A stretch of 64,000 nucleotides of DNA, taken from positions 15,639 to 79,638 of the forward strand of contig CAZRYM010000002.1 in assembly GCA_964604305.1 (NCBI GenBank), given 5' to 3'. The notes beneath the pieces were generated by a model that worked only from the letters and a program-made list of their open reading frames with translations, made no database searches and had not been told where the DNA came from. The stretch comes from an uncultured Thermotogaceae bacterium (GTDB lineage: Bacteria > Thermotogota > Thermotogae > MWEM01). This document shows, one piece after another, positions 1 to 64,000 of the stretch. The translations under genes and the position numbers were made by a program. Position 1 is the first letter of the stretch; the number at the start of each line of letters is the position of its first letter.

Positions 1-431
1 CACTTATAGAAAAGGTTGAGCAATCTGTCGATGTGGAAAAAGCCAAACAGATGGAAAAGAAGTTTAAGAAGGCTCAGTTTACGTTTGATGATTTTCTTGA
101 CCAATTAAAACAAATCCAGAAAATGGGATCTCTTTCATCGATATTGGGAATGCTCCCCGGGGCTAACAAAATCAAGAACCTGGATGTTGATGAAACAAGG
201 CTGAATCATATTTCCGCCATCATTCAATCCATGACAAAAAAAGAAAGAAAAAACCCTAAAATTATTACTTATTCAAGAAAAAAGCGAATAGCCAGCGGCA
301 GTGGACAGCAATTAGCGGAGGTAACAAGACTCCTAAAAAACTTTGAAGACATGAAAAAGATGATGAAAAAGATGAATAAAACGGGGATGAGAGGTTTTAA
401 AGGTCTTTCAGGAGGCGGGTTTCCGTTTTAG
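1..431 (+). CDS. ffh: Signal recognition particle protein Ffh, C-terminal M-domain; 5' end lies outside the window
   Basis: Frame is open from position 3; translation ...KAKQMEKKFKKAQFTFDDFLDQLKQIQKMGSL...MLPG is the typical methionine-rich Ffh M-domain; lies upstream of rpsP as in the conserved ffh-rpsP-rimM-trmD-rplS cluster. Confidence 0.85.
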   Translation, partial: LIEKVEQSVDVEKAKQMEKKFKKAQFTFDDFLDQLKQIQKMGSLSSILGMLPGANKIKNLDVDETRLNHISAIIQSMTKKERKNPKIITYSRKKRIASGSGQQLAEVTRLLKNFEDMKKMMKKMNKTGMRGFKGLSGGGFPF

Positions 432-491
432 ACTCACACACCAGCAGCAAAAAATAATGTGAAAAATAAACTCGAGGAGGTAAATTTTAAA

Positions 492-803
492 GTGGTAAGA
501 ATCAGATTAACCCGTATGGGTAAAAAGAAGATGCCATTCTACAGAGTGGTGGTTATTGATCAGAAAAAAAGAAGAGACGGCGCGTATATCGAGTCTTTAG
601 GGTTTTACGATCCCATAAGGGATCCGGCATTAACACGCGTTGATGTTGATAAGGCTGTTGATTGGCTGTTGAAAGGTGCTCAGCCAACAGAAACGGTGAG
701 AAGCCTTTTCAGAAAACACGGAGTCATGGATCGGTTCACCAAGGCGAAAAATGGAGCAGAAACGGTTCAAAAAGCCGAAGACGAGGTTGTTGAAGAAGAA
801 TGA
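492..803 (+). CDS. rpsP: 30S ribosomal protein S16
   Basis: [21 protein letters not shown]...YDP matches the S16 N-terminus; likely GTG start at 492 preceded by GGAGG (475-479); the ORF track starts at 459. Confidence 0.9.
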
Positions 804-1030
804 AGGAAGCACTCGAAACCATCGTAAAGGGTATTGTCAAAAACCCTAAAGAGGTTGACATCTTTGAAACAGAAGAAGAAGGAAACGTGGTGTTCGAGTT
901 GACATTAAACCCGGAAGATGTAGGACAAATTATAGGTAAAAACGGGAGAACCATCAAATCCATCAATATTTTGTTGAATTCCCTGGCGGGTGCGAAAAAC
1001 GAGAAGTTTATTTTGAAAGTAAAGCGGTGA
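800..1030 (+). CDS. KH-domain RNA-binding protein (YlqC/UPF0109 family)
   Basis: 76 aa with [11 protein letters not shown], the GXXG KH motif; ATGA overlap with rpsP; conserved position between rpsP and rimM. Confidence 0.8.
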
Positions 1031-1042
1031 AAAGAACGCGTC

Positions 1043-1609
1043 ATGATAACAGATTTAAGAAGTATCACTTCGGATAAAATTGCAATAGGTATTATAAAAA
1101 GTTCTCACGGTTTAAAGGGTGAGGTAAAGGTTAAGGTCTATACCAATTACCTGTCGGTCTTTGAAAGGGATATAGATTATCTACTTTATAATAGCGATAA
1201 AAAGAGACATTTGATCGTAAAGATGCATACTATCAAAAATTCCGGAAAACACTTGATTATCCATTTTGAAGGTTTTAACAGTATTGAGGATGCAAATAAG
1301 ATTGCCGGATTTGAGATTTATACTGCTCTTGATCAATTGCCTGAGAATGATGAGGATGGATATTATTATTATCAGTTATACGATTGTAAAGTGATTGATG
1401 AAGATGATCATCCCGTAGGTCGTGTTGTTGATGTTATTGAAACAGGTGGGTCGGATGTCCTTTCGATATTTCCTGAAAACTGTGATGTTAAAGAGGAATC
1501 TGAGAAAGAGATTATGATTCCCGTTGTTCGTGACTTCATCATTTACCTGGACAAAGAACGAAAAATCATAAAAGTGCGTTTGCCAAAGTATCATCAAAGG
1601 AATGTTTAA
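1043..1609 (+). CDS. rimM: 16S rRNA processing protein RimM
   Basis: IGIIKSSHGLKGEVKVKVYTN matches the RimM N-terminal beta-barrel; sits in the rimM-trmD context. Confidence 0.85.
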   Translation: MITDLRSITSDKIAIGIIKSSHGLKGEVKVKVYTNYLSVFERDIDYLLYNSDKKRHLIVKMHTIKNSGKHLIIHFEGFNSIEDANKIAGFEIYTALDQLPENDEDGYYYYQLYDCKVIDEDDHPVGRVVDVIETGGSDVLSIFPENCDVKEESEKEIMIPVVRDFIIYLDKERKIIKVRLPKYHQRNV

Positions 1610-1611
1610 GG

Positions 1612-2920
<1,309 letters not shown>

Positions 2921-2989
2921 TCAAATTTGAAACGGGAAAATGAAAAAAAGAAATATGAATAATAAAATAAAAGCAAGGAGGTTACAATT

Positions 2990-3346
2990 ATGTCGGATGC
3001 TCTCATACGTGCAATAGAACAGCCGGATTATAAAACAATTACACCCTTCAGGATTGGAGACACGATCAGAGTTCATCAAAAGATTAAAGAGGGGAACAAA
3101 GAAAGAATTCAGAAATTTGAAGGAATCGTTATTCAAAGGCGTGGCGGCGGATTGGGTAAAACCTTTACCGTTAGAAAAATAGGTGCCAACGGTGTCGGAG
3201 TGGAAAAGATTTATCCTTTTAATTCACCTTCAATTGAAAAGGTTGAGGTTGTGAAGACCGGTAAGGTAAGAAGGGCGAAAATATTCTACATCAGGGATAT
3301 CGTCGGAGTGGTTAAAATCAAAGAAAGAAGAAAGAGAAAGAGATAA
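2990..3346 (+). CDS. rplS: 50S ribosomal protein L19
   Basis: [28 protein letters not shown]...[13 protein letters not shown]; RBS AAGGAGG upstream. Confidence 0.9.
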
Positions 3347-3361
3347 AGATCAATCGTTTAA

Positions 3362-3382
3362 GGGAACCCGGGATGGGTTCCC
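3362..3382 (+). other. Perfect 8-bp GC-rich hairpin (GGGAACCC-gggat-GGGTTCCC) between rplS and lepB, with no U-tract
   Basis: The inverted repeat is visible directly; it is not followed by a T-run, so it is not a canonical intrinsic terminator. Confidence 0.3.
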
Positions 3383-3409
3383 GCTTCCATTACAGGGGCT
3401 GATATTACC

Positions 3410-4246
3410 ATGAATAAAAAAAAGACATCAATCAAGGAAAAGGCAAAACAGGAAACCGTTGAATGGGTAAAGGCGTTGATATATGCCGTTATTGCCGTTG
3501 TTATCATAAGACTTTTTGTTTTTGAAACGATGATGGTGCCAACAGAATCGATGGTTCCCACAATTATCCCTCAGGATCGTTTGTTTGTTGAACGTATCAC
3601 TTATCAGGCCAGAGAACCGGAATATGGAGAAGTTGTTGTATTTTGGACCCCTTTTGTCGATAAAGAAGCTCAAAAGATGCTCAGAGCATTTGATCATTTT
3701 ATGGATATGTTTTCTCCAAAGGAATTCCAGGGACATGTGAAATATGTAAAACGGTTGATTGGAAAACCGGGCGATGTTGTGGAATTGTCACAAAACATCG
3801 GTGGCAGTGGTTACAGAGTGGTTATCAACGGACAAACCCCGGATCTTTTAAAGGACATTAATTATGAACGTGCAGCTATTTTTACAGATCCCAATTTTTA
3901 TAGAAAAATGGCTTTTCCTAAAGAATACCCTTACCTGAGTGCACAGGAAAAAAATCTCTTTAATTATTACAATGAGGCTTTGGATTACGAAATAGCATAT
4001 GAAGAGGTTTTTGGTAAATTGGAAGTTGAAGAATATGCCTGGTACGATAAAGACAGCGGAAAAGTAAAGATCAAGGTACCCGACGGGTTGTATTTTTTCA
4101 TGGGTGATAATTCAGCACATAGTTTTGACGGCAGGTATTTCGGATTTGTACCCGAAAAGAATATTGTTGGAGGCCCGCTTTTGATCTTTTGGCCATTAAA
4201 TCATTTTGGTCCAATAAACAAAGATGTGAAGCCAAATGGAGGATAA
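3410..4246 (+). CDS. lepB: Signal peptidase I
   Basis: N-terminal TM segment; SM(V)PT catalytic Ser box; KRLIGKPGD; GDNSxxSxDGRYFG box E. Confidence 0.85.
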   Translation: MNKKKTSIKEKAKQETVEWVKALIYAVIAVVIIRLFVFETMMVPTESMVPTIIPQDRLFVERITYQAREPEYGEVVVFWTPFVDKEAQKMLRAFDHFMDMFSPKEFQGHVKYVKRLIGKPGDVVELSQNIGGSGYRVVINGQTPDLLKDINYERAAIFTDPNFYRKMAFPKEYPYLSAQEKNLFNYYNEALDYEIAYEEVFGKLEVEEYAWYDKDSGKVKIKVPDGLYFFMGDNSAHSFDGRYFGFVPEKNIVGGPLLIFWPLNHFGPINKDVKPNGG

Positions 4247-5090
4247 ATGGTATCCCGGTCATATAGCAAAGGCTAAACGGAGAATCGGCGAAAAGGTAAA
4301 GGCCGTTAATGCGGTCATAGAAATGATTGATGCCAGAATTCCCCATTCGGGAAGAGCTTATGAGTGGCGTAAATTATTTCATAACAAATATACAATCATC
4401 CTGTTGACTAAAAGTGATTTAGCAGATCAAGAAGTGACAGAAAAATGGAACCGGTATTACAAAAAACAGGGCATCATGTGCCTGTCTGTTTCCTTAAAGG
4501 AAGATCCTGCGAAGATAAAGAAAAGACTTTTTCAGATCAAAGCAGGTATACCCTCTAAATCTCCTTTTAAAAGGGCCATGATTACCGGTATTCCAAATGT
4601 TGGAAAATCAACTCTCATAAATAAAATCTTGAATAAAAAGAGTATGCGAACAGGAAATACACCGGGTGTTACAAAAGGTCTTCAATGGATAAATGTCAGC
4701 GATGATTTTCTTCTCCTTGATACACCGGGTATCCTGTATTCTAACCTCTTCAGTGATGCAATAAAGTATAAATTACTTCTTACTGCAGGAATAAAATCAA
4801 CACCGGATATCATCGATTCTGCACTTGTCTTTGGAATTAGAATTTTGATCGAGAATTATCCCGAGATTCCCTTCAAAATCTTTGGAGAGCATTTCAACCC
4901 TGAGGAAATTGATATCGCTAAAGTCTATGAAAAGCTTTGTCAGAGGAGAGGGTTTTTATTGACGAAAGGTGAACCGGATCTTCAAAGGGCTAGAACGATA
5001 TTCCTAAAAATGTTTCAAGACGGTACAATTGGCCGAATAAGTCTCGAAACACCGGAATTGTTAGATTCTCAAACAGACGAAACATCTTGA
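4236..5090 (+). CDS. rbgA: Ribosome biogenesis GTPase A (YlqF/RbgA)
   Basis: WYPGHIAKAKRR N-terminus; circularly permuted GTPase with TKSDL before GIPNVGKST; DTPGIL. Confidence 0.85.
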   Translation: MEDKWYPGHIAKAKRRIGEKVKAVNAVIEMIDARIPHSGRAYEWRKLFHNKYTIILLTKSDLADQEVTEKWNRYYKKQGIMCLSVSLKEDPAKIKKRLFQIKAGIPSKSPFKRAMITGIPNVGKSTLINKILNKKSMRTGNTPGVTKGLQWINVSDDFLLLDTPGILYSNLFSDAIKYKLLLTAGIKSTPDIIDSALVFGIRILIENYPEIPFKIFGEHFNPEEIDIAKVYEKLCQRRGFLLTKGEPDLQRARTIFLKMFQDGTIGRISLETPELLDSQTDETS

Positions 5091-5092
5091 TT

Positions 5093-5101
5093 ATGTTATA
5101 A
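5093..5101 (+). promoter_or_regulatory. Extended -10 promoter element (TGtTATAAT) upstream of the CheY-like gene
   Basis: tgttataat lies about 24 nt upstream of the ATG, followed by RBS AGGAGGTG. Confidence 0.3.
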
Positions 5102-5124
5102 TCAACTTTTGTAGGAGGTGGAAT

Positions 5125-5502
5125 ATGAAATTTTTGATAGTCGAAGATGATCCCATAACAACGAAGATGTTAAGAACAGTGTTATCGGAATACGGGGAAT
5201 GCGATTGCGCAGACAATGGAATCGAAGGGTTGGATATGGTGATTGAAGCCGGTGCGAAAAATGAACCTTATGATATGGTAACATTGGATATCATGATGCC
5301 AAGAATGGATGGGCATGATGTACTTGCAAGGATCAAAAGGCTTAGAAAAAACAATTCACCAAAAGTAGTCATGATCACAGCTCTTGGTGATAAAAAGAAT
5401 ATTCAAAAAAGTTATGTTCGCGGATGTGATGGGTACCTGATTAAACCCATCGAAAAAGAGGCAATCAAAACAAAACTAAAATCGCTTGAATTGATTGATT
5501 AA
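5125..5502 (+). CDS. Single-domain CheY-like response regulator (receiver only)
   Basis: FLIVEDDP...DMVTLDIMMPRMDG...YLIKP; receiver-domain Asp and Lys signatures; no output domain. Confidence 0.8.
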   Translation: MKFLIVEDDPITTKMLRTVLSEYGECDCADNGIEGLDMVIEAGAKNEPYDMVTLDIMMPRMDGHDVLARIKRLRKNNSPKVVMITALGDKKNIQKSYVRGCDGYLIKPIEKEAIKTKLKSLELID

Positions 5503-5507
5503 ACCAC

Positions 5508-7079
5508 TTATTGTTTTTTGTATCCACCACCACCAGGTGTTTCTATTCTCAGTTTATCCCCATTTTTTAGAAAAAGGTTAAACTTGCCCGATAGTAATTG
5601 TTCGGTTTTGTCTTTCCGGAGTAATTTATTTTTACCGGTCTTTCCGCTATTTCCTCCAAGCAACCCATAAGGAGAATATCTTCTTCTCTCACTCAGCATC
5701 GTGCATTCGGCATCATTTAAAAGGGTGAATTCTCTTATCAAACCATCTCCGCCATTATGCATTCCTTTTCCTCCGCTGTTACGGCGAATGGCATATTTGC
5801 TGATTCTAAAAGGATATTCATATTCTATGGCCTCTATAGGTGTGTTAAGCGTATTCGTCATATGAGATTGGATTGCATTTTCACCGTCTGTTATTGAGCT
5901 GGCTCCCGTGCCTCCTCCCATAGTTTCATAATAAGCAAAGGCCTGTCCTGTGTTCTGTTCTGTACCGCCAATTGTAAGATTATTCATGGTTCCCTGACTT
6001 GCTGCAGGAATTCTCTCAGGAATAGCCTTAGAAAGGGCTCCCAGAAGACAGTCGACAATCCGTTGAGATGTTTCCACGTTGCCCCCTGCAACAGCTGCGG
6101 GATAGGTAGCATCCACTATGGTGCCTTTTTCAGTTATGATCTTCAAAGGATTCATGCAACCGGCATTCGTCGGTATGTTTTCCCTGACCAAACACCTGAA
6201 GACGTAAAGACAGGCAGAGGCTGTGATGGCATAAACGGCGTTTACACTTCCCTGGACTTGTATTGAACTACCTGTGAAATCGATAGTGGCCTGATCTCCA
6301 TTTATTTTAACAACGGTTTTGATCAAAATCGGTTCTTTTTCAACTCCGTCTGAATCCAAAAAATCCTGAAATTTGTAATTCCCATCCGGAATCTTGTCAA
6401 GTGTTTGCCTCATAATCCGTTCAGAATAATCCATCAGCGCATTGGAATACTCGACGGTACTTACATAGCCGTTTTTATCTATGAGTTCGTTAATTCTTCG
6501 AATTCCTGTTTGGTTTGCCATAAACTGAGCCGCAAAATCCCCTTGTCTTTCGATTCGCGTTCTTACGTTGCTTAGTATAAGGTTCATTAAGCCATCATCG
6601 ATCCGATTTGCTTTAATAATTTTCAATGCGGGGATGATGAGACCTTCCTGATAAATAGTCCTTGACAGGGGCATGGAACCTGCGCTCATGCCTCCAATAT
6701 CAGCATGATGTGCTCTGTTTGCGATGTAAAACAACGGGTGTTCGCCATGTTCTTTGGTGAAAACCGGCGCTACAATGGTTACATCCGGAAGATGGGTACC
6801 GCCTTTAAATGGATCGTTTAGAATGATCATATCACCCGGATCCATCTGAATATCATTTATGGCAGCTTTAACAGACATGGGCATAGAGCCAAGATGAACC
6901 GGTATATGTGCCGCTTGTGTAAGCATATCCCCCGATGCATTAAAGATGGCACATGAATAATCTCTTCTTTCTTTAATATTGGGTGAAAACGCGGTTCTGT
7001 TTAGTGTGACGCCCATTTCTTCTGCTACGGCAGAAAATTTGTTTTTGAATATTTCCAATTTTATCGGATCAGCGATCAT
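5508..7079 (-). CDS. hyuB: Hydantoinase B/oxoprolinase family protein (HyuB-like)
   Basis: 523 aa; MIADPIKLEIFKNKF... is the typical HyuB N-terminus; overlaps the hyuA stop (ATGA). Confidence 0.8.
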   Translation of the reverse strand: MIADPIKLEIFKNKFSAVAEEMGVTLNRTAFSPNIKERRDYSCAIFNASGDMLTQAAHIPVHLGSMPMSVKAAINDIQMDPGDMIILNDPFKGGTHLPDVTIVAPVFTKEHGEHPLFYIANRAHHADIGGMSAGSMPLSRTIYQEGLIIPALKIIKANRIDDGLMNLILSNVRTRIERQGDFAAQFMANQTGIRRINELIDKNGYVSTVEYSNALMDYSERIMRQTLDKIPDGNYKFQDFLDSDGVEKEPILIKTVVKINGDQATIDFTGSSIQVQGSVNAVYAITASACLYVFRCLVRENIPTNAGCMNPLKIITEKGTIVDATYPAAVAGGNVETSQRIVDCLLGALSKAIPERIPAASQGTMNNLTIGGTEQNTGQAFAYYETMGGGTGASSITDGENAIQSHMTNTLNTPIEAIEYEYPFRISKYAIRRNSGGKGMHNGGDGLIREFTLLNDAECTMLSERRRYSPYGLLGGNSGKTGKNKLLRKDKTEQLLSGKFNLFLKNGDKLRIETPGGGGYKKQ

Positions 7080-9064
7080 ATATAGCCCCCCAATTTCTTC
7101 TCCACTATCAGATTGTCATATGCGTCAACGGTGAGGGTTCTTGAAGGTGGAATAACGATAGTTGAAGAATACTCCACCAGGATAAGCGGACCATTCAAAA
7201 CATTCCCGAAATGTAATTTGTTTCTTTCTATAACATCGGTTGTGACCATTAATCCGTCAAACACACAATCAGTGGTGAGTAAAACAGCTTCTTCATTCAC
7301 CGGCTTTTTTGGATGATTCTTTTTTTCCATAACCGGTTTTTCTTTTTTTCCATAAGCCCTTATTCTGACGTTTACTACTTCAACATCTTTATCTTTGTTG
7401 TAGTATCCATAACGCTTTTCATGTGCTCTGTCGAAGGCATTCCTGATATCTTCTCCGTAATCAACAATCAATTCATAAGATTGACCTTTGTATCTCATGT
7501 CTAAAAATCTGCTGATGAGGACATCTTCCGGCCTAATTTCTTCAAAAGCAAGATCTTGAGTCGCTTTTTTTTGTAAATTCGAAAATTCACCCTCCAGTGT
7601 TTCTTTAGCAACCGGACAGTCTACCATGATTGTTTTTGAGTAGTCTCGAATGCAATCAGCAAGGAGCATCCCCTTTGCTGATAAAATGCCGGGATCTTTC
7701 GGGACCAGTACACGGGGTATATTCAACAGGTCTGCCAGAAAACAGGCATGCATACCTCCGGCTCCACCAAAAGAACATAAGGTAAAATCAGAAGGATCGA
7801 ATCCCCTGTCTACAGAGATGACTCTGATTGCCTTTTCCATAACTGCATTTGCAATATCACAGATCCCTTCTGCAAGTTTGACCTTAGTCAATCCCGTTTC
7901 TTGTGAAAGGTTTGAGAAATAACGTTCCAATCGGGCTTTAGCCAAGGGCATTGCCCCTCCCAAAAACCGGTCAGGAATCAGCCTTCCCAGAAAAAGATTT
8001 GCATCGGTTACTGTAATCTCTTCACCTGTTCCATAACAAATAGGACCTGGATCAGCACCGGCACTGAGTGGTCCAACTTTTAGTGCGCCACCTTTGTCAA
8101 TATGTGCAATGGACCCACCACCAGCGCCAACGGTGTGTATTTCAATCATTGGAACTTTAAGCGGATAGTTTGAAACAGTTGATTCTACGTTTATGGGTAG
8201 TTCGCCATTGATAAGGGATACATCAGTGGATGTACCTCCCATATCGAAAGAGATGATTTGTTCATAACCAGCAATTTTGGATATCTCAAAGGCACCAACG
8301 GCTCCACCTGCAGGCCCTGATAAAATAGTTCTTACAGGCTCCCTTGCAGCTGTAAAGGAGCTTATTCTCCCCCCATTTGATTGCATAATAATAAGGTTTT
8401 TTTCGCCAATATTCCTTTCAAGTTCACCGATATACTTGCGCATGACCGGTTGTACATAAGCATTGACGACAGTTGTGGAGCAACGTTCAAATTCCCTGAA
8501 TTCAGGCATGATTTCATGAGATAAAGAACAGGCAATACTGTTTTTGCAGATTTCATAGATTACATCTCTCATAGCTTGTTCATGCGTTGGATTTACAAAG
8601 GAGAACAAGAAGCAAACGGCTACGGATTCAACCCCCAGCTCATCTAATCTTTTTGCCACTTTTTTTGCGCTGGCTAAATCAAAAGGTTCTATGATTTCTC
8701 CGTTTTTAGATATCCTCCCCGGAACACCAAACCGCAGTTCGCTTTCTATAAGATGCTTTGGCCTGTTAACAAAAAGATTATACAATTCCGGTCGATTTTG
8801 TCGCCCAATTTCAATAATATCTTCAAAGCCTTTATTCATAATTACAGCAGTTTTAGCGCCTTTTCTTTCCAAAACAGCGTTCGTTGCAACTGTTGAACCG
8901 TGGATTAGTTCATTCAAAGTCCCTTGGCTTATGATTTTTGTCCCTTTTAGTACTGCTTTTGCAGGATTTTCAGGAGTCGACAAGAGCTTTAAAATCTCAA
9001 ATTTACCTTCTTTAGTATAGACAAAATCGGTGAAGGTTCCACCCGTATCAGCACTAATTATCAT
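7076..9064 (-). CDS. hyuA: Hydantoinase A/oxoprolinase family protein (HyuA-like)
   Basis: 662 aa; MIISADTGGTFTDFV N-terminus of the hydantoinase/oxoprolinase family; ASKHT-fold ATPase motifs. Confidence 0.8.
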   Translation of the reverse strand: MIISADTGGTFTDFVYTKEGKFEILKLLSTPENPAKAVLKGTKIISQGTLNELIHGSTVATNAVLERKGAKTAVIMNKGFEDIIEIGRQNRPELYNLFVNRPKHLIESELRFGVPGRISKNGEIIEPFDLASAKKVAKRLDELGVESVAVCFLFSFVNPTHEQAMRDVIYEICKNSIACSLSHEIMPEFREFERCSTTVVNAYVQPVMRKYIGELERNIGEKNLIIMQSNGGRISSFTAAREPVRTILSGPAGGAVGAFEISKIAGYEQIISFDMGGTSTDVSLINGELPINVESTVSNYPLKVPMIEIHTVGAGGGSIAHIDKGGALKVGPLSAGADPGPICYGTGEEITVTDANLFLGRLIPDRFLGGAMPLAKARLERYFSNLSQETGLTKVKLAEGICDIANAVMEKAIRVISVDRGFDPSDFTLCSFGGAGGMHACFLADLLNIPRVLVPKDPGILSAKGMLLADCIRDYSKTIMVDCPVAKETLEGEFSNLQKKATQDLAFEEIRPEDVLISRFLDMRYKGQSYELIVDYGEDIRNAFDRAHEKRYGYYNKDKDVEVVNVRIRAYGKKEKPVMEKKNHPKKPVNEEAVLLTTDCVFDGLMVTTDVIERNKLHFGNVLNGPLILVEYSSTIVIPPSRTLTVDAYDNLIVEKKLGGYI

Positions 9065-9708
9065 ATTACGGCCTCGATGGCCTCTTTTGCTTCTTTGAGA
9101 GATTGGACAAGCTTATCTGATTGGGAAAGATCTTGAGATCCATCATCACTTTGAAAACCTATTACATACATCCCTGCTTTTTTACCACCCTTTACGCCAT
9201 TTGAAGAATCTTCAATAACGATACATTCATTAGAGTTCAAGGACAAATTTCTTGCAGCCTGCAAAAATATGTCCGGTGCGGGTTTTGAATGATTTATGTG
9301 ATTGCCGCAAACAACCGTTTCAAAATAATCCAGGATGAAGAGTTTTTCAAGAATAAGCAAGACGAATTTTTCATCAGTTGAAGAGGCAACGGCTAATTTC
9401 AACCCCCTTTTTCTCGTCCATTTTAAAAGTTCGTAAAGATGTTCCATAGGATGTAAGTCTGCAGATTCAAAATAATTCATATGAACTTCTTCTCGAATTG
9501 CATTCATTTCACCGATGGTTTGATCTAGAAAAAACCGTTCTTTCAAATCTCCCAACATTTTTTCATCTGTCGTTCCCACGAACTGAGAATATTCTTCTTC
9601 GCTTAAAGAAAAGCCCAGCCTTGAAAAAACCTCATTATTTAATTGTCTATAAATCGGTTCGCTGTCAATGAGAACGCCATCCATATCGAATATTAAGCCT
9701 TTTATCAT
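9061..9708 (-). CDS. HAD-IA family hydrolase (beta-phosphoglucomutase/phosphatase-like)
   Basis: LIFDMDGVLIDSEP motif I; K...SS/T motif II; RBS AGGAGG; 4-bp overlap with hyuA. Confidence 0.8.
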   Translation of the reverse strand: MIKGLIFDMDGVLIDSEPIYRQLNNEVFSRLGFSLSEEEYSQFVGTTDEKMLGDLKERFFLDQTIGEMNAIREEVHMNYFESADLHPMEHLYELLKWTRKRGLKLAVASSTDEKFVLLILEKLFILDYFETVVCGNHINHSKPAPDIFLQAARNLSLNSNECIVIEDSSNGVKGGKKAGMYVIGFQSDDGSQDLSQSDKLVQSLKEAKEAIEAVI

Positions 9709-9794
9709 AAATACCTCCTGTCATCATTTACTGGAACGATTATAACAAAAAAAGTCTAAACCACCGTATGATGTCAGGAAGTTTTTTTTACTAA

Positions 9795-10721
9795 TCACAA
9801 AAGGGCTTTGAATGTTTGTTGCGTTTGTTCTCTAATAATCTCAACAGAGTGAAAAAAATGGGTGTTTTCTTCTTCTGAAAGTGATAAACTGATACTTCTT
9901 TCTATTCCGTTTTTCCCCACTACGCTGGGATAACCAATATAAATATCCTGAAAAGGAGAGGATAAGGTAAGAATTCGTTTCTCGTCATTTGCAATTGTTT
10001 GTACTATATGTGCTGTGGCTGATGCTATGGCAAAATTAGTTGCCCCTTTTTTATTGATTATTTCGTATGCAGCATTTTTTGTCTGTTCAAATAACCCTTC
10101 AAGGCACGATTCGCATCTATCAGGATTTGAACATTCTTGGCTGTAAGCACTGATTGGAATACCTCCGATTTTAGCTTGAGACCAAACAGCAACTTCTGAA
10201 TCACCATGTTCTCCAATGATATAAACATGTGCGTTCGAAGCAGAAATGGCACAATTTTTAGAGATTAGCGATCTTAAACGCATTGTATCGAGAACTGTTC
10301 CTGAGCCAACTACTCTGTTTTTGTTCAGTCCGGTCTCTTTTTGAACAACTGCCGTCATAATATCTACAGGATTGGTTAAAACAAGAATAATTGGGTTTTC
10401 ACAGTATTCTTTGATTTTTTTTGCTATTGATATCATTATTTTTGCATTTTTTTCAGAAAGTTCTAATCTTGTTTCACCTTCCTTTTGGGCTGAACCGGCA
10501 GAGATAATCACAATATCACTGTTTTTTAACAATTCAAAACTTCCGGCTTTTACCTTTGTTCTTCTGTAAAAAGGGGTGGAATGCATTAGATCCATTGCTT
10601 CGCCTTTAGCTAATTCCGAATTAATATCGATTAATACAAGTTCAGAAGCAATTCCCTTTTCCAAAATCGAAAACATTGTCGTAGAGCCTACTTTTCCGGC
10701 TCCAATCATACTTATTTTCAT
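9795..10721 (-). CDS. ldh: L-lactate dehydrogenase (LDH/MDH family)
   Basis: MKISMIGAGKVG Rossmann motif; ...IVIISAG...; LTNPVDI; catalytic IGEHGDS. Confidence 0.85.
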   Translation of the reverse strand: MKISMIGAGKVGSTTMFSILEKGIASELVLIDINSELAKGEAMDLMHSTPFYRRTKVKAGSFELLKNSDIVIISAGSAQKEGETRLELSEKNAKIMISIAKKIKEYCENPIILVLTNPVDIMTAVVQKETGLNKNRVVGSGTVLDTMRLRSLISKNCAISASNAHVYIIGEHGDSEVAVWSQAKIGGIPISAYSQECSNPDRCESCLEGLFEQTKNAAYEIINKKGATNFAIASATAHIVQTIANDEKRILTLSSPFQDIYIGYPSVVGKNGIERSISLSLSEEENTHFFHSVEIIREQTQQTFKALL

Positions 10722-10826
10722 ATTACCACCTCAGCAATTAGACGTATGATGTTATAATAATATTATACGATAGATTAAATTTAAAGATGAATGGAGAAGA
10801 AAATTAAGAAAAAAGGGGTGTTAATC

Positions 10827-11675
10827 ATGAAAAAAAGGATTCTTGGAAGAACGGGTGAAGCGTTGTCTATTATAGGATTTGGCGGCATACTAGTCATGGA
10901 TGAGTCCTCCGGTGAATCGGAAAGGCTGGTAAAAAATGCCATAGATCGTGGTATTAATTATTTTGATGTGGCTCCGAATTACGGGAATGCACAGGAGATG
11001 CTTGGACCGGCTTTAAAACCTTATCGGAAAGATGTTTTTCTTGCCTGTAAATCCGAATTAAGGGATTATGATGGTGTGATGAGTGATTTCAGTGAATCAC
11101 TGAAATTACTCGAAACGGATCATATTGATCTGTATCAGCTTCATGCCGTTACAACAGAAGATGATGTGGAAAGAATTTTATCGAAAGATGGAGCCCTTAA
11201 AGCATTTAAAGAATTAAGAGACAGGGGAGCAATTAAATATATTGGATTTTCAGCTCACACTGAAGAAGCCGCTTTAAGACTTTTGGATAGCTTTGATTTT
11301 GATACAATCCTTTTTCCGTTTAATTGGGTGACCTGGAACAAAAACAATTTCGGAAAAAAACTAATGAAAGTTGCACAGGAGAGGAACCTGGGCATACTTG
11401 CATTAAAAGCGCTTGCGAAAAGGGCATTGGCAAAGGGTGAAAAGAAAGTCTATCCAAAATCCTGGTATTATCCGGTAGATACCTTTGAAGAGGCCCAGAT
11501 GGCTTTGAGGTTTACATTGTCATTACCAGTTACTGCAGCGGTCACACCCGGTCATGAACGTTTTTTTGATTGGGCCTGTGAAATAGCTGAAGATTATAAT
11601 CCCATAACAAGTGAAGAGATTGAGGTGTTAAAACAAAAAGCTATGGCATTAAAACCAATCTTTCCGGAGGATTGA
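10827..11675 (+). CDS. Aldo/keto reductase
   Basis: MKKRILGRTGE...IGFG...INYFDVAPNYG is the AKR signature; the likely start at 10827 has an RBS; the ORF track starts at 10791. Confidence 0.8.
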   Translation: MKKRILGRTGEALSIIGFGGILVMDESSGESERLVKNAIDRGINYFDVAPNYGNAQEMLGPALKPYRKDVFLACKSELRDYDGVMSDFSESLKLLETDHIDLYQLHAVTTEDDVERILSKDGALKAFKELRDRGAIKYIGFSAHTEEAALRLLDSFDFDTILFPFNWVTWNKNNFGKKLMKVAQERNLGILALKALAKRALAKGEKKVYPKSWYYPVDTFEEAQMALRFTLSLPVTAAVTPGHERFFDWACEIAEDYNPITSEEIEVLKQKAMALKPIFPED

Positions 11676-11695
11676 GCTTTTTGTAACACTTATAT

Positions 11696-11759
11696 CCACT
11701 TTTATTTTAATGCGTCCAAAAACCTTAATTTTGTTGGTTTTATGGTAAAATAAAAGTGG
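11696..11759. repeat. Perfect 14-bp inverted repeat (CCACTTTTATTTTA ... TAAAATAAAAGTGG) with a 36-nt spacer
   Basis: 11696-11709 is the exact reverse complement of 11746-11759; intergenic between the AKR gene and the secreted-protein gene. Confidence 0.5.
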
Positions 11760-11792
11760 TAATCAATAAAGTCTAACATTAAGGTTGATCAA

Positions 11793-12287
11793 ATGAAAAA
11801 GTCTTTTTGCATTATATTTCTGCTTTTTTTATACGCAAGTTTTTTTGCGGCACAATACAGTGAAGATTATTTTGGATTATCACTTGAGTATCAAAAGCTT
11901 GATTTTATTGATGGGTTCCAAGAAAAAGACTGTATCAGTCAAAGTAATTTCAATTTTCTCTTTACATATGGACCTTCTTTTTCCGGTCCTTTTAGATTCA
12001 GAATTGGCGGCGGTGTTCATGAGCTTTCCGATTATTATCTGAACGGTGGAATCGAACTGAAGGTTCTGGAGTTTTTAAATACTGTCAAGGGTAGAATTTT
12101 TGGCCTTTATTTGAATGCAGACCTCAAATTGGGTCTGGATTATGCAGAGGCTTCCATAAAGGGTGAACTCTTTATTCCATTTTCTGCGGTAGGCGGGATA
12201 CAAATTGGTGTAGGCATCAATCACGATATCAAGCCTCTTTTCACGATTGCTTATTCCGGTGGTGTATATCCTTTAATCACAAAATAA
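11793..12287 (+). CDS. Hypothetical secreted protein, possibly a small beta-barrel/outer-envelope protein
   Basis: Signal peptide MKKSFCIIFLLFLYASFFAA; alternating hydrophobic pattern; aromatic C-terminus. Confidence 0.55.
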   Translation: MKKSFCIIFLLFLYASFFAAQYSEDYFGLSLEYQKLDFIDGFQEKDCISQSNFNFLFTYGPSFSGPFRFRIGGGVHELSDYYLNGGIELKVLEFLNTVKGRIFGLYLNADLKLGLDYAEASIKGELFIPFSAVGGIQIGVGINHDIKPLFTIAYSGGVYPLITK

Positions 12288-12317
12288 TAATCTCACATCA
12301 TAAAAGGGGGAATTAGT

Positions 12318-12689
12318 GTGTTAAAAAAAATCGGTTTACTTATCGCTTTGGTATTGATACTATTTGCATTTAGCAGTTGTTCAGTTGTTTTTCAATCTCA
12401 GGATGGTAATCTTGGTTATTTCCCGCAGGCTTCGGGAAGACCGGTGGGGAGTTTTTCGGAATCAGGAGAATTATGGTATATCATCAGTCCTATGCTTTAT
12501 AATTTAAATGATACAAATCTAAAGCTCGATCAGCTTATAAGAACAGGTTTATCTCCTTATAGAGCTGATTTTGCAAAGAATTTAAAAATCATTGAAGGCT
12601 ATACCTTTATCGATTTTCTTATCAGTTATTTTGTACCCATAATCGGAAGAGAAACCATAACAGTTGAAGGGGAAGCCTATCAACAATAA
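12318..12689 (+). CDS. Hypothetical lipoprotein
   Basis: Signal peptide with lipobox LILFAFSSC; RBS GGGGGAATTAGTG. Confidence 0.5.
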   Translation: MLKKIGLLIALVLILFAFSSCSVVFQSQDGNLGYFPQASGRPVGSFSESGELWYIISPMLYNLNDTNLKLDQLIRTGLSPYRADFAKNLKIIEGYTFIDFLISYFVPIIGRETITVEGEAYQQ

Positions 12690-12719
12690 TTCAAAAGGGG
12701 CTTTTAAGCCCCTTTTTCT

Positions 12720-14066
12720 TTGTTTTCTTATATGAAAAAATTTATCGTTTTAGGACTCGATTGTGCTGATCCAAAATTGGTTTTTGATGAATTCAAAGAT
12801 TTCTTACCAAATATTTCTGCTTTGATGTCAAGAGGTTCATTTGCTCCCTTGAAATCAACTGTTCCACCAATTACCGTTCCCGCTTGGATGAGTATGGTAA
12901 CCGGAAAGGATCCCGGGGAATTGGGATTATACGGCTTTCAAAACAGATTGGACAGATCTTACGACAGGCTTTTAATTCCAAACGCTTCTATGATAAATTA
13001 CGATACCATATGGCAAACTCTATCTAAGATGGATTTTACTTCACTTATCATTGGTGTGCCACTAACCTATCCTCCAAAACCTTTTAAAGGAAACATTATT
13101 ACCAGTTTTCTCACACCTTCGGTTAAAAGTAATTACACATTTCCCAAAAGCCTTAAATATGAAATCTCTTCATGGATCGATCAGTATATATTCGATGTGG
13201 AAAATCTCAGAACAGTCGACAAAAAAAGAGTCTTAAAGGATGTTTATGAGATGACAAACAAACGCTTTGAAGTTGCAAAGAGGCTCATGAAGAACAAAGT
13301 ATGGGATTTTTTTATGATGGTTGAGATGGGAACAGATCGAATGCATCATGCCTTTTGGGCGCACCATGATAAAACACATACGAAGCATGATCCCAAGAGC
13401 CCTTTCAGAGACTCCATTTTAAAATACTATCGATATGTGGATAAGAAGCTGGGAGAGATAATCCGGATGCTACCGGAAGAGACAGCTATTTTAATTGTTA
13501 GTGATCACGGTGTTCAAAAAATGGAGGGAGGCATAGCGATCAATGACTGGTTGATTGATCAGGGACTTCTTTGTTTGAAGAAAAGGCCTACTGTTCCAAC
13601 GAGAATAGAGACCCTGATAGCGATGGATATGATAGATTGGACAAAAACCTCTTGTTGGGCATTTGGCGGATATTATGGCAAGCTCTTTATAAACCTTAAG
13701 GGGAGAGAGTCTCAGGGATTCATTGAAGCAGGCAGGTTAGAAGCCTTTAAGACATCTCTGGAAGAAAAGATTCTTGAAATAAAAGATGAAGATGGCAGAG
13801 AGATCAATACAAAGATATTCAGACCAGAGAACATATACAGGGAACTTCAAAATATCCCGCCTGATCTTATGATTTATTTGGGTAACCTTTCATGGAGAGC
13901 TATCGGAACCGTCGGTAATGATAACATATGGATTCATGAAAACGATACAGGACCCGATGATGCCAATCACGCACAATTTGGTATTTCTATTTTTTCAGGT
14001 AAAAGATGTCCAAGTGAAATTACCCAAGTCTATGATTTTATCCTCAATCATTTCATTAACCCTTGA
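12720..14066 (+). CDS. Alkaline-phosphatase superfamily protein (type I phosphodiesterase/nucleotide pyrophosphatase family)
   Basis: LGLDCADP...VPPITVPAWMSMVTGKDPGELGLYGF...VSDHG are typical PF01663-like metal-site motifs. Confidence 0.7.
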   Translation: MFSYMKKFIVLGLDCADPKLVFDEFKDFLPNISALMSRGSFAPLKSTVPPITVPAWMSMVTGKDPGELGLYGFQNRLDRSYDRLLIPNASMINYDTIWQTLSKMDFTSLIIGVPLTYPPKPFKGNIITSFLTPSVKSNYTFPKSLKYEISSWIDQYIFDVENLRTVDKKRVLKDVYEMTNKRFEVAKRLMKNKVWDFFMMVEMGTDRMHHAFWAHHDKTHTKHDPKSPFRDSILKYYRYVDKKLGEIIRMLPEETAILIVSDHGVQKMEGGIAINDWLIDQGLLCLKKRPTVPTRIETLIAMDMIDWTKTSCWAFGGYYGKLFINLKGRESQGFIEAGRLEAFKTSLEEKILEIKDEDGREINTKIFRPENIYRELQNIPPDLMIYLGNLSWRAIGTVGNDNIWIHENDTGPDDANHAQFGISIFSGKRCPSEITQVYDFILNHFINP

Positions 14067-14141
14067 TGGTTAAAGTTTTTTAAAGAATGAGGAATATGAT
14101 AAAATCAAACCATGATCCTGATTCCTTTGGAGGAGTTCAAA

Positions 14142-15365
14142 ATGAAAATTGGTGAATTTGCCAGAAAATTCGATGCCAGAATCGATACTATTCGCTATTA
14201 TATAGATAATGGGATGTTGTTGCCGGAAAAGCTCCACAGTCAATATCGGTTTGATGATAAATGTGCTGAAGATATGACCCTTATCAAGGAATTGAAGCAC
14301 ATGCGTTTCAAGATAACTGAAATTAAAAAGATTCTTTCATTCAAACGGTTAACGAATCTAATTGATAAAACTAATCTGGAATATTATGCTCAATTTTTTA
14401 TCGAAAAAAGGGATGATCTTCTTGAAGAAAAAAAGGAGATTGAAAAAGCTATCAAAGCTGTAGATGATAAAATAACCGAGATTGAAACAGTAAAAAAAAC
14501 ACTCAAAACAAAGATTGGTATCCCCCTGCAGTTTTTTAACCTTTTGTACTGCCCAAAATGCCAGAAGAATCTTAAATTATATAATGCAATAGTGGATGGA
14601 AATTCGATTTACAATGGAGAACTTCATTGTGACTGTGGTTACCTTGCTATGATTCAAGATGGTATCATAATTGACCATAATATTGGGGAATCCTACAAAA
14701 AGGTGATGGAGGTTAATAAGTTTTCTCCTGAAGAATATCTCGAACAAACGGATACTCTGTTTATCAGTTTTACTCAAAAATCGTTTCAATGGGTTATTAA
14801 GAGATTGGATTTGGAATCTTTGAACAATCAAATGATTATGGAAATCGGAACCGGTAACGGGATGGTCATGACAAATGTTATCAAGGAAATAGCCAAGTCC
14901 AATTATTTTATCGCAACTGATAACAGCTTGGAGCAATTAAAAAGAACAAAACTATTAATGGAAAAGAATGGGATAGGGCAAAATTCTATTTTCATAGCTG
15001 CCGACTATGCGGACATTCCGTTAAAATGGGGGAGTGTTGACATTGTCTTGGATATCTTCGGAACCACTAATCACGTTTTTCATAGTGAAGAATTTTTATT
15101 TAATCACATTAAACCCTATCTAAAAGCTGCGGGAACACTCTATGGTACATATATCTATCTAAAGCCAATCTCATCAGAATTTCAACCTGAATACAGAAAG
15201 TTCAGAAAGTTTTTTATGCTTGAATCAATTAAAACTTCTCTAAACGATTTTGAGATAGTGGATGCCTCCACCTTTGGCTTCACACAATCAAGAGGAGACC
15301 TGAAAAATGTGTTAGGTGACGGATCCAAGATACATCAATGGGCTTGTCAGGCCAAAAAACCTTAG
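14142..15365 (+). CDS. MerR-family HTH fused to a Trm112-like zinc ribbon and a class I SAM-dependent methyltransferase domain
   Basis: MKIGEFARKFDARIDTIRYYIDNGML is a MerR HTH; CPKC...CDCG zinc ribbon; EIGTGNG MTase motif I; start chosen at an ATG with a GGAGGAG RBS. Confidence 0.7.
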   Translation: MKIGEFARKFDARIDTIRYYIDNGMLLPEKLHSQYRFDDKCAEDMTLIKELKHMRFKITEIKKILSFKRLTNLIDKTNLEYYAQFFIEKRDDLLEEKKEIEKAIKAVDDKITEIETVKKTLKTKIGIPLQFFNLLYCPKCQKNLKLYNAIVDGNSIYNGELHCDCGYLAMIQDGIIIDHNIGESYKKVMEVNKFSPEEYLEQTDTLFISFTQKSFQWVIKRLDLESLNNQMIMEIGTGNGMVMTNVIKEIAKSNYFIATDNSLEQLKRTKLLMEKNGIGQNSIFIAADYADIPLKWGSVDIVLDIFGTTNHVFHSEEFLFNHIKPYLKAAGTLYGTYIYLKPISSEFQPEYRKFRKFFMLESIKTSLNDFEIVDASTFGFTQSRGDLKNVLGDGSKIHQWACQAKKP

Positions 15366-15566
15366 GTAAAAGTTTCAGGACTTTGCCACATGGTACAATG
15401 GATGTTTTTTGTGAAAAACTGTTTTTTAAATCTCACCATTATATAATCAAATATTGAGTTCTTTAAATAAATATCCTTATTTGAACTAATAATCAAAAAT
15501 GATACAATCAATTTTTAAATAGCAAAGGTTAAAACAAATTAGGTTTATAAGGAGGAACTATATCTA

Positions 15567-17114
15567 ATGACTCTGGAGGAAATGATAGGTCGCCTATTTC
15601 TAATTGGAATAATGGGTACTGAGTTAACTCAAGAAACAAAGCTTTTATTGGATAAAATACAACCCGGTTTTATCATTCTTTTTCAAAGGAATATCCGGTC
15701 AAAGAATCAATTAAAAAAACTTGTGTCGGATATAAAGAATTATCTGAACAGACCCATTGTCTTTGCAATCGATCAAGAAGGTGGGATTGTAACACGTCTA
15801 GAAGAGGGATTTAGTATTTCGCCCGGTGCGATGGCTTTAAGTGCGACAAATGAATCAAAAAATGCGTTTGATGCAGGCGTTTTATTGGGCAAAGAAATGC
15901 GCGCAATGGGAATAAGTTGGAATTTGGCACCGGTAGTCGATATTAACGATAACTATCTAAACAGAAGTACTGGTGTCAGGTCATTTGGAGATACTTTGGA
16001 AAGGGTTTGTGAATTTTCCCAGGCTTTTTACAACGGCCTCAAACAAGAAGGCTGTGCAGCAACCGCCAAGCACTTTCCAGGAAGCGGAAGCATAGAAGTT
16101 GACCCACACTTGGATATGCCTATCTTGAATAAATCTTTAAATGATCTATTGAAAAATGAGCTCGTTCCATTTAAACAGTTGATTGATAGAGGAATAGAGT
16201 CTATAATGATTTCACATGTATATCTTCCCCAAATCATGAAACAAAAACTGCCGTCAGTACTTTCTTCAGAAGTGATGGAAGATATTTTAATCAAAAGGCT
16301 TGGTTTTAAGGGTGTTTTAATCAGCGATGATTTGACGATGGGTGGAGTAGCCAATTTCTACAACGTTGAAGAAGCTTCATATCATGCCCTAATGGCCGGA
16401 ATGGATGTGATTGACATCTGCCATGATGGCGAAAAGATGATTATGGCACATGATTATCTAATTGAAAAAGCTTCAAATGATCCGAGGGTTATGGCTGCTG
16501 TAAAGAGGTCTTTTGCGAAAGTTGATAGTTTTATAAACAATTTTTCCGTTCCACTTTCCGAAATTGATCCCATTCAAGCAGGCTCGAATGAAAACGTCAA
16601 GCTGATGCAACAAATAGCGGATAAAACCATCACGATATATAAAAACGAAGACCAATTACTCCCTTTACGCCATCTTGGGAAAGGAGATTTGATTTGTTCG
16701 GTCAAACCTTTACGACAATCTCTTGTTGAAGATGGAAAAGCTAGTGCTTATGTGTCTGCCTTTTTGCATGATAGATACCCTGAAGCGGATTATATTCGTT
16801 TTGATGCCAAAATAGAAGAAGCGGTTGTTAAGGAATTAATGAATGGTAAATCAGGCGGAACAGCTGTAGTAATGACAGAAAACGCCTATCTTTTTTCCGG
16901 GCAAAAAGAACTGGTTCAGCAGCTTACCAAATCTTTTGAACGCGTTCTGTTAGTTGCGCTTAGAAATCCTTATGATGCCGGAATTACGGGGATTAAAAAT
17001 GCAATCTTTTCTTATGGATACTCTTTGCCCAATCAAAAGGCGTTGATTAAGGTTTTAAGAGGCGAGATTAAAGCTGAAGGCGTATGTCCGGTTAAAATAC
17101 CGACGATCAGTTAA
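15567..17114 (+). CDS. nagZ: Glycoside hydrolase family 3 beta-N-acetylhexosaminidase (NagZ-like)
   Basis: FAIDQEGGIVTRL; KHFPGSG; the GH3 N-terminal domain plus a C-terminal domain; 515 aa. Confidence 0.8.
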   Translation: MTLEEMIGRLFLIGIMGTELTQETKLLLDKIQPGFIILFQRNIRSKNQLKKLVSDIKNYLNRPIVFAIDQEGGIVTRLEEGFSISPGAMALSATNESKNAFDAGVLLGKEMRAMGISWNLAPVVDINDNYLNRSTGVRSFGDTLERVCEFSQAFYNGLKQEGCAATAKHFPGSGSIEVDPHLDMPILNKSLNDLLKNELVPFKQLIDRGIESIMISHVYLPQIMKQKLPSVLSSEVMEDILIKRLGFKGVLISDDLTMGGVANFYNVEEASYHALMAGMDVIDICHDGEKMIMAHDYLIEKASNDPRVMAAVKRSFAKVDSFINNFSVPLSEIDPIQAGSNENVKLMQQIADKTITIYKNEDQLLPLRHLGKGDLICSVKPLRQSLVEDGKASAYVSAFLHDRYPEADYIRFDAKIEEAVVKELMNGKSGGTAVVMTENAYLFSGQKELVQQLTKSFERVLLVALRNPYDAGITGIKNAIFSYGYSLPNQKALIKVLRGEIKAEGVCPVKIPTIS

Positions 17115-17118
17115 GAAA

Positions 17119-17796
17119 TTACAGATTAAATCGAATTTCGACTGCTCTTCCTAAAAAAAGGCATTCCCTTTCCCACTCTTCAGGTTTGAAGAAGATGGGG
17201 CTGTAGGTGGTATTCTCGCTTAAAAGCCAGATGCCGTTTTTTGTATGATGTAATCTTTTTAACAACGCCTGATCGTTGTTTACGATGACGAGAGCTATCT
17301 CCAAGCTTCGAAGGCTTTCGATCGCTAAACGTTTGATAAGGGCTGTTGCACCGTTTGGTATCAACGGTTCCATGCTGTCCCCGTGAACCTTTACGGCGAA
17401 ATCAGCATCTGCTCCGTAAATATAATCTTCGGCTTGTTCCTGTGCCAGAATATTTGCTCCGGCACCCGTTAACCCAAGAATCGGAATTTGTTCTTGTAAA
17501 TATTCCAAGGCAGTTTGTGCATTGAATCCCTTTTGTTTGAGATAATGATTAATCTGCATCATCTCATCATCATCTGTTGTCTTTATGAAACCATTTTCTT
17601 CACTGGCTCTTAAAAGGTATTCAAGAGATATTTCGAATAAATTGGATAATTTGATCAGGACTTTTTTTGAAGGCTTTCTAATACCCCTTTCATAAGCCGA
17701 AATCGTTGACATATTTAATCCGAGAATATTTGCCAATTCATTTTGGTTTAACCCTCTCTTTTCTCTCATTTCTTTCAAGAGGTTTTCTATCTTCAC
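17119..17796 (-). CDS. XRE-family HTH repressor with a C-terminal S24 (LexA-like) self-cleaving peptidase domain
   Basis: LKEMREKRGLNQNELANILGLNMSTISAYERG HTH_XRE; GDSMEP Ser motif; downstream KR Lys; AG candidate cleavage site; likely GTG start at 17796 with AAGGAG; the ORF track extends to 17853. Confidence 0.75.
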   Translation of the reverse strand: MKIENLLKEMREKRGLNQNELANILGLNMSTISAYERGIRKPSKKVLIKLSNLFEISLEYLLRASEENGFIKTTDDDEMMQINHYLKQKGFNAQTALEYLQEQIPILGLTGAGANILAQEQAEDYIYGADADFAVKVHGDSMEPLIPNGATALIKRLAIESLRSLEIALVIVNNDQALLKRLHHTKNGIWLLSENTTYSPIFFKPEEWERECLFLGRAVEIRFNL

Positions 17797-17829
17797 GTTT
17801 TTGACTTCTCCTTTTTTACCGATGTCATA

Positions 17830-17838
17830 ATTATAGCA
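17830..17838 (-). promoter_or_regulatory. Extended -10 (TGcTATAAT) on the minus strand upstream of the XRE/S24 repressor gene
   Basis: Reverse complement of 17830-17838 is tgctataat, about 30 nt upstream of the proposed GTG start. Confidence 0.35.
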
Positions 17839-17900
17839 CAAAGCCGATGTCATACAAAATGTATGAAAATAATATTATAAAATAAAAAAAAGCAAAAAGC

Positions 17901-17929
17901 TTGACAAATTGTACGAATTGGTATATAAT
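17901..17929 (+). promoter_or_regulatory. Consensus sigma70-type promoter (TTGACA-17 bp-TATAAT)
   Basis: TTGACA at 17901-17906 and TATAAT at 17924-17929 with exactly a 17-bp spacer. Confidence 0.55.
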
Positions 17930-17935
17930 CATTTT

Positions 17936-17992
17936 GAAAGACAAAGACAATAACCCCAATAACTTCCCAACCCCCTCCCCGGGGGTTTTTTT
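17936..17992 (+). ncRNA. Candidate short C-rich transcript (about 55 nt) running from the promoter to an intrinsic terminator; alternatively a leader/attenuator of the hybrid kinase gene
   Basis: Predicted +1 near 17936; sequence ...aaCCCCaauaacuuCCCaaCCCCCuCCCC ends in a terminator hairpin; no ORF. Confidence 0.25.
17971..17992 (+). terminator. Rho-independent terminator (CCCCC-ucccc-GGGGG + U7)
   Basis: 5-bp all-GC stem with a 5-nt loop, followed by 7 T at 17986-17992. Confidence 0.55.
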
Positions 17993-18171
17993 GTAAGGAA
18001 AGAAAAATTCGTTTAGGAGATTTTTTTCGATTTTAACAAACGGATGAAATTCTCTGATATAATATGAGCAAATATAGTCGAAAAGAGAAAGTATTTAGAT
18101 TTACGGGGCGTACAATTTCCGTGAGAAAACGATCGGTTTTTTAAAGTAACTCTAACATTGTGAGGTATCTT

Positions 18172-21039
18172 ATGAGCTTATCTGAACAAATCAAAAAAAG
18201 AATTCTTCAGGATATCACATTAAAGCAATTAATGGATCATTCGGATAGAGCAGTATTTTGCAGAGACTTTTCGGGAACAATCGTTTATTGGGGGAAAAAT
18301 GCTGAGGAGCTCTATGGATATATGAGTAAGGAAATGGAAGGTAGTTCTATCTCTTTAATTAAGCCGGCGAATTATCCTGTTGAATTACCTTTCATTGATG
18401 ACAGGGTAAAGCAAGGAGAGCTGATCAAAGATTTCGAGACTACTCGAATAGATAAAGAAAAGCGAATTTTGAGTGTTTTAAGTTCCATCATACCCCTTGA
18501 AGTAAATGGAAAGTGCGTCGCAGCCATTCATCTGGAAAAAAACATCACTAAAGAAAAGAATAAATCACATGAAAAGCGTTTCAGGAAGATATTGGAAAGC
18601 TTTCCGGATGTAATATTTGAATTGGATAAAGATTTTAAAATCATCTGGGCGAATAAAATCGCATTGGAAATACAACCGCTTGCCATAGGGATGAAGTGTT
18701 ATGAGGCTTATGCAGATTCAAAAACACCGTGTGATGGTTGTGCGATTGTTCAAGCTTTGGAAAATGGTACACCGCAACAAAGTCTTACACATCATCTTCA
18801 ATTTCATGATGAAGAGAAATATTGGGAAAACTTGGCTATACCGGTTAAGGATTCTTATGGCAACATCACCTCCATTATCGAAGTTTCCAGGGATATAACA
18901 ACAAAAAAGATGGCAGAAATGGAACTCTTTAGAACAAAAGAGAGGCTGGAATTATCGATGAAAGCGGGCAATGTCGCCTGGTGGATATGGGATTATCAAA
19001 CCGGTTTCGTCGAGTATGACAAACGTAAAGCCGAAATGGCAGGTTATTCATATGAAGAATTTCCAAAAAATGTCTATAAAATAACGGAGTTGATTCATCC
19101 GGATGATTACGACAAAACGATGAAGGTGATGATGGATCATTTAAAGGGCCATACTCCGGAATACAGGATTGATTACAGATTAAAAACAAAGAACAATGAT
19201 TATGTGTGGTTCCATGACAGGGGAAAAGTTATAGAGCGTCAAGAGGACGGAACGCCGTTAAAACTTTCCGGAGCTGTTATCGATATTACAAAGAGGAAAG
19301 AAGTGGAGGAAAAGCTGAGAACCGCTCTCGATGGGCAAAAAAAAGTTGATGAATCATTAAAGACAGCCAAAAACCAGGCAGAGGAAGCCAATAAGGCGAA
19401 AAGTGAATTTTTGGCTAATATGAGCCATGAAATCAGAACGCCTCTTAACGGTATTGTTGGATTTACAGAATTACTTCTAAAAACCGATTTGACTCAGGCT
19501 CAAAAGAGATATATGGATCATGTCCATAATTCAGCAACTGCTCTGATGGATATTATCAATGATATTTTGGACTTTTCGAAAATTGAGGCTGGTAAACTGG
19601 AGCTTAATTACGAGCAGACGGACCTTGGTGAATTGATTAAAAATTCATTGGATGTCATAAAATATAAAGTTAGAGAAAAAGATATCAGGCTTACCAAGGA
19701 TATCGATAAAAGGATTCCCCTTTATCTTTTAACGGATCCAATCCGATTAAGACAAATCCTGACGAATTTACTCAGCAATGCTGCAAAATTTACTGAACAT
19801 GGTCAAATAAGCCTTTCGGTACATTGTATTCGTTGTTTACATGAAGATTCCATCGTACAACTTCATTTTGCAGTAAAGGATACGGGGATAGGAATTTCTG
19901 CTGAAAATCAGAAAAAGGTCTTTAACTCTTTTTTACAAGCGGATCATTCAACTACAAAAAAATATGGTGGGACGGGGTTGGGACTCAGTATTACCAACAG
20001 CCTATTACAGATGATGGGAAGCAGCCTTAATGTAGAAAGCAAATTGGAAGAGGGCAGTACCTTTTCTTTTGATCTTGAGCTAAAAGCAGTGGAACCTGAT
20101 ACAATAACTTTGACAGAAAACCAGGATATAAGTGAAAATGTTTATTATAAATCAGAATTTTCTGAGAAAATTGAAGAAGCTGATATAAAAGCTTTCAAAA
20201 CACAACCGGTGAAAATATTAATAGCCGAAGATAATGAAGTGAATATGGAACTCACGGAAATTATTCTCAAAGACATTTTCGGCATGTTAGACAAAAAAGA
20301 AGATAACAAAAGCCCATTAAGAATAATAAAAGCTGTGAACGGTAAAGAAGCCATAGAACAGTATTTGAAGGAGTCACCGGAGATTGTTTTTCTGGACATT
20401 CAAATGCCTGTTAAAAATGGTTATCAAGTGGCTAAAAATATCAGAAAGCATGAATCTGAGACTTTAAAACCATTCGTAGTTGCCTTAACAGCAGCTGCTG
20501 TTAAGGGTGAAAGAGAGAAATGTCTTCAAGCCGGTATGGATGAATATATTACAAAACCTGTGGTAAATCAGTCGATAAAGGAGATTCTCCAACGATACCT
20601 TGAAATAAACAACTTAAAAGTAATTATTAAACAACCTAAAAAACCGGAAGCTATAACAAAAGACACAAATCATTCGATTAATGATCAAAATAAGATAGAA
20701 CATTTTAATTCTCAGCAGCTAAAGAAAGTGTTTAACGAAGATCAGGAGATGTTTAATCACATACTCAGTATTGGGAAAAACTCATTAATTGAAGAAGCAG
20801 GTAAATTGAGAGATTATTTATCAAAAGGGCAGATAAGTGGACTAAAAAAAAGTGCTCACAAAGTAAAAGGTATGGCATTAAATCTTAGGTTTGAAAGATT
20901 GCAACAGCTGGCAGAGAAGCTGGAAAAGTCTACTCTTCAAGAAACATCAGTTGAAATATTCCAACCTTTAACTCGAACTGTGATAGAGGAGATCAATTTT
21001 TTAACTAACATGTTGGAAGATAAATTTAATCTGCTATAA
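18172..21039 (+). CDS. Hybrid sensor histidine kinase: multiple PAS/PAC domains, HisKA, HATPase_c, receiver and C-terminal Hpt domain
   Basis: H-box ANMSHEIRTPLNGI; G-boxes DTGIGIS...GGTGLGLSI; receiver KILIAEDNEVN...FLDIQMP...ITKP; Hpt HKVKGMALNL; ATG 18172 has a GAGGT RBS. Confidence 0.85.
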   Translation: MSLSEQIKKRILQDITLKQLMDHSDRAVFCRDFSGTIVYWGKNAEELYGYMSKEMEGSSISLIKPANYPVELPFIDDRVKQGELIKDFETTRIDKEKRILSVLSSIIPLEVNGKCVAAIHLEKNITKEKNKSHEKRFRKILESFPDVIFELDKDFKIIWANKIALEIQPLAIGMKCYEAYADSKTPCDGCAIVQALENGTPQQSLTHHLQFHDEEKYWENLAIPVKDSYGNITSIIEVSRDITTKKMAEMELFRTKERLELSMKAGNVAWWIWDYQTGFVEYDKRKAEMAGYSYEEFPKNVYKITELIHPDDYDKTMKVMMDHLKGHTPEYRIDYRLKTKNNDYVWFHDRGKVIERQEDGTPLKLSGAVIDITKRKEVEEKLRTALDGQKKVDESLKTAKNQAEEANKAKSEFLANMSHEIRTPLNGIVGFTELLLKTDLTQAQKRYMDHVHNSATALMDIINDILDFSKIEAGKLELNYEQTDLGELIKNSLDVIKYKVREKDIRLTKDIDKRIPLYLLTDPIRLRQILTNLLSNAAKFTEHGQISLSVHCIRCLHEDSIVQLHFAVKDTGIGISAENQKKVFNSFLQADHSTTKKYGGTGLGLSITNSLLQMMGSSLNVESKLEEGSTFSFDLELKAVEPDTITLTENQDISENVYYKSEFSEKIEEADIKAFKTQPVKILIAEDNEVNMELTEIILKDIFGMLDKKEDNKSPLRIIKAVNGKEAIEQYLKESPEIVFLDIQMPVKNGYQVAKNIRKHESETLKPFVVALTAAAVKGEREKCLQAGMDEYITKPVVNQSIKEILQRYLEINNLKVIIKQPKKPEAITKDTNHSINDQNKIEHFNSQQLKKVFNEDQEMFNHILSIGKNSLIEEAGKLRDYLSKGQISGLKKSAHKVKGMALNLRFERLQQLAEKLEKSTLQETSVEIFQPLTRTVIEEINFLTNMLEDKFNLL

Positions 21040-21073
21040 TGCTGACGAAGATGATGTTACTGAGTTTTTTTAG

Positions 21074-22339
21074 ATGACTTTTAAAATGGAGATGAATGGA
21101 AGTGATCAAATGGCAAAAAATCTTTTATATGCACAATCAGGAGGGGTAACTCCTGTTCTTAATGCCTCAGCTTATGGTGTTATTTCTGCAGCACTTAATT
21201 CAAATGCCGTGTACAAAGTTTATGCAGCGAAGAATGGCATACAGGGCGTTTTAGATGAAGAACTTTTTGTGATAAACGATGAAAAAAAAGAGGAAATTGA
21301 AAAAATGGCTTACACTCCCGGTGGTATTTTTGGCTCCTGTCGGGTGAAAATAGAAACCGAAGAACAACTTAACCAGGTGTTTTCAGTCTTTAAAGCCCAT
21401 AATATTGGTTATTTCTTATACAATGGAGGAAATGATTCCATGGAAACAGCCCTATCCGTTTCAGAGTATGCTAAAAAGATTGGCTACGATTTAAAGGTTT
21501 TTGGTATTCCCAAAACGGTGGACAATGATCTGATGAATACAGATCATTGCCCGGGGTATGGTTCTGCCGCCAAATTTACAGCAACGGCGATTTTGGAAGC
21601 TACAAGAGATCTCAAATCCATGAGTTTGTCTTCCACGAAGGTATTTCTGATGGAATCAATGGGAAGGCATGCCGGATGGCTTGCAGCCTCAGCAGCATTG
21701 GCACAGGAAGTGGAAGAAGCTGCTGCTTCGGTGATACTCTTACCAGAGGTTGCCTTTTCGAAAGGAAAGTTCCTCGCACGTGTTGAAGAGGAGATTATCA
21801 AGAACGGTTTTTGTTCGATAGTGGCATCAGAGGCATTAACTGATGAGAAGGGTAAATTTATTTCAGATGCTGGATATAAGGATACATTCGGTAATGTTCA
21901 ACTGGGTAAAATCAGTAACGTACTAGAACAGTTGATTAAAGACGAACTGAAATTGAAAATCCATACCGCCTTACCCGATTATCTTCAAAGATCTTCAAGA
22001 CATATTGCAAGCCTGACTGATTGGCAAGATGCCATAGAGGTTGGCGCAAGAGCGGTTCTTTGGATGACAAATCATTCCATGTCCGGGAAGATGGTCAGCA
22101 TTGTCAGAGACATGGATCAACCGTATATCAGACATTTTGAAATGGTAGAACTTAGTGATGTTGCAGGGGAAACAAAGACTTTACCTAATGATTTTATCGA
22201 TGAATCGGGTTTTAACGTTACCCAAAAATTCTGGCAATACGCCAGACCTTTGATTATAGGGGAAACACCAAATCAATACATGTACGGAGTGCCCATGTAT
22301 GCTAAATTAAAATATGTTCTTGAACAGAAAGTCCTTTAA
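21074..22339 (+). CDS. pfp: Pyrophosphate-dependent 6-phosphofructokinase (long PFK-A family; Pfp-like)
   Basis: SGGVTPVLNAS; NGGNDS; PKTVDNDL; MGRHAGWLA; 421-aa long form; the true start may be the internal ATG at 21110. Confidence 0.75.
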   Translation: MTFKMEMNGSDQMAKNLLYAQSGGVTPVLNASAYGVISAALNSNAVYKVYAAKNGIQGVLDEELFVINDEKKEEIEKMAYTPGGIFGSCRVKIETEEQLNQVFSVFKAHNIGYFLYNGGNDSMETALSVSEYAKKIGYDLKVFGIPKTVDNDLMNTDHCPGYGSAAKFTATAILEATRDLKSMSLSSTKVFLMESMGRHAGWLAASAALAQEVEEAAASVILLPEVAFSKGKFLARVEEEIIKNGFCSIVASEALTDEKGKFISDAGYKDTFGNVQLGKISNVLEQLIKDELKLKIHTALPDYLQRSSRHIASLTDWQDAIEVGARAVLWMTNHSMSGKMVSIVRDMDQPYIRHFEMVELSDVAGETKTLPNDFIDESGFNVTQKFWQYARPLIIGETPNQYMYGVPMYAKLKYVLEQKVL

Positions 22340-22421
22340 TGGGCACTAGTTGAAAAAAACAAGAGGCATATAAAATTCGTCAAGATTAATTAAGTTTTAT
22401 TAATTTAAGAGGAGGGCGTAT

Positions 22422-23801
22422 ATGAAATCTTATGAGTTGGTAATAATTGGTGCCGGACCCGGAGGTTATGTCGGTGCAATCAGAGCTTCACAGCTGGGAA
22501 TAAAGACCGCAGTGATTGAAAAGGATAAACCCGGTGGAGTATGTCTTAATATTGGATGTATTCCTTCGAAGGCATTGATACATCAAGCTGAGAAATTTAA
22601 CGCCATTTCAGATCTGGAAAAGATGGGAATAAAAGTAGATACTAGTGAATTTGATTATAAACAGGTTTTTAAAAAGTCAAGACTTGCTGCAAAAAAGCTT
22701 TCCAAAGGGGTTCAATTCCTTTTAAAGAAAAATAAAGTGGATTATATTGAGGGGGAAGCCTCTTTTAAAGATAAAAACACCATTCTGGTCAACGAAGAAG
22801 AAATTCAGGCTAATCAAATTATTATCGCAACGGGATCCAGACCGAAACAGATTCCCGGTTTCGTTATAGATGAAGAAAATATTCTTAGTTCAACCGGCGC
22901 CTTAATGCTTGAAAAGCTTCCAAAGAAGATGCTTATTCTTGGAAGCGGGGCGATTGGTGTTGAATTTTCTCATGTGTTTAGTTCCTTTGGAGTTGAAATA
23001 CATCTCGTTGAGATGCTTGATAATATCATACCAACAGAGGATGAGGATATTAGCAAAGAATTGGAGAAAGCGTTTAAAAAAAGAAAGATAAACTGTTACA
23101 CTTCTACAAAAGCAACTGGTGTTGAGAAAACCGAAAATGGGTTAACGGTCACATTAAAAGATAAAGAAGGCAATGAAGAAAAACTCGAGGTAGATAAAAT
23201 ATTGCTTGCTGTAGGAAGAGATACGAATATTGAAGGACTAGGCCTTGATAAAATTGGGGTCGAATTGGAGAGGGGAAATTTCATAAAAACGGGGGATTAC
23301 TATGAAACTTCAGTGAAAGACGTTTATGCTGTTGGTGATGTAGTCTCATCCCCATTACTTGCGCACGTGGCTTCAAAGGAAGCTGAAATTGCAGTTGAAC
23401 ATATAGCCGGTAAGGAACCGGAGAAAAAATTGGATCCAACTATTATCCCCGGAGCTGTTTATTGTGAGCCCGAGATTGGAAGTTTCGGTTTAAAGGAAAA
23501 AGATATTCAGGATAAAAAGGTCAAAGTATCAAAGTTCCCATATAAAGCGATCGGAAAAGCAACGGCAATAGAACAATCAGAAGGATTTATCAAATTAATT
23601 ACCGATGAAAATTCCGGAGAAATACTTGGTGCAAGTATTATAGGTGCACAAGCAACGGAATTGATACATGAACTGTTATTGGCAAAGGATTCTGGAATCT
23701 TTACAGAGAAAATTGCTCAACTCATTCATGCACATCCCACCCTTTCAGAAGGTCTTATGGAAGCCTCAAGATTATCAAATGGCTGGGCAATACAAGTTTA
23801 G
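22422..23801 (+). CDS. lpdA: Dihydrolipoyl dehydrogenase
   Basis: IIGAGPGGYVGAIRASQLG; redox disulfide GGVCLNIGCIPSK; C-terminal HAHPTLSE dimerization motif. Confidence 0.85.
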   Translation: MKSYELVIIGAGPGGYVGAIRASQLGIKTAVIEKDKPGGVCLNIGCIPSKALIHQAEKFNAISDLEKMGIKVDTSEFDYKQVFKKSRLAAKKLSKGVQFLLKKNKVDYIEGEASFKDKNTILVNEEEIQANQIIIATGSRPKQIPGFVIDEENILSSTGALMLEKLPKKMLILGSGAIGVEFSHVFSSFGVEIHLVEMLDNIIPTEDEDISKELEKAFKKRKINCYTSTKATGVEKTENGLTVTLKDKEGNEEKLEVDKILLAVGRDTNIEGLGLDKIGVELERGNFIKTGDYYETSVKDVYAVGDVVSSPLLAHVASKEAEIAVEHIAGKEPEKKLDPTIIPGAVYCEPEIGSFGLKEKDIQDKKVKVSKFPYKAIGKATAIEQSEGFIKLITDENSGEILGASIIGAQATELIHELLLAKDSGIFTEKIAQLIHAHPTLSEGLMEASRLSNGWAIQV

Positions 23802-23843
23802 ATTTAACTCATCATCTTGAACAATGAGGAGGAGTGAAAAGGA

Positions 23844-24113
23844 ATGCCAAGTTGGCTTTATGTGATACCCTTCCTTTGGTTTGCTATCAGTGGTATCGTT
23901 AAGTTTGTCAAATCAGGCGGGCAGAAGATCGTGATGCTTGGGGATATAGTTATAGCAACAGGGTTTTTATATCAATTAATTTTCCCAACAGGTACCACCG
24001 GTTTTTTTATTGCAGGAGCCGGTGTTATTGTTGATTTGATACTGTATCTAATCGTATTAAAACAAACAAAAAGGAATCAAAGTGAAAAAACAGAAAATGA
24101 AAATCGGAAATAA
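23844..24113 (+). CDS. Small hypothetical membrane protein (2-3 TM)
   Basis: 89 aa, two or three hydrophobic spans; RBS GAGGAGTG; followed by its own terminator. Confidence 0.45.
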   Translation: MPSWLYVIPFLWFAISGIVKFVKSGGQKIVMLGDIVIATGFLYQLIFPTGTTGFFIAGAGVIVDLILYLIVLKQTKRNQSEKTENENRK

Positions 24114-24151
24114 AGAATAGTACTTAATTATATAAACAAAGAAATCATTTA

Positions 24152-24177
24152 AAGATGCTTGAGGGCATCTTTTTTTT
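24152..24177 (+). terminator. Rho-independent terminator (AAGATGC-uugagg-GCATCTT + U-run)
   Basis: 7-bp stem, 6-nt loop, then TTTTTTTT. Confidence 0.6.
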
Positions 24178-24271
24178 AGATCAATAGGGGGACCACTTAA
24201 CATGATATAATTAACAGGTTTTGAAAATCAACAAGTATCAATCAGGTTTTTTTTGAAAGGAAAGTGATTTT

Positions 24272-24658
24272 ATGCCAAAGGTTTTTAGAAAAGAAAGAAT
24301 AGAAGCGGAGATTTTAAGGGTGATGGCCGATGCCCTTGTCAATTGGAAAGAGCCTCCCATCCCAAAAGAATTGATATCATTCACAAGGGTTGAATTAACC
24401 AGAGACAAAAGATATGCCAAAGTATATGTTAGTATTTTTGATGCGGGTAATGAGGATGAGAATGCAGAAGAGATTTTTGAATTGTTAAATAAAAAAACCG
24501 GTTATTTTAGGGGTTTTCTGGGTAAACAAATCAGGCTCTATTACACGCCGGAAGTTAAACTGATTCACGATTATGGCATTAAAGAAAGTGTTAAAATGCA
24601 AAAAATAATTGATAATCTGGATATTAATCAGAAAGATTCAGAAAACACGGAGGATTGA
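24272..24658 (+). CDS. rbfA: Ribosome-binding factor A
   Basis: RIEAEILRVMADAL...FTRVELTRDKRYAKVYVS is the RbfA signature. Confidence 0.85.
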   Translation: MPKVFRKERIEAEILRVMADALVNWKEPPIPKELISFTRVELTRDKRYAKVYVSIFDAGNEDENAEEIFELLNKKTGYFRGFLGKQIRLYYTPEVKLIHDYGIKESVKMQKIIDNLDINQKDSENTED

Positions 24659-24659
24659 G

Positions 24660-25616
24660 TTGGCTTCCATTAATGGCATTCTTCCGCTTTATAAACCAAT
24701 CGGTCCCACGTCGCATGACATGGTGAGCTGGTTAAGAAAAAGGATAAAAACAAAAAAGGTAGGTCATTCAGGAACGCTGGATCCCTTTGCAGAAGGTGTG
24801 CTTGTCATGGGGATTGGGAAAGGGACAAGGATTTTAGAGTTTTTAAAAGATGAGAAAAAGGAATATACCATGACTTTTAGACTGGGACTTCTGACAGATA
24901 CATATGATATAGAAGGACAAGTTGTAACTGATGAACCGGTAAAGATCAGTGAAGAAAAAATTACAGATGCAGTCAAAAGTATGGAAGGTGTTCAAAAACA
25001 GATTCCTCCAATCTATTCAGCCAAGAAGTATAAGGGTAAAAAATTGTATGAATATGCCCGTGAGGGAAAGGTCATTAAGATGCCTCCCAGAGAGATCGAG
25101 ATTTTTTCTATCGATATTTTGAAGATTCATGACAGGGATATCACAATAAACGCCATCGTGACACCGGGTACCTACATGCGCTCACTAGCATTTGATATAG
25201 GATTAAAGCTTTCTACAAACGCTGCAGCAACTGAGCTGGTACGCAATGTCAATGGGCGTTTTACAGCCTCTGACTGTATGAGAGCGGGAGATTCGTCACA
25301 ATTTGATTATGTGGAATTTCATCAGCATTTGAAGACTATCGGTGATGCCCTTTCAGGGCTAAGTCAGGTAAAGATCAAAGCAGGATATGTTAAAAACGTT
25401 TTAAATGGAAATCCGATTAGAATGGACTGGATTACAGATTATGGAGAGTTTAAAAAAGACGAACTAATACAAGTTGTCAATCAGGATAATGACTTGATTG
25501 CTGTTGGTTATGCCCAAAGAAATGCTTCTTTCTTCCGAACATTGAAAGAACAAGACAGGAATGAAATTGTTGTCAAAGCAAAGAAGGTTTTTGGAGAGAA
25601 TGTGAGCAATGATTAA
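24660..25616 (+). CDS. truB: tRNA pseudouridine(55) synthase
   Basis: GILPLYKPIGPTSHDMVSWLR...KVGHSGTLDPFAEGVL with catalytic Asp; TTG start at 24660 after GGAGG; the ORF track begins earlier, at 24609, overlapping rbfA. Confidence 0.85.
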   Translation: MASINGILPLYKPIGPTSHDMVSWLRKRIKTKKVGHSGTLDPFAEGVLVMGIGKGTRILEFLKDEKKEYTMTFRLGLLTDTYDIEGQVVTDEPVKISEEKITDAVKSMEGVQKQIPPIYSAKKYKGKKLYEYAREGKVIKMPPREIEIFSIDILKIHDRDITINAIVTPGTYMRSLAFDIGLKLSTNAAATELVRNVNGRFTASDCMRAGDSSQFDYVEFHQHLKTIGDALSGLSQVKIKAGYVKNVLNGNPIRMDWITDYGEFKKDELIQVVNQDNDLIAVGYAQRNASFFRTLKEQDRNEIVVKAKKVFGENVSND

Positions 25617-26526
25617 GTCCAATTCACTGACTTTAGGAATATTTGATGGTGTTCATATTGGACACAGGCGGCTTATTGAGAAAACAAAAGAAGTTAAAGA
25701 AACAAGCGGAAAGACGATATTGCTGACGTTTGCATATCCATCAACATACTATCTTCATAAAGAGAGTTTCCCGGGACTCATATATTCCCCGCGTAAGAGG
25801 GAGGAGATCATCAAATCATTGGGTATGGATTCTGTTGTTTTTCTTGACTTTAAGCAGTTTTATACAAAAACTCCCCTTGAATTTGTCAGGTATATCACCG
25901 AGCAATTTTCTCCTTCAGAGTTGACTGTTGGGTTTAACTTTCATTTTGGGAAAAATAGGATTGGTGACTCAGAGCTTCTATTAGATTTGGGGCATCGCTT
26001 TGGTTTTCGAACGAATATTGTACCTGCTGTTAACGCCTCTGGTCACAGAGTAAGCAGCTCATTAATTCGATATTTTTTAAAAAATGGAGATATTAAACGG
26101 GCTAATGAAATATTAAAATGTCCTTATTCAATAGAGGGAAAGGTTTTTCAGGATCAGGGACTGGGGAAAAAATTAGGATTTCCTACAGCTAATCTAAAGA
26201 GAGAAGGAAAAGGTTTGCTGACTCCGTGTTATGGTGTATATCTGGGTTATACACCTGGACTGGGTTTTGGTTTATTGAACATAGGCAAAAGACCAACAGT
26301 CAGCCAGGATGATTTGATCCATTATGAAGTACACTATTTAAAGGGCCATTATCAGTTATATGGAACGAAAATTGTCTGTTATCTTCTTGACTTCATTCGT
26401 CAAGAAAAAAAGTTTTTGTCTGTTGATGAGCTGGTTCAAGAGATAAAAAAAGACAGAAAGAAGGCATATCAGAAAATAGAGAGTTTAACAATTGAAGATG
26501 GTTGGTGGAAAAATGAAATTAAATAA
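25609..26526 (+). CDS. ribF: Bifunctional riboflavin kinase / FMN adenylyltransferase
   Basis: LGIFDGVHIGHRRLI FAD-synthetase N-terminus; C-terminal riboflavin kinase domain GFPTANL. Confidence 0.85.
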   Translation: MIKSNSLTLGIFDGVHIGHRRLIEKTKEVKETSGKTILLTFAYPSTYYLHKESFPGLIYSPRKREEIIKSLGMDSVVFLDFKQFYTKTPLEFVRYITEQFSPSELTVGFNFHFGKNRIGDSELLLDLGHRFGFRTNIVPAVNASGHRVSSSLIRYFLKNGDIKRANEILKCPYSIEGKVFQDQGLGKKLGFPTANLKREGKGLLTPCYGVYLGYTPGLGFGLLNIGKRPTVSQDDLIHYEVHYLKGHYQLYGTKIVCYLLDFIRQEKKFLSVDELVQEIKKDRKKAYQKIESLTIEDGWWKNEIK

Positions 26527-28126
26527 ATGGAGTATAATCTTTCTTCTGGTTTTAATTGTGTCTGTGTTCCTTTCTTGGGAATTCTTTATCACTAGCAGGA
26601 TGAATTTGGATGTTTCATTCATCTTTCCCGATGGCATATCGGATGATGTGGAGTTCGAAATGAGAATCTATTCTGAGGAATTTGACAACAAGACGGCGGT
26701 CTTTCCACATGATAAAGAGATTAATTATTCAAGTATGCCATTTGGGGATTATTTCTTTGAACTCTATTTGGACGATCGTTTAATCATCAAAGAATTTCAC
26801 AATTTTCAATCTCAATTTTCAATAAAACGAGCTAAAGAACAAGTTGCTCTGGATATCAGTGAATTGGCCACGATTACTTCAGTTAACTATAAGATTGTCG
26901 ACCCCTATTTAACTATCAAATGGACCGGAAAATACCTTGGTGCTTATAAACCTGCTGAGTATCTTGTTTACCTAAATAATAACGAAAGACTCTTAAGTGT
27001 AAATTATTTAGAATTAGATGTTTTGAAGGAACTGCTTGAGGGTGAGCAAGCGGTAGATATTAGAATAATCCCCCTTACACAGTCAGGTGGAAAATTATTG
27101 AGTTTTGAATATCAGGTGCCAATCAGAATGGAGAGTGTTAGGCTGGATATTCCCGAAGGTTTTAACATCTATGATATGAGTATAAATATCCAGGAAAAGC
27201 GCATTCCAATTGACCCTTATGATTCGCGTATTAGTTTTCCTGTCATCGATTTAAGTGAGAATAGCATACCCTTCGAAATCTATTACTATGAAGATAGAAT
27301 ATGGAAATCAGAATTAGATCTGTCTGAAGTTGTTGAAACTATCAAGATACCGGATATTCCACAAGCTACAGTAACGGAGGTAGACTTGGATGAATCAACC
27401 GTCACAGTGCATTTGAACATCGATCGGGAAAAAGAGTTCTTGTACAATCGGTTTAAATATTTTGAAATTAGTTCCGACACAATTAATACAACTGCTACAG
27501 AATATTTTACCTACAATAATGATAATCAGAATATTTACATCACGCCCCTCTTTGAACCTGATATCCAAGGAGAAACCCTTCTTTTTACAATTCCTCAACC
27601 ACCAATTCCGCATTTGCATACGTATATGTTCGATGAGAACTTGGATTTTGCACCTTCAATTAAGATTTATTCCGATAGTTTTCTAAAACTAACCGGAAAC
27701 TTGCAGATAGATAATACTCTAGTTCACAATATACCTGAATTCAAAGGAGAATATCTCTTTGAATTGGATTTCGAAAAAGATGAGGTTCATTTGATAGAGA
27801 TAAGCCTTGAGGATATTTACGGACAAACTGCTCAAAAGGCAAAATGGATTTCAACCTCAGTTCCGGAGACCTCTTTTTTTATTAAAGCCGAGCTCAACAA
27901 AAACCAGATCCTAGATATCAAATGGGACAGTTTAACGATTTATCAGGAAACCGAACTGATTATTACTGACAATTATAATATTAAGAGATTTTATCCGGAA
28001 GAGTCCGGCTTACAAATTGATCTTTCAGGTACCTTGTTACGTGAACCTCTGAGAGTAATATTAAAGGGTTTTTTAAACGGTGATGAGTATACAGCAGCTG
28101 TCATTGAAGGGATAAGAAGCGAGTAA
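26513..28126 (+). CDS. Hypothetical membrane-anchored extracytoplasmic protein
   Basis: N-terminal TM span WSIIFLLVLIVSVFL, then about 500 aa of beta-rich sequence with no recognised motifs; co-directional with, and overlapping, the ribF end. Confidence 0.55.
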   Translation: MKLNKWSIIFLLVLIVSVFLSWEFFITSRMNLDVSFIFPDGISDDVEFEMRIYSEEFDNKTAVFPHDKEINYSSMPFGDYFFELYLDDRLIIKEFHNFQSQFSIKRAKEQVALDISELATITSVNYKIVDPYLTIKWTGKYLGAYKPAEYLVYLNNNERLLSVNYLELDVLKELLEGEQAVDIRIIPLTQSGGKLLSFEYQVPIRMESVRLDIPEGFNIYDMSINIQEKRIPIDPYDSRISFPVIDLSENSIPFEIYYYEDRIWKSELDLSEVVETIKIPDIPQATVTEVDLDESTVTVHLNIDREKEFLYNRFKYFEISSDTINTTATEYFTYNNDNQNIYITPLFEPDIQGETLLFTIPQPPIPHLHTYMFDENLDFAPSIKIYSDSFLKLTGNLQIDNTLVHNIPEFKGEYLFELDFEKDEVHLIEISLEDIYGQTAQKAKWISTSVPETSFFIKAELNKNQILDIKWDSLTIYQETELIITDNYNIKRFYPEESGLQIDLSGTLLREPLRVILKGFLNGDEYTAAVIEGIRSE

Positions 28127-28138
28127 CACTTCTTATCC
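28110..28138. other. Perfect 10-bp hairpin (GGATAAGAAG-9 nt-CTTCTTATCC) whose loop contains the stop codon of the upstream gene; lies between convergent genes
   Basis: 28110-28119 is the reverse complement of 28129-28138; TAA at 28124-28126 is in the loop. Confidence 0.35.
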
Positions 28139-28167
28139 TCACAGTAGTGTTTTAAATGCTTAATCTG

Positions 28168-29433
28168 TTAATCTATCTTGAATTCCCTGGTTGGATGGTT
28201 TGTGTAATTGATGACACGACCTTCCCAAGTCCTGATTGTAATGTATTCTTTCCCCCTTGAAATAAGGTATTCTGGCAGGATAGGTGTTTTACCATAACCG
28301 CCGGGCGCATTTATGATATATGTGGGGATTGCCAGACCTGAAGTGTAACCCCGCAGGTATTCCATGATTTCCAATCCGTCATCAACTGATGTATTAAAGT
28401 GCGTTGTGCCCTTCACATGTTTGGCATGAAAAATGTAATAAGGTCGCACCCGTACTTTCAATAGCTCTTGATTGAGTAATTTCATAACGTGTTTATCGTT
28501 ATTGATACCATTCAACAATACAGCCTGATTACCAAGTGGTATTCCTGCGTTTGCCAATTTTTCGCAAGCTTCTTTGGCTTCGATTGTAATCTCTTTTGGA
28601 TGATTGACATGTGTGTTGATAAAAAGCGGATGGTATTTTTTTAACATGCTAACAAGCTCATCTGTGATTCTTTGCGGCATGGTTACCGGAGTCCTGGAAC
28701 CTATTCTGATAATTTCCACATGTTCGATCTTTCGCAATTTTGACAGAATGTTTTCCAGGTAGTTGTCAGTCATAGTCAAAGGATCGCCACCGGTGATTAA
28801 TACATCCCTTATCTCTTCATTTTGTGCTATATAATCTATGGATTCATCGATTACGGATATCGGTTGCGGTTCATCTTCCTCTCCAATATTCCGTCTTCTC
28901 TGGCAATGGCGGCAAAACATGGCACATTCATTAGTAACATTAATGATCAATCTGTCGGGATATCGCCTGGTAACTGTTCCGGCCGGATTGGTAAGTTGTT
29001 CGTTCATGGGGTCTAATTTCCCTTCTTTGTCTACGTCTTCAAAGATCGTTGGTATAGCTTGTAATCTGATCGGACAATAAGGATTTGTTTTGTCCATGAG
29101 ACTGGCATAGTAAGGGGAAATTGCCCAGCGGTATCTTTCTCCGATTTTTTCAATGTCTTTTCTGTGCTTATCTGTTAAATCTACTACTTGTGAAAGAGTT
29201 GATACATCAGAGATTCGATTGGCCAGTTGCCAATGATAATCACGCCACTGTTCTAAAGTGCAATTTAATGCAAGCATGATTCGTTCACGATTTCTTTTAA
29301 ATTCCTCTGTGAGATCCATACCTTTTTTGATATGTTTTTTAGCCTCTATGAAGTCCGAAATTCGACTTTTCAGCTCTTGCGCCCTGTCCAAAGAAACACT
29401 TTTCTTTTTATCGTAGTTAGTATTTTTTTCCAT
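28168..29433 (-). CDS. kamA: Lysine 2,3-aminomutase (radical SAM, KamA family)
   Basis: CAMFCRHCQRRR CxxxCxxC radical-SAM motif; KamA-type N-terminal region; start at 29433 after GGGAGGTGG. Confidence 0.8.
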   Translation of the reverse strand: MEKNTNYDKKKSVSLDRAQELKSRISDFIEAKKHIKKGMDLTEEFKRNRERIMLALNCTLEQWRDYHWQLANRISDVSTLSQVVDLTDKHRKDIEKIGERYRWAISPYYASLMDKTNPYCPIRLQAIPTIFEDVDKEGKLDPMNEQLTNPAGTVTRRYPDRLIINVTNECAMFCRHCQRRRNIGEEDEPQPISVIDESIDYIAQNEEIRDVLITGGDPLTMTDNYLENILSKLRKIEHVEIIRIGSRTPVTMPQRITDELVSMLKKYHPLFINTHVNHPKEITIEAKEACEKLANAGIPLGNQAVLLNGINNDKHVMKLLNQELLKVRVRPYYIFHAKHVKGTTHFNTSVDDGLEIMEYLRGYTSGLAIPTYIINAPGGYGKTPILPEYLISRGKEYITIRTWEGRVINYTNHPTREFKID

Positions 29434-29696
29434 ATCAATCACTTGACCACCTCCCAAGGAGTCTGGAAAAACGAGAATATATTGACTATAAACCATTATA
29501 AATAATAAGATTTGCATAGTTTCAGCATAAAAACCAGAAAAGCAATTGTAGTTTACCTCAAAAGATTATAGCTTATTAAAAATGATATGTCAAATCACAA
29601 GGATTTGTTTTTTCTTGTCTTTAGAATTTCTTGTTGTTGGTTTGATTTGATATAATAGATCAGTTTGAAAGATATTAAAAGACGAGGTGAACGGCG

Positions 29697-32000
29697 TTGA
29701 CTATTGGTAAAAAATTGATGCTAGGGTTTGGTTTAATAATTGTGTTGTTGTTGATTGTGATGCTAATTTCTTTCATTTCCAGCCAAAGCATTAAAGACGA
29801 GGGTGAAAGTATTGTGATTCAGGCAAAAGATGCCAGATCTGAATACAAACAATTTACTAACATAGATACTTTTGAATCGGATTTAAAGGATATGCTCCAA
29901 TATGTATTGAGACTGGGTTATGTAACAAATACAGATGAACAGGAAATGATGTTCGAAGAATATAAAAAGATGTTTTCTGCTGTAGAAGAACTGTCGAAGA
30001 CTAATGGATTTTTTTCACTTTTAGAATTAGAATTAACCAAATTGAATGATAGTGTTGAAAAGATCTTCACGCAAAAGGCGTTAGAATTGGATGCCCTTTC
30101 ACAGCTTTCTGCTGACAAAGTAACAGCAGAGGACATCAGAACACAATTGGAATTTTTGTATAAAGAAAAGGAAGAACTGCTAAAGAGGGATGACATGAAG
30201 ATCGTCCGTATCATTCAAACTTTACAAATGATGAAACAGGATTATATTTCCTTAAGACAGCCTGATGAAAAGAAAGAGAATGAAATAAAAGAACGACTTT
30301 TAGAATCAGGTTTAGATGGGTTAACTTTCATTGAGATGGAAGTTTTATGGGACAATGAAGTTTTGGGAGGGCCGCCAATCACTGGATTTCCTATGCTTAT
30401 TCTCTGTGCAAGAGAATTGATGGCAACCGATGGTAAATATCCGGATTTCTTATCAGAGTTGAAACAGGCGAAAGAAGATATTCTGGATTATATAAAATTA
30501 AAAACTCAATTTGGTTATACTACATATGATGCTGTGGCATCCATTTTTGTTCCGTTATCTGTTGAGTTATATGAAAAAAAACTGAAAAAACTGCAGGAGT
30601 CGTTGTTAAAAATAAGCCGTATGGAAGTCAATTTACAAGCAAAGGAAAATATGGTCGGCTACCATAATGAAACTGCTGAGCAAGCCCGAAAAGACTCGCT
30701 AAATACCATTAAAAATGAACTTTCAACAGTATTGAATGATTTGCAGGTACGACTTGAAGCACTTATTTCTGAAAGCGCCACTAGTTTTAATGAAAATCTC
30801 AATCAAGTGGAAGAAAAAAGTGAAGAAAGCGTTACTCTGATAAACAACATGAATTCGTTTATTTTGATCGTGTTGATCACATCCGTTTTGATCAGCATCA
30901 TCATTGCCTACTTTATCTATTCAAGTATCAAAAAACCTATTGTCAACATCCTGAAAAAAACCGAAAAAATCAAAAACCTTGACTTTACTGTTGAATTTGA
31001 AGAAACAAAGAAAAAAGATGAAATGGGACAATTGGAAACTGCGTTGAAAGAGATTGTATGGGCTGTTAAAGAAACCTTGCAGAATGTAAAAAAGGCAATA
31101 GAAGATGTGAAGGAATCCACCGACAAACTGGAACAGGTAGCCGGTGAATCCGAAAACATCTCAAAGGAGCTTAAATCACAGGCAGACAGGACGGAAAACG
31201 ATGTACAAGACACGTCAGCGGCGATTGAAGAGGTAAGTTCGGGAGTAGAGGAAGTGGCGGCATCGGCGAAGAACATCACAGACGTATCGTCAGATCTGTA
31301 CGAAAGGACACAGGAAACGTCCAAATCGGCAAAAAGCGGACAGAAAGAACTGACAAAAGTGGCAGACATTGTCAAGGAAGCGGAAGAGCAGGCAAAGGCA
31401 ACGTCCAGAGTAGTAGAGGAGTTGCAAGCAAATGCGAAGAACGTGGGAGAAATCGTCAAGACGATATCGGGAATCTCAGAACAGACGAACCTGTTGGCGT
31501 TAAATGCTGCGATAGAGGCAGCGCGTGCTGGAGAAGCAGGTAAAGGCTTTGCGGTAGTAGCGGATGAGATCAGGAAATTGGCGGAAGAGAGTCAGAAATC
31601 GACGGAAGACATTGCAAAGATGCTCAAAGAGATTGGAAATGGAGTGGGCGAAGTCAACGATGCTTCGGATAAGACGGTGGAGATTGTAAACAAGATGGAA
31701 GAAAACTCCAGAGAGGCCCTTGAACAATTTGAAAACATACTTGAACGACTGAGCGGGGTAACGGAGTCCGTCCACAATCTCAACAGTACATCAGAGGAAC
31801 AAAGTGCGGCAGCGCAAGAGATAGCGGATGCAATGGATCAATCAGCCCGATCCATGGTTAATGCTTCCGAACAGGTTGAGAATATGGTTCGTGATGTTGA
31901 ACAACAAGTTGATTCAATATCAAAAATGAATGAGATATCACAAACAATGAGGCGTTTAGCAGATGATTTAAGATTGGATATCAGCAAATTTAAATCATAA
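29697..32000 (+). CDS. Methyl-accepting chemotaxis protein 1 (N-terminal TM span, large extracytoplasmic sensor, second TM, HAMP, MCP signalling domain)
   Basis: TM1 [22 protein letters not shown]2 [20 protein letters not shown], then HAMP; highly conserved MCP signalling domain ...[39 protein letters not shown]. Confidence 0.85.
31119..31891 (+). repeat. Copy A of a 773-bp block 100% identical to 33599-34371 (MCP signalling domain), GC-rich relative to its flanks
   Basis: Base-by-base identity with an offset of 2480 bp; mismatches immediately outside both ends. Confidence 0.95.
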
Positions 32001-32176
32001 ACAATAAATTGTCATCGGAAGGAAAAGATCACAGTTGATAATAACCGAAAATCCTATAAACGTATTACTATATTAAACAAAAAACAACGATATAGAAAAA
32101 CTATATTGGAACGTTTTTTGGAAAAGAATAAATGTGATAAAATAGAATAATCAGCGTGCAATCGAGGAGGGAATGA

Positions 32177-34480
32177 ATGAAAATTTCTACCAAGTTATTA
32201 ATGGGATTTACAGTTATTATTATCATTCTTGTTGTAGTTTTATTGGTATCCACCATATCTAACAGAGAAGTTGTTTTGCAAGCAGATACTGTTCTTGAGC
32301 AAACAGATGCTTCTGAGAAAGAGCTTCTTGAATTTAGAAGGTATAATCAGTTGGAAAGTGGTATCAAAGATATGATACAGACTGTATTGAATTTGGGATA
32401 TGTGGCAACGATAGAAGAAGAGAATTTGATTAAAGAACAATACCAAAAAAATGTAGAAAGTTTGAAGGAGATCATATCAAGCTATGAAAGTGCTGAGACT
32501 TACTTACAAACTATTTCTCAGATAGACGAATATGTCAAAGATGTATTCAACTATAAAGAAATAGAGATTCTTTCTCAAAAGGAATTAGAAGAGAATCAGG
32601 AAAAGCAAAAGCAATTCATGGTAAAAAAGACTTCTTTTACTGAAAAGATTCAGAAGATGCAGAAAGTAGATATGCAAAAAGTTGAAAAAACCATGGAATC
32701 GTTTAAACTTATAAAAGACGAGCATGCAGAAATGAAAAAGCCAACCGATGAGCAAAAGCAGATGTTGAATGAAGAGTTGATCAGTAAAACAGATGTCGAA
32801 GAGTTGGGAATGTATGAAATAGAGGAGATTTGGAAACCGGAATTACTTGATATAACCATAAAGGAGTTTTCTGATCTTGAATTCGTAACACGAAATATTA
32901 TCATCAATCCGGAAGATTCGGAGGAATTGCTTCCCAAGGCAGTTGAAATTGCCGAAAAGATAAACAGCAATGTGGGTTTTCAGGTGATGTTTGGTTCAGC
33001 TGTGTATGATCCTGTCTCTGCACAACTGATATCTTTAACCTTGGATAAGTATATTGAGCAGCTGAAAGAAATGGTAAAAATAATCAATGAGAGAGAAGAA
33101 AATGAAAAAGCCATGATCGTAGTACAGGAAGTAATAGAAAATGCAAATCAAAGGGTAGATGAAAGCAGAACTTTGGCTTTTAATATTATCAATACCAATA
33201 TTAAGACTAGCAGTCGGGAGCTGTCATCCATTATCGAGGAAAAAGCCGAAAACCAATATGGAAGTTTGAAACAAAGTTTTGAATCTATCAAAAAGAATAA
33301 CACAACCAGTAAAGAAACAATAGAGAAAAACAATTTCCAAATATTATTGCTGATATCAATCACCATTGTGATTAGTCTGATTGTAGCGGTAGTTATTATC
33401 AGAAGCATTAAAAAGCCAATTAAACGTTTACTTGAGAAATCAACTTTACTTCAAAATCTGGATATGACGGTGGATTTTGAAGCAGATAGCGGTAAAGACG
33501 AAATAGGACAAATCGAACACGCACTGGCACGGGTCGTAGAGGTCATAAAAGATACATTAACCGATTTCAGAAATGCAGTTCAGAACGTTAGAATGGCAAC
33601 CGACAAACTGGAACAGGTAGCCGGTGAATCCGAAAACATCTCAAAGGAGCTTAAATCACAGGCAGACAGGACGGAAAACGATGTACAAGACACGTCAGCG
33701 GCGATTGAAGAGGTAAGTTCGGGAGTAGAGGAAGTGGCGGCATCGGCGAAGAACATCACAGACGTATCGTCAGATCTGTACGAAAGGACACAGGAAACGT
33801 CCAAATCGGCAAAAAGCGGACAGAAAGAACTGACAAAAGTGGCAGACATTGTCAAGGAAGCGGAAGAGCAGGCAAAGGCAACGTCCAGAGTAGTAGAGGA
33901 GTTGCAAGCAAATGCGAAGAACGTGGGAGAAATCGTCAAGACGATATCGGGAATCTCAGAACAGACGAACCTGTTGGCGTTAAATGCTGCGATAGAGGCA
34001 GCGCGTGCTGGAGAAGCAGGTAAAGGCTTTGCGGTAGTAGCGGATGAGATCAGGAAATTGGCGGAAGAGAGTCAGAAATCGACGGAAGACATTGCAAAGA
34101 TGCTCAAAGAGATTGGAAATGGAGTGGGCGAAGTCAACGATGCTTCGGATAAGACGGTGGAGATTGTAAACAAGATGGAAGAAAACTCCAGAGAGGCCCT
34201 TGAACAATTTGAAAACATACTTGAACGACTGAGCGGGGTAACGGAGTCCGTCCACAATCTCAACAGTACATCAGAGGAACAAAGTGCGGCAGCGCAAGAG
34301 ATAGCGGATGCAATGGATCAATCAGCCCGATCCATGGTTAATGCTTCCGAACAGGTTGAGAATATGGTTCGACAGCTTGAAAATCAATCAGCTTCGGTAA
34401 AAGATTTATCTCAGACTTCAAGCGAGTTGACAGTTCTAAACAAAGAACTTGAAGAGGATATCAACAAATTTAAATTATAG
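32177..34480 (+). CDS. Methyl-accepting chemotaxis protein 2; tandem paralog with a divergent sensor domain and an identical signalling domain
   Basis: Same architecture and length (767 aa) as MCP1; N-terminal 470 aa unrelated at sequence level; C-terminal 257 aa identical. Confidence 0.85.
33599..34371 (+). repeat. Copy B of the 773-bp identical block
   Basis: See copy A. Confidence 0.95.
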
Positions 34481-34495
34481 TCAAATAAGATGAAT

Positions 34496-34522
34496 AAGCG
34501 GGTTTATTGCCCGCTTTTTTCT
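34496..34522 (+). terminator. Rho-independent terminator (AAGCGGG-uuuauug-CCCGCUU + U6) after MCP2
   Basis: GC-rich 7-bp stem followed by TTTTTT. Confidence 0.65.
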
Positions 34523-34568
34523 TACTTCAATATGCGGAATCATATGGTATAATTCTCCATCAACTAGA

Positions 34569-34649
34569 AATAACAACTTTTAGACATTAAAGCAGGTAAT
34601 AATCAGCCTGCTAAATATTTTCAAAAATGATTCTGAATAACAACTTTTA
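34569..34649 (+). promoter_or_regulatory. Two copies of the 14-nt direct repeat AATAACAACTTTTA (34569-34582 and 34636-34649) in the leader of the nucleoside-salvage operon; an extended -10 (tggTATAAT) lies at 34544-34552
   Basis: Exact 14/14 repeat 67 bp apart; the second copy overlaps a TTTTAAAAT -10-like element. Confidence 0.4.
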
Positions 34650-34699
34650 AAATGAGGCAGATTTTTTTATTTAAAGGATTTTTAATGAAGGGGGTCTTT

Positions 34700-35629
34700 A
34701 TGTCAAGAAAGATTATCCTGGATTGTGATCCAGGCCATGATGATGCTGTTGCGATACTCCTTGCAGGTATTGCTGAAGAGTTAGAACTTTTGGGAATAAC
34801 AACCGTAGCAGGAAATTCGTATGTTGAAAATACGACAAAAAATGCATTGATTCTTGTGGAAAATGGAAAACTCAACGTTCCGGTTTGTGAAGGTGCCTCA
34901 AAACCTTTGGTTAGAGAACAAATCGTTGCTCCGGATATTCACGGAGAATCAGGTTTAGAAGGAGCCAATCTGCCACAACCAACCATCAAGAAAGATTCAA
35001 GAGGTGCTGTAGAGTTCATTGCACAAAAACTATGTGAATTCCAAAATGAAGTGACACTTGTTGCAGTGGGACCCCTTACGAATATAGCAACATTTGTGAT
35101 CAATTATCCCGAATTGGTAGAGAAAGTCCAAGAACTGGTAATTATGGGAGGGGGTATTGAATTTGGCAATACTACACCCGTAGCCGAGTTCAATATTTTA
35201 GCCGATCCTGAGGCAGCGCAAATTGTATTTAACTCTCATATTCCTCTCACAGTTTTCGGTTTGGATGTAACACATCAAACGAAAATCTTCATGGAGGAGA
35301 TAAAGAAAATGCAAGCCTTTTCCTCATTTATCGTTTCAAAAATGGGATTGCTGCTTGAGTTTTTTCATCAAACCTACTTCGATGTTTTTAAAATTAAAGG
35401 CGCTCCTTTACACGATCCATGTGCAATCGCTTATTTAATTGAACCGGAATTGTTTGAATACAAAGAATATTATTGCCAGATAGAGCTAAAGGGACAATTA
35501 ACTTATGGACAAACGGTTGTTGATTACTGGAAAAACAATGGGAAAACACCTAATTCAAAGTGGGCGATTAAAGCAAATAGAGAAAGATTTATCAATTTAC
35601 TTTTCGATAAACTATCAAAATATGAATAA
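34700..35629 (+). CDS. iunH: Inosine-uridine preferring nucleoside hydrolase
   Basis: KIILDCDPGHDDAVAILLA is the IU-NH aspartate cluster; start ATG 34700 after GGGGG; the ORF track begins at 34652. Confidence 0.8.
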   Translation: MSRKIILDCDPGHDDAVAILLAGIAEELELLGITTVAGNSYVENTTKNALILVENGKLNVPVCEGASKPLVREQIVAPDIHGESGLEGANLPQPTIKKDSRGAVEFIAQKLCEFQNEVTLVAVGPLTNIATFVINYPELVEKVQELVIMGGGIEFGNTTPVAEFNILADPEAAQIVFNSHIPLTVFGLDVTHQTKIFMEEIKKMQAFSSFIVSKMGLLLEFFHQTYFDVFKIKGAPLHDPCAIAYLIEPELFEYKEYYCQIELKGQLTYGQTVVDYWKNNGKTPNSKWAIKANRERFINLLFDKLSKYE

Positions 35630-35646
35630 ATTGGAGGTTTTGTTGA

Positions 35647-36402
35647 ATGGAAAATCCCACCTATCACATTCAAATAGAGGATAGTCAAAAGGTTGGCAGA
35701 TACGTTTTACTGCCGGGAGATCGGGGCAGGGTTAAACGAATGGCAAAGTATTTGGAAAATCCTGTTGTGGTTGGAGACAACAGAGAGTATTTTACAATGA
35801 CGGGACAACTTAACGGTGAAAAGGTTTCCGTTATGTCAACGGGAATGGGAGCACCTTGTATATCCATCGGAGTAGAGGAGATAAGAACATTAGGAGCGGA
35901 TACATTCATACGTGTTGGCACAACCGGTGCTTTACAGCCTCATATCAACCTGGGTGATTCAATTATTGCAACGGCTGCTGTCAGATCAGATGGAACCATG
36001 GTTGAATATGTACCCAGGGAGTATCCCGCTGTTGCCGATTTTAACGTTATCAGTAAAATGAAGAATGCTGCAGAAATCATCGATAATCCCCATCATCTGG
36101 GTATTGTTCACTCTACAGATTCTTATTATGGCAGAAATTTCAATCCGGAAGCGGCATTGGAGTATTCAAAATTGCTTGCGAAGGCAAATGTATTAGCAGT
36201 GGAGATGGAAATATCAGCGCTTTACATTTTAGGGTCAATATATGCTTTAAGAACCGGCGCCATACTCACAATAAGAGAAGCTCGAAAGAAAATTGGAGAA
36301 ACTTATCAACAAGCTGGCGAGGAATATGAACAGGGTATGGAAAAGTCGATTCAGATTGCATTCAAGTCTATAGAATTACTTATCGAGGAAGACAGGGCTT
36401 AA
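35647..36402 (+). CDS. Nucleoside phosphorylase (PNP/UDP family 1; purine or uridine phosphorylase)
   Basis: GDRGRVKRMAKYL...MSTGMGAPCISIGVEEI...VGTTGAL...MEISAL are PNP/UDP family motifs. Confidence 0.75.
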   Translation: MENPTYHIQIEDSQKVGRYVLLPGDRGRVKRMAKYLENPVVVGDNREYFTMTGQLNGEKVSVMSTGMGAPCISIGVEEIRTLGADTFIRVGTTGALQPHINLGDSIIATAAVRSDGTMVEYVPREYPAVADFNVISKMKNAAEIIDNPHHLGIVHSTDSYYGRNFNPEAALEYSKLLAKANVLAVEMEISALYILGSIYALRTGAILTIREARKKIGETYQQAGEEYEQGMEKSIQIAFKSIELLIEEDRA

Positions 36403-36429
36403 TGCCCTTAAAATACAGGAGGTGTATTT

Positions 36430-37506
36430 ATGAAAAAAGCATTAATCGTACTCTTATTAACTGTGTTTGTAGTGAGTGTTTTTTCGGCACCAAGGGTTCT
36501 TAACCTCATCAATGGAACGCTGGGAGACAAATCATTCTTTGATTCAGCTGAACGCGGGATGGTGATGGTTCAAGAAAAACTTGGACTTGAGACAAAGACC
36601 ATTGAAATGGGTTATAACCCCTCAGAATGGAAACCAACTCTTGAGGACATGTCAGACTCGGGTATGTATGATCTGATAGTTGTTGGAACATGGCAAATGG
36701 TCGATACACTTGCTGAGATTGCTCCCTATTATCCTGAAATTACCTACATCATCTATGATACTGACATGCCATTTGACAACGGAAATCTCGATAACGTTTA
36801 TGCCATGACGTACAAACAGAATGAAGGTTCATTCCTTGCCGGTGCTCTTGCAGCAATGGTATCAAAAGATACCGAATTGGCATACAGTAATTCTGATAAC
36901 AAAATTATCGGATTGCTTGGAGGAATGGATATTGCCGTTATCAATGACTTTCTAGTGGGATATATTGAAGGTGCTCAGTATGTTGATCCGGAAATGAGGG
37001 TCACAACTTCTTATGTAGGTGCCTGGAATGACCCTGCAAAGGGAAAAGAATTCACTTTGGCCATGTACAGGCAAGGAGCAGATGTTGTCTTTGCAGTTGC
37101 GGGTGAAACTGGAAATGGCGTACTTGAAGCTGCTAAAGAAATGGATAGATGGTCAATTGGAGTCGATTCAGATATGCAATTAATCTATGAAGAGAAGGAT
37201 ATGGCCATTGTCAACCACATGCTGACATCCATGCTCAAGAATGTTGACCAGTCAGTTTACAGAGCAGTAGAGATGTATCTGAACGATGAGCTTCCTCTGG
37301 GTACAACCGAAGCTTTGGGATTAAAAGAAAACTCAGTTGGACTTGCCAAAAATCAATATTTTGACAAATTCCTTCAAGAGAATCCTGAAATCGCAGAAAG
37401 GCTTGACGAGATAGAAAAAATGATTCTCGATGGAAAGATTTCTGTTTCTTCAGCTTTTGGAATGACTAATGAACAGCTCAATGCCGTAAGGGATGCAGCT
37501 AAATAA
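36430..37506 (+). CDS. BMP-family (PnrA/Med/TmpC-like) ABC substrate-binding protein, nucleoside-binding type
   Basis: Signal peptide; BMP-family fold motifs; operon context with a two-domain ATPase and two permeases. Confidence 0.75.
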   Translation: MKKALIVLLLTVFVVSVFSAPRVLNLINGTLGDKSFFDSAERGMVMVQEKLGLETKTIEMGYNPSEWKPTLEDMSDSGMYDLIVVGTWQMVDTLAEIAPYYPEITYIIYDTDMPFDNGNLDNVYAMTYKQNEGSFLAGALAAMVSKDTELAYSNSDNKIIGLLGGMDIAVINDFLVGYIEGAQYVDPEMRVTTSYVGAWNDPAKGKEFTLAMYRQGADVVFAVAGETGNGVLEAAKEMDRWSIGVDSDMQLIYEEKDMAIVNHMLTSMLKNVDQSVYRAVEMYLNDELPLGTTEALGLKENSVGLAKNQYFDKFLQENPEIAERLDEIEKMILDGKISVSSAFGMTNEQLNAVRDAAK

Positions 37507-37525
37507 ATTTTTTATATTCTTAAAA

Positions 37526-37554
37526 TAGGCTTCCCGGGGGGAGCCTATTTTTTA
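37526..37554 (+). terminator. Intra-operon terminator/attenuator hairpin after the SBP gene (TAGGCTTCCC-gg-GGGAGCCTA + U6)
   Basis: About 10-bp stem followed by TTTTTT; typical high-SBP-expression arrangement. Confidence 0.5.
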
Positions 37555-37569
37555 TCAAGGAGTGATTTA

Positions 37570-39120
37570 ATGGAAGAAAATTGTATCCTTGAAATGAAAG
37601 ATATCTGGAAGATTTATCCTAACGGTGTTGTTGCGAACAAAGCAATGAATCTGAAGGTTAACAAGGGTGAAATACACGCGCTTCTTGGAGAAAATGGTGC
37701 CGGTAAATCGACCTTGATGAAGATTTTATTTGGTATCGAACAACCCACTAAAGGAGAGATTATCTATGAGGGTCAAAATGTGGATATTTCTTCGCCCGGC
37801 AAAGCGATTGAACTCGGAATAGGCATGGTTCATCAGCATTTTATGCTGGTTCCCTCCCTGACCGTTGCTGAGAATATTATCCTGGGGATGGAACCCAAGA
37901 AAGGACTCTCAATAGATATAGAACAGGCATATCATTTTGTTCAGCATCAATCAGATGTTTTTGGGCTTCCCGTCCCTTCAAAAGAAAAAGTTAAGGACAT
38001 ATCGGTGGGGATGAAGCAACGGGTCGAAATCATTAAAACTTTGGTCAGAGGGGCCAATCTCATCATACTTGACGAGCCAACTGCGGTCTTGACACCTCAA
38101 GAAATGGTTGATTTGTTCAAAGCTTTGAAGAATCTTACTGAAAAGGGGAAGACGATCATCTTCATCACCCATAACCTCAATGAGGTTAAAGAAATCGCCA
38201 ACAGAATTACGGTAACTAGAAGAGGTAGGGTGGTTGGAACAGCAGAAGTTAAGGATATTTCTGAAATAGAAATGTCAAAAATGATGGTTGGAAGAGATGT
38301 GGATATTAGAATTGATAAAGAACCTGCTAAAACAGGTGAAAAACTTATGGAAATTAACGATCTGGAGTTCACAAGGGCTGATGGAGTCAAATCACTTAAT
38401 GGAATTTCTTTTTCATTACGAGAAGGGGAAATCCTTGGAGTAGCAGGAGTTGAAGGTAATGGTCAGACTGAATTGGTACAAATCATTACCGGGATTATAC
38501 CAAGGGAAAGCGGGCGAATAAGGTTAAATGCTGTTGATCTTCCCGGTAAGACTAATCCGGGATTTTGCAGAAATGCGGGATTAAGTCATATTCCCTCTGA
38601 TAGAATGGAAAGGGGAGTTGCTTCTGATTCCACCATAGCAGAAAATATCATCAGTGATAGGTTTAAAAAACAACCCTTTTCGAACAAAGGCGTTCTTAGT
38701 TGGAGGGAAATTCATCGCTTTGGAGAAGAAATGGTCAAGGAATTTGATATTCGAACAGACAGCGCAAAGACTGAAATTAAAATGCTATCAGGTGGGAATA
38801 TTCAAAAAGTGGTTGTAGCAAGGGAGTTTACCGCCCATTCGAAGATCACCATTGCAGATCAGCCTACAAGAGGAATCGATATTGCAGCGGCGGATTTTAT
38901 CAGAAGAAGGCTTGTAAAGGAAAGAGAAAATAATCTTGGAGTTTTGCTTGTTTCGGCCGATCTCACCGAACTTTTAGAAGTGGCAGACAGAATCATCGTG
39001 TTGTATAAAGGGGAAACTGTTGCTCATTTTAAAGATATCAAAAAAATTAATGAAACCGTATTAGGGGAATATATGTTGGGAATCAAAAGAATGTCTAATG
39101 AAGAAATGGGTGATTTGTAA
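37570..39120 (+). CDS. ABC transporter ATP-binding protein with duplicated ABC domains (CUT2/BMP type)
   Basis: Walker A GENGAGKST; signature LSGGNIQK; second domain GVEGNGQTEL; 516 aa. Confidence 0.85.
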   Translation: MEENCILEMKDIWKIYPNGVVANKAMNLKVNKGEIHALLGENGAGKSTLMKILFGIEQPTKGEIIYEGQNVDISSPGKAIELGIGMVHQHFMLVPSLTVAENIILGMEPKKGLSIDIEQAYHFVQHQSDVFGLPVPSKEKVKDISVGMKQRVEIIKTLVRGANLIILDEPTAVLTPQEMVDLFKALKNLTEKGKTIIFITHNLNEVKEIANRITVTRRGRVVGTAEVKDISEIEMSKMMVGRDVDIRIDKEPAKTGEKLMEINDLEFTRADGVKSLNGISFSLREGEILGVAGVEGNGQTELVQIITGIIPRESGRIRLNAVDLPGKTNPGFCRNAGLSHIPSDRMERGVASDSTIAENIISDRFKKQPFSNKGVLSWREIHRFGEEMVKEFDIRTDSAKTEIKMLSGGNIQKVVVAREFTAHSKITIADQPTRGIDIAAADFIRRRLVKERENNLGVLLVSADLTELLEVADRIIVLYKGETVAHFKDIKKINETVLGEYMLGIKRMSNEEMGDL

Positions 39121-40280
39121 TGAAGGCTGACAAGCGCTTTACTTTATATAGAATCGGAATTTCTGTAGGAATTGCTCTGCTCATTGGATATATTATTGTA
39201 TTCGTTTCAAGTGTTCCTTCCACAAATATCTCTTTCTTGAAAAAAATGAAAGAGGCGTTTGACAGCGCAAACGAAGCGTATAAATACTTCCTTACCGGTG
39301 CGTTGGTTCGTTGGCGTTCTACCGGTGCCGCTTTTAATCAAAGCGGTTTTATTCAATGGATTAATGAGGCAGTCCCAATTATAATAACCGGTCTTGCTGT
39401 TTCTATGGTATTTACTGCAAAACAATTTAATATCGGTGCAGAAGGCCAGATGTTCCTTGGTGCAGCAGTTGCAACTGCTGTAGCGATTTATTTTCCGGGA
39501 ATCCCGTTTATCTCAACTTTGTTTGTCATCCTTACTGCGATGGCTGTTGGTGCCGGATTTGCATCTATTCCCGGTTATATGAAAGCCAGATTAAAAGCTT
39601 CGGAGCTTGTCACTTCACTTATGCTAAATTATGTTGCCTTTTTTATGGGATTGTTTATCATTAAAACCTTTCTGAGAGATACGGAAGCGGGGTCCCTTGT
39701 ATCCCTTCAGTTCCAGGAGCAGGCCATGCTGCCATTGTTAAACGAAAGGTACAGATGGCATATCGGAATCTTTTTTGCATTGGGGATGACCCTTCTTGTG
39801 TGGTTCATCATGAAAAAGACAACATGGGGGTACAAGGTCAAACTGATAGGTGATAACCTGAAATTTGCCGAATATTCCGGTATTAATTCATCGAAGATGA
39901 TTTTACAGGTTCAAGTGGCTGCAGGTGCTGTTGCAGGATCTGCAGGTATCGTCGAACTACTCGGTTATCACGGCCGTTTCTTATGGTTATATTCTCCGGG
40001 TTATGGTTGGGACGGTATCATAATTGCCACATTGGCAAGGAACAACCCTCTTTTTGTGCCACTGGCTGCATTATTTCTTTCTTATATTCGGGTGGGAGCA
40101 AAAATTATGGGAAGATACACCAGCATAGCTCCTGAAATTGTCGCAATTTTACAGGCTGTGATTATCTTATTGGTAACTGCCGAAGCGTTCTTGGCAAAAT
40201 GGAAACAGAGGTCCGTTAATAAAGAGGCCACAAAGAACGAGAACAGCATTACTGGAGTACAAGTAGGTGAGGCAAAATGA
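39120..40280 (+). CDS. ABC transporter permease (BMP system)
   Basis: Multi-TM; ATGA-type overlap with the ATPase gene. Confidence 0.8.
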   Translation: MKADKRFTLYRIGISVGIALLIGYIIVFVSSVPSTNISFLKKMKEAFDSANEAYKYFLTGALVRWRSTGAAFNQSGFIQWINEAVPIIITGLAVSMVFTAKQFNIGAEGQMFLGAAVATAVAIYFPGIPFISTLFVILTAMAVGAGFASIPGYMKARLKASELVTSLMLNYVAFFMGLFIIKTFLRDTEAGSLVSLQFQEQAMLPLLNERYRWHIGIFFALGMTLLVWFIMKKTTWGYKVKLIGDNLKFAEYSGINSSKMILQVQVAAGAVAGSAGIVELLGYHGRFLWLYSPGYGWDGIIIATLARNNPLFVPLAALFLSYIRVGAKIMGRYTSIAPEIVAILQAVIILLVTAEAFLAKWKQRSVNKEATKNENSITGVQVGEAK

Positions 40281-41230
40281 ATGAAATGCTTCAAGGTATA
40301 TTATCATGGGATTTTATTGCAGCAGGTATAAGAGTTACAACGCCGATTCTTCTTGCTGCGTTAGGTGCTTTAATAGCTGAATCTGCCGGCACACCAAACA
40401 TCGCCCTTGAAGGCATCATGCTGATCTCAGCCTTTATAGGGGTAATTGTCAGCGGATTTACAGGAAGTTTATGGCTCGCCATCATCTTTGGGGTAATCGT
40501 GGGAACGATGATGGCTGCAGTTTTGGCGTATTTTGCTTTAAAACTGAAGACAGATATTATTTTAGCGGCTATTGCGTTGAATATCTTCGCCAGTGGGGGA
40601 ACGATCTTTTTCCTTGCCATGCTCACCGGTGATAAAGGCTCATCAGCTTCGGTTAATTCATTGCTTATTCCCAATCTGACTATTCCGCTGATCGATAAGA
40701 TTCCCATACTTGGTGATATTCTCAGCGGACATCATTCCATTACTTATGTAGCAATTATTCTGATCTTCGTAGTTCAGTATATAATGTACAAGACACCGTT
40801 GGGTTTGAGAATCAGAGCAGTGGGAGAAAATCCGGATGCCGCAGAATCAGTAGGTATATCAGTAATTAAGACAAGATTTATTGCCTTAATGCTAAGTGGA
40901 TTTTTGGCCAGTTTAGGTGGTTTATTTCTTTCAATGGGTTACGTTTCATGGTTTGCCAGAGATATGACTGCGGGGCGAGGGTGGATAGCATTGGCTGCCC
41001 AAGCGCTGGGTGGATTAAATGCCTTTGGCGTAGCTGCCGGGTCTTTCCTTTTTGGATTTACTGAAGCTGCCTCCTACTCATTGCAAATATTTGATATTCC
41101 CTATGAATTCACACAATCACTGCCGTTTATCATTACGATTGTTGTGTTGGGGATTTACGCTTGGCGAAAAGTCAAGGCATCGGGAAAGCTGAATGTGTCA
41201 AATAGTTCAATCGGTCCTACTGAAAAATAA
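40277..41230 (+). CDS. ABC transporter permease (BMP system)
   Basis: Multi-TM; 4-bp overlap with the preceding permease gene. Confidence 0.8.
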   Translation: MNEMLQGILSWDFIAAGIRVTTPILLAALGALIAESAGTPNIALEGIMLISAFIGVIVSGFTGSLWLAIIFGVIVGTMMAAVLAYFALKLKTDIILAAIALNIFASGGTIFFLAMLTGDKGSSASVNSLLIPNLTIPLIDKIPILGDILSGHHSITYVAIILIFVVQYIMYKTPLGLRIRAVGENPDAAESVGISVIKTRFIALMLSGFLASLGGLFLSMGYVSWFARDMTAGRGWIALAAQALGGLNAFGVAAGSFLFGFTEAASYSLQIFDIPYEFTQSLPFIITIVVLGIYAWRKVKASGKLNVSNSSIGPTEK

Positions 41231-41256
41231 ACAACTGCTTAATGTAAAACATAAAG

Positions 41257-41293
41257 CCGGTTATTGAGAAGAAATCTAATAACCGGTTTTTTT
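41257..41293 (+). terminator. Terminator between convergent operons (CCGGTTATT-12 nt-AATAACCGG + U7)
   Basis: Perfect 9-bp stem, then TTTTTTT. Confidence 0.6.
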
Positions 41294-42440
41294 ATTCCTC
41301 TAAAGGAGTACATTTTCCGTAAATCGGTAATGATTTTACCGGTTGTGTCAATTCAAAGGTTCCTGCTTCAATTTGCTTTTTTAATATTTCAGTTATTTTA
41401 TATGCGTCACGAATCTTGGACATGGTCCTTGAAACCGGCTTCTTGCCTGATAATTGTATGTTGTTGTTGTGCAATTGATCATATGTTACCGTTCCAATCG
41501 TTTCTCCTGTTGCAAAATCGTGTACTTGCGTAATAATATCTTTATTTCTTATCGAAAGTGCATGGGCTATATCGGAGTTTAGGACCGGGATTGGGATACC
41601 GATTGAGATGTAAAGGCTCACACCGTACCCTTTGATATATAAGGGGGCGATAAACTCAGGTTTCACTTGTCGGAGATCGGCTGAGATGGCTAAAGTAGCT
41701 GAAGGAGCAATGGGTAAATGAGTTTTCTCGTCCCTCTTTGCATAAGCATTATACTGAGTGCCTTCCCAGCTGATAAATCCTTCTCCACCACAAAAAAAGA
41801 TTCGGGTTCCAATACCGATTGTTTGTAAATAGGGATCGTTCATCAAAGGAGATATGTCTCCGGCTCCTGCAAAATTAACACTGCCCACGTTTGGTAAAAG
41901 GCTGCCCATGTATGTTTTAAGTTCTATCTCTGATGAATTGCAAGCTGCATTGTAATTTTGGTAACAATTTCTGGGATTGAAAAAATACACTTGGTTTAAA
42001 TCATCAATTGTAATTTCCTTTGAAAAATGACTTTTTGGATAACAATCTGTAGAGGTTCCATCTGCTTTAAAAGAGATAGACTTGCCTTTAACCAGTTTAT
42101 CTATCACATGTGCACCACCATAAGTGCTATTGGAAACGCTTTCCTGAGTAGCACCCAGATAAAAGTCAGCACAAGCGATGCCACCATAAGCTTGAACATC
42201 ATCCAAAAAGACTTCTTGCATTTTCATATGAGGATTAGTGTGACCCGTGTTAATAAAAACACCTGATGAACACATGGGACTGTAGGTTGCTGTTGTGACA
42301 ACGTCGCATTTTTCTGCCAAACTCTTTGTCCCTTCTTCTTCAGCCAATTCCTTGGCTTGTGAAGCAGTGAGAATTAACGCCTTATTTTCTTTTATTTTTT
42401 TGTTGATTTCATCTATGCTTTTCATTAAAAAACTCCTCAT
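41292..42440 (-). CDS. COG1900/DUF39-like protein (methanogen-type homocysteine-biosynthesis, L-aspartate-semialdehyde sulfurtransferase-like family); tentative
   Basis: 382 aa; the N-terminus KSIDEINKKIKENKALILTASQAKEL resembles, from memory, the characteristic start of PF01837 proteins; 32-bp overlap with the upstream aspartokinase gene. Confidence 0.4.
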   Translation of the reverse strand: MRSFLMKSIDEINKKIKENKALILTASQAKELAEEEGTKSLAEKCDVVTTATYSPMCSSGVFINTGHTNPHMKMQEVFLDDVQAYGGIACADFYLGATQESVSNSTYGGAHVIDKLVKGKSISFKADGTSTDCYPKSHFSKEITIDDLNQVYFFNPRNCYQNYNAACNSSEIELKTYMGSLLPNVGSVNFAGAGDISPLMNDPYLQTIGIGTRIFFCGGEGFISWEGTQYNAYAKRDEKTHLPIAPSATLAISADLRQVKPEFIAPLYIKGYGVSLYISIGIPIPVLNSDIAHALSIRNKDIITQVHDFATGETIGTVTYDQLHNNNIQLSGKKPVSRTMSKIRDAYKITEILKKQIEAGTFELTQPVKSLPIYGKCTPLEE

Positions 42441-43785
42441 GAATGGATTTTATAGCATCATTTCTTTGTTGGGCATCTACAATAAAATAGCTTGCAACAT
42501 CTGATACTCCCATTGAAACAACCTTTGCATTTATCCCTTTACGAGATATGGCATTGAACAACTTTGCAGCAATTCCGTGGGTATCGTTCAACCCTTCACC
42601 AACTATCGCAATTAGAGAGATATCATCTTTTATCTCCACTTCGTTGACACCATGGACATCAAGATGCTGCAATAACTTGTAAGCCTTATAGAGATCGGAA
42701 GAGGAAAGTAGAATTGAAATAATGGTTTGAGAAGTTAGCACGGACTTGATGTTGATACCTTCTAATTTCATAGCATTTGTCACATCTGCCAGTATCCCGG
42801 GTTTAACTCCTACTCCAGGACCTTTTAGCTTTAGGATCCCAATATCATCTGTGTATGAACAACTTTTTACGATATAGCTGGTTTTGACTGATTTAGAAGA
42901 AATTATTGTTAAGGGTTTGATATGATCCAAATCACCATCTATATTGAAAAGGTTGAGGGGGATATTGTCCGGTTTTAAAGGTTCAAAAGCCCTTGGATGA
43001 ATGATTTCAGCTCCGAAATAGGATAGTTCTGCAGCCTCAAGATAAGTCATTCTTTTTATGTTCCTGGCGTTGGGAACGATTTTTGGATCTGCACTTAAAA
43101 AACCTTTCACATCTTTCCAAAGATCGATTGACTGAGCTTTAACACACCTGGCGATAGCAGCAGCTGAATAATCACTGCCTCCCCTGCCGAAAAGATTAAC
43201 TTTGCCCGATTCTGAAATTCCATAAAAACCGGGAACAATATAGATCAGGTTTTCTTTAAAAAAGGAAGCAACTTTGCATGAACACCTGTCAAAATCAACA
43301 CTGGCATTTCCAAACTCCCCATCTGTGAGTAACCCGATATCTTCAGGCGTGGCTTCTTTGCATATAATGTTCAACTGATTTAAAATTTTATATAGGGTAA
43401 AAGCAGAAAGTCTCTCGCCATAACTAAGAACCGTATCTCTGACGAAATCAGGAGCCTCGCCAATGTAGTGGATCCCTAAAAGAAATCTTTTTAATTCTTC
43501 TATACGTTTTTCCAGTTCAGAAAACGTAGACTGAAGATCTGAAGACTCCAGGAGATAATCCGAAAGGATTTCCTTATGTGCCTTTAAAAGTGTTTGCTGT
43601 AATTGGTCGATAGAATCAAAATTACGATGAACTTTTTCAACTGTGGTTAAAATGGTATCTGTCATACCATAAAGTGCTGAAATCACTATAATCAAAGGTT
43701 TGTCATAACTTCTGATAACTCTTACCAGCTTTGAAATATCTTCTCTTTTTTTTAGGTTGGATCCCCCAAATTTGACTACTTTCAT
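42409..43785 (-). CDS. lysC: Aspartate kinase
   Basis: MKVVKFGGSNL amino-acid-kinase N-terminus; C-terminal ACT domains; 458 aa. Confidence 0.8.
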   Translation of the reverse strand: MKVVKFGGSNLKKREDISKLVRVIRSYDKPLIIVISALYGMTDTILTTVEKVHRNFDSIDQLQQTLLKAHKEILSDYLLESSDLQSTFSELEKRIEELKRFLLGIHYIGEAPDFVRDTVLSYGERLSAFTLYKILNQLNIICKEATPEDIGLLTDGEFGNASVDFDRCSCKVASFFKENLIYIVPGFYGISESGKVNLFGRGGSDYSAAAIARCVKAQSIDLWKDVKGFLSADPKIVPNARNIKRMTYLEAAELSYFGAEIIHPRAFEPLKPDNIPLNLFNIDGDLDHIKPLTIISSKSVKTSYIVKSCSYTDDIGILKLKGPGVGVKPGILADVTNAMKLEGINIKSVLTSQTIISILLSSSDLYKAYKLLQHLDVHGVNEVEIKDDISLIAIVGEGLNDTHGIAAKLFNAISRKGINAKVVSMGVSDVASYFIVDAQQRNDAIKSIHEEFFNEKHR

Positions 43786-43918
43786 CGATTGCCTCCATTG
43801 TCAGATAAAATCTATAGTATCGCTTTCCTTAAATCATACTAACCAGTATCTTCAAATCAATAGTTTCAGCTTTAAATTTTTCAAGAGAAATTATACCATT
43901 TCAATCAACGGATACGTT

Positions 43919-46513
43919 TTACTCAACCCAGATGTATTTTCTCGTGTCTGTTGCCAGGAAAGGTCCGGAATGGGGTATAAAATCCAATATGGCTGCCGGC
44001 GGTAATCTCCCCGGTGCATATAATTTTACTTTTCCCTTTATTGACCCTTTCATATCACTTCCCACCAGGGTTATGGAATGGGAGTACATAGAATCTTTAT
44101 CGGATTGCTTCTGGGTATCCGGTAGAATAAACAATGAAGTATCCGGATACTTTTGATTAAAGATTTGTTCAATGTCCTTTATGGGGTGTCTTTCATATTG
44201 TAGAGTCGGTATGCCATAGAAGGTTTTTCCTTTGTCTTTTGCTTCTTTTTGAACCAAATAAATAGCCTCTTGGAAGGTTTGATAATCAGTGTTTAGAAGA
44301 TCTGAAATGGAAATATCTACAGCTGTTTCAAGCTCTTCTTTAAGCCATTGAGTTTGAAGCGCATACCAGGTTTGCAGATATTTCTGCGTATTTGGCCAAA
44401 AATCCAAAACATTTTTCTCTTTAGTCAAAGTGTTTAAAACCAGTTCAACATCAGATTCAATTCCGGCTGTGATTGCTACTAAAGACAGAATACCCGCTCT
44501 GATACTACCTATACCGGTTATTTCTGTTAAAAGAGAATAATAAGGATGGATTCCATATGAAAGAGAACGCATGATTCGTTGATATTCATTCTCTCCCAAA
44601 TCCGGCCAAAATCCTCTACCAGCACCCTGTCGGATGAAACTCAGCACCAATTGCATATCATTTGCAAGTGAAGATGTCCAGGCAGGAGGTCTTTGTCTCA
44701 TTGCTGTGGCAATATTGTCTTTATAACCCAGCCCTATTCTCATAGCAACAGTTCCCAAACCATATTGCATAATACCGGTATCCGGGAAATTACCGGAAAC
44801 TGTGGCGACATTCCACATTCCCGGAAAGATTGGCAAATAGGGCGGATAATGCGATGGTATGGTACCCGTTGTGGGAATTAAGACTGCTGTTGCTTCAAAT
44901 CTACTCCAAAAAGATGCCTGATCCGGTTCGCCATCATGAGTTTTTGGAATAACACTGAAAAATTGAGAGACCTTTTCAGGATTGAGCATATAAGAGGCAG
45001 TTAGCATTCCCAGGTTGGTAATGTTGTCTTCGTCAAGCATTTTTATTTCCCTTAATCGTTCATACGCCTTTTTTAACACTTTTTTCTTGTCTGAACTTTT
45101 ATAATGTGTATCCAATATTCTTACCGGATCTACTGACATGATTCCCAAGGCGGCCAATTCTATATCTCCAAGTTCTCGAGTAATGGATGCGTTGAAGTTT
45201 CTGGAATAACCTTGTGATACGACACCGAAGGATCTGTCAAGTGCGGTTTCCAGGTGTTCGTCCAGTCCTCGTTTGAGCTTTTCTTCTAAAAGTTCCTGAG
45301 TCCTGCTACCGCGACTACCTGTTGAATACATTACTCTTCCATATCCTCTGACTGTATGTCCCTTTCTGCCGGCCCTTCCTTCAAACTGAAGGATATCGAG
45401 AAAGGTAGGCCAAAGATTGTCTTCGTTGTAAGGAGAATATTTCACAAAAATAAGTATGTCGTCAGTTGGAGAATTAAAACCATAGGCAAGAGTCTGAGTA
45501 GAAACCAGTACTGTGAGAGGGTTTGAGGAATCCTTAAAACATTTCTCTATTTCGTGACGTTCATCAATTGGGATATCAGCATTGTGAAAAGCTGCAATTG
45601 CATTCTTGTCATAAGAGCGTTTGATGTATGGAACAGCATTGTTTAGAACTGGAATTCCCAATTCCTCAAAGCCTTCAAGCAGGTACCAACCACTTTTTTT
45701 TGAAGGAATGATGATCATGGTCTTTATGCCGTTCTTGATATTGTCTTCCAGAATTTGTGTATAAATCTGTTTTGCAATTTTTTTCCTGTTTTTTCTGGAA
45801 GGTGCCGAAATCTTAACAAATGATCGCTGTAAGGGTAAAGGTCTCCAATCACTTTCTATCAATAATGCAGCATCAATCCATTTTGCCATTTCCAATGCAT
45901 CAGGCATTGTTGCAGAGAGCAGGAAAAGAGTCTTTTTATCACCTATGGAATGAACAACACACTCTTCATAGACAATACCACGGGAATTTTGAACAAGCAT
46001 ATGTGCCTCGTCTATGATTACAAGCTCAGCTGCCTGCGTCCAAGATGAATTTGAGTGGCGTGAAGCAAGATAGGCTTCAGGAGTGGCGACGACAATATCA
46101 AAATTTTCCTTCACATCCATCTTGTTTTCACCTGTACGAAGATAGATTCGGAACTTCGTCTCTTTCAAATCCTGGTAGACCTGCCTTGCCAATGCCCTTG
46201 TGGGAGAAAGGTAAATCGTTCTTTTTACCTTTTGCCCTTCTTTCAGGTGTTTTTGCATGGCCATAAAAGCAACAACTGTTTTTCCGGATCCTGTAGGGGT
46301 AGCTATAACAGCATTCCCTCCATTGTAGTAATGGTGAAATGCCTGTTGAATAGGGTTAAACTCAAAAGGAGCAAGTTCTCCTAAAACTGTTTTACCATCC
46401 TCAGATTTTATAAGAGCGTCTTTTCCATTTATCATTACCAGATAATCCTGTCCATTTTGTTGCTCTTTACTGTTTTTATCCGAATTTTTCGCAATATAAA
46501 TACTATCCATCAT
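43919..46513 (-). CDS. Superfamily-2 DEAD/DEAH-box helicase (Ski2/Hel308-like core) with a divergent C-terminal extension of about 400 aa
   Basis: Motif I ATPTGSGKT; motif II IIDEAHM; SAT; QFEGRAGRKG motif VI; 864 aa. Confidence 0.75.
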   Translation of the reverse strand: MMDSIYIAKNSDKNSKEQQNGQDYLVMINGKDALIKSEDGKTVLGELAPFEFNPIQQAFHHYYNGGNAVIATPTGSGKTVVAFMAMQKHLKEGQKVKRTIYLSPTRALARQVYQDLKETKFRIYLRTGENKMDVKENFDIVVATPEAYLASRHSNSSWTQAAELVIIDEAHMLVQNSRGIVYEECVVHSIGDKKTLFLLSATMPDALEMAKWIDAALLIESDWRPLPLQRSFVKISAPSRKNRKKIAKQIYTQILEDNIKNGIKTMIIIPSKKSGWYLLEGFEELGIPVLNNAVPYIKRSYDKNAIAAFHNADIPIDERHEIEKCFKDSSNPLTVLVSTQTLAYGFNSPTDDILIFVKYSPYNEDNLWPTFLDILQFEGRAGRKGHTVRGYGRVMYSTGSRGSRTQELLEEKLKRGLDEHLETALDRSFGVVSQGYSRNFNASITRELGDIELAALGIMSVDPVRILDTHYKSSDKKKVLKKAYERLREIKMLDEDNITNLGMLTASYMLNPEKVSQFFSVIPKTHDGEPDQASFWSRFEATAVLIPTTGTIPSHYPPYLPIFPGMWNVATVSGNFPDTGIMQYGLGTVAMRIGLGYKDNIATAMRQRPPAWTSSLANDMQLVLSFIRQGAGRGFWPDLGENEYQRIMRSLSYGIHPYYSLLTEITGIGSIRAGILSLVAITAGIESDVELVLNTLTKEKNVLDFWPNTQKYLQTWYALQTQWLKEELETAVDISISDLLNTDYQTFQEAIYLVQKEAKDKGKTFYGIPTLQYERHPIKDIEQIFNQKYPDTSLFILPDTQKQSDKDSMYSHSITLVGSDMKGSIKGKVKLYAPGRLPPAAILDFIPHSGPFLATDTRKYIWVE

Positions 46514-46753
46514 TACCCCTTTTATTTCGTTTTGTTGATTTTAACACATCTTAAATTGATTCGGATGACTTACATTAAGGAAAATCAGAAAAAATCATAA
46601 GAATTAAACTTATTTGTATAGAAAACGAACAATAATCGTTTCTTGGGGATTTTTAGAGATACTCTGTTATTATGGATATGATTGAATTATAAGGACTTAT
46701 TCAAATCCATGCTTATGTTAACTGTAAAATCTTTTTCGTTGTATCGATAAAAC

Positions 46754-46782
46754 TTGAAAATGTTTTGTAATTATGTTAAAAT
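46754..46782 (+). promoter_or_regulatory. Sigma70-like promoter TTGAAA-17-TAAAAT upstream of the OmpR-family regulator
   Basis: TTGAAA 46754-46759, TAAAAT 46777-46782, 17-bp spacer; about 58 nt upstream of the ATG. Confidence 0.45.
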
Positions 46783-46839
46783 CTTAATTGAGCGTATACG
46801 GATATTATTTAATTGAAAAAATAAAAGGAGCTGAAGAGT

Positions 46840-47556
46840 ATGAAAAGAAAGATTTTGGTAGTAGACGATGAACCTTCCATAGTCGAACTTTTAAGTTATA
46901 ATCTGAAAAAAGACGGTTATGAAGTTTTGAAGGCATATAACGCTGAAGAAACGATGGAATATGCTGATAATGATGAAGATATTGATCTGTTTATCATCGA
47001 TGTAATGTTGCCTGATGTGGATGGTTTTGATTTAACCAGAAAACTCAGAGCGCATGAAAAACATCAGAACAAGCCCATCATTTTTTTGACTGCAAAAACA
47101 GAAGAATTTGACAAAATCTTGGGATTGGAACTGGGTGCGGATGATTACATCACGAAACCATTCAGTGTCAGAGAAGTGTTGGTTAGAATTAAGGCCATAT
47201 TTAGAAGAATTCAACGTTCTTTGGAACAGAAGGCTGAAAAACCGAAGCGAATAGCCGTTAAAGATTTGGAAATTGATCTGGAAAGATATGAGATTTTAGT
47301 ACGAGGAGAAGCTAAAAATCTTACTCCTTTGGAGTTTGAACTTCTGAGATTTTTGGCTGAAAACGAAGGTAAGGTTTTCAGTAGAGATGTTCTCCTTGAC
47401 AGTCTTTGGGGTTATGATTATTATGGGGATACAAGAACAGTGGATGTTCATATCAGAAGGCTAAGAACTAAAATAGAAGAAGATCCTTCCAACCCACAAT
47501 ACATCATGACTGTTAGAGGAAAGGGTTATAAATTTAAGAACCCCGGGGGAGAATAA
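46840..47556 (+). CDS. OmpR/PhoB-family response regulator (receiver + winged-helix); orphan
   Basis: ILVVDDEPSIVELL...IIDVMLPDVDGF...YITKPFS; trans_reg_C LTPLEFELLRFL...TVDVHIRRLRTKIE. Confidence 0.85.
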   Translation: MKRKILVVDDEPSIVELLSYNLKKDGYEVLKAYNAEETMEYADNDEDIDLFIIDVMLPDVDGFDLTRKLRAHEKHQNKPIIFLTAKTEEFDKILGLELGADDYITKPFSVREVLVRIKAIFRRIQRSLEQKAEKPKRIAVKDLEIDLERYEILVRGEAKNLTPLEFELLRFLAENEGKVFSRDVLLDSLWGYDYYGDTRTVDVHIRRLRTKIEEDPSNPQYIMTVRGKGYKFKNPGGE

Positions 47557-47617
47557 TAAGATTTTCTCTTAATGATTTTAAGAAATATTCTTGTTGAAAG
47601 ACTATGAATGATACGAT

Positions 47618-47650
47618 GGGGATACATGATTTTTATGTATCCCCTTTTTT
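47618..47650 (+). terminator. Rho-independent terminator (GGGGATACAT-gauuuuu-ATGTATCCCC + U6)
   Basis: Perfect 10-bp stem followed by TTTTTT. Confidence 0.7.
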
Positions 47651-47663
47651 GAGGTGATAATCC

Positions 47664-49073
47664 ATGGCTTATCGTGTTGAAAGGCCCTCTTACCAAGATA
47701 AAGAGGGTATCATTGAACTTTGTTCAGGTATTTGGGATGGAAACGATTATATCCCTTATCTATTGGATAAGTGGTTAAATATTTCTGATCCTTTTTTAAT
47801 CGTACGTGATACACAAAACGGGAAGATTTGTGCCATTGATCATGCCACAATCTTCAATGACGTTGCTTATGGAGAAGGGCTGCGGGTCCATGTGGATTAT
47901 AGGGGAAAGGGGCTGGCAAAGCTCATCACAAAAGAGATGATGAGTGAGATTTTAAAGCGTGGTGTGAGTGATTATAAGGCGCTTATTTTTTCACAGACTT
48001 TGGACAGTATTTATCTTTCTGAAAAGGCCTTTTTTGAACAGGTGAACAGTTTTTATTTGCTTGAAAAAGAAGTGGATAAATCCCGAAAAGACATCCAGAC
48101 TATTCAAGAGATAAAAATACGAACAATTTTTCCCGAAGAAATATCAAGGCGCAGAAATGATTTCAGTCAATTACTTTTTGCAACTGGTGGTGCTATTGTA
48201 GATGCTTGGACGTATTATCCCACAACGGAATTTCTTTCTGATAAATTCCTGTTTGAAAGTGATGATGGGAAGCTAATTGCAGGTTTACACGAACATGAAA
48301 AGGAAATTTTTTCTATTTGCCTTTATTCTCAGCCCGGTGAGTGGATTAGGGAAATGATACCTCATCTGGAGGTTTATGCAAATCATTACGGATGTGATGT
48401 TTTAAGTATTGCCGTTCCATATTCACATAAAAATTGGACAGAAGTCTTTTTAAAGGCAGGTTTTACTACTCTTTGGGGTGACGGAGAATTGTCATTGGAG
48501 GAATCTTCAGCCTTTCTTTACTCATTGAATCGAGCCAAAATGGATCAGATCATCCTCCCCAAACAGATGGAAAAAAGTCATTTGCCATCGAATTATTATA
48601 GATGTAAATCAAGGTGTAAATATGGTTTCAGTCGGGTTATTGAAAGTTTTCCCCTAAAAAACGGAGAGCCCTTTCCCACCACTTATTATCTCGTCTGCCC
48701 TCATTTGAACTATCATCTCTCAAAACTGGAAGAATCCGGGGTTATATCCGCTTTAGATGAACTGAAGCATACAACGGAGTACCAACAGGTGGACAGATTT
48801 TACACAAAGGAAAGACACGACAGATTAAATCATTCGTTGATGGTTTATGAGGAAATTAAAGAGCGTTTTTCTGAAGCATTGGATCTTGGTATTGGCGGCA
48901 TAAAGGATAAAAAGGGTATAAAATGTCTTCATCTTCACGTTGCGACTTATCTTGCTTCTCTAAATGATCCGGTTGGTCGGAGGGCTATGGAACTGTTAAG
49001 AGAAAAAGGGATTGAAGAGAATTGTGATAATATAGACTGTTTTAAATATTTTGAAGCCTATTATATGAGGTGA
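47664..49073 (+). CDS. Hypothetical protein: N-terminal GNAT acetyltransferase-like domain fused to a C-terminal domain of unknown function
   Basis: ...RVHVDYRGKGLAKLI is the GNAT motif A region; C-terminal half (CPHL...KCLHLH) of unknown function. Confidence 0.5.
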   Translation: MAYRVERPSYQDKEGIIELCSGIWDGNDYIPYLLDKWLNISDPFLIVRDTQNGKICAIDHATIFNDVAYGEGLRVHVDYRGKGLAKLITKEMMSEILKRGVSDYKALIFSQTLDSIYLSEKAFFEQVNSFYLLEKEVDKSRKDIQTIQEIKIRTIFPEEISRRRNDFSQLLFATGGAIVDAWTYYPTTEFLSDKFLFESDDGKLIAGLHEHEKEIFSICLYSQPGEWIREMIPHLEVYANHYGCDVLSIAVPYSHKNWTEVFLKAGFTTLWGDGELSLEESSAFLYSLNRAKMDQIILPKQMEKSHLPSNYYRCKSRCKYGFSRVIESFPLKNGEPFPTTYYLVCPHLNYHLSKLEESGVISALDELKHTTEYQQVDRFYTKERHDRLNHSLMVYEEIKERFSEALDLGIGGIKDKKGIKCLHLHVATYLASLNDPVGRRAMELLREKGIEENCDNIDCFKYFEAYYMR

Positions 49074-49077
49074 TTCT

Positions 49078-50184
49078 TTGAAAATTGGAATGATTTTTGG
49101 TACGAGACCTGAAGCGATTAAAATGGCGCCTTTGTACCATCAGCTAAAACAAAAGGGAGTTGATGCAAAAGTCATAGCGACTGCTCAACACAGAGAGATG
49201 CTTGATCAGGTTTTGGAATTGTTTTCCGTCAAAGCTGATTATGATTTAAATGTAATGAAACATAGACAAAGCCTTGCGGGTCTAACTGCCAGATTATGTG
49301 ATGCCATCGATTCAGTTTTCAATAATGAAGCCTTTGACTGGATTCTTACACAGGGAGATACCACATCCACCTTTGTTGGCTCTTTGATTGCCTTTTATCA
49401 TAAAATTCCCGTTGGGCATGTTGAAGCGGGATTGCGTTCTTTTCAAATGGACGATCCTTTTCCTGAAGAGTTGAACAGGAGAATGACTTCTCAGTTGGCA
49501 ACCCTTCATTTTGCACCAACCAGCCAGGCAAGGGAAAATCTGATTCGCGATAATATCGATGAGAAACGGATAGCAGTAACCGGAAATACAGTAATAGATG
49601 CTCTCTTGTGGATAATCGGACAAAAGAAATCAGAACTGAATCTCATTGTAAAAAAATACAGATTGCAAAATAAAAAGTACATTCTCATGACCATGCACAG
49701 GCGTGAAAATCATGGTGCCAAGATGGAAAATACCATGCGGGGGATCAGGAAGCTTCTTACAAGATATAATGATTATCACATCATTTTCCCGGTTCATTTC
49801 AATCCTGCGGTCAGAGATGTTGTTTATAAGGAACTGAGAGGTTTAGATAATATAACATTAACTGACCCTGTTGAATATCTTGATTTTTTGGCTTTGATGA
49901 GGGATTGCCGATTCATTATCAGTGATTCCGGCGGGGTACAGGAAGAGGCCCCCACACTGGGTAAGCCTGTGCTGGTGCTCAGGGAGACGACCGAGCGCCC
50001 GGAAGCTATTGAATCAGGGGTTGCGAGATTAATTGGTACCGACACGGAGTCTGTATTCGAAAACTGTGCAAAGTTAATTGAGGATAAAGCAATGTATCAA
50101 GCTATGTCAATCGCTTCAAATCCCTTTGGGCAGGGAAATGCATCAGAAAAAATTACAGAACTTATTTTGAATTTCAATAGATAG
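49078..50184 (+). CDS. wecB: UDP-N-acetylglucosamine 2-epimerase (non-hydrolysing)
   Basis: TTG start after GAGGTG; IFGTRPEAIKMAP; HVEAGLRS; GDSGG. Confidence 0.85.
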   Translation: MKIGMIFGTRPEAIKMAPLYHQLKQKGVDAKVIATAQHREMLDQVLELFSVKADYDLNVMKHRQSLAGLTARLCDAIDSVFNNEAFDWILTQGDTTSTFVGSLIAFYHKIPVGHVEAGLRSFQMDDPFPEELNRRMTSQLATLHFAPTSQARENLIRDNIDEKRIAVTGNTVIDALLWIIGQKKSELNLIVKKYRLQNKKYILMTMHRRENHGAKMENTMRGIRKLLTRYNDYHIIFPVHFNPAVRDVVYKELRGLDNITLTDPVEYLDFLALMRDCRFIISDSGGVQEEAPTLGKPVLVLRETTERPEAIESGVARLIGTDTESVFENCAKLIEDKAMYQAMSIASNPFGQGNASEKITELILNFNR

Positions 50185-50194
50185 GGGTATAAAA

Positions 50195-51196
50195 ATGTCT
50201 TATGATAATAAAATAAAATTGGTCCTTGCGCCCATGGCCGGTGTTACAAATAGAGCGTATCGTCGTTTGATTAGAGAAATAAATTCAACAGCTGTAGACC
50301 ACATTTTTACAGAGATGATAAATGCCACGGGGGTTTCTCGAATGGATAATGGTACACTTAACATGTTGCCTGGAGCTCACGAGGAGTGTATTGTTCAGAT
50401 ATATGGTAATAATGCCATTGATTTTTCCAGAGCATCAGAGTATATTTTATCAAATTATCAGCATGTAACCGGTATAGATATCAACGCTGCATGCCCGGTA
50501 AAAAAGGTTGTCAGAAACGGTTCAGGTGCGGCATTGCTTCACGATATTGATAAGTTAAAAGACATCTTGAGAGAAGTTAGAGCCATTATGAAGGGAACGG
50601 GAAAAACCCTGAGTCTTAAAATAAGAAAGGGTTGGGAAGGATACGAGAATTATCAGGAAGTTATCAGGCTTTGTGAAAAAAATGATGTAGATTTTATTTC
50701 CATACATGGAAGAACAGTTGAACAAATGTATTCAGGAAATGCAGATTTATCAATTCTTGAAAGAATTGATAAATCGGAGCAGTGCCAGATATTCTGGACA
50801 GGTGATGTTTTTAGCATGGAGTCTATAGAAAGGATTCTTAATTATACTGATAAGGTGAACGGGATTCTCTTTGCCAGAGGGACATTTGGAAACCCTTGGT
50901 TAATTAGGGAAGCAAGAGATTTTATCAGCGGCAATATGGTGAAGGAAGTCAGTTTCAAGGAGAAAAAGGGCGCCATAATTAGACATATGGAATTGTTATT
51001 GGAAGATTATGCACATTTAAAAGCTCTCGGACAATTTAAAAGATTTGTTGCAGGTTATACAAAGGGAATACGAGATGTTCGACAAAAAAGGAATGCCATT
51101 TATCGTATGAACGATTTGAATGGATTAGTAAGTTTATTAATCGCCACAATATCCGCTGACTATGATGATAATATGGGAAAAAAAAGATTATCATAA
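50195..51196 (+). CDS. dus: tRNA-dihydrouridine synthase
   Basis: LAPMAGVTNRAYRRL; DINAACP catalytic Cys; TIM-barrel FMN motifs. Confidence 0.85.
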   Translation: MSYDNKIKLVLAPMAGVTNRAYRRLIREINSTAVDHIFTEMINATGVSRMDNGTLNMLPGAHEECIVQIYGNNAIDFSRASEYILSNYQHVTGIDINAACPVKKVVRNGSGAALLHDIDKLKDILREVRAIMKGTGKTLSLKIRKGWEGYENYQEVIRLCEKNDVDFISIHGRTVEQMYSGNADLSILERIDKSEQCQIFWTGDVFSMESIERILNYTDKVNGILFARGTFGNPWLIREARDFISGNMVKEVSFKEKKGAIIRHMELLLEDYAHLKALGQFKRFVAGYTKGIRDVRQKRNAIYRMNDLNGLVSLLIATISADYDDNMGKKRLS

Positions 51197-51331
51197 ATAA
51201 ATTGGTAAAAACCATGCCAATTTTTTCTTTTTTGTAAGATAGAAAAAAACAATAATCCGTTTTTTTGAGTATAATAAAATTATAACAGGGTTCGTTTCTA
51301 AGAATGAAGCGGGCCTTTTTTTAGAGTCTAC

Positions 51332-51847
51332 GTGGGGAGTTGCGTTTCTATTCAGACCAAAAAAGTAACAATACTTGGAATCGATCCGGGATATGGACGG
51401 GTGGGGTTTGGTATCATTCAACTAACGGGAAATAAATTCGTTCATACAGCTCATGGAGTCATCGAGACTTCAAAAAAGGAGAAGCTTTCCTATAGATTAA
51501 ATGAAATATATGAATCCGTCAATGAGATAATAGAAAGGTACAAACCTGAAGAGGTGGCAATCGAAAGATTGTTTTTTTTCAGGAATGTTACTACAGCTCT
51601 TGCAGTTAGTGAGGCAAGGGGAGTTATACAATTGGCATCATTTCGAGAGAGCTTGGATATATATGAATATACGCCTTTCGAAATCAAACAGGCGGTCACA
51701 GGTAATGGACGAGCTGAAAAAGGCCAAATGCAAAGAGTATTGAAAATGTTTCTGTCTCTTCAGTCAACTCCAAAACCGGATGATGCAGCAGATGCTCTTG
51801 CTGCTGCTATTTGTCATGCTAACTCGAGAGGATCCTACAAAAGATAA
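51332..51847 (+). CDS. ruvC: Crossover junction endodeoxyribonuclease RuvC
   Basis: ILGIDPGYGRVGFGI with catalytic Asp; ...PDDAADALAAAICH C-terminal motif; start codon uncertain (GTG at 51332 or downstream non-canonical). Confidence 0.8.
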   Translation: MGSCVSIQTKKVTILGIDPGYGRVGFGIIQLTGNKFVHTAHGVIETSKKEKLSYRLNEIYESVNEIIERYKPEEVAIERLFFFRNVTTALAVSEARGVIQLASFRESLDIYEYTPFEIKQAVTGNGRAEKGQMQRVLKMFLSLQSTPKPDDAADALAAAICHANSRGSYKR

Positions 51848-51911
51848 TGGTTATTATTGAATAGATGATTTTATTTTATAAGGTAATTCAGGTTGTCAGT
51901 TTGGAGGTATT

Positions 51912-54900
51912 ATGGTTGTTGAAATTCCGGAGATTGGGATACCTATTACAAAATTACTTGAAAGACTTGGTCTTGGTGAGATTGAGCTTGAAGGTGTCAT
52001 AAGTAGCATTTCTTTTAACTTTAATGACGAGAAAGAGCAAGGTACCTTGGTGATTAATTGTCAGGATGAGATAGAAAATGATTCTTTAGATATGATTTGT
52101 GGCGCGTTGAATGCCTATTTTAAATGTGACTTAAAAGTGTCGCTTAAAAATGAGCATTTAACTCCTGCTAAGGAAACTGTGTTGAGATGGAAAAAGATTC
52201 TTGATATTTTAAATGGAAGTTTTTCATACGTTACTGATGCCGTTTATATCCGAGCAGAAACGGATGATTGTGTCTGTTGTCATGTCCCTAATGCATTTGT
52301 GTTGAATAAGATCAGAAAGAATAAAACTATGTTGCTAGAAGCTATCGAAAGGGTAGTCAAGCAGAAGGTTGATGTGACTTTCGTCCTGGATGATAATGAA
52401 GAGTCTCAGAATGAATCTTCATATTCTCCGGAAATAACTGTTACGGATGTTTTGATGCAAACTAATCCAGTTCCAAAAAAACCCCCTAAAAAATTGGAGC
52501 AATTGGCCTTTTCGGATTCTCCCACACCAATTTATCAGATGGTATTCAACCGATCAACTTTTACAATAGAAGGGGAGGTTTTTTCGTTTGAATATCGTGA
52601 TAATTCGGGGGTAGCAACTTTAGGTTTGTACGATGGCACCGATTCAGTAAAATGCATCGCTTTTAGGGACTGTGCCAAATGGTTAAATGACAATGTCAAA
52701 AATGGAATAAGAATTGTGGCTTTGGGGAAGGCAACTGTTGATAACAGGACTCAAAAGCCGGCTTTTTTCATCGATCAGGCAAAAACAGCAGCACAAAAAG
52801 AAGAGATAACTGACGAAGAATCTGTAAAGAGGGTGGAATTACATGCCCATACCCAGATGAGTGCCATGGATTCCATCATGAAGATTGATGATTATATCAA
52901 TACTGCCTCAAGGTGGGGATGGGAAGCACTTGCCGTTACAGATCATGGTGTTGTTCAAGCCTTTCCCGATTTGTATGAAAAGTGTATCAAAAAGGGCATA
53001 AAGCCCATTTTTGGAATGGAAGGCTATTTGGTTGATGTGACACCAATTGTTTACAATAAAGAATTGATTGAAGAAACTTCCTTTACGCAAACAGAAATAG
53101 AGAAATTGCAATATGTGGTGTTTGATTTTGAAACAACCGGGTTAAGTCCATTAAATGACACAATCATTGAGTTTGGTGCAGTTAAAATCAAAAATGGTGA
53201 AATAGTAGATACCTTTTCTGCCCTTATCAATCCAAAAAGGAACATCTCGGAAAAAATCACAGAAATTACAGGTATTACCAACGATATGCTAAAAGGAAAA
53301 CCTGAGATTGAAGAAATCCTCCCGGGATTTCTGGATTTCATAAAAGGTAGTATTTTAGTAGCTCATAACGCCAATTTTGATTATCGTTTTTTAAAACAAC
53401 AAGTAAAAAAAGTCTTGAAACAAGAATATCACTGTGCCTATATCGACACACTTTCTCTTTCCAGAGCCCTCTTGAGCATTAGAAGTAATTCTTTAGATAA
53501 GGTCGTAAAGGCACTAAAGCTTGAAGAATTCAATCATCACAGGGCTCTTGATGATGCAGATATTACCGGGAAGGTTTTTTTATCGCTTGTTGATATTGCA
53601 AAAAAACGTGGCAAAACAACCCTTAGCGCGTTGGATTCTTTAAAAAGCGAAATGGACCTGAAAAAACTCTTTGGGAGAGATTTCACGATCTATGTATTAA
53701 ACTCAAAGGGTTTATACAATTTATACAAGCTTGTGACCGAAAGTCATATCAAGTATTTTGGCAAAGGTGTTCCACTGATACCAAAGGAATTACTCTCCCA
53801 AAACAGAGAAGGTTTGCTTGTGGGGACGGGAAGCCCAATGAGTGAGTTATCCTCTGCTTATCGGTATGGTTATGATGAGTCCGAATTGAAGGAAATCGCA
53901 CAATTCTACGATTTTGTAGAAATAATGCCACCGGATGCTTATACAGAAGTAGAAGAGGGTATGAATTACGATAAGATGCTGCATATGTATCAAACTTTTT
54001 ATAAACTCAGTTCTGCGATTGGTCTTGATTGTATCATGACGGGGAATGCCCACTATTTAAAACCTGAGAATAAAAAACCCTGGTCGATCATGAAAATTAG
54101 TGAAAAGGCACTTCGAAGAAGAAACAAAAAATTTTCATCTGACATGTATCAAACAGTGAATTTACAGCTTAGAACAACGAGTGAAATGCTAGCAATCGCT
54201 GAAAAGATCACGGGCTCATCCGAAGCAGCCCGGCAGGTTGTTTTAGAAAACCCCAAAAAAATTGTTGAGAAAACCGATGATATAAAACCCATCACCCGAA
54301 AGCTACATACTCCTGAAATGGAAGGAGCCGATGAAGAGATAAGAGAAATTTCCTATCATAAGATGCACGAAATTTATGGGAAAAATCCTCCTGAAGATGT
54401 TGAAAAACGGTTGAACTTTGAATTGGATGCCATCATAGGGAATGGATATTCTGTACTTTATCTGATTGCCCAGAAGATTGTGAAAAAATCAATGGAAGAC
54501 GGTTACTTGGTTGGATCAAGAGGCTCTGTGGGGTCTTCACTTGTAGCCACAATGCTTGGTATTACCGAAGTTAATCCCCTTGCCCCCCATTATGTTTGTC
54601 CTGTCTGTAAAAAAACCGAATTTGCAATGATAGAGGGATGTTCATCCGGGTACGATTTACCAGATAAGTCGTGTTCCGAATGTGAGACTAAGATGCAAAA
54701 ATTTGGACAGGAGATCCCTTTTGAGACTTTTATGGGATTCAACGGAAACAAAGTGCCGGATATTGACTTGAATTTTTCAGGAGAATATCAGACCAAGGCA
54801 CATAAATATATTGAAGAATTATTTGGTTCTGACCACGTCTTTAAAGCAGGTACCATCAGTACAGTTGCCGATAAGACTGCTTATGGATATGTACTTCGTT

Positions 54901-56180
54901 TTGAGGAGGCCACCGAGCAATCCATCAAAGATATAGAGAAGGAAAGGATCGCTCAGGAAATAGCCGGTGTTAAGCGGACCACCGGTCAGCATCCAGGAGG
55001 ATTAATGATTGTGCCTAAATCCAAAACAGTCTTTGAATTCACTCCGGTACAACATCCGGCAAATGACAGAAATTCAGATATCCAGACTACACATTTCGAT
55101 TATCATTCTATTCATGATGATCTTGTGAAAATTGATGCACTTGGACATGACGATCCCACTTTCATGAGATACCTTCAGGATATTACCAATCTCAATCCGC
55201 TTGATGTGCCAATGGATGATAAAAAGACCATTGAGCTTTTTTCAAGTATGCGACCCATCGGATTAAAAAACGGAGATATTCCCGGAGTAGAGAACGGTTC
55301 ATTGGGTATTCCTGAATTTGGAACGACTTTTGTTCGAAGTATGCTTCTTGACACTCGCCCAAAAACATTTGCGGATTTGGTTAGAATATCAGGTTTATCA
55401 CACGGTACAGGGGTTTGGATTGATAATGCCAAAAATTTAATTAATGACAGAGTAGCAAAGCTGCAAGATGTGATCGCTTGTCGTGATGATATAATGAATA
55501 AATTGATCCACAGCGGGATAGAACATGTTCAGGCATTTCAAATAATGGAAACGGTAAGAAAAGGCAAAGAACTTAAGTTGGAAGACATTGAAACTATGAA
55601 AAAACATGGAATCAAAGACTGGTTCATGAAATCATGTGAATCTATCAAATATCTGTTTCCGAAAGCCCATGCAGTTGCTTATGTTTCTATGGCCTTTCGT
55701 GTTGCTTTCTTTAAGGTTCATCACCCACTTGCTTTTTATTCCACATATTTTACGGTAAAGGGTGGGGAGTTTGATGTTAATCTTATCATGAGTGGTCCTG
55801 AAAAGATTAGAATGTGGTTGAAGGACCCGGAATCATACGCCAGTATGAGTAAACAGAAATTGAACGCATCCAGAATTATCAACGAAATCGGGTTGGAGAT
55901 GCTTCTAAGGGGGTTTGAATTCCTGCCGGTTAATATAAAAAAATCAAGTATAAATACTTTTAAAATAGAGGATTCCAAATTACGGATACCTTTTAACAGA
56001 GTAAGTGGTTTGGGTGACAGAGTTGCAAAATCTATCGTTGCTGAAAGGGAAAAGAGCGATTTTGTATCTATAGATGATTTTAACAATAGAACTTTAGTAT
56101 CAAATTCAACCATAGACATTCTCAGAGAGATGGAGGCTTTTGACGGGTTACAAGAACATGCACAGTATTCACTATTTTAA
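51912..56180 (+). CDS. polC: DNA polymerase III PolC-type (PHP-exonuclease-polymerase)
   Basis: HAHTQMSAMD PHP; YVVFDFETTGLSP DEDDh exonuclease insertion; 1422 aa; RBS GGAGGT. Confidence 0.9.
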   Translation: MVVEIPEIGIPITKLLERLGLGEIELEGVISSISFNFNDEKEQGTLVINCQDEIENDSLDMICGALNAYFKCDLKVSLKNEHLTPAKETVLRWKKILDILNGSFSYVTDAVYIRAETDDCVCCHVPNAFVLNKIRKNKTMLLEAIERVVKQKVDVTFVLDDNEESQNESSYSPEITVTDVLMQTNPVPKKPPKKLEQLAFSDSPTPIYQMVFNRSTFTIEGEVFSFEYRDNSGVATLGLYDGTDSVKCIAFRDCAKWLNDNVKNGIRIVALGKATVDNRTQKPAFFIDQAKTAAQKEEITDEESVKRVELHAHTQMSAMDSIMKIDDYINTASRWGWEALAVTDHGVVQAFPDLYEKCIKKGIKPIFGMEGYLVDVTPIVYNKELIEETSFTQTEIEKLQYVVFDFETTGLSPLNDTIIEFGAVKIKNGEIVDTFSALINPKRNISEKITEITGITNDMLKGKPEIEEILPGFLDFIKGSILVAHNANFDYRFLKQQVKKVLKQEYHCAYIDTLSLSRALLSIRSNSLDKVVKALKLEEFNHHRALDDADITGKVFLSLVDIAKKRGKTTLSALDSLKSEMDLKKLFGRDFTIYVLNSKGLYNLYKLVTESHIKYFGKGVPLIPKELLSQNREGLLVGTGSPMSELSSAYRYGYDESELKEIAQFYDFVEIMPPDAYTEVEEGMNYDKMLHMYQTFYKLSSAIGLDCIMTGNAHYLKPENKKPWSIMKISEKALRRRNKKFSSDMYQTVNLQLRTTSEMLAIAEKITGSSEAARQVVLENPKKIVEKTDDIKPITRKLHTPEMEGADEEIREISYHKMHEIYGKNPPEDVEKRLNFELDAIIGNGYSVLYLIAQKIVKKSMEDGYLVGSRGSVGSSLVATMLGITEVNPLAPHYVCPVCKKTEFAMIEGCSSGYDLPDKSCSECETKMQKFGQEIPFETFMGFNGNKVPDIDLNFSGEYQTKAHKYIEELFGSDHVFKAGTISTVADKTAYGYVLRFEEATEQSIKDIEKERIAQEIAGVKRTTGQHPGGLMIVPKSKTVFEFTPVQHPANDRNSDIQTTHFDYHSIHDDLVKIDALGHDDPTFMRYLQDITNLNPLDVPMDDKKTIELFSSMRPIGLKNGDIPGVENGSLGIPEFGTTFVRSMLLDTRPKTFADLVRISGLSHGTGVWIDNAKNLINDRVAKLQDVIACRDDIMNKLIHSGIEHVQAFQIMETVRKGKELKLEDIETMKKHGIKDWFMKSCESIKYLFPKAHAVAYVSMAFRVAFFKVHHPLAFYSTYFTVKGGEFDVNLIMSGPEKIRMWLKDPESYASMSKQKLNASRIINEIGLEMLLRGFEFLPVNIKKSSINTFKIEDSKLRIPFNRVSGLGDRVAKSIVAEREKSDFVSIDDFNNRTLVSNSTIDILREMEAFDGLQEHAQYSLF

Positions 56181-56192
56181 TGGAGGAGAGAG

Positions 56193-56666
56193 ATGACTGA
56201 GAAGATCAGGATAGGGAAAAAGAAGCATATCGCGTTAATTGCCCATGATTACAGAAAAAAGGATTTAATCGAATGGGTACATTATAACAAAGGAACACTC
56301 TCCACTCACCATCTGTACGGAACAGGAACAACAGGAAGCTTGATAGAAGAAAAGATCGGTTTACCTGTAAAAACATTCAAAAGCGGTCCCCTGGGGGGAG
56401 ATCAACAAATAGGCGCAAAGATTGCAGAAGGGATTATCAATTGTTTGATCTTTTTTTGGGACCCATTATCCCCACATTCTCACGATGTGGATGTTAAGGC
56501 GTTGTTGAGAATTGCCACCGTTTATAATATACCGGTGGCTACCAACCGAGCTACAGCAGATTTTCTCATTAGTTCTCCTTTGATGGAGGAGGTTTACGAA
56601 AGGGATTTATACGATTTTCAATCGAGACATCGGAAGGAAACCTTGAGAGCCCTTAAGGAAGAATAA
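56193..56666 (+). CDS. mgsA: Methylglyoxal synthase
   Basis: [14 protein letters not shown]...LYGTGTTG...[10 protein letters not shown] is the MGS signature. Confidence 0.85.
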
Positions 56667-56918
56667 TCGTGCAAACCCTTGCAAAGATTTTATACTTCTT
56701 TTGATTTAAAAAAGATTTATTGAATAAAAAGACACAATTAAGATAAGCTGCAGATAAACGATTTAGAAATGAACCATGTTTATAGAAAAAAACTTGAAAA
56801 AAGATAAGCTTGTAATTTTTTGGATGGCAGAGGGAATTTCTTTGTGTTATAATAATCTGGGAAAAATAGAAATTCGACTATCATTGACGAGCTGTCTTTT
56901 TTTTTATCAGCTTGTGAA

Positions 56919-57446
56919 GTGAATCACGAATCGGAGGTGTTGCTGTTGTCAACAGGTGAATCAAAAGTTGCTTGTGCAGAACATGAAAAGCTGTACGAAA
57001 AACTTGACGTGTTTATTGAAGAAGTAAAAGATAAACCCGGCGTACTGATCGAGGTACTACATAAGGCGCAAGAGATGTTCGGGTATCTTCCTGTAGAAGT
57101 ACAGAGCCATGTAGCTCAGAAATTAAATCTACCGGAAAGTCAGGTATATGGTGTCGTTACTTTTTACAATTTCTTCACCATGAAGCCCAGGGGAAAGAAT
57201 CAAATCAAGATCTGTCTTGGTACGGCTTGCTATGTAAAAGGCGCTGATAAAGTTCTTGACAGATTTAAAGAAGAACTAAAAGTTGAAATGGATGAAGTAA
57301 CAGAAGATGGTAACTTTTCTCTGCATGGTGTAAGATGCCTGGGGGCATGTTCTATGGCACCGGTAGTGTTAATTGGAGAAAAGGATTTTTATGGAAAAGT
57401 AACAGCGAACGAAATACCAAAGATATTAAAGAAATACAAGGGGTGA
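56919..57446 (+). CDS. NuoE/HndA-like [2Fe-2S] thioredoxin-like ferredoxin subunit (copy 1)
   Basis: KICLGTACYVKG...RCLGACSMAP four-Cys pattern of NuoE 24-kDa family; the start may be the internal TTG about 56943 after GGAGGTG. Confidence 0.8.
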   Translation: MNHESEVLLLSTGESKVACAEHEKLYEKLDVFIEEVKDKPGVLIEVLHKAQEMFGYLPVEVQSHVAQKLNLPESQVYGVVTFYNFFTMKPRGKNQIKICLGTACYVKGADKVLDRFKEELKVEMDEVTEDGNFSLHGVRCLGACSMAPVVLIGEKDFYGKVTANEIPKILKKYKG

Positions 57447-57830
57447 ATGAAGATGGCAAAGATTAAAAGTTTGGATGAGTTGATGAAAATAAAAGAAAAG
57501 GCCGTTAAGGATATCCAGATGAGAGATACAGAGAAGAAAGGGAAAATCGTAGTTGCAATGGGAACTTGTGGAATTGCTGCCGGTGCGAAGGAAACATTGC
57601 AGGCGGTTGTTAACGAATTGGAAAAAAATGGCATCGATGATGTATCCGTCGTTCAATCCGGTTGTATGGGATTATGTGATGTGGAACCCACAGTTGAGGT
57701 AGTCATGGAAGGCAGTGATCCCATCATCTATGGTCATGTTTCACCTGAGCAGGTAGCAAGAATAATTGACCAGCATGTAAAGAATGGAAAAGTTGTCAGT
57801 GATTTGTTAGTTAGAAAGGGCGAAATCTGA
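57447..57830 (+). CDS. HndB-like small thioredoxin-fold [2Fe-2S] ferredoxin
   Basis: VVAMGTCGIAAG...SGCMGLCDVEP; 127 aa. Confidence 0.65.
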   Translation: MKMAKIKSLDELMKIKEKAVKDIQMRDTEKKGKIVVAMGTCGIAAGAKETLQAVVNELEKNGIDDVSVVQSGCMGLCDVEPTVEVVMEGSDPIIYGHVSPEQVARIIDQHVKNGKVVSDLLVRKGEI

Positions 57831-57859
57831 TCAGATAAAAGATTGCGAGGTGAGTAGAG

Positions 57860-59659
57860 TTGCCGGTTGCAACTAATACGATATTAATGTGCGCTGGCGG
57901 AGGATGTATTTCCTCCGGAGAAGAAAGTTGTTTACAAGCACTGCAAAAAGCAGTTGAGAAGTATTCGCTCCACGATGTGGTTAAGGTTGTTGAAACAGGG
58001 TGCATGGGAATGTGTGATGCGGGTCCTTTGATGGTTATCTACCCTGAAGGGGTATATTATCAAAAATTAACACCTGAGGATGTCGAAAAAATCATTTCCG
58101 AACACATTTTGAAGGGTAGAATTGTTGAGGATAAGTTGCTGGACAATCCCGTTTCGAGCTTAAAAACGCATAATCCTTATGATGATCATCCCTTCTTCAC
58201 AAGACAGGTAAAGATTGCCACCAGAAATATGGGGATTGTAGACCCGATGAAAATAGAAGAGTATATTGCCCACGATGGTTATTTTGCACTTCAGAAAGCC
58301 TTGTCCATGAAACCCGAAGAGATCATAGCAGAACTTAAAGAAAGCGGTCTTAGAGGTAGAGGTGGGGCCGGTTTTCCCACATGGTTAAAATGGGAACTGA
58401 CGAGAAAGGTTCCCGGTGATGAAAAATACGTGTTGTGCAATGCTGATGAAGGAGATCCTGGTGCGTTTATGGATCGATCCATACTGGAAGGGGATCCTCA
58501 TTCTTTGCTGGAGGCAATGGTCATAGCCGGTTATGCCATTGGAGCAAACAAAGGATATATCTATATCAGAGCCGAATATCCCCTTGCCATTGAGAGGTTA
58601 AATGAAGGAATCAAACAGGCAAAAGAACTGGGGTTGTTTGGCGAAAACATCATGGGATCAAATTTCTCTTTTGATGTTGAGATCAGAATGGGTGCCGGTG
58701 CATTTGTATGTGGTGAAGAAACTGCTTTAATTGAGTCAATAGAAGGAAAACGGGGACAGCCAAGGGTTAAGCCGCCCTTCCCCGCTCAAGTTGGAGTATG
58801 GGGTAAGCCAACCCTTAATAACAACGTAGAAACTTACGCAAACATTCCGCCAATATTGACAAAGGGAGCCAAATGGTTTTCCAGTATCGGAACTGAAACA
58901 AGCAAGGGAACAAAGGTTTTTTGCCTTGCGGGAAAAGTTAAGAATACCGGTTTAGTTGAAGTTCCAATGGGAATTACATTAAGAGAAGTTGTGTATGATA
59001 TCGGAGGCGGTATTCCAGACGGTAAAGCTTTTAAAGCTGTTCAAACCGGGGGTCCCAGCGGTGGATGTATTCCGAAAGAACACCTGGATACTCCAATCGA
59101 CTATGAAACGTTGAAAGAACTGGGAACTATGATGGGATCCGGCGGTATGATATTTATGGATGAGGATACATGTATGGTGGATGTGGCAAAGTATTTCCTT
59201 GATTTTTCTGTTGAAGAATCTTGCGGAAAATGTCTACCCTGTCGCGAAGGCAATAGAGTCATGCTTGATATGCTGGAGAAAATAACCAGTGGCGAAGGTG
59301 AAGAAGGGGACATTGAAAAACTTGAAGTATTAGGTAAAAATATTATGGACACATCTCTTTGCGGTCTTGGACAATCATCTCCCCAACCCGTCATATCAAC
59401 AATCAGATACTTTAGAGATGAATACGAAGCCCATATAAAAGAGAAAAGATGTCCTGCTAAAGTTTGCAAGCCTTTGATAAGATACCTAATTGATCCGGAA
59501 AAATGTGTTGGGTGTACGGCCTGTGCAAGAGTTTGTCCAGTGTCTGCCATAAGCGGAGAGGTAAAAAAGGTTCATGAAATAGATAGCGAGATTTGCACCA
59601 GATGTGGCAGCTGTATACAAGTTTGCCGATTTGGAGCGATAAGCATTGTTTCACCGTAA
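57860..59659 (+). CDS. NuoF/HndC-like NAD(P)H-binding flavoprotein subunit (copy 1, complete)
   Basis: N-terminal CAGGGC...GCMGMC thioredoxin-like 2Fe-2S; GRGGAGFPTWLKW FMN/NADH site; ESCGKCLPCREG N3 cluster; C-terminal 2x CxxCxxCxxxCP. Confidence 0.85.
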   Translation: MPVATNTILMCAGGGCISSGEESCLQALQKAVEKYSLHDVVKVVETGCMGMCDAGPLMVIYPEGVYYQKLTPEDVEKIISEHILKGRIVEDKLLDNPVSSLKTHNPYDDHPFFTRQVKIATRNMGIVDPMKIEEYIAHDGYFALQKALSMKPEEIIAELKESGLRGRGGAGFPTWLKWELTRKVPGDEKYVLCNADEGDPGAFMDRSILEGDPHSLLEAMVIAGYAIGANKGYIYIRAEYPLAIERLNEGIKQAKELGLFGENIMGSNFSFDVEIRMGAGAFVCGEETALIESIEGKRGQPRVKPPFPAQVGVWGKPTLNNNVETYANIPPILTKGAKWFSSIGTETSKGTKVFCLAGKVKNTGLVEVPMGITLREVVYDIGGGIPDGKAFKAVQTGGPSGGCIPKEHLDTPIDYETLKELGTMMGSGGMIFMDEDTCMVDVAKYFLDFSVEESCGKCLPCREGNRVMLDMLEKITSGEGEEGDIEKLEVLGKNIMDTSLCGLGQSSPQPVISTIRYFRDEYEAHIKEKRCPAKVCKPLIRYLIDPEKCVGCTACARVCPVSAISGEVKKVHEIDSEICTRCGSCIQVCRFGAISIVSP

Positions 59660-59734
59660 GAACAATAATCAGGCTGATTCTTTCTTGTTGGATCAGCCTT
59701 TTGGTTTTTACACCGTAATCAATTAACAGGGGGT

Positions 59735-60238
59735 GTGATAGTGGTTTCAGATAAAGAAATGCAAGTTGTTGAAACTATAGTAAATGGTGTTGTAACAGAC
59801 GATAGTCTGGCAGAGGGTGATGTGTTAATCAACTGTCTGCATGAAATACAGAATCATTTTCACAATTTTGTTCCACCTGAAGCGGCTGAAAAAGTTGCTC
59901 AGATATTGAAGGTTCCCGAATCTTCAGTCTACGAGGTTTTAACCTTTTACACCATGTTTTCTGTTGAGAAAAGGGGAAAGTATGTGATTAGGGTTTGTAA
60001 CAGTTTACCCTGCCACGTGACTGGAGGAAAGGAAATCATTTCAACTTTAAAAAAAGAGTTGGGTTGTGATTTTTATGAAACAACCAAAGATGGTTTATTT
60101 ACTCTTGAAAAGACAGGTTGTCTTGGTTTGTGCGGAGTCTCTCCGGTAATTATGATAAATGAAGAGTTTTACGGAAATTTGACGAATGACAGGGTTTTGG
60201 AGATTATTAACAAAATTCGTGAAGAGGAGCGTGGATGA
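59735..60238 (+). CDS. NuoE/HndA-like [2Fe-2S] subunit (copy 2)
   Basis: RVCNSLPCH...GCLGLCG four-Cys pattern; 167 aa. Confidence 0.8.
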   Translation: MIVVSDKEMQVVETIVNGVVTDDSLAEGDVLINCLHEIQNHFHNFVPPEAAEKVAQILKVPESSVYEVLTFYTMFSVEKRGKYVIRVCNSLPCHVTGGKEIISTLKKELGCDFYETTKDGLFTLEKTGCLGLCGVSPVIMINEEFYGNLTNDRVLEIINKIREEERG

Positions 60239-61866
60239 AAATGAAGATACAGACGGTTTTAGTTTCCGTAGATTCAAGCAGCGCACTTCGCGGAGCGAGG
60301 CAGTTTAAAAAGCAAATTGAAGAGAGCGTCAAAAAATATCAATTATCGGATATGGTTGAAGTACTTGAAACAGGGAGTCTTGGAGTATACAAAGATGGTG
60401 TCATCGTAGCAGTTTATCCTGAGGAGGTCTTTTATGAAATAAATACCTCTGAAGATGTGGAAACCTTAGTGACTGAACACTTTCTCAAAGGCAGAATTGT
60501 AAAAGATTTGATGGTCGAAAGATCAGTCATCAAGCATGATGTAAAAGAGAGTGGAAAACTTAATCGTGAAGAAAGAATCGTGTTAAAAAATATTGGTATC
60601 ATTGATCCCCGTGAGATTGAAGAATATATTGCACGTGACGGATATCTGGCATTAGCAAAAGTTCTCAATGAAATGAACCCCGAAATCGTAATTGATGTGG
60701 TTAAAAAAAGTAACCTAAGGGGACGCGGTGGGGCAGGCTTTCCCACAGGAATGAAATGGGAATTTACCGCAAAAGTCGATAACCCAGAGAAATATGTCAT
60801 CTGTAATGCCGATGAAGGGGAACCTGGTACATTCAAAGACAGATTGATTATGGAAGGTGATCCTCATTCTGTTGTAGAAGCAATGACAATAGCTGGATAT
60901 GCTGTGGGTGCAAATAAAGGTTATATCTATATACGAGGAGAATATTACGGGTCAATCGATAATATCAGAAAAGCCATAAAAGATGCATATGATTTTGGTT
61001 TATTGGGTGAGGACATTTTGGGGAGCGGGTTCAGTTTCGATCTCTCAGTCAGACTTGGAGCAGGAGCTTATATTTGCGGAGAAGAAACCGCCTTGATAGA
61101 ATCCATCGAAGGCAGACCCGGAAGACCTAGATTGAAGCCTCCATATCCTCCTGTAGAAGGATTATACGGTAAACCAACAGTAGTCAATAACGTTGAAACC
61201 TTTGGAAATATTCCATGGATAATCAATAACGGACCAGATGCTTTTAAAGCAATAGGTACTGAAGGTTCTGCAGGAACAAAGGTATTTACCCTGGTTGGTA
61301 ATATTATCAATCGTGGACTGGTTGAAGTACCCATGGGGACCACCATTTTTGACTTGATATATAAGTACGGGGGTGGTATTCCCGAAGGTAAGAAATTAAA
61401 GATTGTTCAAACAGGCGGAACAGCTGGTACCTTTATGAATACCGAAAAATTAGAAATTGGTTTAGATTATGATTCGGGCAAAAACGGAGCTTCTTTGGGC
61501 TCAGGTGTTATTCTTTGTATGGATGAGGAGAGTTGCCCTGTGGACTGTGCCAAAACAGTCATGGAATTTTTTGCTCATGAATCATGTGGAAAATGTACTC
61601 CATGCAGGGAAGGAACAAGGGTATCGGTGAAGTTACTGGAAAAGATCTCCAAGGGACAGGGAAGAGATGAGGAAATTGAACAACTGTTGATGATATCAGA
61701 TGCCATGGAAGAGACTTCTTTCTGTGGACTTGGACAATCTGCAGCGATACCTCTGAGAACCATAGTCGAATCCTTTAAACAAGAGTTTAAAGACCATGTT
61801 CTAAAAAAGCCTTGTGATTCATGTACTTATGAAGAACCAAAAAAGAAAAAGAGGGCAAAAAGATAA
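60235..61866 (+). CDS. NuoF-like flavoprotein (copy 2) lacking the N-terminal Cys ligands and the C-terminal 2x[4Fe-4S] domain
   Basis: GRGGAGFPTGMKWEF and ESCGKCTPCREG retained; the N-terminal domain has SVDSSS / GSLGVY in place of CAGGGC / GCMGMC; ends with a Lys-rich tail instead of the ferredoxin domain. Confidence 0.8.
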   Translation: MKMKIQTVLVSVDSSSALRGARQFKKQIEESVKKYQLSDMVEVLETGSLGVYKDGVIVAVYPEEVFYEINTSEDVETLVTEHFLKGRIVKDLMVERSVIKHDVKESGKLNREERIVLKNIGIIDPREIEEYIARDGYLALAKVLNEMNPEIVIDVVKKSNLRGRGGAGFPTGMKWEFTAKVDNPEKYVICNADEGEPGTFKDRLIMEGDPHSVVEAMTIAGYAVGANKGYIYIRGEYYGSIDNIRKAIKDAYDFGLLGEDILGSGFSFDLSVRLGAGAYICGEETALIESIEGRPGRPRLKPPYPPVEGLYGKPTVVNNVETFGNIPWIINNGPDAFKAIGTEGSAGTKVFTLVGNIINRGLVEVPMGTTIFDLIYKYGGGIPEGKKLKIVQTGGTAGTFMNTEKLEIGLDYDSGKNGASLGSGVILCMDEESCPVDCAKTVMEFFAHESCGKCTPCREGTRVSVKLLEKISKGQGRDEEIEQLLMISDAMEETSFCGLGQSAAIPLRTIVESFKQEFKDHVLKKPCDSCTYEEPKKKKRAKR

Positions 61867-61925
61867 ATTATTATCGGAATATTAACGTTTCAATGTTAAA
61901 TAATGGTAAATTTTTTGATAATAAG

Positions 61926-61965
61926 GCGGGTACTGTTGACAATGTACCCGCTTTAGTAGTAAAAT
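61926..61965 (+). promoter_or_regulatory. Candidate rpsL (str operon) promoter TTGACA-18-TAAAAT, with the -35 embedded in the loop of a perfect 8-bp hairpin (GCGGGTAC...GTACCCGC)
   Basis: TTGACA 61936-61941; TAAAAT 61960-61965; hairpin arms 61926-61933 and 61944-61951; the hairpin plus TTT may also act as a weak terminator for the upstream operon. Confidence 0.45.
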
Positions 61966-62011
61966 ACGCCTGGTTAATTTCAAAATCAAGGAAGGAGGTA
62001 TTTTCTAATAG

Positions 62012-62383
62012 ATGCCGACAATCAATCAGTTAGTCAGAAAAAGCAGGAAGATTATTAAAGACAAATCAAAAGCACCTGCATTACAAAAGAATCCTCAAAA
62101 AAGAGGTGTTTGTGTCAGGGTAACGACGATGACGCCCAGAAAGCCAAATTCAGCACTTAGAAAAATTGCTAGAGTCAGGCTTGCAAACGGAATGGAAGTT
62201 TCCGCATATATTCCAGGTGAAGGACACAACTTACAGGAACATTCTGTTGTAATGGTACGAGGTGGAAGAGTCAAAGATCTGGCAGGTATACGTTACAGAA
62301 TTATTAGAGGAGCACTTGACACTGCGGGTGTTGAAGATAGAAAACAAGCTCGTTCCAAATACGGGACAAAGGCTCCTAAATAA
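62012..62383 (+). CDS. rpsL: 30S ribosomal protein S12
   Basis: [10 protein letters not shown]...PNSALRK...[13 protein letters not shown]-like; unmistakable S12. Confidence 0.95.
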
Positions 62384-62412
62384 GTTAGGTTATGCAGGAG
62401 GGAAATTTATAA

Positions 62413-62880
62413 ATGAGAAGAAGAAGAGCAGAGAAGAGAAAAATCGAACCGGATCCCGTATATAACGATTTGTTGGTTTCAAGATTGATCAACAAGTTGA
62501 TGTATCACGGTAAAAAATCCAAATCTCAAAAAATCGTTTATGGCGCTTTTGAGATAGTCAGGGAAAAAACCGGAAAAGATCCACTTGAGATGTTTAAACA
62601 GGCAATGGATAACATAAAACCAGATGTTGAAGTCAAGCCAAGACGTGTTGGAGGTTCAACCTATCAGGTGCCTGTTGAAGTTGCAGAACCAAGAAAAACT
62701 TCCTTAGGATTAAGATGGCTTTTAGCTGCAGTAAGGTCAAAAAGGGGTAGACCCATGAAATTCAGACTGTCTGACGAGATTATGTCAGCACTTGAAAGTA
62801 CGGGTTCTGCTGTAAAGAAAAAAGAAGATACACACAGGATGGCTGAAGCGAACAGAGCATTTGCTCATTTCAAATGGTAA
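62413..62880 (+). CDS. rpsG: 30S ribosomal protein S7
   Basis: [10 protein letters not shown]...; S7 family; RBS AGGAGGG. Confidence 0.9.
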
Positions 62881-62916
62881 AGAATTATTAATATGATGGA
62901 GGAACAATAGTGTCTT

Positions 62917-64000
62917 ATAAAGAAATTCCTCTCGAAAGAGTCAGAAATATTGGAATTATGGCTCATATTGATGCGGGTAAAACAACAACAACAGAAAGAA
63001 TCCTATTTTATACAGGGCGTAAACATAAACTGGGTAGTGTTGATGACGGAACTGCTACGATGGACTGGATGGAACAGGAAAAAGAACGGGGTATTACCAT
63101 CACCTCCGCTGCAACTACTGCTCTCTGGAAAAATCATAGAATCAATATAATTGATACACCCGGGCACGTTGACTTTACAGTTGAAGTTGAAAGGTCTTTG
63201 AGGGTATTGGACAGCGCGATAGCCGTATTTGATGTTTGTGCCGGTGTAGAACCCCAATCAGAGACAGTTTGGAGACAAGCCGATAAATATAAAGTACCCA
63301 GGATTGCCTTTATGAATAAAATGGATAAACTTGGCGCGGATTTTGATATGTCTGTGAAAAGTATGATAAAAAAACTTGGTGCAAATCCGCTACCGATACA
63401 GCTTCCTGTGGGAGCCGAAGAGACATTTAAAGGTGTTGTTGATCTCGTTCAGATGAAAACACTACTCTGGGAAGAAACTGAAGGAGCTACTTTTATCACA
63501 AATGAGATTCCGGATGAACTTCTGGAGAAGGCGCAGGCAATGCATGAAGACTTAGTTGCAAAGATGTCTTCTTTTGACGAATCAATTATGGAACATTATC
63601 TTGAGGGTGAAGAAGTACCTGTTGATAAGCTGAAGAGCGCGATTAGAAAGGCTACTGTATCTGGTGAATTTGTACCTGTTTTATGTGGAACGGCATTCAG
63701 AAACAAGGCCATACAACCACTTATCGATGCGATTGTTGATTTCCTCCCTTCACCTCTCGATGTACCCCCGATTGAGGCAATTGTTCAAGGTTCAGAAAAG
63801 ACATTGCAGTTAAAGGCAGATCCGGAAGGACCTTTTGCAGCCCTTGCTTTTAAAGTTGCTTCTGATCCATTTGTAGGTAGATTAACCTATTTCCGAGTCT
63901 ATTCAGGAACCTTAAAGAAGGGGAATTATGTTCTCAATATCAACAAAGGGAAAAAGGAACGATTAAGCAGATTAATCTACATGCATTCAGACAAACGAGA
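62917..64000 (+). CDS. fusA: Elongation factor G, N-terminal part; 3' end lies outside the window
   Basis: GTG start after GGAGGA; [19 protein letters not shown]...DTPGHVDF are G-domain motifs G1-G3; the frame is open to the window end. Confidence 0.9.

Follow-up and report, generated by a model that had tools for sequence, protein, structure and literature searches.

A predicted C-rich small RNA gene divergent from a LexA/CI-like repressor gene in uncultured Thermotogota

Introduction

In a 64-kb stretch of DNA from an uncultured Thermotogota lineage, which as a whole is called the window here, a sigma-70 consensus promoter is closely followed by an intrinsic terminator, with the gene of a LexA/CI-like repressor on one side and that of a hybrid histidine kinase on the other. 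This arrangement leads to the question of what the short unit between them is for. The initial annotation of this DNA saw in it a free-standing C-rich small RNA (sRNA) of about 55 nt or, alternatively, a transcription attenuator that gates the kinase gene. Thermotogota are deep-branching and post-transcriptional control in them is almost unexplored. We know of no trans-acting regulatory sRNA that has been characterised in this phylum, and in the literature on Thermotoga sRNAs and on S24/XRE-controlled sRNAs we found no description of this unit or of a comparable Thermotogota sRNA. When judged by the identity of its phosphofructokinase, the closest cultured relatives of the window lineage are Kosmotoga (61-63%) and then Mesotoga (57-58%).

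Promoter, predicted RNA and terminator

The small-RNA promoter lies on the plus strand at 17901-17929 and matches the sigma-70 consensus at 12 of 12 positions. Direct reading and a promoter scan both place TTGACA at 17901-17906 and TATAAT at 17924-17929, with a spacer of 17 nt. It had been listed among the best sigma-70 matches of the window, and it is in fact the only 12/12 match on the plus strand; a second one is found on the minus strand at 29593, and in 64 kb of this composition chance would give about 0.04 such sites. [quoted passage not shown] The predicted +1 is G17936, which is 7 bases past the -10 box, and from there a 57-nt C-rich small RNA is predicted to run on the plus strand to 17992, with conservation bounded by the +1 and by the last base of the T-run. 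The sequence of this predicted RNA, from G17936, is GAAAGACAAAGACAAUAACCCCAAUAACUUCCCAACCCCCUCCCCGGGGGUUUUUUU. It has an A-rich 5' part (17936-17952), which is followed by a C-rich core and then by the terminator.

The intrinsic terminator (17969-17992, plus strand), found by folding and by a terminator scan, has the stem AACCCCC/GGGGGUU, the loop UCCCC (17976-17980) and a U7 run. The hairpin at 17969-17987, a 7-bp stem with a 5-nt loop, has a minimum free energy (MFE) of -12.1 kcal/mol, which is ordinary for an RNA of this composition (z = -1.27), and the U-run continues to 17992. Thus, the site has the GC-rich stem, the short loop and the U-run directly after it that define intrinsic terminators, and in the scan it was the best terminator-like site within 14000-24000. 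The hairpin with U7 that had been annotated initially is the same one, with the stem counted here as 7 bp of which 5 are G-C pairs. All the other positions annotated initially, namely those of the promoter, the +1, the T-run and the gap to the kinase gene, were confirmed as well.

What characterizes this RNA is its content of C in unpaired positions. The C runs of the unit are at 17954-17957, 17966-17968, 17971-17975 and 17977-17980, and the segment 17953-17980, with 17 C and no G, is the 28-nt stretch densest in C on either strand of the entire window. The terminal hairpin is the sole structure predicted in the RNA by both the MFE and the centroid folds, and in both folds the CCCC at 17954-17957 and the UCCC at 17965-17968 remain single-stranded, and the terminator loop consists of UCCCC. 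The reason why the C motifs remain unpaired is that the first 45 nt of the RNA, ahead of the 3' arm of the stem, contain 19 C but only 3 G. The motif CCCCAAUAACUUCCC (17954-17968, plus strand), which contains both the CCCC and the UCCC, is predicted to be single-stranded and its columns in the alignment described below are invariant or nearly invariant; its variants are ACCCAAUAACUUCCCC in locus L021 and CCCCAAUAAUUACCC in L008 and L009.

There is no start codon (ATG, GTG or TTG) on the plus strand inside the unit. Coding on either strand is excluded because orthologous copies differ by 1-nt indels inside the unit, and this bears out the initial statement that the unit is without an ORF. On the minus strand an ORF of 42 aa (17831-17959) was considered and rejected, as it runs across the promoter and is broken by the 1-nt indels in the orthologs.

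Conservation of the unit in related loci

Related loci were collected from three sources. A search with the repressor alignment, with one genome per species, yielded 9 Thermotogota loci in which the repressor identity was 49-79%; look-ups of exact proteins yielded a near-identical contig (L001) and a third lineage (L021/L022) with a repressor identity of 61%; and a scan of metagenomes with a pattern made from the RNA alone yielded 8 further stretches. Wherever a recovered locus encoded an ortholog of the adjacent repressor (49-80% amino acid identity), the unit was present and divergent from the repressor gene, and all 8 metagenome matches that had been found by the RNA pattern alone were in the same repressor-adjacent context.

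The unit is nearly unchanged in 15 non-redundant related loci. When column identities were computed on an alignment of 14 non-redundant loci, the mean was 0.97 for the promoter (0.95 for its spacer alone) and 0.94 for the transcript, compared to 0.66 for the six bases that separate the -10 box from the +1 (the discriminator), 0.65 for the AT-rich stretch 5' of the promoter and 0.53 for the 38 bases past the T-run. In this alignment the conserved block is exactly the stretch bounded by the predicted +1 and the last base of the T-run. That the limits of the conserved block are the limits of the predicted transcript is what a discrete RNA gene predicts. A similar pattern is seen when the window is compared directly with L008, the repressors of the two being 49% identical: 27 of 30 promoter positions and 32 of 40 positions in the C-rich core and terminator are identical, as against 11 of 38 past the terminator. 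Within the RNA the linker AAUAAYUW is conserved, no lineage has lost any of the four C tracts, and the stem, the loop and the U-run of the terminator are invariant across 9 distinct sequence variants. No covariation was found in the hairpin among these 9 variants, which is because the stem never varies, and covariation therefore lends no support to it.

From the 9 distinct variants a covariance model was made and run over 215 kb; it located the unit once in each locus, at 68-90 bits, and no other place in these 215 kb gave a comparable match. An extra match of 26.6 bits in L006/L018 lies inside the coding sequence of a GH3 gene and is a chance AACCCCAATAA match, and was rejected as a second copy. 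In the 64-kb window a pattern search allowing 3 mismatches found no second copy; the copy number is one in the window and one in each related locus. The pattern of the unit had no match in IMG/VR, and a phage origin is unsupported there. Judged by sequence, the unit is beyond chance, its conservation across 15 loci being the strongest evidence, and we consider it quite probable that it is a functional, discrete RNA gene.

The divergent repressor gene and its candidate operators

The initial annotation noted that the unit sits back to back with the promoter of a LexA-like XRE/S24 repressor gene; this was correct and proved to be the key feature of the locus. The repressor gene (17119-17796, minus strand) encodes a LexA/CI-like protein of 225 aa with an XRE-type HTH and a Peptidase_S24 domain, as seen from Pfam (HTH_3, 6e-17; Peptidase_S24, 3e-18; residues 26-80 and 124-237, respectively, of the long ORF) and from the alignment of homologs. 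Its start is the GTG at 17796 rather than the first ATG of the ORF at 17853; 16 of 16 homologs begin at position V20 of the ORF. In 17 aligned repressor sequences Ser160 (in GDSME), Lys199 and the Gly-Ala-Gly at 130-132 are invariant, so that a Ser-Lys dyad is accompanied by a putative Ala-Gly cleavage site upstream, in a spacing that we take to resemble that of LexA. These invariant residues are hallmarks of LexA/CI-type self-cleaving repressors and autocleavage is predicted from them. Comparison with the PDB showed likeness of the C-terminal half to LexA catalytic domains and of the N-terminal half to an HTH of the ImmR type (Xre) from ICEBs1. The named homologs of the repressor and the related genome records all belong to Thermotogota or to Thermotogaceae MAGs. 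A distant relative with 29% identity (L024/L025) is found beside an integrase and a divergently oriented gene for a Cro-like HTH protein.

Direct reading of the sequence gives the repressor gene an extended -10 of its own, TGCTATAAT, on the minus strand at 17830-17838. The block ATTATAGCA at this -10 is conserved in the alignment, and L008 and L009 have TGTTATAAT at the equivalent place. The motif ACAAAWTGTRYGA is present in two copies spaced by 50-52 bp, once over the repressor promoter (O1) and once inside the small-RNA promoter (O2). O1 is the palindrome CATACAAAATGTATG (17851-17865), a candidate operator across the -35 region of the repressor promoter with a column identity of 0.82, and CRTACAAAATGTAYG is found in most lineages. 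O2 is ACAAATTGTACGAA (17904-17917), a second operator-like copy which was recognized by the repetition of the motif and which covers the -35 box and spacer of the small-RNA promoter. Exact matches to ACAAAWTGTRYGAA in the window are O1 and O2 only, where 0.03 are expected, the pattern having been derived from these two sites. Because this test in the window is circular, it is the cross-species conservation that constitutes the real evidence for operators. The O2 motif is inside the small-RNA promoter in 15 of 15 loci. An upstream copy that matches the 8-nt test motif, 50-52 bp away, is present in four of the 15 (the window, L006, L010 and L021), in most of the others a related element, CRTACAAAATGT, stands at its place, and the sequence separating the two operator-like copies varies among loci. 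A relaxed motif gave matches at chance level only, and no further operators were found in the window. Both operators are thus assigned by motif repetition and conservation only. An identity of 0.95 in the spacer of a promoter is otherwise hard to explain, and we infer that the repressor shuts both promoters. The data suggest that both are repressed, through the candidate operators O1 and O2, by a repressor that is predicted to be autocleavable.

Relation of the unit to the downstream genes

The hybrid histidine kinase gene (18172-21039, plus strand), whose product has three PAS domains followed by HisKA, HATPase_c, REC and Hpt according to Pfam, lies outside the unit. Its ATG at 18172 is 180 nt past the T-run, the same distance as annotated initially, and what speaks for an attenuator or leader of the kinase is this spacing in the window, together with the fact that unit and kinase gene share a strand. 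When the downstream genes are compared among loci, it is seen that the kinase is a variable neighbour. It follows the unit in the window, L004, L005, L006, L010, L013, L015, L016, L017 and L020, but in L002, L008, L009 and L021, which make up three lineages, the kinase is missing and the gene for a PPi-type phosphofructokinase (PFK) comes directly after the unit, and in L003 a kinase stump is left; in all of these the unit is unchanged. The constant downstream neighbour is PFK (21074-22339, plus strand; Pfam PFK), and L021 keeps the gene order GH3, repressor, unit, PFK and Pyr_redox, in which the kinase, where there is one, stands between unit and PFK.

The downstream kinase/PFK operon has a promoter of its own, an extended -10 TGATATAAT at 18055-18063 on the plus strand, that is conserved 3' of the terminator. 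In window-type loci this second promoter has the form TCTGATATAATAG and is found past the terminator at a variable distance of 25-100 nt, while in L008, L009 and L021 a second promoter TGGTATAAT abuts the T-run. A conserved TGnTATAAT promoter 3' of the terminator, present in all loci, means that the downstream genes start on their own, and for the kinase it stands between the terminator and the gene. The leader of the kinase was also folded for an alternative, antiterminator structure, and none was found: the MFE and centroid folds give the terminator only, and the whole leader folds no better than its shuffles (z = +0.41). With 3 G in its 45 nt, the 5' part makes an antiterminator impossible. 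The proposal that the unit is an attenuator gating the hybrid kinase is contradicted on all these counts, and we regard it as very improbable. Instead, the initial proposal that the unit encodes a C-rich sRNA of its own, about 55 nt in length, is favoured, since the conserved block matches the predicted transcript and the link to the repressor is kept while the downstream gene changes. Most likely, as far as the sequences tell, the unit is a clade-restricted and so far undescribed C-rich (UCCC-type) sRNA gene and not a leader of the kinase.

A proposed mode of action and the explanations that compete with it

The course of events that we propose for this locus is as follows. The predicted sRNA gene and the divergent XRE-HTH/S24 repressor gene form a fixed two-gene module. 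The consensus sigma-70 promoter would start the RNA at about G17936 and the intrinsic terminator would release about 57 nt. The repressor probably binds the two ACAAAWTGTRYGA copies, O1 at its own promoter and O2 at the small-RNA promoter, and no RNA would be made as long as the repressor is active; the repressor would be inactivated, probably through self-cleavage in the manner of LexA/CI, upon DNA damage or another signal. Loss of the repressor would then lead to a burst in which the consensus promoter makes large amounts of RNA. This RNA would most likely act in trans, its exposed C-rich and UCCC motifs pairing with the G-rich Shine-Dalgarno (SD) regions of its targets and blocking their translation. 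Short 5' UTRs and strong SD sequences are features of Thermotogota (PMC3636130). By likeness to the C-rich sRNAs that low-GC Gram-positive bacteria possess and that are discussed below, translational repression through G-rich ribosome-binding sites is the mode that we favour. For the model in full, an sRNA that is controlled by the repressor, acts in trans and is anti-SD, we put the chances at about even.

The search for targets covered 64 kb of genome. Duplex energies of the RNA with the 53 start regions of the window were no better than those of shuffled RNA, and a search of this DNA for the complement of the unpaired motif returned the unit itself only. A site complementary at 14 of 17 positions in the G2 box of the kinase gene was considered as a target and was rejected, as its synonymous positions vary in orthologs.

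One may also ask whether it is transcription through the unit, rather than the RNA, that matters. The unit could be a gate or insulator in cis for the PFK (or kinase-PFK) operon, its strong, repressor-controlled promoter and its terminator fixing the amount of transcription that arrives at PFK, by partial read-through or by occlusion of the neighbouring promoter, and the RNA would then be a by-product. This explanation draws on PFK being the constant downstream neighbour and on the loci L008, L009 and L021, where the T-run is directly contiguous with the PFK promoter's -10 box, TGGTATAAT, so that terminating polymerases and open-complex formation would share the same DNA; moreover, L009 has an operator-like TTTGTACGATTC just past the PFK -10 box. 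Yet in window-type loci the second promoter is 25-100 nt away at a distance that varies, and no alternative fold that could modulate the terminator was found. The PFK genes of Kosmotoga pacifica and K. arenicorallina, of a Mesotoga MAG and of one further MAG have no such unit upstream, and this indicates that PFK does not need it. A by-product, moreover, does not require that 33 unpaired nt be conserved at about 0.94 while the adjoining spacers drift. A gate in cis is therefore unlikely in our judgement.

Two other explanations keep the C tracts at the centre and dispense with the pairing to mRNA. The RNA could be a sponge that titrates a C-preferring protein (KH-domain, Rho or cold-shock) or a G-rich RNA. 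The four C tracts present in every lineage, together with the conserved AAUAAYUW linker, would fit a defined binding surface, the consensus promoter would supply the high copy number that titration needs, and the 64 kb of genome covered yielded no mRNA target, although with a stretch of this size that failure is uninformative. Titrating RNAs such as CsrB carry far more than 2-3 motifs, and 2-3 motifs per 57 nt are far below them; in addition, the conserved neighbourhood encodes no partner protein. We think it improbable, to about the same degree as a gate in cis, that the RNA is a sponge. Alternatively, the element could work as DNA, with a G-quadruplex on the template strand (GGGGAGGGGGTTGGGAAGTTATTGGGG) or an i-motif on the coding strand regulating the divergent promoters or local DNA transactions. 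The unit is indeed the sole G3+N1-8 x4 motif on both strands of the 64 kb, in every lineage each of its four tracts retains 3 or more G/C, and in L021, where tract 1 loses a C, tract 2 gains one. What this leaves unexplained is why the 8-nt loop and the A-rich 5' part are conserved, why a perfect promoter points at the element and why the block ends with the U-run, and an 8-nt loop, such as this motif contains, weakens quadruplexes. A role at the DNA level is accordingly the sort of explanation to which we give very little credence, and an sRNA that acts in trans is preferred to all of these.

Comparison with known RNA families and regulatory systems

At the gathering scores of Rfam 15 no family matched anywhere in the window, and none likewise in three related loci. 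When the region 17800-18200 was examined at E<=10 there were four weak matches, all far under their gathering scores, and RsaE/RoxS was not among them. One of the four was LhrC (RF00616), whose Rfam alignment gave 17.4 bits (E = 4.3) compared to a gathering score of 110, a score so far below that no homology is indicated. The likeness to LhrC of Listeria monocytogenes is one of design: both RNAs are poor in G, and in both the UCCC-type motifs are redundant, lying in a stretch of single strand as well as in the loop of the terminator. In the window these are UUCCCA (17964-17969) and the loop UCCCC (17976-17980), and across lineages only the loop motif is invariant. For LhrC, UCCC motifs at both of these sites have been shown to bind the G-rich SD region of lapB, and the UCCC motif is also used by RsaE, RNAIII, SprD and FsrA (PMC4132741). 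LhrC differs from the unit in its length of about 110 nt, its two hairpins, its several copies and its control by the LisRK two-component system, whereas the unit has 57 nt, one hairpin, one copy in the 64-kb window and in each related locus, and an S24 repressor as its neighbour, and is from Thermotogota.

With RsaE/RoxS of Bacillales, to which the RNA had been likened at the outset, it shares C-rich unpaired regions and a Rho-independent terminator. In RsaE/RoxS the C-rich regions pair with G-rich ribosome-binding sites; these RNAs are longer, have multiple hairpins and are under redox-linked control. They are about 90-115 nt with at least two hairpins, compared to 57 nt and a single hairpin here, and their host phylum is a different one. 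Therefore, of the suggested likeness the unpaired C-rich/UCCC design holds, including one motif in the terminator loop, but membership of the family does not, as there is no Rfam match. The unit is outside both RsaE/RoxS and LhrC, since it fails their models, has half the length and one hairpin, and is from another phylum. As far as can be judged by analogy it may nevertheless work like them, while being shorter and simpler than the C-rich sRNAs of Gram-positive bacteria.

A precedent for an sRNA under a self-cleaving S24 repressor is provided by the LexA-controlled sRNAs of E. coli (for example IstR-2 of tisB/istR), where the repressor holds the promoter until there is damage. Those are type I toxin-antitoxin loci in a canonical LexA regulon, whereas the unit has no toxin ORF, its repressor has an XRE-type HTH, and the predicted operators in the window are at the unit locus only. 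The unit appears to represent an sRNA family that is new, restricted to one clade and unusual in having a regulator dedicated to it. If it is expressed, it would provide a defined and testable sRNA for Thermotogota, and the dedicated repressor partner, predicted to be self-cleaving, gives a clear hypothesis on the timing of its synthesis. The carriers are all uncultured MAGs of narrow distribution, which is a practical limit; the RNA is very small and invariant with one hairpin, and for this reason should be easy to synthesize and test.

The arrangement of the module is reminiscent of the CI-Cro switches of phages and ICEs with S24/ImmR-like repressors, with which it shares the divergent back-to-back promoters and, by prediction, an autoregulated repressor and repeated operators. 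In those switches the rightward promoter drives cro and lytic genes, whereas here it would drive a terminated 57-nt non-coding RNA, and the neighbours of the unit are housekeeping genes (GH3, PFK and Pyr_redox); the element itself has no match in IMG/VR. If the RNA is expressed, the module would be an example of a phage-type switch reused for the control of a riboregulator. That a distant relative of the repressor is found in a prophage switch while the present module lies among housekeeping genes suggests a domesticated switch. A tentative explanation, which goes further than the two-gene module itself and to which we give perhaps one chance for every three against it, is that a prophage CI/Cro switch was domesticated and that its 'Cro side' is now a 57-nt anti-Shine-Dalgarno RNA, the sole output of an SOS-like regulon. 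Were this true, a repressor and one sRNA would together make up a self-contained protein-RNA stress switch that is chromosomal throughout the clade.

Small-RNA unit and its neighbouring genes

When potential G-quadruplexes are defined as four tracts of three or more G separated by loops of at most 8 nt, the entire 64-kb window contains a single one, at 17954-17980 on the minus strand, that is, on the template strand of the unit that encodes the predicted C-rich small RNA. In two short assemblies, L001, which is the near-identical contig of the window, and L007, the contig ends within the C-rich/GC-hairpin segment of this unit, and these breaks may be due to poor sequencing or assembly across C/G homopolymers.

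In the hybrid histidine kinase gene, the codons GGGACGGGGTTGGGA of the G2 box (GTGLG; 19968-19984, plus strand) could pair with the C-rich core of the small RNA at 14 of 17 positions, 10 of the pairs being contiguous. Kinase orthologs use other synonymous codons at the G2 box and therefore, judged from these sequences, the match is probably due to chance. In the related locus L003 (3300-3650, minus strand of the locus) the kinase is reduced to its start and about 30 codons, and after this stump come another TGATATAAT promoter, the second in the locus, and the PPi-type phosphofructokinase (PFK) gene; the kinase has been recently deleted in L003 and the small-RNA unit was left intact.

Related loci and other features of the window

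In the Kosmotoga pacifica (L026) and K. arenicorallina (L027) loci, the long intergenic regions 5' of PFK (L026:2260-2460 and L027:2000-2400) carry a GC-rich repeated unit, about 110 nt long, that contains palindromes (…CCGCCGCAGGCGCA.AGCCATTCCGGAGGAATGCAAGGCCGTGAC…AGCCTGGGCG.AGCCCAGCATGGCTATTTT); L027 has two copies of it and L026 a related one. In appearance the repeat is of the REP/MITE or structured-RNA type; an Rfam search at the gathering threshold, which covered L027 of these two loci, gave no match there.

The most distant relative of the XRE/S24 repressor, with 29% identity, is found in L024 (93-2225) and L025, where it belongs to a switch of prophage-like type, together with a divergently oriented gene for a 72-aa Cro-like HTH protein and a phage integrase downstream.

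Elsewhere in the window, the second promoter that matches TTGACA-N16-18-TATAAT at 12 of 12 positions (29565-29593, minus strand) precedes a gene on the same strand (28168-29517) whose product is radical-SAM/lysine-2,3-aminomutase-like. Two adjacent plus-strand ORFs (29697-32000 and 32177-34480), possibly tandem paralogs, both encode exactly 767 aa.

Follow-up and report, generated by a model that had tools for sequence, protein, structure and literature searches.

A signalling segment shared by two tandem chemoreceptor genes of uncultured Thermotogota is probably under concerted evolution by gene conversion

We found in the window (the whole 64-kb stretch of DNA analysed) two tandem chemoreceptor genes, A and B, that share a long internal block of identical sequence. 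Comparison with related genomes suggests that this segment of about 770–800 bp is very probably under sustained concerted evolution by gene conversion between A and B as old tandem paralogues. The same locus, with the lysine-2,3-aminomutase-like gene (LAM) on the reverse strand followed by A, B and the nucleoside hydrolase gene, recurs in five or more further lineages of uncultured Thermotogota. Both genes are complete in four of these: L001, L005, L006 (the same as L019/L020) and L007 (the same as L021/L022).

Two chemoreceptor genes and their identical block

The sequence-only reading had described two 767-aa chemoreceptors of common architecture, which we confirmed from the open reading frames and from HAMP and MCPsignal domains in both (Table 1). 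MCPsignal (PF00015) scored 133.9 and 133.6 bits in the two proteins against a cut-off of 34.6 (6.7e-39 in A), while HAMP scored 26.7 bits in A (7e-6; cut-off 25) and 24.1 bits, just under the cut-off, in B. Protein A consists of TM1, a helical sensor of ~355 aa, TM2, HAMP, a signalling hairpin and an A-specific tail, and B has the same kind of architecture with its own sensor and tail. Hydrophobic stretches at residues ~7–27 and ~386–408, read directly from the sequence, bracket the sensor, HAMP follows TM2, and the conserved hairpin-tip motif is present with its tip at E613. By these features A and B classify as transmembrane methyl-accepting chemotaxis proteins of class I topology with predicted methylation sites. 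Among solved structures, the cytoplasmic domain best matched Thermotoga maritima TM1143 (2CH7; E=2e-39 over ~290 residues with small gaps). The part from the HAMP domain to the C-terminus (residues 459 to 767) is ~309 aa long, and the 44-heptad (Thermotoga-type) class is defined by a hairpin of ~308 aa with no symmetric indels. Exact look-ups of the A and B proteins found no record.

Table 1. Features of the chemoreceptor locus in window coordinates
Feature	Position	Strand	Remarks
LAM, lysine-2,3-aminomutase-like radical SAM gene, upstream neighbour	28168..29517	-	Pfam; conserved, synteny anchor
MCP gene A	29697..32000	+	767 aa; TTG start; GAGGTG ribosome-binding site upstream
5' part of A, apparently unconverted	29697..31118	+	TM1, periplasmic helical sensor, TM2, HAMP, first ~20 residues of descending helix
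Putative conversion block, copy in A	31119..31891	+	gene nt 1423–2195, aa 475–731; exact match to copy in B
A-specific C-terminal tail	31892..32000	+	36 aa plus stop; 54% nt identity to B tail
A–B spacer	32001..32176	+	promoter-like TGGAAA-18-TAGAAT and B ribosome-binding site, as consensus matches
MCP gene B	32177..34480	+	767 aa; ATG start; GGAGGG ribosome-binding site upstream
5' part of B, apparently unconverted	32177..33598	+	B-specific 'AVQNVRMA' kept just 5' of block
Putative conversion block, copy in B	33599..34371	+	exact match to copy in A
B-specific C-terminal tail	34372..34480	+	36 aa plus stop
Terminator-like hairpin plus T-run after B	34496..34516	+	sequence pattern
Inosine-uridine nucleoside hydrolase, downstream neighbour	34652..35629	+	Pfam; conserved, synteny anchor

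The nucleoside hydrolase gene is followed on its 3' side by a PNP phosphorylase gene and then a PnrA-type ABC transporter. A terminator-like hairpin was looked for in the A–B spacer and was not found.

Self-comparison of the window detected the same 773 bp in both genes at an offset of 2480 bp, and this pair was the only long repeat in the 64 kb. The previously noted base-for-base identity with mismatches abutting both ends was reproduced, the first mismatches being at gene nt 1422 and 2196. Ungapped nucleotide identity between A and B was 43% upstream of the block (nt 1–1422) and 54% downstream (nt 2196–2304), and given this background an identical run of 773 bases is far beyond chance (about 0.45^773). 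The identical part had been taken as the C-terminus, but the last 36 residues of A and B also differ, a point missed by the sequence-only reading, so that the block is internal to both genes. Its product comprises the two methylation helices, the flexible bundle and the hairpin tip that controls the kinase. Methylation-consensus motifs (Glx-Glx-x-x-Ala-Ser/Thr, on both arms) were matched at residues 511, 518, 564 and 700, all within the block.

The first ~470 residues of the two proteins had been called unrelated at the sequence level, which was refuted by BLASTP: residues 1–474 of A and B are colinear homologues with 27% identity and 55% positives over 482 columns (E=9e-45; residues 1 to 472). 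The sensors are homologous paralogues within one rare all-helical sensor family. An AF2 model of residues 29–385 of B was all helical with a pLDDT of 91; in Pfam, no Cache domain was matched in A or B, and 4HB_MCP_1 scored under its cut-off. The best Foldseek hits of the sensor model, TorS (3O1J), McpS (2YFA) and McpZ (8F7N), were weak helical-bundle matches (E~5e-3, TM 0.2–0.36). Orthologues of the A sensor were found with 64–74% amino acid identity in L001, L005, L006 and L007, and those of the B sensor with 69–75% in the same four lineages and in L002 and L004. A metagenome scan with the B-sensor alignment gave 600 pattern matches, none of which was confirmed.

Behaviour of the block within and between genomes

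Each of the four lineages in which both genes are complete has an exact block of 771–803 bp common to A and B, at gene nt 1391–2193, 1393–2192, 1399–2191 and 1421–2191 in the tandem pairs of L001, L005, L006 and L007, respectively. While the two copies within each genome have no differences, synonymous sites included, the block is only 78–91% identical between genomes, with 75–127 synonymous differences (pS 0.44–0.75). The sensors behave in the opposite manner, with nucleotide identities of 65–87% among orthologues versus 41–45% between paralogues. The 5' part of window A is 67–73% identical to its A orthologues and groups with them, and its tail is 72–79% identical to the A tails of other genomes. 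In the identity matrices, sensors and tails group by orthology and the block by genome, which supports the proposal of the sequence-only reading that a single cytoplasmic signalling cassette, joined to two different sensing modules, undergoes gene conversion and concerted evolution. Divergence of the two cassettes along with the remainder of the genes had been named as counter-evidence, and related genomes do not show it. The exact identity was regenerated independently in every lineage examined and the process therefore appears to be sustained, which contradicts the earlier notion of a single, very recent event.

The tandem duplication itself, judged from sequence comparison, is old and predates the clade, because the distant relative L028 carries the pair with diverged cassettes and because B-lineage sensors of L016 and P0015 are nearer to B (48% and 39% identity) than to A (only 18%). 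In L028 the tandem arrangement and synteny are kept, yet the cassettes are 69% identical in nucleotides, with a third-position identity of 0.31–0.62 and a longest exact run of 21 nt. An origin of A from B after the L016 split was considered and ruled out, since L028 has both paralogues and the L016 and P0015 sensors resemble B far more than A does. In L002/L017, A was lost and its cassette remnant has drifted to 90% identity with B.

The 3' edge of the block is fixed at gene nt 2191–2195 across lineages, with L004 showing the same edge, whereas the 5' edge varies from nt 1391 to 1423 (1391, 1393 and 1399 versus 1421 and 1423) and differs between the sister lineages L006 and L007. The B-type 'V..VRMA' is retained in window B and in B of L007, and the A-type 'AIENVKxS' is found in B of L001, L005, L006, L002 and L004. 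A-type sequence in B of only some lineages, together with the differing 5' ends, indicates at least two independent extensions of the tract from A to B. Placing structural end-points by symmetry about the hairpin tip was tried and dropped, because the block proved asymmetric (tip at residue 613, block at 475–731, partner positions 751 and 495).

GC-biased gene conversion is known for paralogue families in eukaryotes. The block has a GC3 of 0.50, while codon usage predicts 0.32 (z=5.9), an excess larger than in any of the 242 control windows, and the GC3 of the sensors is 0.30–0.39. No excess was seen in the two controls: the single-copy L016 has a GC3 of 0.37, and the non-converting L028 cassette is at background. 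A raised GC3 that is limited to the converted tract and missing from these two controls without conversion tentatively fits GC-biased gene conversion. The values of L004 (0.43) and of L002 (0.50), which has lost A, rank off the prediction of a simple model. The decay of cassette GC3 expected in L002/L017 after the loss of A was not seen, the value still being 0.50; too little time may have passed, as the remnant is only 10% diverged.

From these observations we propose that A and B would be old tandem paralogues of Thermotoga-type transmembrane chemoreceptors, of which the sensor/HAMP parts and the 36-aa tails evolve independently, each presumably under its own constraint. Frequent non-reciprocal homologous recombination between the direct repeats would keep ~770–800 bp identical, so that the methylation helices and the CheA/CheW-binding hairpin tip would form one evolving unit per genome. 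The tract would end where homology drops sharply in the flanking sequence, and selection against chimeras in the HAMP-proximal region probably also limits it. Unequal-crossover deletions joining the A sensor to the B tail would arise as a by-product, as might, more tentatively, a bias towards GC among the synonymous changes fixed within the tract. The two receptors would then feed different inputs into an identical kinase-control and adaptation module.

A broader joint reading, to which we give distinctly less credence than to its opposite, is that intragenomic GC-biased gene conversion raises synonymous GC, that a conversion boundary kept to within 4 nt throughout the history of the clade marks a genuine border between functional modules of chemoreceptors, and that fusion alleles of A sensor and B tail circulate. 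If the joint reading were true, the HAMP-proximal bundle and the tail would be receptor-specific and the adaptation and kinase-control core interchangeable, and fusion alleles generated by unequal crossover (L015, L018) would alter the sensory repertoire within populations.

Assembly behaviour and rival explanations

Exact identity in short-read metagenome-assembled genomes is partly produced by construction, since a de Bruijn assembler passes one node twice, and the loop topology X-R-Y-R-Z leads assemblers to reuse that node. An assembly artefact, either a collapsed consensus written twice or a mis-assembled tandem arrangement, is nevertheless unlikely to explain the locus. In favour of an artefact, five assemblies of the L007 species have 4 variable sites in the 771-bp block compared with 8 in the unique sequence of about 11 kb, a ~7-fold enrichment with each variant always in both copies, and real copies could differ at a few positions. 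Assemblies of that species also gave a tandem pair in some cases (L007, L021 and L022) and one fused gene in another (L018), and contigs end at k-mer distance from the edge of the repeat, at 55 nt in L004, at 126 nt in L023 (k=141) and at 18 codons in P0008. On the other hand, two intact sensors and two tails, each with orthologues in 4–7 genomes from independent projects and assemblers, mean that both genes exist and that both must abut the block. Since collapse needs near-identity of roughly 98–99% or more, the conclusion of concerted evolution survives a few paralogue-specific variants.

Contigs with a fused A sensor and B tail were found in two lineages, L015 from ERZ23495372 and L018 from ERZ27257452. 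Together with the broken contigs, they agree with the expectation that homologous recombination and assembly problems concentrate at the repeat. A collection of 5.8 billion proteins contained no B sensor belonging to the L015 strain, which leans towards a real deletion in L015 over an assembler shortcut; against this, MEGAHIT contigs of the same project traverse the repeat another way (L023). In practice, the locus breaks or mis-joins short-read assemblies and yields chimeric gene models (P0007, P0013) and a mis-binned fragment (P0008).

Tandem paralogues can also arise repeatedly, an alternative raised for tandem fla genes (PMC6053082), and independent recent events in each lineage, by re-duplication or by horizontal replacement of the cassette, might have produced the identical blocks. 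We regard this as very improbable: the A and B sensors and tails are orthologous in every genome, and L028 shows that the pair is older than the clade, whereas re-duplication would have carried sensors and tails along. Moreover, the cassettes diverge between genomes in parallel with the flanking genes, and at least five independent swaps sharing a 3' edge within 4 nt would be unparsimonious. The 'module swapping' put forward earlier is contradicted by the same strict orthology and by the age of the duplication. Purifying selection at the nucleotide level, through an embedded RNA or an antisense gene, could in principle keep the copies identical, and antisense ORFs of 91–180 aa do overlap the block; however, its synonymous sites are near saturation between genomes, meaning that its nucleotide sequence is not constrained, and an Rfam search of positions 29000–35000 gave no match, leaving this explanation with a negligible probability. 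Sustained gene conversion between A and B was preferred over these alternatives.

Comparison with known systems

Concerted evolution of this kind is already known in other bacteria, and the pair provides a clean new example. We consider it an unusually clean, multi-lineage bacterial case of concerted evolution of one domain, with L028 as an internal negative control. It points to the methylation helices and the tip as the part that receptors can share, and to the HAMP-proximal segment and the last 36 residues as the parts that need to be receptor-specific. The locus also serves as a small natural experiment on GC-biased conversion in a prokaryote. A GC3 raised specifically in the recombining tract is what it shares with such conversion, of which a bacterial case is reported (Lassalle et al. 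2015, PMC4450053), but here the exchange would be intragenomic, between two paralogues and not between alleles.

TM1143 (PDB 2CH7, 3JA6) has the same length from HAMP to the C-terminus, but a sensor unlike that of A and B. Among bacterial paralogues kept in concert by gene conversion, tufA/tufB and the rRNA operons (surveyed in PMC6053082, the text of which mentions no chemotaxis gene) similarly have copies that, inside one genome, resemble each other more than orthologues from different genomes do, at synonymous sites too and repeatedly across lineages, while in A and B only one domain-sized internal segment is homogenised. The precedent is Campylobacter jejuni Tlp2/Tlp3/Tlp4 (group A), paralogous transmembrane chemoreceptors of one genome with identical signalling domains and diverged, ~30% identical sensor domains (PMC9769880), whose conserved C-terminal DNA was proposed as a substrate of homologous recombination yielding a ~92-kb inversion (PMC6433261). 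The Campylobacter genes are dispersed and have dCache_1 sensors, whereas A and B are in tandem and have all-helical sensors, which makes them an analogue and not a member of that group. In addition, the identical block of A and B leaves out the C-terminal 36 residues, and its homogenisation was documented in at least five species-level lineages together with a non-converting outgroup.

The tandem chemoreceptor pair and its sensors

The 773-bp repeat described in the sequence-only reading is real: positions 31119-31891 and 33599-34371 match exactly at an offset of 2480 bp, with the first mismatches between the tandem MCP (chemoreceptor) genes A and B at gene nt 1422 and 2196. Since A and B outside the block have an ungapped identity of only 43% (5') and 54% (3'), such a run is not due to chance, and no further long repeats were found in the 64-kb window. 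Both proteins carry HAMP and MCPsignal domains and an extracytoplasmic region flanked by hydrophobic segments, and the best match of the cytoplasmic domain was Thermotoga maritima TM1143 (PDB 2CH7, E=2e-39). A and B have different final 36 residues (the tail), which makes the identical block internal (aa 475-731); it holds all of the methylation-consensus motifs (aa 511, 518, 564 and 700) and the hairpin tip E613.

The sensors had been read as unrelated, which proved wrong. A and B are colinear homologues over residues 1-474 (27% identity, 55% positives, E=9e-45). No Pfam model scored above its cut-off for the sensor region. An exhaustive search with a sensor profile recovered just 43 clusters among 1.84 billion representatives, almost all of them MCPs of ~765-780 aa. 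The two sensors are thus diverged members of one rare family. The AlphaFold model of the B sensor (aa 29-385) was confident (pLDDT 91) and wholly helical, and its best PDB matches, all weak, were the sensors of TorS, McpS-HBM and McpZ.

By scanning species-representative genomes for the cassette (the module encoded by the block), we obtained seven uncultured Thermotogaceae/Thermotogota MAGs, and additional contigs were gained by looking up homologous proteins; these related loci are designated by L numbers. The locus is syntenic, with a lysine-2,3-aminomutase (LAM)-like radical SAM gene on the minus strand followed by A, B and genes for a nucleoside hydrolase, a PNP phosphorylase and a PnrA-type ABC transporter. 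Both MCP genes are complete, at 767 aa, in L001, L005, L006 (=L019/L020) and L007 (=L021/L022). On the minus strand at 29565-29593, a perfect match to the sigma-70-type promoter consensus (TTGACA-17-TATAAT) is oriented towards the LAM-like gene, and its -35 element (TGTCAA on the plus strand) is within a short intergenic stretch where the match to the L002 and L016 gaps persists.

The nucleoside-salvage cluster downstream (34652-41230; IU-nucleoside hydrolase, PNP phosphorylase, PnrA/Bmp-type binding protein and ABC transporter) is kept beside the pair in all clade members. TorS senses via a binding protein. The weak structural resemblance to TorS, together with the adjacent cluster, allows the speculation that these receptors sense nucleosides indirectly. 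In more distant relatives (L028, 10467-15648; L024, 12005-17121), the B-lineage MCP is followed not by this cluster but by an HD-GYP-like protein, a response regulator and a large HATPase/CheX protein.

Coordinates of the gene pair, sensor domains, identical blocks and gene A remnants
Feature	Source	Position	Note
MCP gene A	window	29697-32000	+ strand; ORF, 767 aa
MCP gene B	window	32177-34480	same strand as A; ORF, 767 aa
Sensor domain, A	window	29781-30851	~355 aa, all-helical
Sensor domain, B	window	32261-33331	~355 aa, all-helical
A=B exact block	L001	gene nt 1391-2193	803 bp
A=B exact block	L005	gene nt 1393-2192	800 bp
A=B exact block	L006	gene nt 1399-2191	793 bp
A=B exact block	L007	gene nt 1421-2191	771 bp
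Block copies	L007	3547-4317 and 5999-6769	
A remnant	L002	4126-4578	
A remnant	L017	1341-1793	

Concerted evolution of the signalling cassette

Within every pair-complete genome, A and B showed no difference in the block. The L004 contig starts 55 nt before the 3' edge of its A copy, and these 55 nt are identical to its B copy. Between genomes, the block had only 78-91% nucleotide identity and 75-127 synonymous differences (pS 0.44-0.75), yet its proteins were 91-96% identical. The relationship was reversed for sensors and tails, where orthologues shared 65-91% nucleotide identity and paralogues 41-54%. Such a pattern defines concerted evolution, and purifying selection as the source of the A/B identity was excluded because synonymous sites vary freely between species. 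The proposal of gene conversion was therefore correct in kind, as the block groups by genome and its flanks by orthology, but that of module swapping was not, since sensors and tails follow orthology across genomes.

All five genomes have their 3' tract end at gene nt 2191-2195, immediately after ENM[V/A], while the 5' end is variable. Near the latter, the window B gene and that of L007 retain a B-specific AV[QE][ND]VRMA, where the B genes of L001, L005, L006, L002 and L004 have the A-type AI[ED][NE]VKxS. Given that the window and L007 fall into different sub-clades and that L006 is the sister of L007, A-to-B conversion reached ~30 nt further on at least two independent occasions, of which one postdates the split between L006 and L007. 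The process is thus recurrent, with more than one event, and its earlier description as very recent does not hold.

The duplication itself is old. A tandem A'/B' pair is present in L028, a more distant Thermotogota contig with shared upstream synteny (TruB, FAD synthetase, an unnamed ORF and LAM on the minus strand), and its cassettes have only 69% nucleotide identity, a third-position identity of 0.31-0.62 and a longest exact run of 21 nt, indicating that the duplication predates the clade and that conversion is not automatic for such a pair. The B-lineage sensors of L016, which has a single MCP at the locus, and of the homologous protein P0015 were likewise far closer to B (48% and 39% identity, respectively) than to A (18%). 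L002 and L017 have lost gene A and carry B as their sole MCP at this locus. What is left of A is a pseudogene with two internal deletions, in which the promoter, the first ~23 nt, gene nt ~1354-1520 and ~63 nt at the end of the spacer survive; its cassette part starts exactly at nt 1391 and shares only 90% identity with the resident B cassette, showing that the copies diverge after conversion ends.

Elevated GC3 and the limits of exact identity

The block GC3 was 0.43-0.52 in all pair-bearing genomes, compared with 0.30-0.39 for the sensors and 0.35 ± 0.03 (maximum 0.42) for 43 other window ORFs. In the window, it was 0.496 against 0.324 expected after amino-acid composition was corrected with the window's own codon usage (z=5.9), and the largest excess in 242 equal-sized control windows was 0.09. 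Because synonymous sites are saturated between lineages, the excess must be under active maintenance. The cassette GC3 was near background in single-copy L016 (0.37, with GC1 and GC2 unchanged) and equal to it in non-converting L028 (0.51-0.53 against 0.46-0.55). On these two controls only, the simplest reading is that GC-biased gene conversion, which has a bacterial precedent (PMC4450053), may raise the block GC3.

Exact identity in MAGs is partly by construction. Comparison of five L007-species assemblies (L007, L018, L021, L022 and L023) gave 4 variable sites in the 771-bp block (gene nt 1782, 1794, 1875 and 1887) against 8 in ~11 kb of unique sequence, a ~7-fold enrichment, and within an assembly the two copies always carried the same variant. 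These may be collapsed paralogue-specific variants, although collapse still needs near-identity of roughly 98-99% or more. The block also disrupts assembly, as L004, L023 and P0008 end at k-mer distance from the repeat edge. P0008, a 492-aa fragment on a 1791-nt contig of an NCBI MAG annotated as Bacteroidales bacterium, consists of the B sensor of the L007 species and 18 cassette codons, and was probably mis-binned after a contig break at the repeat.

Contigs from two independent lineages encode the A sensor, block and B tail as a single gene. One (P0007/L015; ENA ERZ23495372 scaffold_28264, 2945 nt) has 5 differences from the window over 2890 nt; its final 55 nt have no match to the window. 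The other (P0013/L018, fusion at 10001-12304) is a 41.7-kb MEGAHIT contig (ENA ERZ27257452 k141_670628) 99.8-99.98% identical to L007, and other assemblies of that species show the tandem pair. The fusions reflect either true deletions by unequal crossover or shortcuts that assemblers took through the X-R-Y-R-Z loop.

Proposed mechanism and comparison with known systems

We favour recurrent RecA-type gene conversion between the two direct repeats 2.5 kb apart, with tract limits set by the abrupt loss of homology in the flanks and probably also shaped by selection for a receptor-specific HAMP-proximal segment and tail. The converted unit is the adaptation and kinase-control core, so the two receptors would offer the same interfaces to CheA/CheW and to CheR/CheB. 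What deserves further work is the conserved tract boundary and the GC3 signal.

A prokaryote-wide survey found long-lasting concerted evolution of protein genes to be rare, and its text mentions no chemotaxis genes (PMC6053082). The nearest precedent is Campylobacter jejuni Tlp2/3/4, which likewise combine a shared signalling domain with diverged sensors: their signalling domains are identical, their dCache sensors are ~30% identical (PMC9769880), and their conserved 3' halves have been proposed as substrates of a ~92-kb inversion (PMC6433261). The A/B pair is a new, well-controlled example of an already known phenomenon.

What the first reader, a model, noticed from the sequence alone, without database searches (positions are those of the whole stretch)
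31119..31891. The identical MCP signalling cassette is compositionally foreign (about 50% GC versus about 25-38% in the flanks)
Inside the identical block the DNA is about 48-53% GC and uses G/C-ending codons (gcg, acg, tcg, gtg, gag, cag). Immediately outside it, in both genes, the sequence returns to the window's AT-rich style (about 23-38% GC; aaa, gat, att, gaa codons). Both boundaries of the identity therefore coincide with composition switches. This suggests the signalling module was acquired from a higher-GC donor and then spread between the paralogs, rather than being merely a conserved domain; protein conservation alone would not change synonymous codon choice.
Basis: seen in the sequence. 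Interest (0 to 1): 0.7.

Follow-up and report, generated by a model that had tools for sequence, protein, structure and literature searches.

The report
Gene-converted chemoreceptor module with odd codons
Two neighbouring chemoreceptor genes share an identical 773-bp signalling module because the copies keep overwriting each other, and the overwritten stretch has its own G-rich, T-poor codon style that looks tied to that copying rather than to import from a GC-rich donor.

Summary
Bases 31119-31891 and 33599-34371 are identical, at 48.6% GC against about 34% in the rest of both genes. About half of the rise comes from amino-acid composition. The other half is synonymous: GC3 is 0.51 against 0.34 expected (z = 6).

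The block is the signalling module of two tandem 767-aa MCP paralogues. In 5 of 5 related uncultured Thermotogota species that carry both genes, the two copies are identical within the genome. Between species they differ by 10-22%, while the sensor halves follow orthology. This is recurrent gene conversion, not a single spread.

The codon anomaly is specific. G replaces T at four-fold sites and C replaces T at two-fold sites. All lineages share it, and it roughly coincides with the converted tract. It is absent from ribosomal and EF-G genes and from homologous MCP modules in other AT-rich genomes.

A non-stationary substitution model rejects decay towards the host background (p about 1e-6). 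The cassette and the B sensor share the same nearest outgroup, and no donor with this codon style was found.

Import from a GC-rich donor is therefore not supported, though an ancient import cannot be excluded. A conversion-linked repair bias is the best candidate cause, but it remains inferred.

The parts
29697..32000 (+). MCP gene A (767 aa, TTG start). Layout: clade-specific sensor region, second TM segment, HAMP, signalling module, A-type C-terminal tail.
   Evidence: ORF list. Pfam MCPsignal 6.7e-39 and HAMP. Orthologues in L001, L005, L006, L007 and L017. Identical N-terminus in P0121.
32177..34480 (+). MCP gene B (767 aa), tandem paralogue of A. Against A, the sensor is 21% aa identical, TM/HAMP 41% and the tail 33%.
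   Evidence: Orthologues in L001-L007, L016 and L017.
31119..31891 (+). Cassette copy in gene A (aa 475-731 plus 2 nt). It covers both arms and the hairpin tip of the cytoplasmic four-helix bundle. It is the converted tract and carries the G-rich, T-poor synonymous sites.
   Evidence: Identity. Composition. Alignment to T. maritima TM1143 structure 2CH7/3JA6.
33599..34371 (+). Cassette copy in gene B, 100% identical to 31119-31891.
30912..31049 (+). HAMP domain of A. It lies outside the tract and has background composition.
   Evidence: Pfam PF00672 at residues 406-451.
33392..33541 (+). HAMP domain of B. It lies outside the tract.
   Evidence: Pfam PF00672 at residues 406-455.
31892..32000 (+). 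A-type C-terminal tail (36 codons). It is never converted, is conserved among A orthologues, and is AT-rich (GC3 0.19).
34372..34480 (+). B-type C-terminal tail. It is never converted and is conserved among B orthologues.
31832..31891 (+). Last roughly 20 codons of the tract. They are identical between the copies, but their third positions are already background-like (pyrimidine-rich).
   Evidence: Pooled change points and per-column patterns.
34496..34516 (+). Terminator-like hairpin plus T-run after gene B. None was found between A and B.
   Evidence: consensus scan only.

Best explanation
The 773-bp block encodes the kinase-control (signalling) module of two tandem paralogous methyl-accepting chemotaxis proteins.

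Shown:
- The two copies stay identical through recurrent intragenomic gene conversion (concerted evolution). This has operated on the same 771-803-nt segment in every examined lineage of an uncultured Thermotogota clade.
- The sensor halves and the last 36 codons evolve independently and follow orthology.
- The high GC is composite. About half comes from the Ala/Glu/Gly/Val-rich coiled-coil sequence (GC1 and GC2). About half comes from a distinct synonymous-site regime: G instead of T at four-fold sites, and C or G instead of T or A at two-fold sites.
- That regime is roughly co-extensive with the converted tract and is shared by all lineages despite heavy synonymous turnover. It is absent from highly expressed genes and from homologous modules in other AT-rich genomes.
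- The regime still operates. Its equilibrium composition differs from that of the flanks.

Inferred: the bias arises from the conversion process itself. Each new mutation in one copy forms a mismatch in heteroduplex with the other copy. Repair that favours G:C (T:G- and A:G-specific glycosylase-type repair) then erases G-to-T and G-to-A changes more often than it spreads them. The strand asymmetry (G protected, C not) would need a fixed heteroduplex polarity or an added purine preference on the coding strand.

The sharp tract edges are probably self-perpetuating, because conversion needs near-identity at its ends. They are probably also reinforced by selection to keep the receptor-specific membrane-proximal segments distinct.
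For: Concerted evolution:
- Cassette identity between A and B within a species is a mismatch-free run of 771-803 nt in the window, L001, L005, L006 and L007.
- Between species, cassette identity is 0.78-0.90.
- N-terminal halves are 0.43-0.48 identical between A and B everywhere, but 0.66-0.86 between orthologues.
- Synteny (A, B, nucleoside hydrolase, PNP) is conserved.
- Direct traces of recombination exist: a deleted remnant of gene A next to B in L002, and hybrid genes with an A N-terminus and a B tail in L015, P0121 and P0126.

Composition:
- GC3 is 0.506 against 0.337 expected, z = 6.
- The cassette has GC3 0.43-0.52 in all 10 lineages, against 0.30-0.39 in their N-terminal halves.
- The four-fold G-for-T signature appears in every lineage.
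- Pooled change points fall within 0-20 codons of the tract ends.

Controls:
- Ribosomal proteins and EF-G have GC3 0.34, with four-fold G 0.15 and T 0.38.
- Unrelated MCPs in low-GC genomes show no GC3 rise.
- The closest AT-rich homologues, at 43-75% aa identity, have GC3 0.17-0.39.

Ongoing force: an HKY+gamma non-stationary model was fitted to 89 four-fold sites in 10 lineages.
- It gives equilibrium A .37, C .16, G .31, T .16.
- It rejects the window background (2dLL 29.6, p = 1.7e-6) and the N-terminal equilibrium (p = 2.7e-8).
- The N-terminal control is consistent with stationarity.
- Root placement does not matter, and a homogeneous-rate bootstrap puts the 95th percentile at 7.4.

Vertical descent: the cassette and the B sensor share the nearest outgroup, P0129.
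Against: - A symmetric GC-biased conversion should raise both G and C and lower both A and T. At four-fold sites only G rises and only T falls, so an extra strand-specific factor is needed.
- Stationarity is also rejected (p about 0.008). The inferred ancestor was more extreme (G about 0.6, T about 0), so part of the anomaly is historical and decaying. Parsimony counts lean towards S-to-W changes (15 W-to-S against 26 S-to-W).
- L004 still has both copies yet has the lowest GC3 (0.43).
- The last roughly 20 codons of the tract are converted but look like background.
- The likelihood test loses significance if among-site rate variation is assumed far stronger than the fitted value (alpha 0.7 against fitted 3.4).
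- All comparison genomes are metagenome assemblies. These can collapse near-identical repeats, so '100%' within a genome may hide a few differences.
- No direct evidence of biased repair exists for this organism.
Confidence: 0.5

Rival explanations
1. Horizontal acquisition. The signalling module was imported from a higher-GC organism into one paralogue, copied to the other, and is now slowly ameliorating.
For: - Relatives with higher GC3 exist. Genome-wide GC3 is 0.51-0.55 in L028-L032, and a 50%-GC Thermotogota MCP has GC3 0.65 (L027).
- The inferred crown ancestor of the cassette was more extreme than today, and stationarity is rejected at p about 0.01.
- Parsimony shows an excess of S-to-W changes.
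- Two-state models cannot reject an equilibrium of 0.34.
Against: - The cassette and the B sensor share the same nearest outgroup (P0129), so there is no discordance.
- No homologue closer than 71-75% was found outside the clade. None has the G-rich, T-poor, C-poor four-fold style: relatives are C-rich, and AT-rich homologues are normal.
- The cassette's four-fold composition lies outside the mixing line between the relatives' usage and the host's usage.
- Relaxation to the host background is rejected (p = 1.7e-6).
- The event would have to predate 10 lineages whose synonymous sites differ by dS 0.6 to more than 3.
- No mobile-element genes lie nearby.
Confidence: 0.17
2. Vertical compositional relic. 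The common ancestor had GC3 of about 0.5 genome-wide, as sister lineages do today. The clade's genomes then drifted AT-rich, and the cassette simply lags.
For: - Sister-lineage family members (P0128, P0129, P0130) sit in 43-46% GC genomes with GC3 about 0.5 in all genes.
- Cassette dS is somewhat lower than N-terminal dS.
- The N-terminal model hints at a higher-GC root.
Against: - Equally conserved genes (S7, S12, L19, S16, EF-G) show no lag.
- The cassette's four-fold G (0.32-0.46) and T (0.07-0.16) lie outside the range spanned by the relatives and the host, so it is not an intermediate.
- The equilibrium of the current process differs from that of the flanks.
- Synonymous sites have largely turned over.
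Confidence: 0.12
3. Selection on synonymous sites of the cassette mRNA or DNA. Candidates are purine loading, decoding speed or accuracy for the long coiled-coil hairpin, and avoidance of T-rich motifs. This would act independently of conversion.
For: - The signature is strand-asymmetric, with 66% purines on the coding strand. That fits an RNA-level preference better than a symmetric repair bias.
- It is stable across lineages.
- Cassette dS is modestly reduced.
Against: - It is not seen in ribosomal or EF-G genes.
- It is not seen in the same domain of other AT-rich organisms, including homologues at 57-75% identity.
- It stops inside the ORF, near the tract edges, rather than covering the whole transcript.
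- Folding energy equals that of synonymous permutations and of recoding with window codon usage (z = 0.5 and -0.4).
- There is no Rfam match.
Confidence: 0.15
4. Assembly artefact. The perfect identity comes from short-read assemblers collapsing two similar repeats.
For: - Three assemblies give hybrid genes with an A N-terminus and a B tail (L015, P0121, P0126).
- Several contigs break inside the cassette (L020, P0124, L004).
Against: - Collapse can hide only a few percent of divergence. It cannot create the contrast between at least about 98% identity within genomes and 78-90% between species, seen in five independent genomes.
- Three independent assemblies of one organism agree (L007, L017, L020).
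- The composition anomaly does not depend on exact identity.
Confidence: 0.04

Closest known systems
Campylobacter jejuni/coli group A transducer-like proteins (Tlp2/3/4 and relatives)
   Same: Paralogous chemoreceptors have divergent sensor domains but highly similar or identical C-terminal signalling domains. Recombination between tlp genes, and inversions bounded by them, have been described (PMC6433261).
   Different: The Campylobacter paralogues are dispersed, not tandem. That paper does not mention gene conversion or GC content (0 occurrences of either term). Here the recurrent homogenisation is documented across species, with sharply defined tract ends.
Long-lasting concerted evolution of prokaryotic paralogues (tuf, mtrA, fla and others; Wang & Chen 2018, PMC6053082; mtrA, PMC4632066)
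   Same: Paralogues are more alike within a genome than orthologues are between genomes, over deep divergences. This is attributed to recurrent gene conversion, and tandem pairs are included.
   Different: No chemotaxis gene appears in that paper's text. Here conversion is limited to one domain of the gene. Neither paper discusses base composition.
GC-biased gene conversion: mammalian histone and Hsp70 families (from my own knowledge), and bacterial core genes (Lassalle et al. 2015, PMC4450053)
   Same: GC3 is elevated specifically where recombination or conversion is frequent, independently of expression. The effect is strongest at synonymous sites.
   Different: The bacterial evidence is a genome-wide correlation for allelic recombination, not a paralogue conversion tract with internal flanking controls. 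Here the shift is strand-asymmetric (G for T, with C unchanged), which classical gBGC does not predict.
Thermotoga maritima TM1143-type MCP cytoplasmic domain (PDB 2CH7, 3JA6)
   Same: It is the best solved-structure match (E = 1e-39) across both arms and the tip of the four-helix bundle. The hairpin-tip sequence is conserved.
   Different: About 40% identity only. The N-terminal sensor of A and B has no Pfam family, and its only relatives found belong to a small family of roughly 765-aa MCPs.

Membership tests
Methyl-accepting chemotaxis protein (MCP) | MCPsignal domain (PF00015) with the conserved hairpin tip | tested here: met
   PF00015 at 6.7e-39 and 8.6e-39, above the cut-off. The tip motif aligns to 2CH7.
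Methyl-accepting chemotaxis protein (MCP) | HAMP linker and two transmembrane segments flanking an extracytoplasmic sensor | tested here: met
   HAMP scores 26.7 bits in A (cut-off 25) and 24.1 bits in B, just below the cut-off. Hydrophobic segments at aa 8-28 and about 388-408 are visible in the translations. No TM predictor was run.
Methyl-accepting chemotaxis protein (MCP) | Functional coupling to CheA/CheW and methylation by CheR/CheB | not testable with these tools
   No che genes lie in the 64-kb window.
Concerted evolution by gene conversion | Paralogues more similar within a genome than orthologues between genomes, in several lineages | tested here: met
   5 of 5 genomes: 100% within the tract against 78-90% between species.
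Concerted evolution by gene conversion | Flanking parts of the same genes follow orthology, which excludes independent recent duplications | tested here: met
   Sensors and tails group as A with A and B with B.
Concerted evolution by gene conversion | Identity confirmed on reads long enough to span the repeat | not testable with these tools
   Only assembled contigs are available. Hybrid and broken contigs show that assemblers struggle here.
Horizontally acquired segment | Composition atypical for the host | tested here: met
   GC3 z = 6. No other 257-codon window in the window's ORFs exceeds 0.44.
Horizontally acquired segment | Phylogenetic discordance between the segment and its flanks, or a closer relative in a different taxon | tested here: not met
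   The nearest outgroup is the same (P0129) for the cassette and the B sensor. Cassette identities track the relationships seen in the N-terminal halves.
Horizontally acquired segment | Amelioration towards the host's equilibrium composition | tested here: not met
   The host background equilibrium is rejected, p = 1.7e-6. The caveat about extreme rate heterogeneity applies.
Horizontally acquired segment | An identifiable donor lineage with matching codon usage | tested here: not met
   None among the closest homologues whose DNA could be fetched. The word-index protein searches were lossy, so absence is not proof.
GC-biased gene conversion | GC3 raised in the converted tract relative to adjacent unconverted sequence, independent of expression | tested here: met
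GC-biased gene conversion | Higher equilibrium GC of the substitution process inside the tract | tested here: met
   Equilibrium GC at four-fold sites is 0.47 against 0.33-0.34 in the N-terminal halves and the background.
GC-biased gene conversion | Strand-symmetric advantage of G and C over A and T | tested here: not met
   At four-fold sites G rises and T falls, but C and A are unchanged. Two-fold sites do shift to both C and G.
GC-biased gene conversion | Biased mismatch repair in heteroduplex, or skewed W-to-S SNP frequency spectra | not testable with these tools
   This needs population reads or experiments.

The most novel reading that the evidence does not exclude
The cassette is a natural experiment showing a strong, strand-asymmetric biased gene conversion in a bacterium. 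Repeated conversion between two tandem paralogues has driven the synonymous sites of exactly the converted 0.77 kb to a private equilibrium (G over T, C over T) and holds them there. This equilibrium is far from the genome's mutational equilibrium, and the unconverted halves of the same genes serve as internal controls across about 10 species.
Probability: 0.35. Interest if true: 0.75.

Novelty: new variant of a known kind. Interest (0 to 1): 0.5.

Why it matters
The existence and strength of GC-biased gene conversion in bacteria are still argued, mostly from genome-wide correlations. This locus offers a sharply bounded conversion tract inside a gene, unconverted flanks of the same transcript as controls, and replication across about ten species-level lineages. 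If the bias is conversion-driven, the locus gives a direct, testable handle on the repair bias, including its unexpected strand asymmetry.

There are also practical lessons:
- A local GC or codon anomaly inside a gene need not mean horizontal transfer.
- Short-read metagenome assemblies produce chimeric or collapsed receptors at such repeats.
- For chemotaxis biology, two receptors with unrelated sensors are forced to present an identical kinase-control module to the signalling array.

Tried and rejected
- Parsimony polarisation of third-position changes. It is visibly biased: the N-terminal control gives 50 W-to-S against 11 S-to-W. It is also underpowered, so I used it only as a weak hint.
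- Two-state W/S non-stationary likelihood. The surfaces are flat, and the cassette equilibrium interval of about 0.28-0.55 includes both hypotheses. Inconclusive.
- Two-state tests on T, G, R and S at four-fold sites. They gave mutually inconsistent roots, so I replaced them with the four-state model.
- Per-gene GC3 change points. Too noisy, so I used pooled change points instead.
- mRNA structure selection. No signal.
- Known RNA families. Nothing in the cassette.
- Translational-selection explanation. Rejected from ribosomal, EF-G and LDH codon usage.
- 'All MCP signalling domains are like this'. Rejected from seven unrelated MCP loci and seven closer homologues.
- Other MCPs in the window. 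None found.
- Protein word-index searches with the cassette. They missed the clade's own proteins. The exhaustive representative search was needed.
- L002 as a 'singleton' control for loss of conversion. The gene A remnant is only about 5% diverged from the B cassette, so the loss is too recent to be informative.
- L015, P0121 and P0126 hybrids as natural single-copy controls. They cannot be told apart from assembly collapse.
- Antisense ORFs inside the cassette. I considered them by-products of T-poor third positions. Seven in-frame TCA codons close one antisense frame, and dS is near normal. I did not pursue them further.
Full report
**1. The observation**

The window (38.3% GC) carries two tandem + strand ORFs of exactly 767 codons: A at 29697-32000 and B at 32177-34480. 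Both are methyl-accepting chemotaxis proteins. Each has a Pfam MCPsignal domain (E about 1e-39) and a HAMP domain. The best solved structure is the Thermotoga maritima TM1143 cytoplasmic domain, 2CH7/3JA6.

Bases 31119-31891 and 33599-34371 are identical over 773 bp. Outside this block the genes are 43-48% identical in DNA. In protein, the sensors are 21% identical, the TM/HAMP region 41% and the tails 33%.

GC in 200-nt windows is 0.46-0.505 inside the block and 0.27-0.39 immediately outside it in both genes.

**2. How much of the GC rise is synonymous**

- The cassette has GC1/GC2/GC3 = 0.584/0.370/0.506. The N-terminal halves have about 0.43/0.24/0.348.
- Recoding the cassette's amino acids with the codon usage of 43 other ORFs predicts GC 0.426 and GC3 0.337.
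- So roughly half of the rise is amino-acid composition (an Ala/Glu/Gly/Val-rich coiled coil). The other half is codon choice, with GC3 6 SD above simulation.
- No 257-codon window in any other ORF exceeds GC3 0.44.

The synonymous shift is specific:

| Site class | Base | Observed | Expected |
|---|---|---|---|
| Four-fold | T | 0.11 | 0.34 |
| Four-fold | G | 0.36 | 0.15 |
| Four-fold | A, C | unchanged | |
| Two-fold pyrimidine | C | 0.51 | 0.29 |
| Two-fold purine | G | 0.48 | 0.32 |

**3. Relatives show concerted evolution**

A scan of one genome per species found seven MAG species labelled uncultured Thermotogaceae or Thermotogota. Their cassette proteins are 91-96% identical, and the synteny is the same: A, B, nucleoside hydrolase, PNP. 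A metagenome scan added three more cassette sources.

In all five genomes that hold both genes (window, L001, L005, L006, L007 = L017):
- The A and B cassettes share a mismatch-free run of 771-803 nt.
- Cassettes of different species are only 78-90% identical.
- The N-terminal halves group by orthology: 66-86% for A with A or B with B, against 43-48% for A with B.
- The 3' edge of the tract is fixed within 5 nt, and the 5' edge varies over about 30 nt.

This is the textbook signature of recurrent gene conversion, not a single recent copy event.

Direct by-products of recombination between the repeats are visible:
- L002 keeps only a deleted remnant of gene A upstream of B.
- Three assemblies contain hybrids with an A N-terminus and a B tail (L015, P0121, P0126). 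These may instead be assembly collapses.

One caveat applies throughout. All comparison genomes are short-read assemblies, which can hide small differences between repeat copies.

**4. The anomaly is old, tract-limited and specific**

- Cassette GC3 is 0.43-0.52 in all ten lineages, against 0.30-0.39 in their N-terminal halves. Meanwhile dS between lineages ranges from about 0.6 to saturation.
- The G-for-T signature at four-fold sites appears in every lineage.
- Pooled over species, the composition segment begins at alignment codon 466-475, against a tract start of 466-476. It ends at 711-731, against a tract end of 732. The last roughly 20 converted codons look like background.

Controls:
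- Ribosomal proteins S16, L19, S12 and S7 plus EF-G have GC3 0.34, with four-fold G 0.15 and T 0.38. LDH has GC3 0.26. So this is not the codon style of highly expressed or highly conserved genes.
- Signalling domains of unrelated MCPs in low-GC genomes show the amino-acid-driven GC rise (+0.04 to +0.08) but no GC3 rise.
- The closest AT-rich homologues (43-75% aa identity, L021-L026) have GC3 0.17-0.39 and ordinary four-fold usage.
- mRNA folding energy is indistinguishable from synonymous permutations and from recoding with background usage.
- No Rfam family matches the cassette.

**5. Is it foreign?**

An exhaustive profile search found a family of 763-779-aa MCPs with the same architecture. 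DNA for three of them shows single-copy genes in 43-46% GC genomes. In those genomes GC3 is about 0.5 everywhere and four-fold sites are C-rich.

P0129 is the nearest outgroup of both the cassette (71%) and the B sensor (41%, against about 21% for the others). Cassette and sensor therefore tell the same history. This argues for vertical descent of the cassette with gene B, followed by overwriting of A.

The cassette's four-fold composition (G 0.32-0.46, T 0.07-0.16, C about 0.16) lies outside the range spanned by these relatives and by the host. It is neither a copy of their usage nor an intermediate between the two.

**6. Equilibrium or decay**

Parsimony polarisation and two-state likelihood were biased or powerless.

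A four-state HKY non-stationary model was fitted to 89 four-fold sites in 10 lineages.
- It gives equilibrium A .35-.37, C .16, G .31, T .16-.17.
- It gives a root of about A .3, C .12, G .57-.60, T 0.
- The window background is rejected as the equilibrium (2dLL 28-30, p about 2e-6).
- The N-terminal equilibrium is also rejected (p about 3e-8).
- Stationarity is rejected more weakly (p about 0.01).
- The N-terminal control is compatible with stationarity.
- Root placement does not matter.

A bootstrap under the amelioration null gives a 95th percentile of 7.4 with homogeneous rates. It gives 32 if rate heterogeneity is assumed to be very strong (alpha 0.7). The fitted alpha is 3.4.

So a cassette-specific directional force is still acting. 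The ancestor was even more extreme, so part of the anomaly is historical.

**7. Mechanism**

Shown:
- Recurrent conversion of the kinase-control module.
- A tract-limited, actively maintained synonymous regime.

Inferred: the regime comes from biased repair of heteroduplex formed between the copies. G:C would be favoured over A:T, with a strand asymmetry that classical gBGC does not predict. That asymmetry would need either a fixed heteroduplex polarity or an added purine preference on the coding strand.

The alternatives keep appreciable probability:
- an ancient import;
- a vertical relic of a GC-richer ancestor;
- RNA- or DNA-level selection.

**8. Comparison with what is known**

- Shared signalling domains and recombination among paralogous chemoreceptors are known in Campylobacter (PMC6433261).
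- Long-lasting concerted evolution in prokaryotes is documented for 26 genes, with no chemotaxis gene among them (PMC6053082).
- gBGC in bacteria rests on genome-wide correlations (PMC4450053).
- This locus is a new, domain-limited example of concerted evolution, with an unusual composition signature confined to the tract.

**Verdict**

Exchange between the paralogues is supported, but a GC-rich donor is not.
- Novelty: a new variant of a known kind.
- Interest: moderate.

Noticed in passing
L015:2-2029; proteins P0121 and P0126: Three assemblies carry a single hybrid MCP with the gene A N-terminus, the cassette and the gene B tail. P0121 is 100% identical to the window's A N-terminus. These are either real deletions by recombination between the two cassettes or repeat collapse by the assembler.
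   Followed up: partly
L002:1320-1505: In this species gene A is reduced to a remnant next to an intact gene B. The remnant holds the start codon region, then the A-type linker, then about 105 nt of cassette. That cassette piece is about 5% diverged from the species' own B cassette.
   Followed up: yes
window 31832-31891 and 34312-34371: The last roughly 20 codons of the identical tract have background-like, pyrimidine-rich third positions. The composition switch therefore lies about 60 nt inside the 3' identity boundary, whereas at the 5' end the two coincide.
   Followed up: partly
window 29697-30851 and 32177-33331: The roughly 385-aa sensor regions of A and B match no Pfam family. Their only relatives found belong to a small family of roughly 765-aa MCPs, with sensors 20-41% identical. 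The ligand-binding fold is unknown.
   Followed up: partly
window 26492-28126: A 544-aa ORF with no Pfam match, whose start overlaps the end of the ribF-like gene. Another ORF without a match lies at 11793-12287.
   Followed up: no
window 56919-61866: Two consecutive paralogous gene pairs occupy this stretch. Each pair has a NuoE-like 2Fe-2S thioredoxin-like protein followed by a NuoF-like flavoprotein. The pairs are diverged and show no long identical tract, unlike the MCP pair.
   Followed up: no
(protein word-index search): The cassette query did not return the clade's own 91-100% identical proteins, although the N-terminal query did. For this highly populated domain the word-index search is lossy, so 'no closer homologue' from it is weak evidence.
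   Followed up: yes
window 32001-32176 and 34496-34516: A terminator-like hairpin follows gene B, but none was found in the 176-nt spacer after gene A. The pair may be co-transcribed.
   Followed up: no

Follow-up and report, generated by a model that had tools for sequence, protein, structure and literature searches.

Several described systems built on DUF39/COG1900a proteins lie close to the locus studied here. In M. acetivorans (MA1821/MA1822) and M. jannaschii (MJ0100), a COG1900a protein is combined with a NIL/ferredoxin protein (EC 2.8.1.16), and COG1900a proteins are marked by two near-universal cysteines, the essential Cys54 and Cys131 in MA1821 numbering (PMC12068725). In Desulfovibrio, DUF39 proteins (Dde_3007, DVU2938, DvMF_1464) belong to a genetically proven homocysteine route in which homoserine is not an intermediate (PMC4045070, PMC5764234), and the DUF39 gene and those of its NIL/ferredoxin (DvMF_0262) and COG2122 (DvMF_0044) partners are all unlinked (PMC5764234). 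COG2122 is essential for the DUF39 pathway in D. vulgaris and is needed by M. acetivorans at low sulfide only (PMC5764234). Ferredoxin-fused DUF39 operons occur in the Thermotogota, namely in Thermosipho africanus (THA_1098, from the literature), Pseudothermotoga thermarum (L009), Fervidobacterium (L012) and Mesoaciditogaceae (L047). A distant member of the COG1900 superfamily, the coenzyme M synthase MMP16/ComF (COG1900d), carries out an analogous aldehyde-to-thiol conversion. The DUF39 route to homocysteine is already represented in MetaCyc, GapMind and NCBI annotation. The original prediction for our locus had called the route methanogen-type, a label that does not fit a pathway established genetically in bacteria between 2014 and 2018 (PMC4045070, PMC5764234), and it had treated COG2122 and the NIL/ferredoxin protein as a single partner, when these are two different proteins (PMC5764234).

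We analyzed a 64-kb stretch of DNA from an uncultured Thermotogota lineage (hereafter, the window), in which two ORFs on the minus strand, at 42409-43785 and 41292-42440, encode an aspartokinase (ask) and a DUF39 protein (hcyBio). The features of this pair, listed from the upstream end, are as follows.

43890..43905, minus strand: putative extended -10 promoter ATTGAAATGgTATAAT, with TG at 43898-43897 and TATAAT at 43895-43890, from consensus and conservation
43792..43796, minus strand: Shine-Dalgarno sequence GGAGG of ask, from sequence reading, kept in 4 of 5 aligned relatives
42409..43785, minus strand: ask, aspartate kinase of 458 aa with an AA_kinase domain and two ACT domains
42433..42438, minus strand: Shine-Dalgarno sequence GAGGAG of hcyBio, inside the last ask codons (…HEEFF…)
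41292..42425, minus strand: hcyBio, predicted DUF39/COG1900a L-aspartate-semialdehyde sulfurtransferase catalytic subunit of 377 aa, from PF01837; CBS and ferredoxin domains absent
41246..41286, minus strand: intrinsic-terminator-like hairpin CCGGTTATT…AATAACCGG followed by CTTTATGTTTT, from RNA folding

The ask product matched PF00696 (141.8 bits) together with ACT_9 and ACT_7, and it passed the NCBIfam model TIGR00657 for aspartate kinases (318 bits, cutoff 208.7), in agreement with its earlier description as a 458-residue aspartate kinase with ACT domains. Among solved structures it is nearest to M. jannaschii aspartokinase (3C1M/2HMF, E = 1e-68); residues 3-455 of Ask are collinear with 3C1M, and the N-terminal KFGG and GRGGSDYSAA motifs are aligned between the two.

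The start of hcyBio required correction. A 382-residue product overlapping ask by 32 bp had been predicted, and this longest ORF does exist, but four observations place the start further downstream. Homologues are 376-377 aa long with the N-terminus MK(S/T)I; the public annotation of an identical contig begins the gene at the second ATG; the upstream ATG at 42440 is replaced in most relatives (CAC, or CAT changed to a non-ATG codon); and relatives keep the GAGGAG (42438-42433), the spacer of 7 nt and the ATG at 42425, with GAGGAG or AAGGAG found 7 nt ahead of the hcyBio ATG in L002, L091, L092, L093, L006 and L007. We therefore assign hcyBio a start at ATG 42425, a length of 377 aa and an overlap with ask of 17 nt (42409-42425). 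As the hcyBio Shine-Dalgarno sequence lies within ask and the two genes overlap, this arrangement suggests coupled, stoichiometric translation of Ask and HcyBio. Two small antisense ORFs on the plus strand (41264-41533 and 43757-44005), which lie within or overlap the two real genes, were rejected as spurious.

Membership of the hcyBio product in the COG1900/DUF39 family, which had been read from its N-terminus alone, was borne out by a match to Pfam PF01837 (HcyBio) at 407.3 bits (cutoff 26.2, E = 6e-122) that runs end to end through the profile (residues 21-364 of the 382-aa ORF, profile positions 1-349 of 349). Alignments of 14, 44 and 47 sequences, the largest of which takes in archaeal CBS-bearing homologues, have just two invariant cysteines, C52 (MCSSG) and C128 (DCYP). 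Judged by motif, invariance and spacing (76 versus 77 residues), these match Cys54 and Cys131 of COG1900a; Cys131, the counterpart of C128, is presumably a persulfide carrier. [quoted passage not shown] Strong purifying selection acts on the two genes (dN/dS 0.04-0.08), with values of 0.037 for ask against L091 and 0.076 for hcyBio against L002.

The window HcyBio therefore shares with MA1821 and MJ0100 a full-length Pfam family match and two conserved cysteines, and presumably also the reaction of aspartate semialdehyde, sulfide and two electrons to give homocysteine. It is ~46-48% identical to the archaeal CBS-bearing homologues L019 and L073. Unlike MA1821 and MJ0100, however, it does not have the C-terminal SAM-sensing CBS pair (it has no CBS match and ends at residue 377, where the archaeal L019 protein bears two CBS domains), and its gene is probably joined in expression to an aspartokinase gene instead of adjoining a NIL/ferredoxin gene. 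The CBS pair is not defining for bacterial members, as Dde_3007 also lacks it (PMC4045070). The Desulfovibrio proteins are likewise bacterial and CBS-less with partner genes that do not adjoin, but an aspartokinase coupling goes unmentioned for them in the literature compared, whereas the window hcyBio overlaps ask.

Signals at both ends of the pair point to a transcription unit of its own. The ATTGAAATGgTATAAT block, which sits just 3' of the helicase stop codon, is the sole conserved part of the 133-nt spacer between the helicase gene and ask (in the window, L002, L091 and L092, and partly in L093), and its consensus and conservation make it a candidate promoter. At the other end, the terminator-like hairpin folds at -17.9 kcal/mol (z = -2.9 versus shuffles) in the 61-nt gap before a convergent ABC permease gene. 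A generic scan for promoters and terminators returned counts at chance level and missed this hairpin because its stem is A/T-rich and its loop is long; the candidate promoter was instead called by conservation and the putative terminator by RNA folding. A riboswitch or other leader RNA in front of ask was considered and rejected: known regulatory RNAs in Rfam, the SAM riboswitch among them, gave no match at the gathering threshold in the window and none with E <= 1 in the ask leader, and the UTR shows little conservation within the clade.

The pairing itself is conserved well beyond the window. The ask-hcyBio overlap was found again in relatives as far as 46% identity, with 4-26 nt of overlap at 11 of 11 annotated junctions. 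The identities of Ask and HcyBio to their counterparts vary together (80/72, 70/66, 53/60 and 45/55), indicating that the pair is inherited as a unit. The nearest HcyBio relatives, L007, L010 and L093-L097 (53-72% identity), share with the window the HcyBio subclade, the Ask class, the overlapping junction and the lack of a NIL/ferredoxin gene in cis; they differ in that COG2122 follows the pair directly and asd often precedes it, where the window subclade has ask-hcyBio only. Among the ferredoxin-fused operons of the same phylum, L009 and L047 have the ask-hcyBio overlap, ask lies directly upstream of hcyBio in Fervidobacterium L012 (27-nt gap by ORF call), and the aspartokinases are of the same class of ~450-460 aa. 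The DUF39 proteins of L009, L012 and L047 end in a 2x[4Fe-4S] domain and their genes are followed by COG2122 and metF, none of which the window locus has; nor does it have the asd found in the L009 operon or the metH found in L009 and L047.

Gene orders in relatives place the pair in a methionine context. We observed asd-ask-hcyBio-COG2122 in L007, L094 and L095, metH-ask-hcyBio(Fd)-COG2122-metF-asd in L009, and SAM riboswitch-ask-hcyBio-COG2122-metF-metH in L008 and L044; a SAM-I riboswitch stands ahead of hcyBio in 6 of 10 loci sampled. The asd, COG2122, metF and metH genes and the SAM riboswitches of these relatives identify ask-hcyBio as a biosynthetic aspartate-to-homocysteine module, and they support the link to the aspartate semialdehyde and sulfide route that had been drawn at the outset. 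For the pair in the window a place in the methionine regulon is suggested indirectly, through these relatives, as its own leader has no such riboswitch.

Our main reading, to which we assign a probability of roughly 0.85, is that promoter, ask, hcyBio and terminator form a self-contained bicistronic biosynthetic unit through which aspartate is channelled towards homocysteine. Ask (EC 2.7.2.4) would convert aspartate to aspartyl-4-phosphate, which an Asd encoded elsewhere would reduce to aspartate semialdehyde. The DUF39/COG1900a protein (EC 2.8.1.16) would then replace the aldehyde oxygen by sulfur and reduce the product to the thiol, yielding homocysteine without homoserine or O-acyl-homoserine intermediates. 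The formation of homocysteine from aspartate semialdehyde and sulfide by the window HcyBio is a predicted activity, in which Cys52 and Cys128 probably carry the chemistry and electrons would come from a ferredoxin. Asd, a ferredoxin and possibly COG2122 would be supplied in trans, and a MetH or MetE encoded elsewhere would complete methionine. Points that weigh against this reading are the lack of asd, NIL/ferredoxin and COG2122 genes in the window, the loss of COG2122 (required in D. vulgaris) from the locus, the leader free of known regulatory RNAs, and the ability of COG1900 enzymes to use other aldehydes such as sulfoacetaldehyde (PMC12068725).

The pathway itself is not new, the window pair is an ordinary instance of it, and knowledge of the pathway is unchanged. 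The value of the locus lies mainly in annotation, as the evidence from the window supports the view that this Thermotogota lineage encodes a homoserine-independent, sulfide-dependent route to homocysteine. Methionine auxotrophy of such metagenome-assembled genomes should therefore not be called from missing metA, metX or metY alone. The repeated joining of aspartokinase to a DUF39 gene by overlapping frames, in some lineages under a SAM riboswitch, implies a methionine-dedicated aspartokinase isozyme and is separate genomic evidence that the substrate is aspartate semialdehyde.

The one unusual point of the window locus is that the customary helper genes are apparently missing. A NIL/2x[4Fe-4S] ferredoxin partner is fused to or adjoins hcyBio in 48 of 76 surveyed loci, and a COG2122/UPF0280/PF27030 (ApbE-like) gene lies at most 3 genes downstream in 59 of the 76. 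As had been noted, asd, COG2122 and the NIL/ferredoxin gene are not in the window: domain searches of its 64 kb found none of them, no NIL domain, and a Fer4 domain only within a NuoF-like protein (57860-59659). All members of the window clade (73-100% identity) have the bare two-gene unit, and neither the window nor any clade contig examined has COG2122 at the locus. Its sister lineage L093 (72%) keeps COG2122 at the same site, from which the gene has evidently been lost in the window clade.

We also searched for a COG2122 gene that had moved elsewhere, for which a clade orthologue would be expected at 50-80% identity, and among the matches listed there was none in that range. No relatives 50-99% identical to the L093 COG2122 turned up among 5.8 billion protein clusters. 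In a metagenome scan, the best among the matches listed was 41% identical to the L093 copy, and none of those listed came from metagenomes with the 92% relative of the window. The next-best candidates examined, P0163 and P0166, belong to other lineages, and P0246 (PF27030, on a 7,467-bp NCBI contig) belongs to another assembly, with the context dnaE-AbpE-HIT. Another contig of 7,467 bp carries a 90%-cluster mate of the window HcyBio, and this agreement in length is a coincidence. C154, which lies in the motif NPRN[C/A]YQNY of the window clade, was considered as a substitute for ferredoxin; we dropped this idea because cysteine at the motif is uncorrelated with the absence of ferredoxin (absent in 9 of 19 loci with C versus 17 of 51 with A).

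One possible explanation, which we consider doubtful, is that the clade uses a minimal module of Ask and the catalytic subunit, drawing on free sulfide and a housekeeping ferredoxin without COG2122 or a dedicated NIL/ferredoxin protein. If true, this would stand as a natural exception to the need for three genes derived from Desulfovibrio and Methanosarcina, and COG2122 would be a sulfide-scavenging accessory outside the catalytic core. The pair has stayed under strong selection in a clade that lost COG2122 from the locus, and this offers a natural test of the COG2122 requirement.

The same loss could mean that the pair has partly decayed, with an inefficient DUF39 protein left in a minor or different role while methionine is imported or made through canonical metA/metX and metY. 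COG2122 is missing from the locus across the 73-100% clade and present in the 72% sister lineage, cluster and metagenome searches (among the matches listed) yielded no close orthologue, D. vulgaris needs COG2122 for this pathway (PMC5764234), and M. acetivorans has both routes, with L-ASST dispensable there (PMC12068725). Several observations nonetheless make this explanation improbable. Both genes are intact and retain low dN/dS and the invariant family positions, the junction and promoter block are conserved across the clade, and the M. acetivorans requirement is confined to low sulfide (PMC5764234). Moreover, as all partner genes in Desulfovibrio are unlinked, the lack of a gene at this locus is a poor guide to the rest of the genome.

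Less probable still is that HcyBio acts on another aldehyde, as MMP16/ComF does on sulfoacetaldehyde on the way to coenzyme M, and makes a thiol other than homocysteine. COG1900 includes one or more further enzymes that turn aldehydes into thiols, and L-ASST itself may have a loose substrate specificity (PMC12068725). However, the MMP16 model TIGR03287 scored only 140 bits against HcyBio, far under its cutoff of 364, and HcyBio, which gave no Fer4 match, lacks the ferredoxin insert that MMP16/ComF has in its COG1900 domain. The HcyBio cysteines are at COG1900a positions and not those of COG1900d, no coenzyme M biosynthesis genes occur in the 64-kb window, and the aspartokinase neighbour, together with asd, metF, metH and SAM riboswitches in relatives, argues for aspartate semialdehyde as the substrate.

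The least probable reading is a catabolic one in which the module works backwards, with desulfuration of homocysteine to aspartate semialdehyde, oxidation to aspartyl phosphate and formation of ATP by Ask through substrate-level phosphorylation, in a Thermotogota that ferments peptides. In its favor are the general ability of acyl phosphates to drive the synthesis of ATP and the lack, at the window locus, of a SAM riboswitch OFF-switch of the kind typical of biosynthetic operons, but it has no precedent in the literature compared, ACT-domain aspartokinases are the usual feedback-regulated biosynthetic type, and the relatives' operons with SAM riboswitch, metF and metH follow a biosynthetic logic.

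The minus-strand ORF at 41292-42440 covers the whole of the Pfam profile PF01837 (HcyBio, "homocysteine biosynthesis enzyme, sulfur-incorporation") with a score of 407 bits (gathering score 26.2). The resemblance to COG1900/PF01837 that the original prediction had guessed from the N-terminus is thus far beyond chance, and both minus-strand ORFs were found where it had placed them. The 382-aa product and 32-bp overlap with the aspartate kinase gene (ask) that it described are longest-ORF figures. HcyBio homologues are 376-377 aa long with the N-terminus MK(S/T)I, the gene call of an identical public contig begins at the second ATG, and relatives keep the ATG at 42425 and, separated from it by 7 nt, a GAGGAG motif (42438-42433); the ATG at 42440 varies among them. 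We therefore assign hcyBio a 377-aa product starting at 42425 and a 17-nt overlap with ask.

[quoted passage not shown] The window HcyBio scored 140 bits with the MMP16 model, below its cutoff of 364, and NCBI names in its 90% cluster are "L-aspartate semialdehyde sulfurtransferase" or "homocysteine biosynthesis protein". When it is compared with 14, 44 and 47 diverse homologues, among them archaeal proteins with CBS domains, its only invariant cysteines are C52 (MCSSG) and C128 (DCYP), which match the COG1900a signature of Cys54, essential in MA1821, and Cys131 (PMC12068725). Unlike the archaeal enzymes, the window protein has no CBS pair, a feature also missing from the genetically characterised Desulfovibrio DUF39 protein, and a Pfam domain search found no inserted ferredoxin domain in it. 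MA1821 carries a persulfide on a conserved cysteine in vivo, reportedly Cys131. By these sequence features, the window HcyBio is a member of the COG1900a L-ASST. Its AlphaFold model (m25d49c96cebd) is confident (pLDDT 94.3, pTM 0.91), and neither sequence search nor Foldseek (best E = 0.048, TM <= 0.12) found a relative in the PDB. The family has no experimental structure, and the COG1900 fold appears to be without a solved representative.

The surroundings of hcyBio are as follows:
Ending at 43919, minus strand: Hel308-like helicase gene, upstream of ask
43898-43890, minus strand: putative extended -10 element TGgTATAAT, directly after the helicase stop
42409-43785, minus strand: ask, amino-acid-kinase domain with ACT domains C-terminal to it
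41292-42425, minus strand: hcyBio
3' of hcyBio, in the 61-nt gap before a convergent ABC permease gene: terminator-like hairpin CCGGTTATT…AATAACCGG with a T-rich tail

The ACT-domain aspartate kinase of the original prediction was borne out by these domains, by a TIGR00657 (asp_kinases, NCBIfam) score of 318 bits against 208.7, and by end-to-end collinearity with the M. jannaschii aspartokinase structure (3C1M/2HMF), in which the KFGG and GRGGSDYSAA motifs align. The extended -10 is the sole conserved block of the 133-nt helicase-ask spacer; between it and ask lie ~95 nt of UTR with little conservation and then a GGAGG Shine-Dalgarno sequence, and no riboswitch was found in this leader even at E <= 1. 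RNA folding of the hairpin gave -17.9 kcal/mol (z = -2.9). With a putative -10 upstream and a hairpin downstream, the unit is predicted to consist of promoter, ask, hcyBio and terminator. As there is no obvious terminator between helicase and ask, read-through from the helicase gene into ask-hcyBio is possible. The helicase (43919-46513, minus strand) is an 864-aa Hel308/Ski2-like DEAD-box protein in which ~450 residues at the C-terminus match nothing in Pfam, and it lies directly 5' of ask throughout the clade (L002, L091, L092, L093).

Both genes are under strong purifying selection (dN/dS = 0.076 for hcyBio against locus L002 and 0.037 for ask against L091); at greater distances synonymous sites reach saturation, whereas hcyBio pN remains at 0.11-0.22. 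This pattern points to a pair that is functional rather than decaying.

To place the unit among its relatives, we examined 84 loci, of which 79 came from reference genomes (L010-L089 without L049), four from protein matches (L006-L009) and the window itself. The commonest arrangement is hcyBio, a ~135-aa protein that Pfam identifies as NIL plus 2x[4Fe-4S] (NIL/Fd, MA1822 type), and a PF27030/UPF0280 (COG2122, ApbE-like) gene, with metH and metF often coming next. Two or more downstream genes were visible in 76 loci; of these, 48 have ferredoxin adjacent or fused to hcyBio, and 59 have COG2122 at most three genes downstream. An aspartokinase immediately 5' of hcyBio is a minority arrangement (5/79 reference-genome loci), found in all nearest relatives with a retrieved locus (53-72% identity: L006, L007, L010, L093-L097) and in other Thermotogota (L009, L012, L047 and L008, Oceanotoga); in Pseudothermotoga thermarum (L009) the order is metH-ask-hcyBio(Fd fusion)-COG2122-metF-asd. 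The two genes overlap by 4-26 nt at 11/11 annotated junctions, and since their identities to the window co-vary, Ask and HcyBio travel together.

SAM-I riboswitches, at times in tandem, lie 5' of hcyBio in 6 of 10 sampled loci, and in L008 and L044 one heads the entire ask-hcyBio-COG2122-metF-metH operon. The riboswitch positions place the orthologous group and its coupled aspartokinase in the methionine regulon. Several of the relatives' ask-hcyBio operons also contain asd, and together with the riboswitch context this genomic evidence independently supports aspartate semialdehyde as substrate. Tandem SAM-I pairs precede hcyBio-NIL/Fd-COG2122-metF operons in Clostridia-type relatives (L062 7321-7826, L065 2899-3267, L079 7572-7902). 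An uncharacterised ORF recurs between metF and metH (L008 12766-13338, L044 10746-11399), with similar ~190-240-aa ORFs in L042, L047, L062 and L065; the L008 example, the single one scanned, has no Pfam match at E <= 0.001, and judging from position it may be a B12-reactivation partner of a short MetH.

The original prediction's reading of an aspartate semialdehyde-to-homocysteine route is essentially correct, and this interpretation is supported. It is not novel: the pathway is already known in bacteria, noted in Thermotogae and named by the NCBI pipeline. The DUF39 route is listed in MetaCyc and GapMind. D. alaskensis and D. vulgaris depend on DUF39 to make homocysteine, and homoserine is not an intermediate (PMC4045070, PMC5764234), and a ferredoxin-fused precedent exists in Thermotogae (THA_1098; PMC4045070). 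The "COG2122 (NIL/ferredoxin)" partner named earlier merged two separate proteins, which D. vulgaris needs together; M. acetivorans can dispense with COG2122 when sulfide is high (PMC5764234). In the proposed mechanism, Ask would supply aspartyl phosphate, Asd encoded in trans would make the semialdehyde, HcyBio would use C52/C128 to form a thio-intermediate that a ferredoxin would reduce to homocysteine, with the 17-nt overlap coupling translation of the two genes. Family membership, catalytic-residue conservation, gene order, the conserved overlap with its internal Shine-Dalgarno and purifying selection are established directly; the methionine-pathway and SAM-riboswitch context is so established in relatives only.

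As originally predicted, COG2122 and asd are missing from the 64-kb window: tblastn with relatives' seeds found neither of them there, nor metF or metH. The window also contains no classical met genes and no NIL/Fd protein; a profile built from 59 NIL/Fd neighbours matched nothing beyond the Fer4 tail in a NuoF-like protein. The window's clade (HcyBio 73-100% identical: L001-L005, L091, L092) has helicase-ask-hcyBio only, then a convergent ABC operon, whereas in L093, the sister lineage at 72%, the order is helicase-ask-hcyBio-COG2122-MCP. Within the clade, COG2122 was therefore lost or relocated from this very position, and the MCP placement implies that the loss went along with a rearrangement that broke immediately 3' of hcyBio. 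The MCP gene of L093 is directly 3' of COG2122; the window has two tandem MCP genes (29697-32000 and 32177-34480, plus strand) of identical length (767 aa).

In other lineages, HcyBio at 61% and 66% identity accompanies COG2122 at 44% and 49%, so a clade orthologue would be expected at ~55% identity to the L093 copy. No protein among 5.8 billion clusters matched that copy at 50%-99% identity; P0163 and P0166, the next-best proteins of an L006-seeded search for which a locus was retrieved, belong to ask-hcyBio-COG2122 operons of other lineages, and the closest candidate for a relocated copy in metagenomes was 41% identical among the matches listed. Because the clade is well represented (protein P0001 alone occurs on 37 contigs), the apparent absence is meaningful but not conclusive. 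Particular to the window locus are thus the bare ask-hcyBio module, the apparent clade-wide lack of COG2122 and the absence of a riboswitch; that it encodes a naturally COG2122-independent, ferredoxin-subunit-less minimal L-ASST is an unlikely reading of these features.

By exact sequence matching, the window belongs to an uncultured Thermotogota MAG, where it is part of an 84.5-kb NCBI contig. The remainder of the window is ordinary chromosome, with no tRNA genes or Rfam families in the 64 kb. Its genes include ribosomal proteins, trmD, rimM, signal peptidase, PolC, RuvC, a Bmp-type nucleoside ABC transporter, the two methyl-accepting chemotaxis (MCP) genes and NuoE/NuoF-like iron-sulfur flavoproteins. 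The last group (56919-61866, plus strand) comprises two NuoE-like 2Fe-2S proteins, a weaker small 2Fe-2S-like protein and two paralogous NuoF-like flavoproteins, with no hydrogenase catalytic subunit visible in the window. In one NuoF-like protein (57860-59659, plus strand) the C-terminus carries a 2x[4Fe-4S] tail; no other ferredoxin-type domain occurs in the 64 kb, and this one could conceivably provide low-potential electrons.

Three plus-strand ORFs have no Pfam match at E <= 1e-4 (26492-28126, 544 aa; 11793-12287, 164 aa; 12318-12689, 123 aa). A lysine-2,3-aminomutase-like radical SAM protein (LAM_C + Radical_SAM; 28168-29517, minus strand) is aspartate/lysine-family-related and unlinked to the ask-hcyBio unit. 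At 5508-9064 (minus strand) lies a hydantoinase/oxoprolinase A and B subunit pair; a HAD hydrolase and a lactate/malate dehydrogenase come after it on the same strand. The ORF at 14112-15365 (plus strand) encodes an unusual 417-aa fusion of a MerR-type HTH and a class I SAM-dependent methyltransferase.
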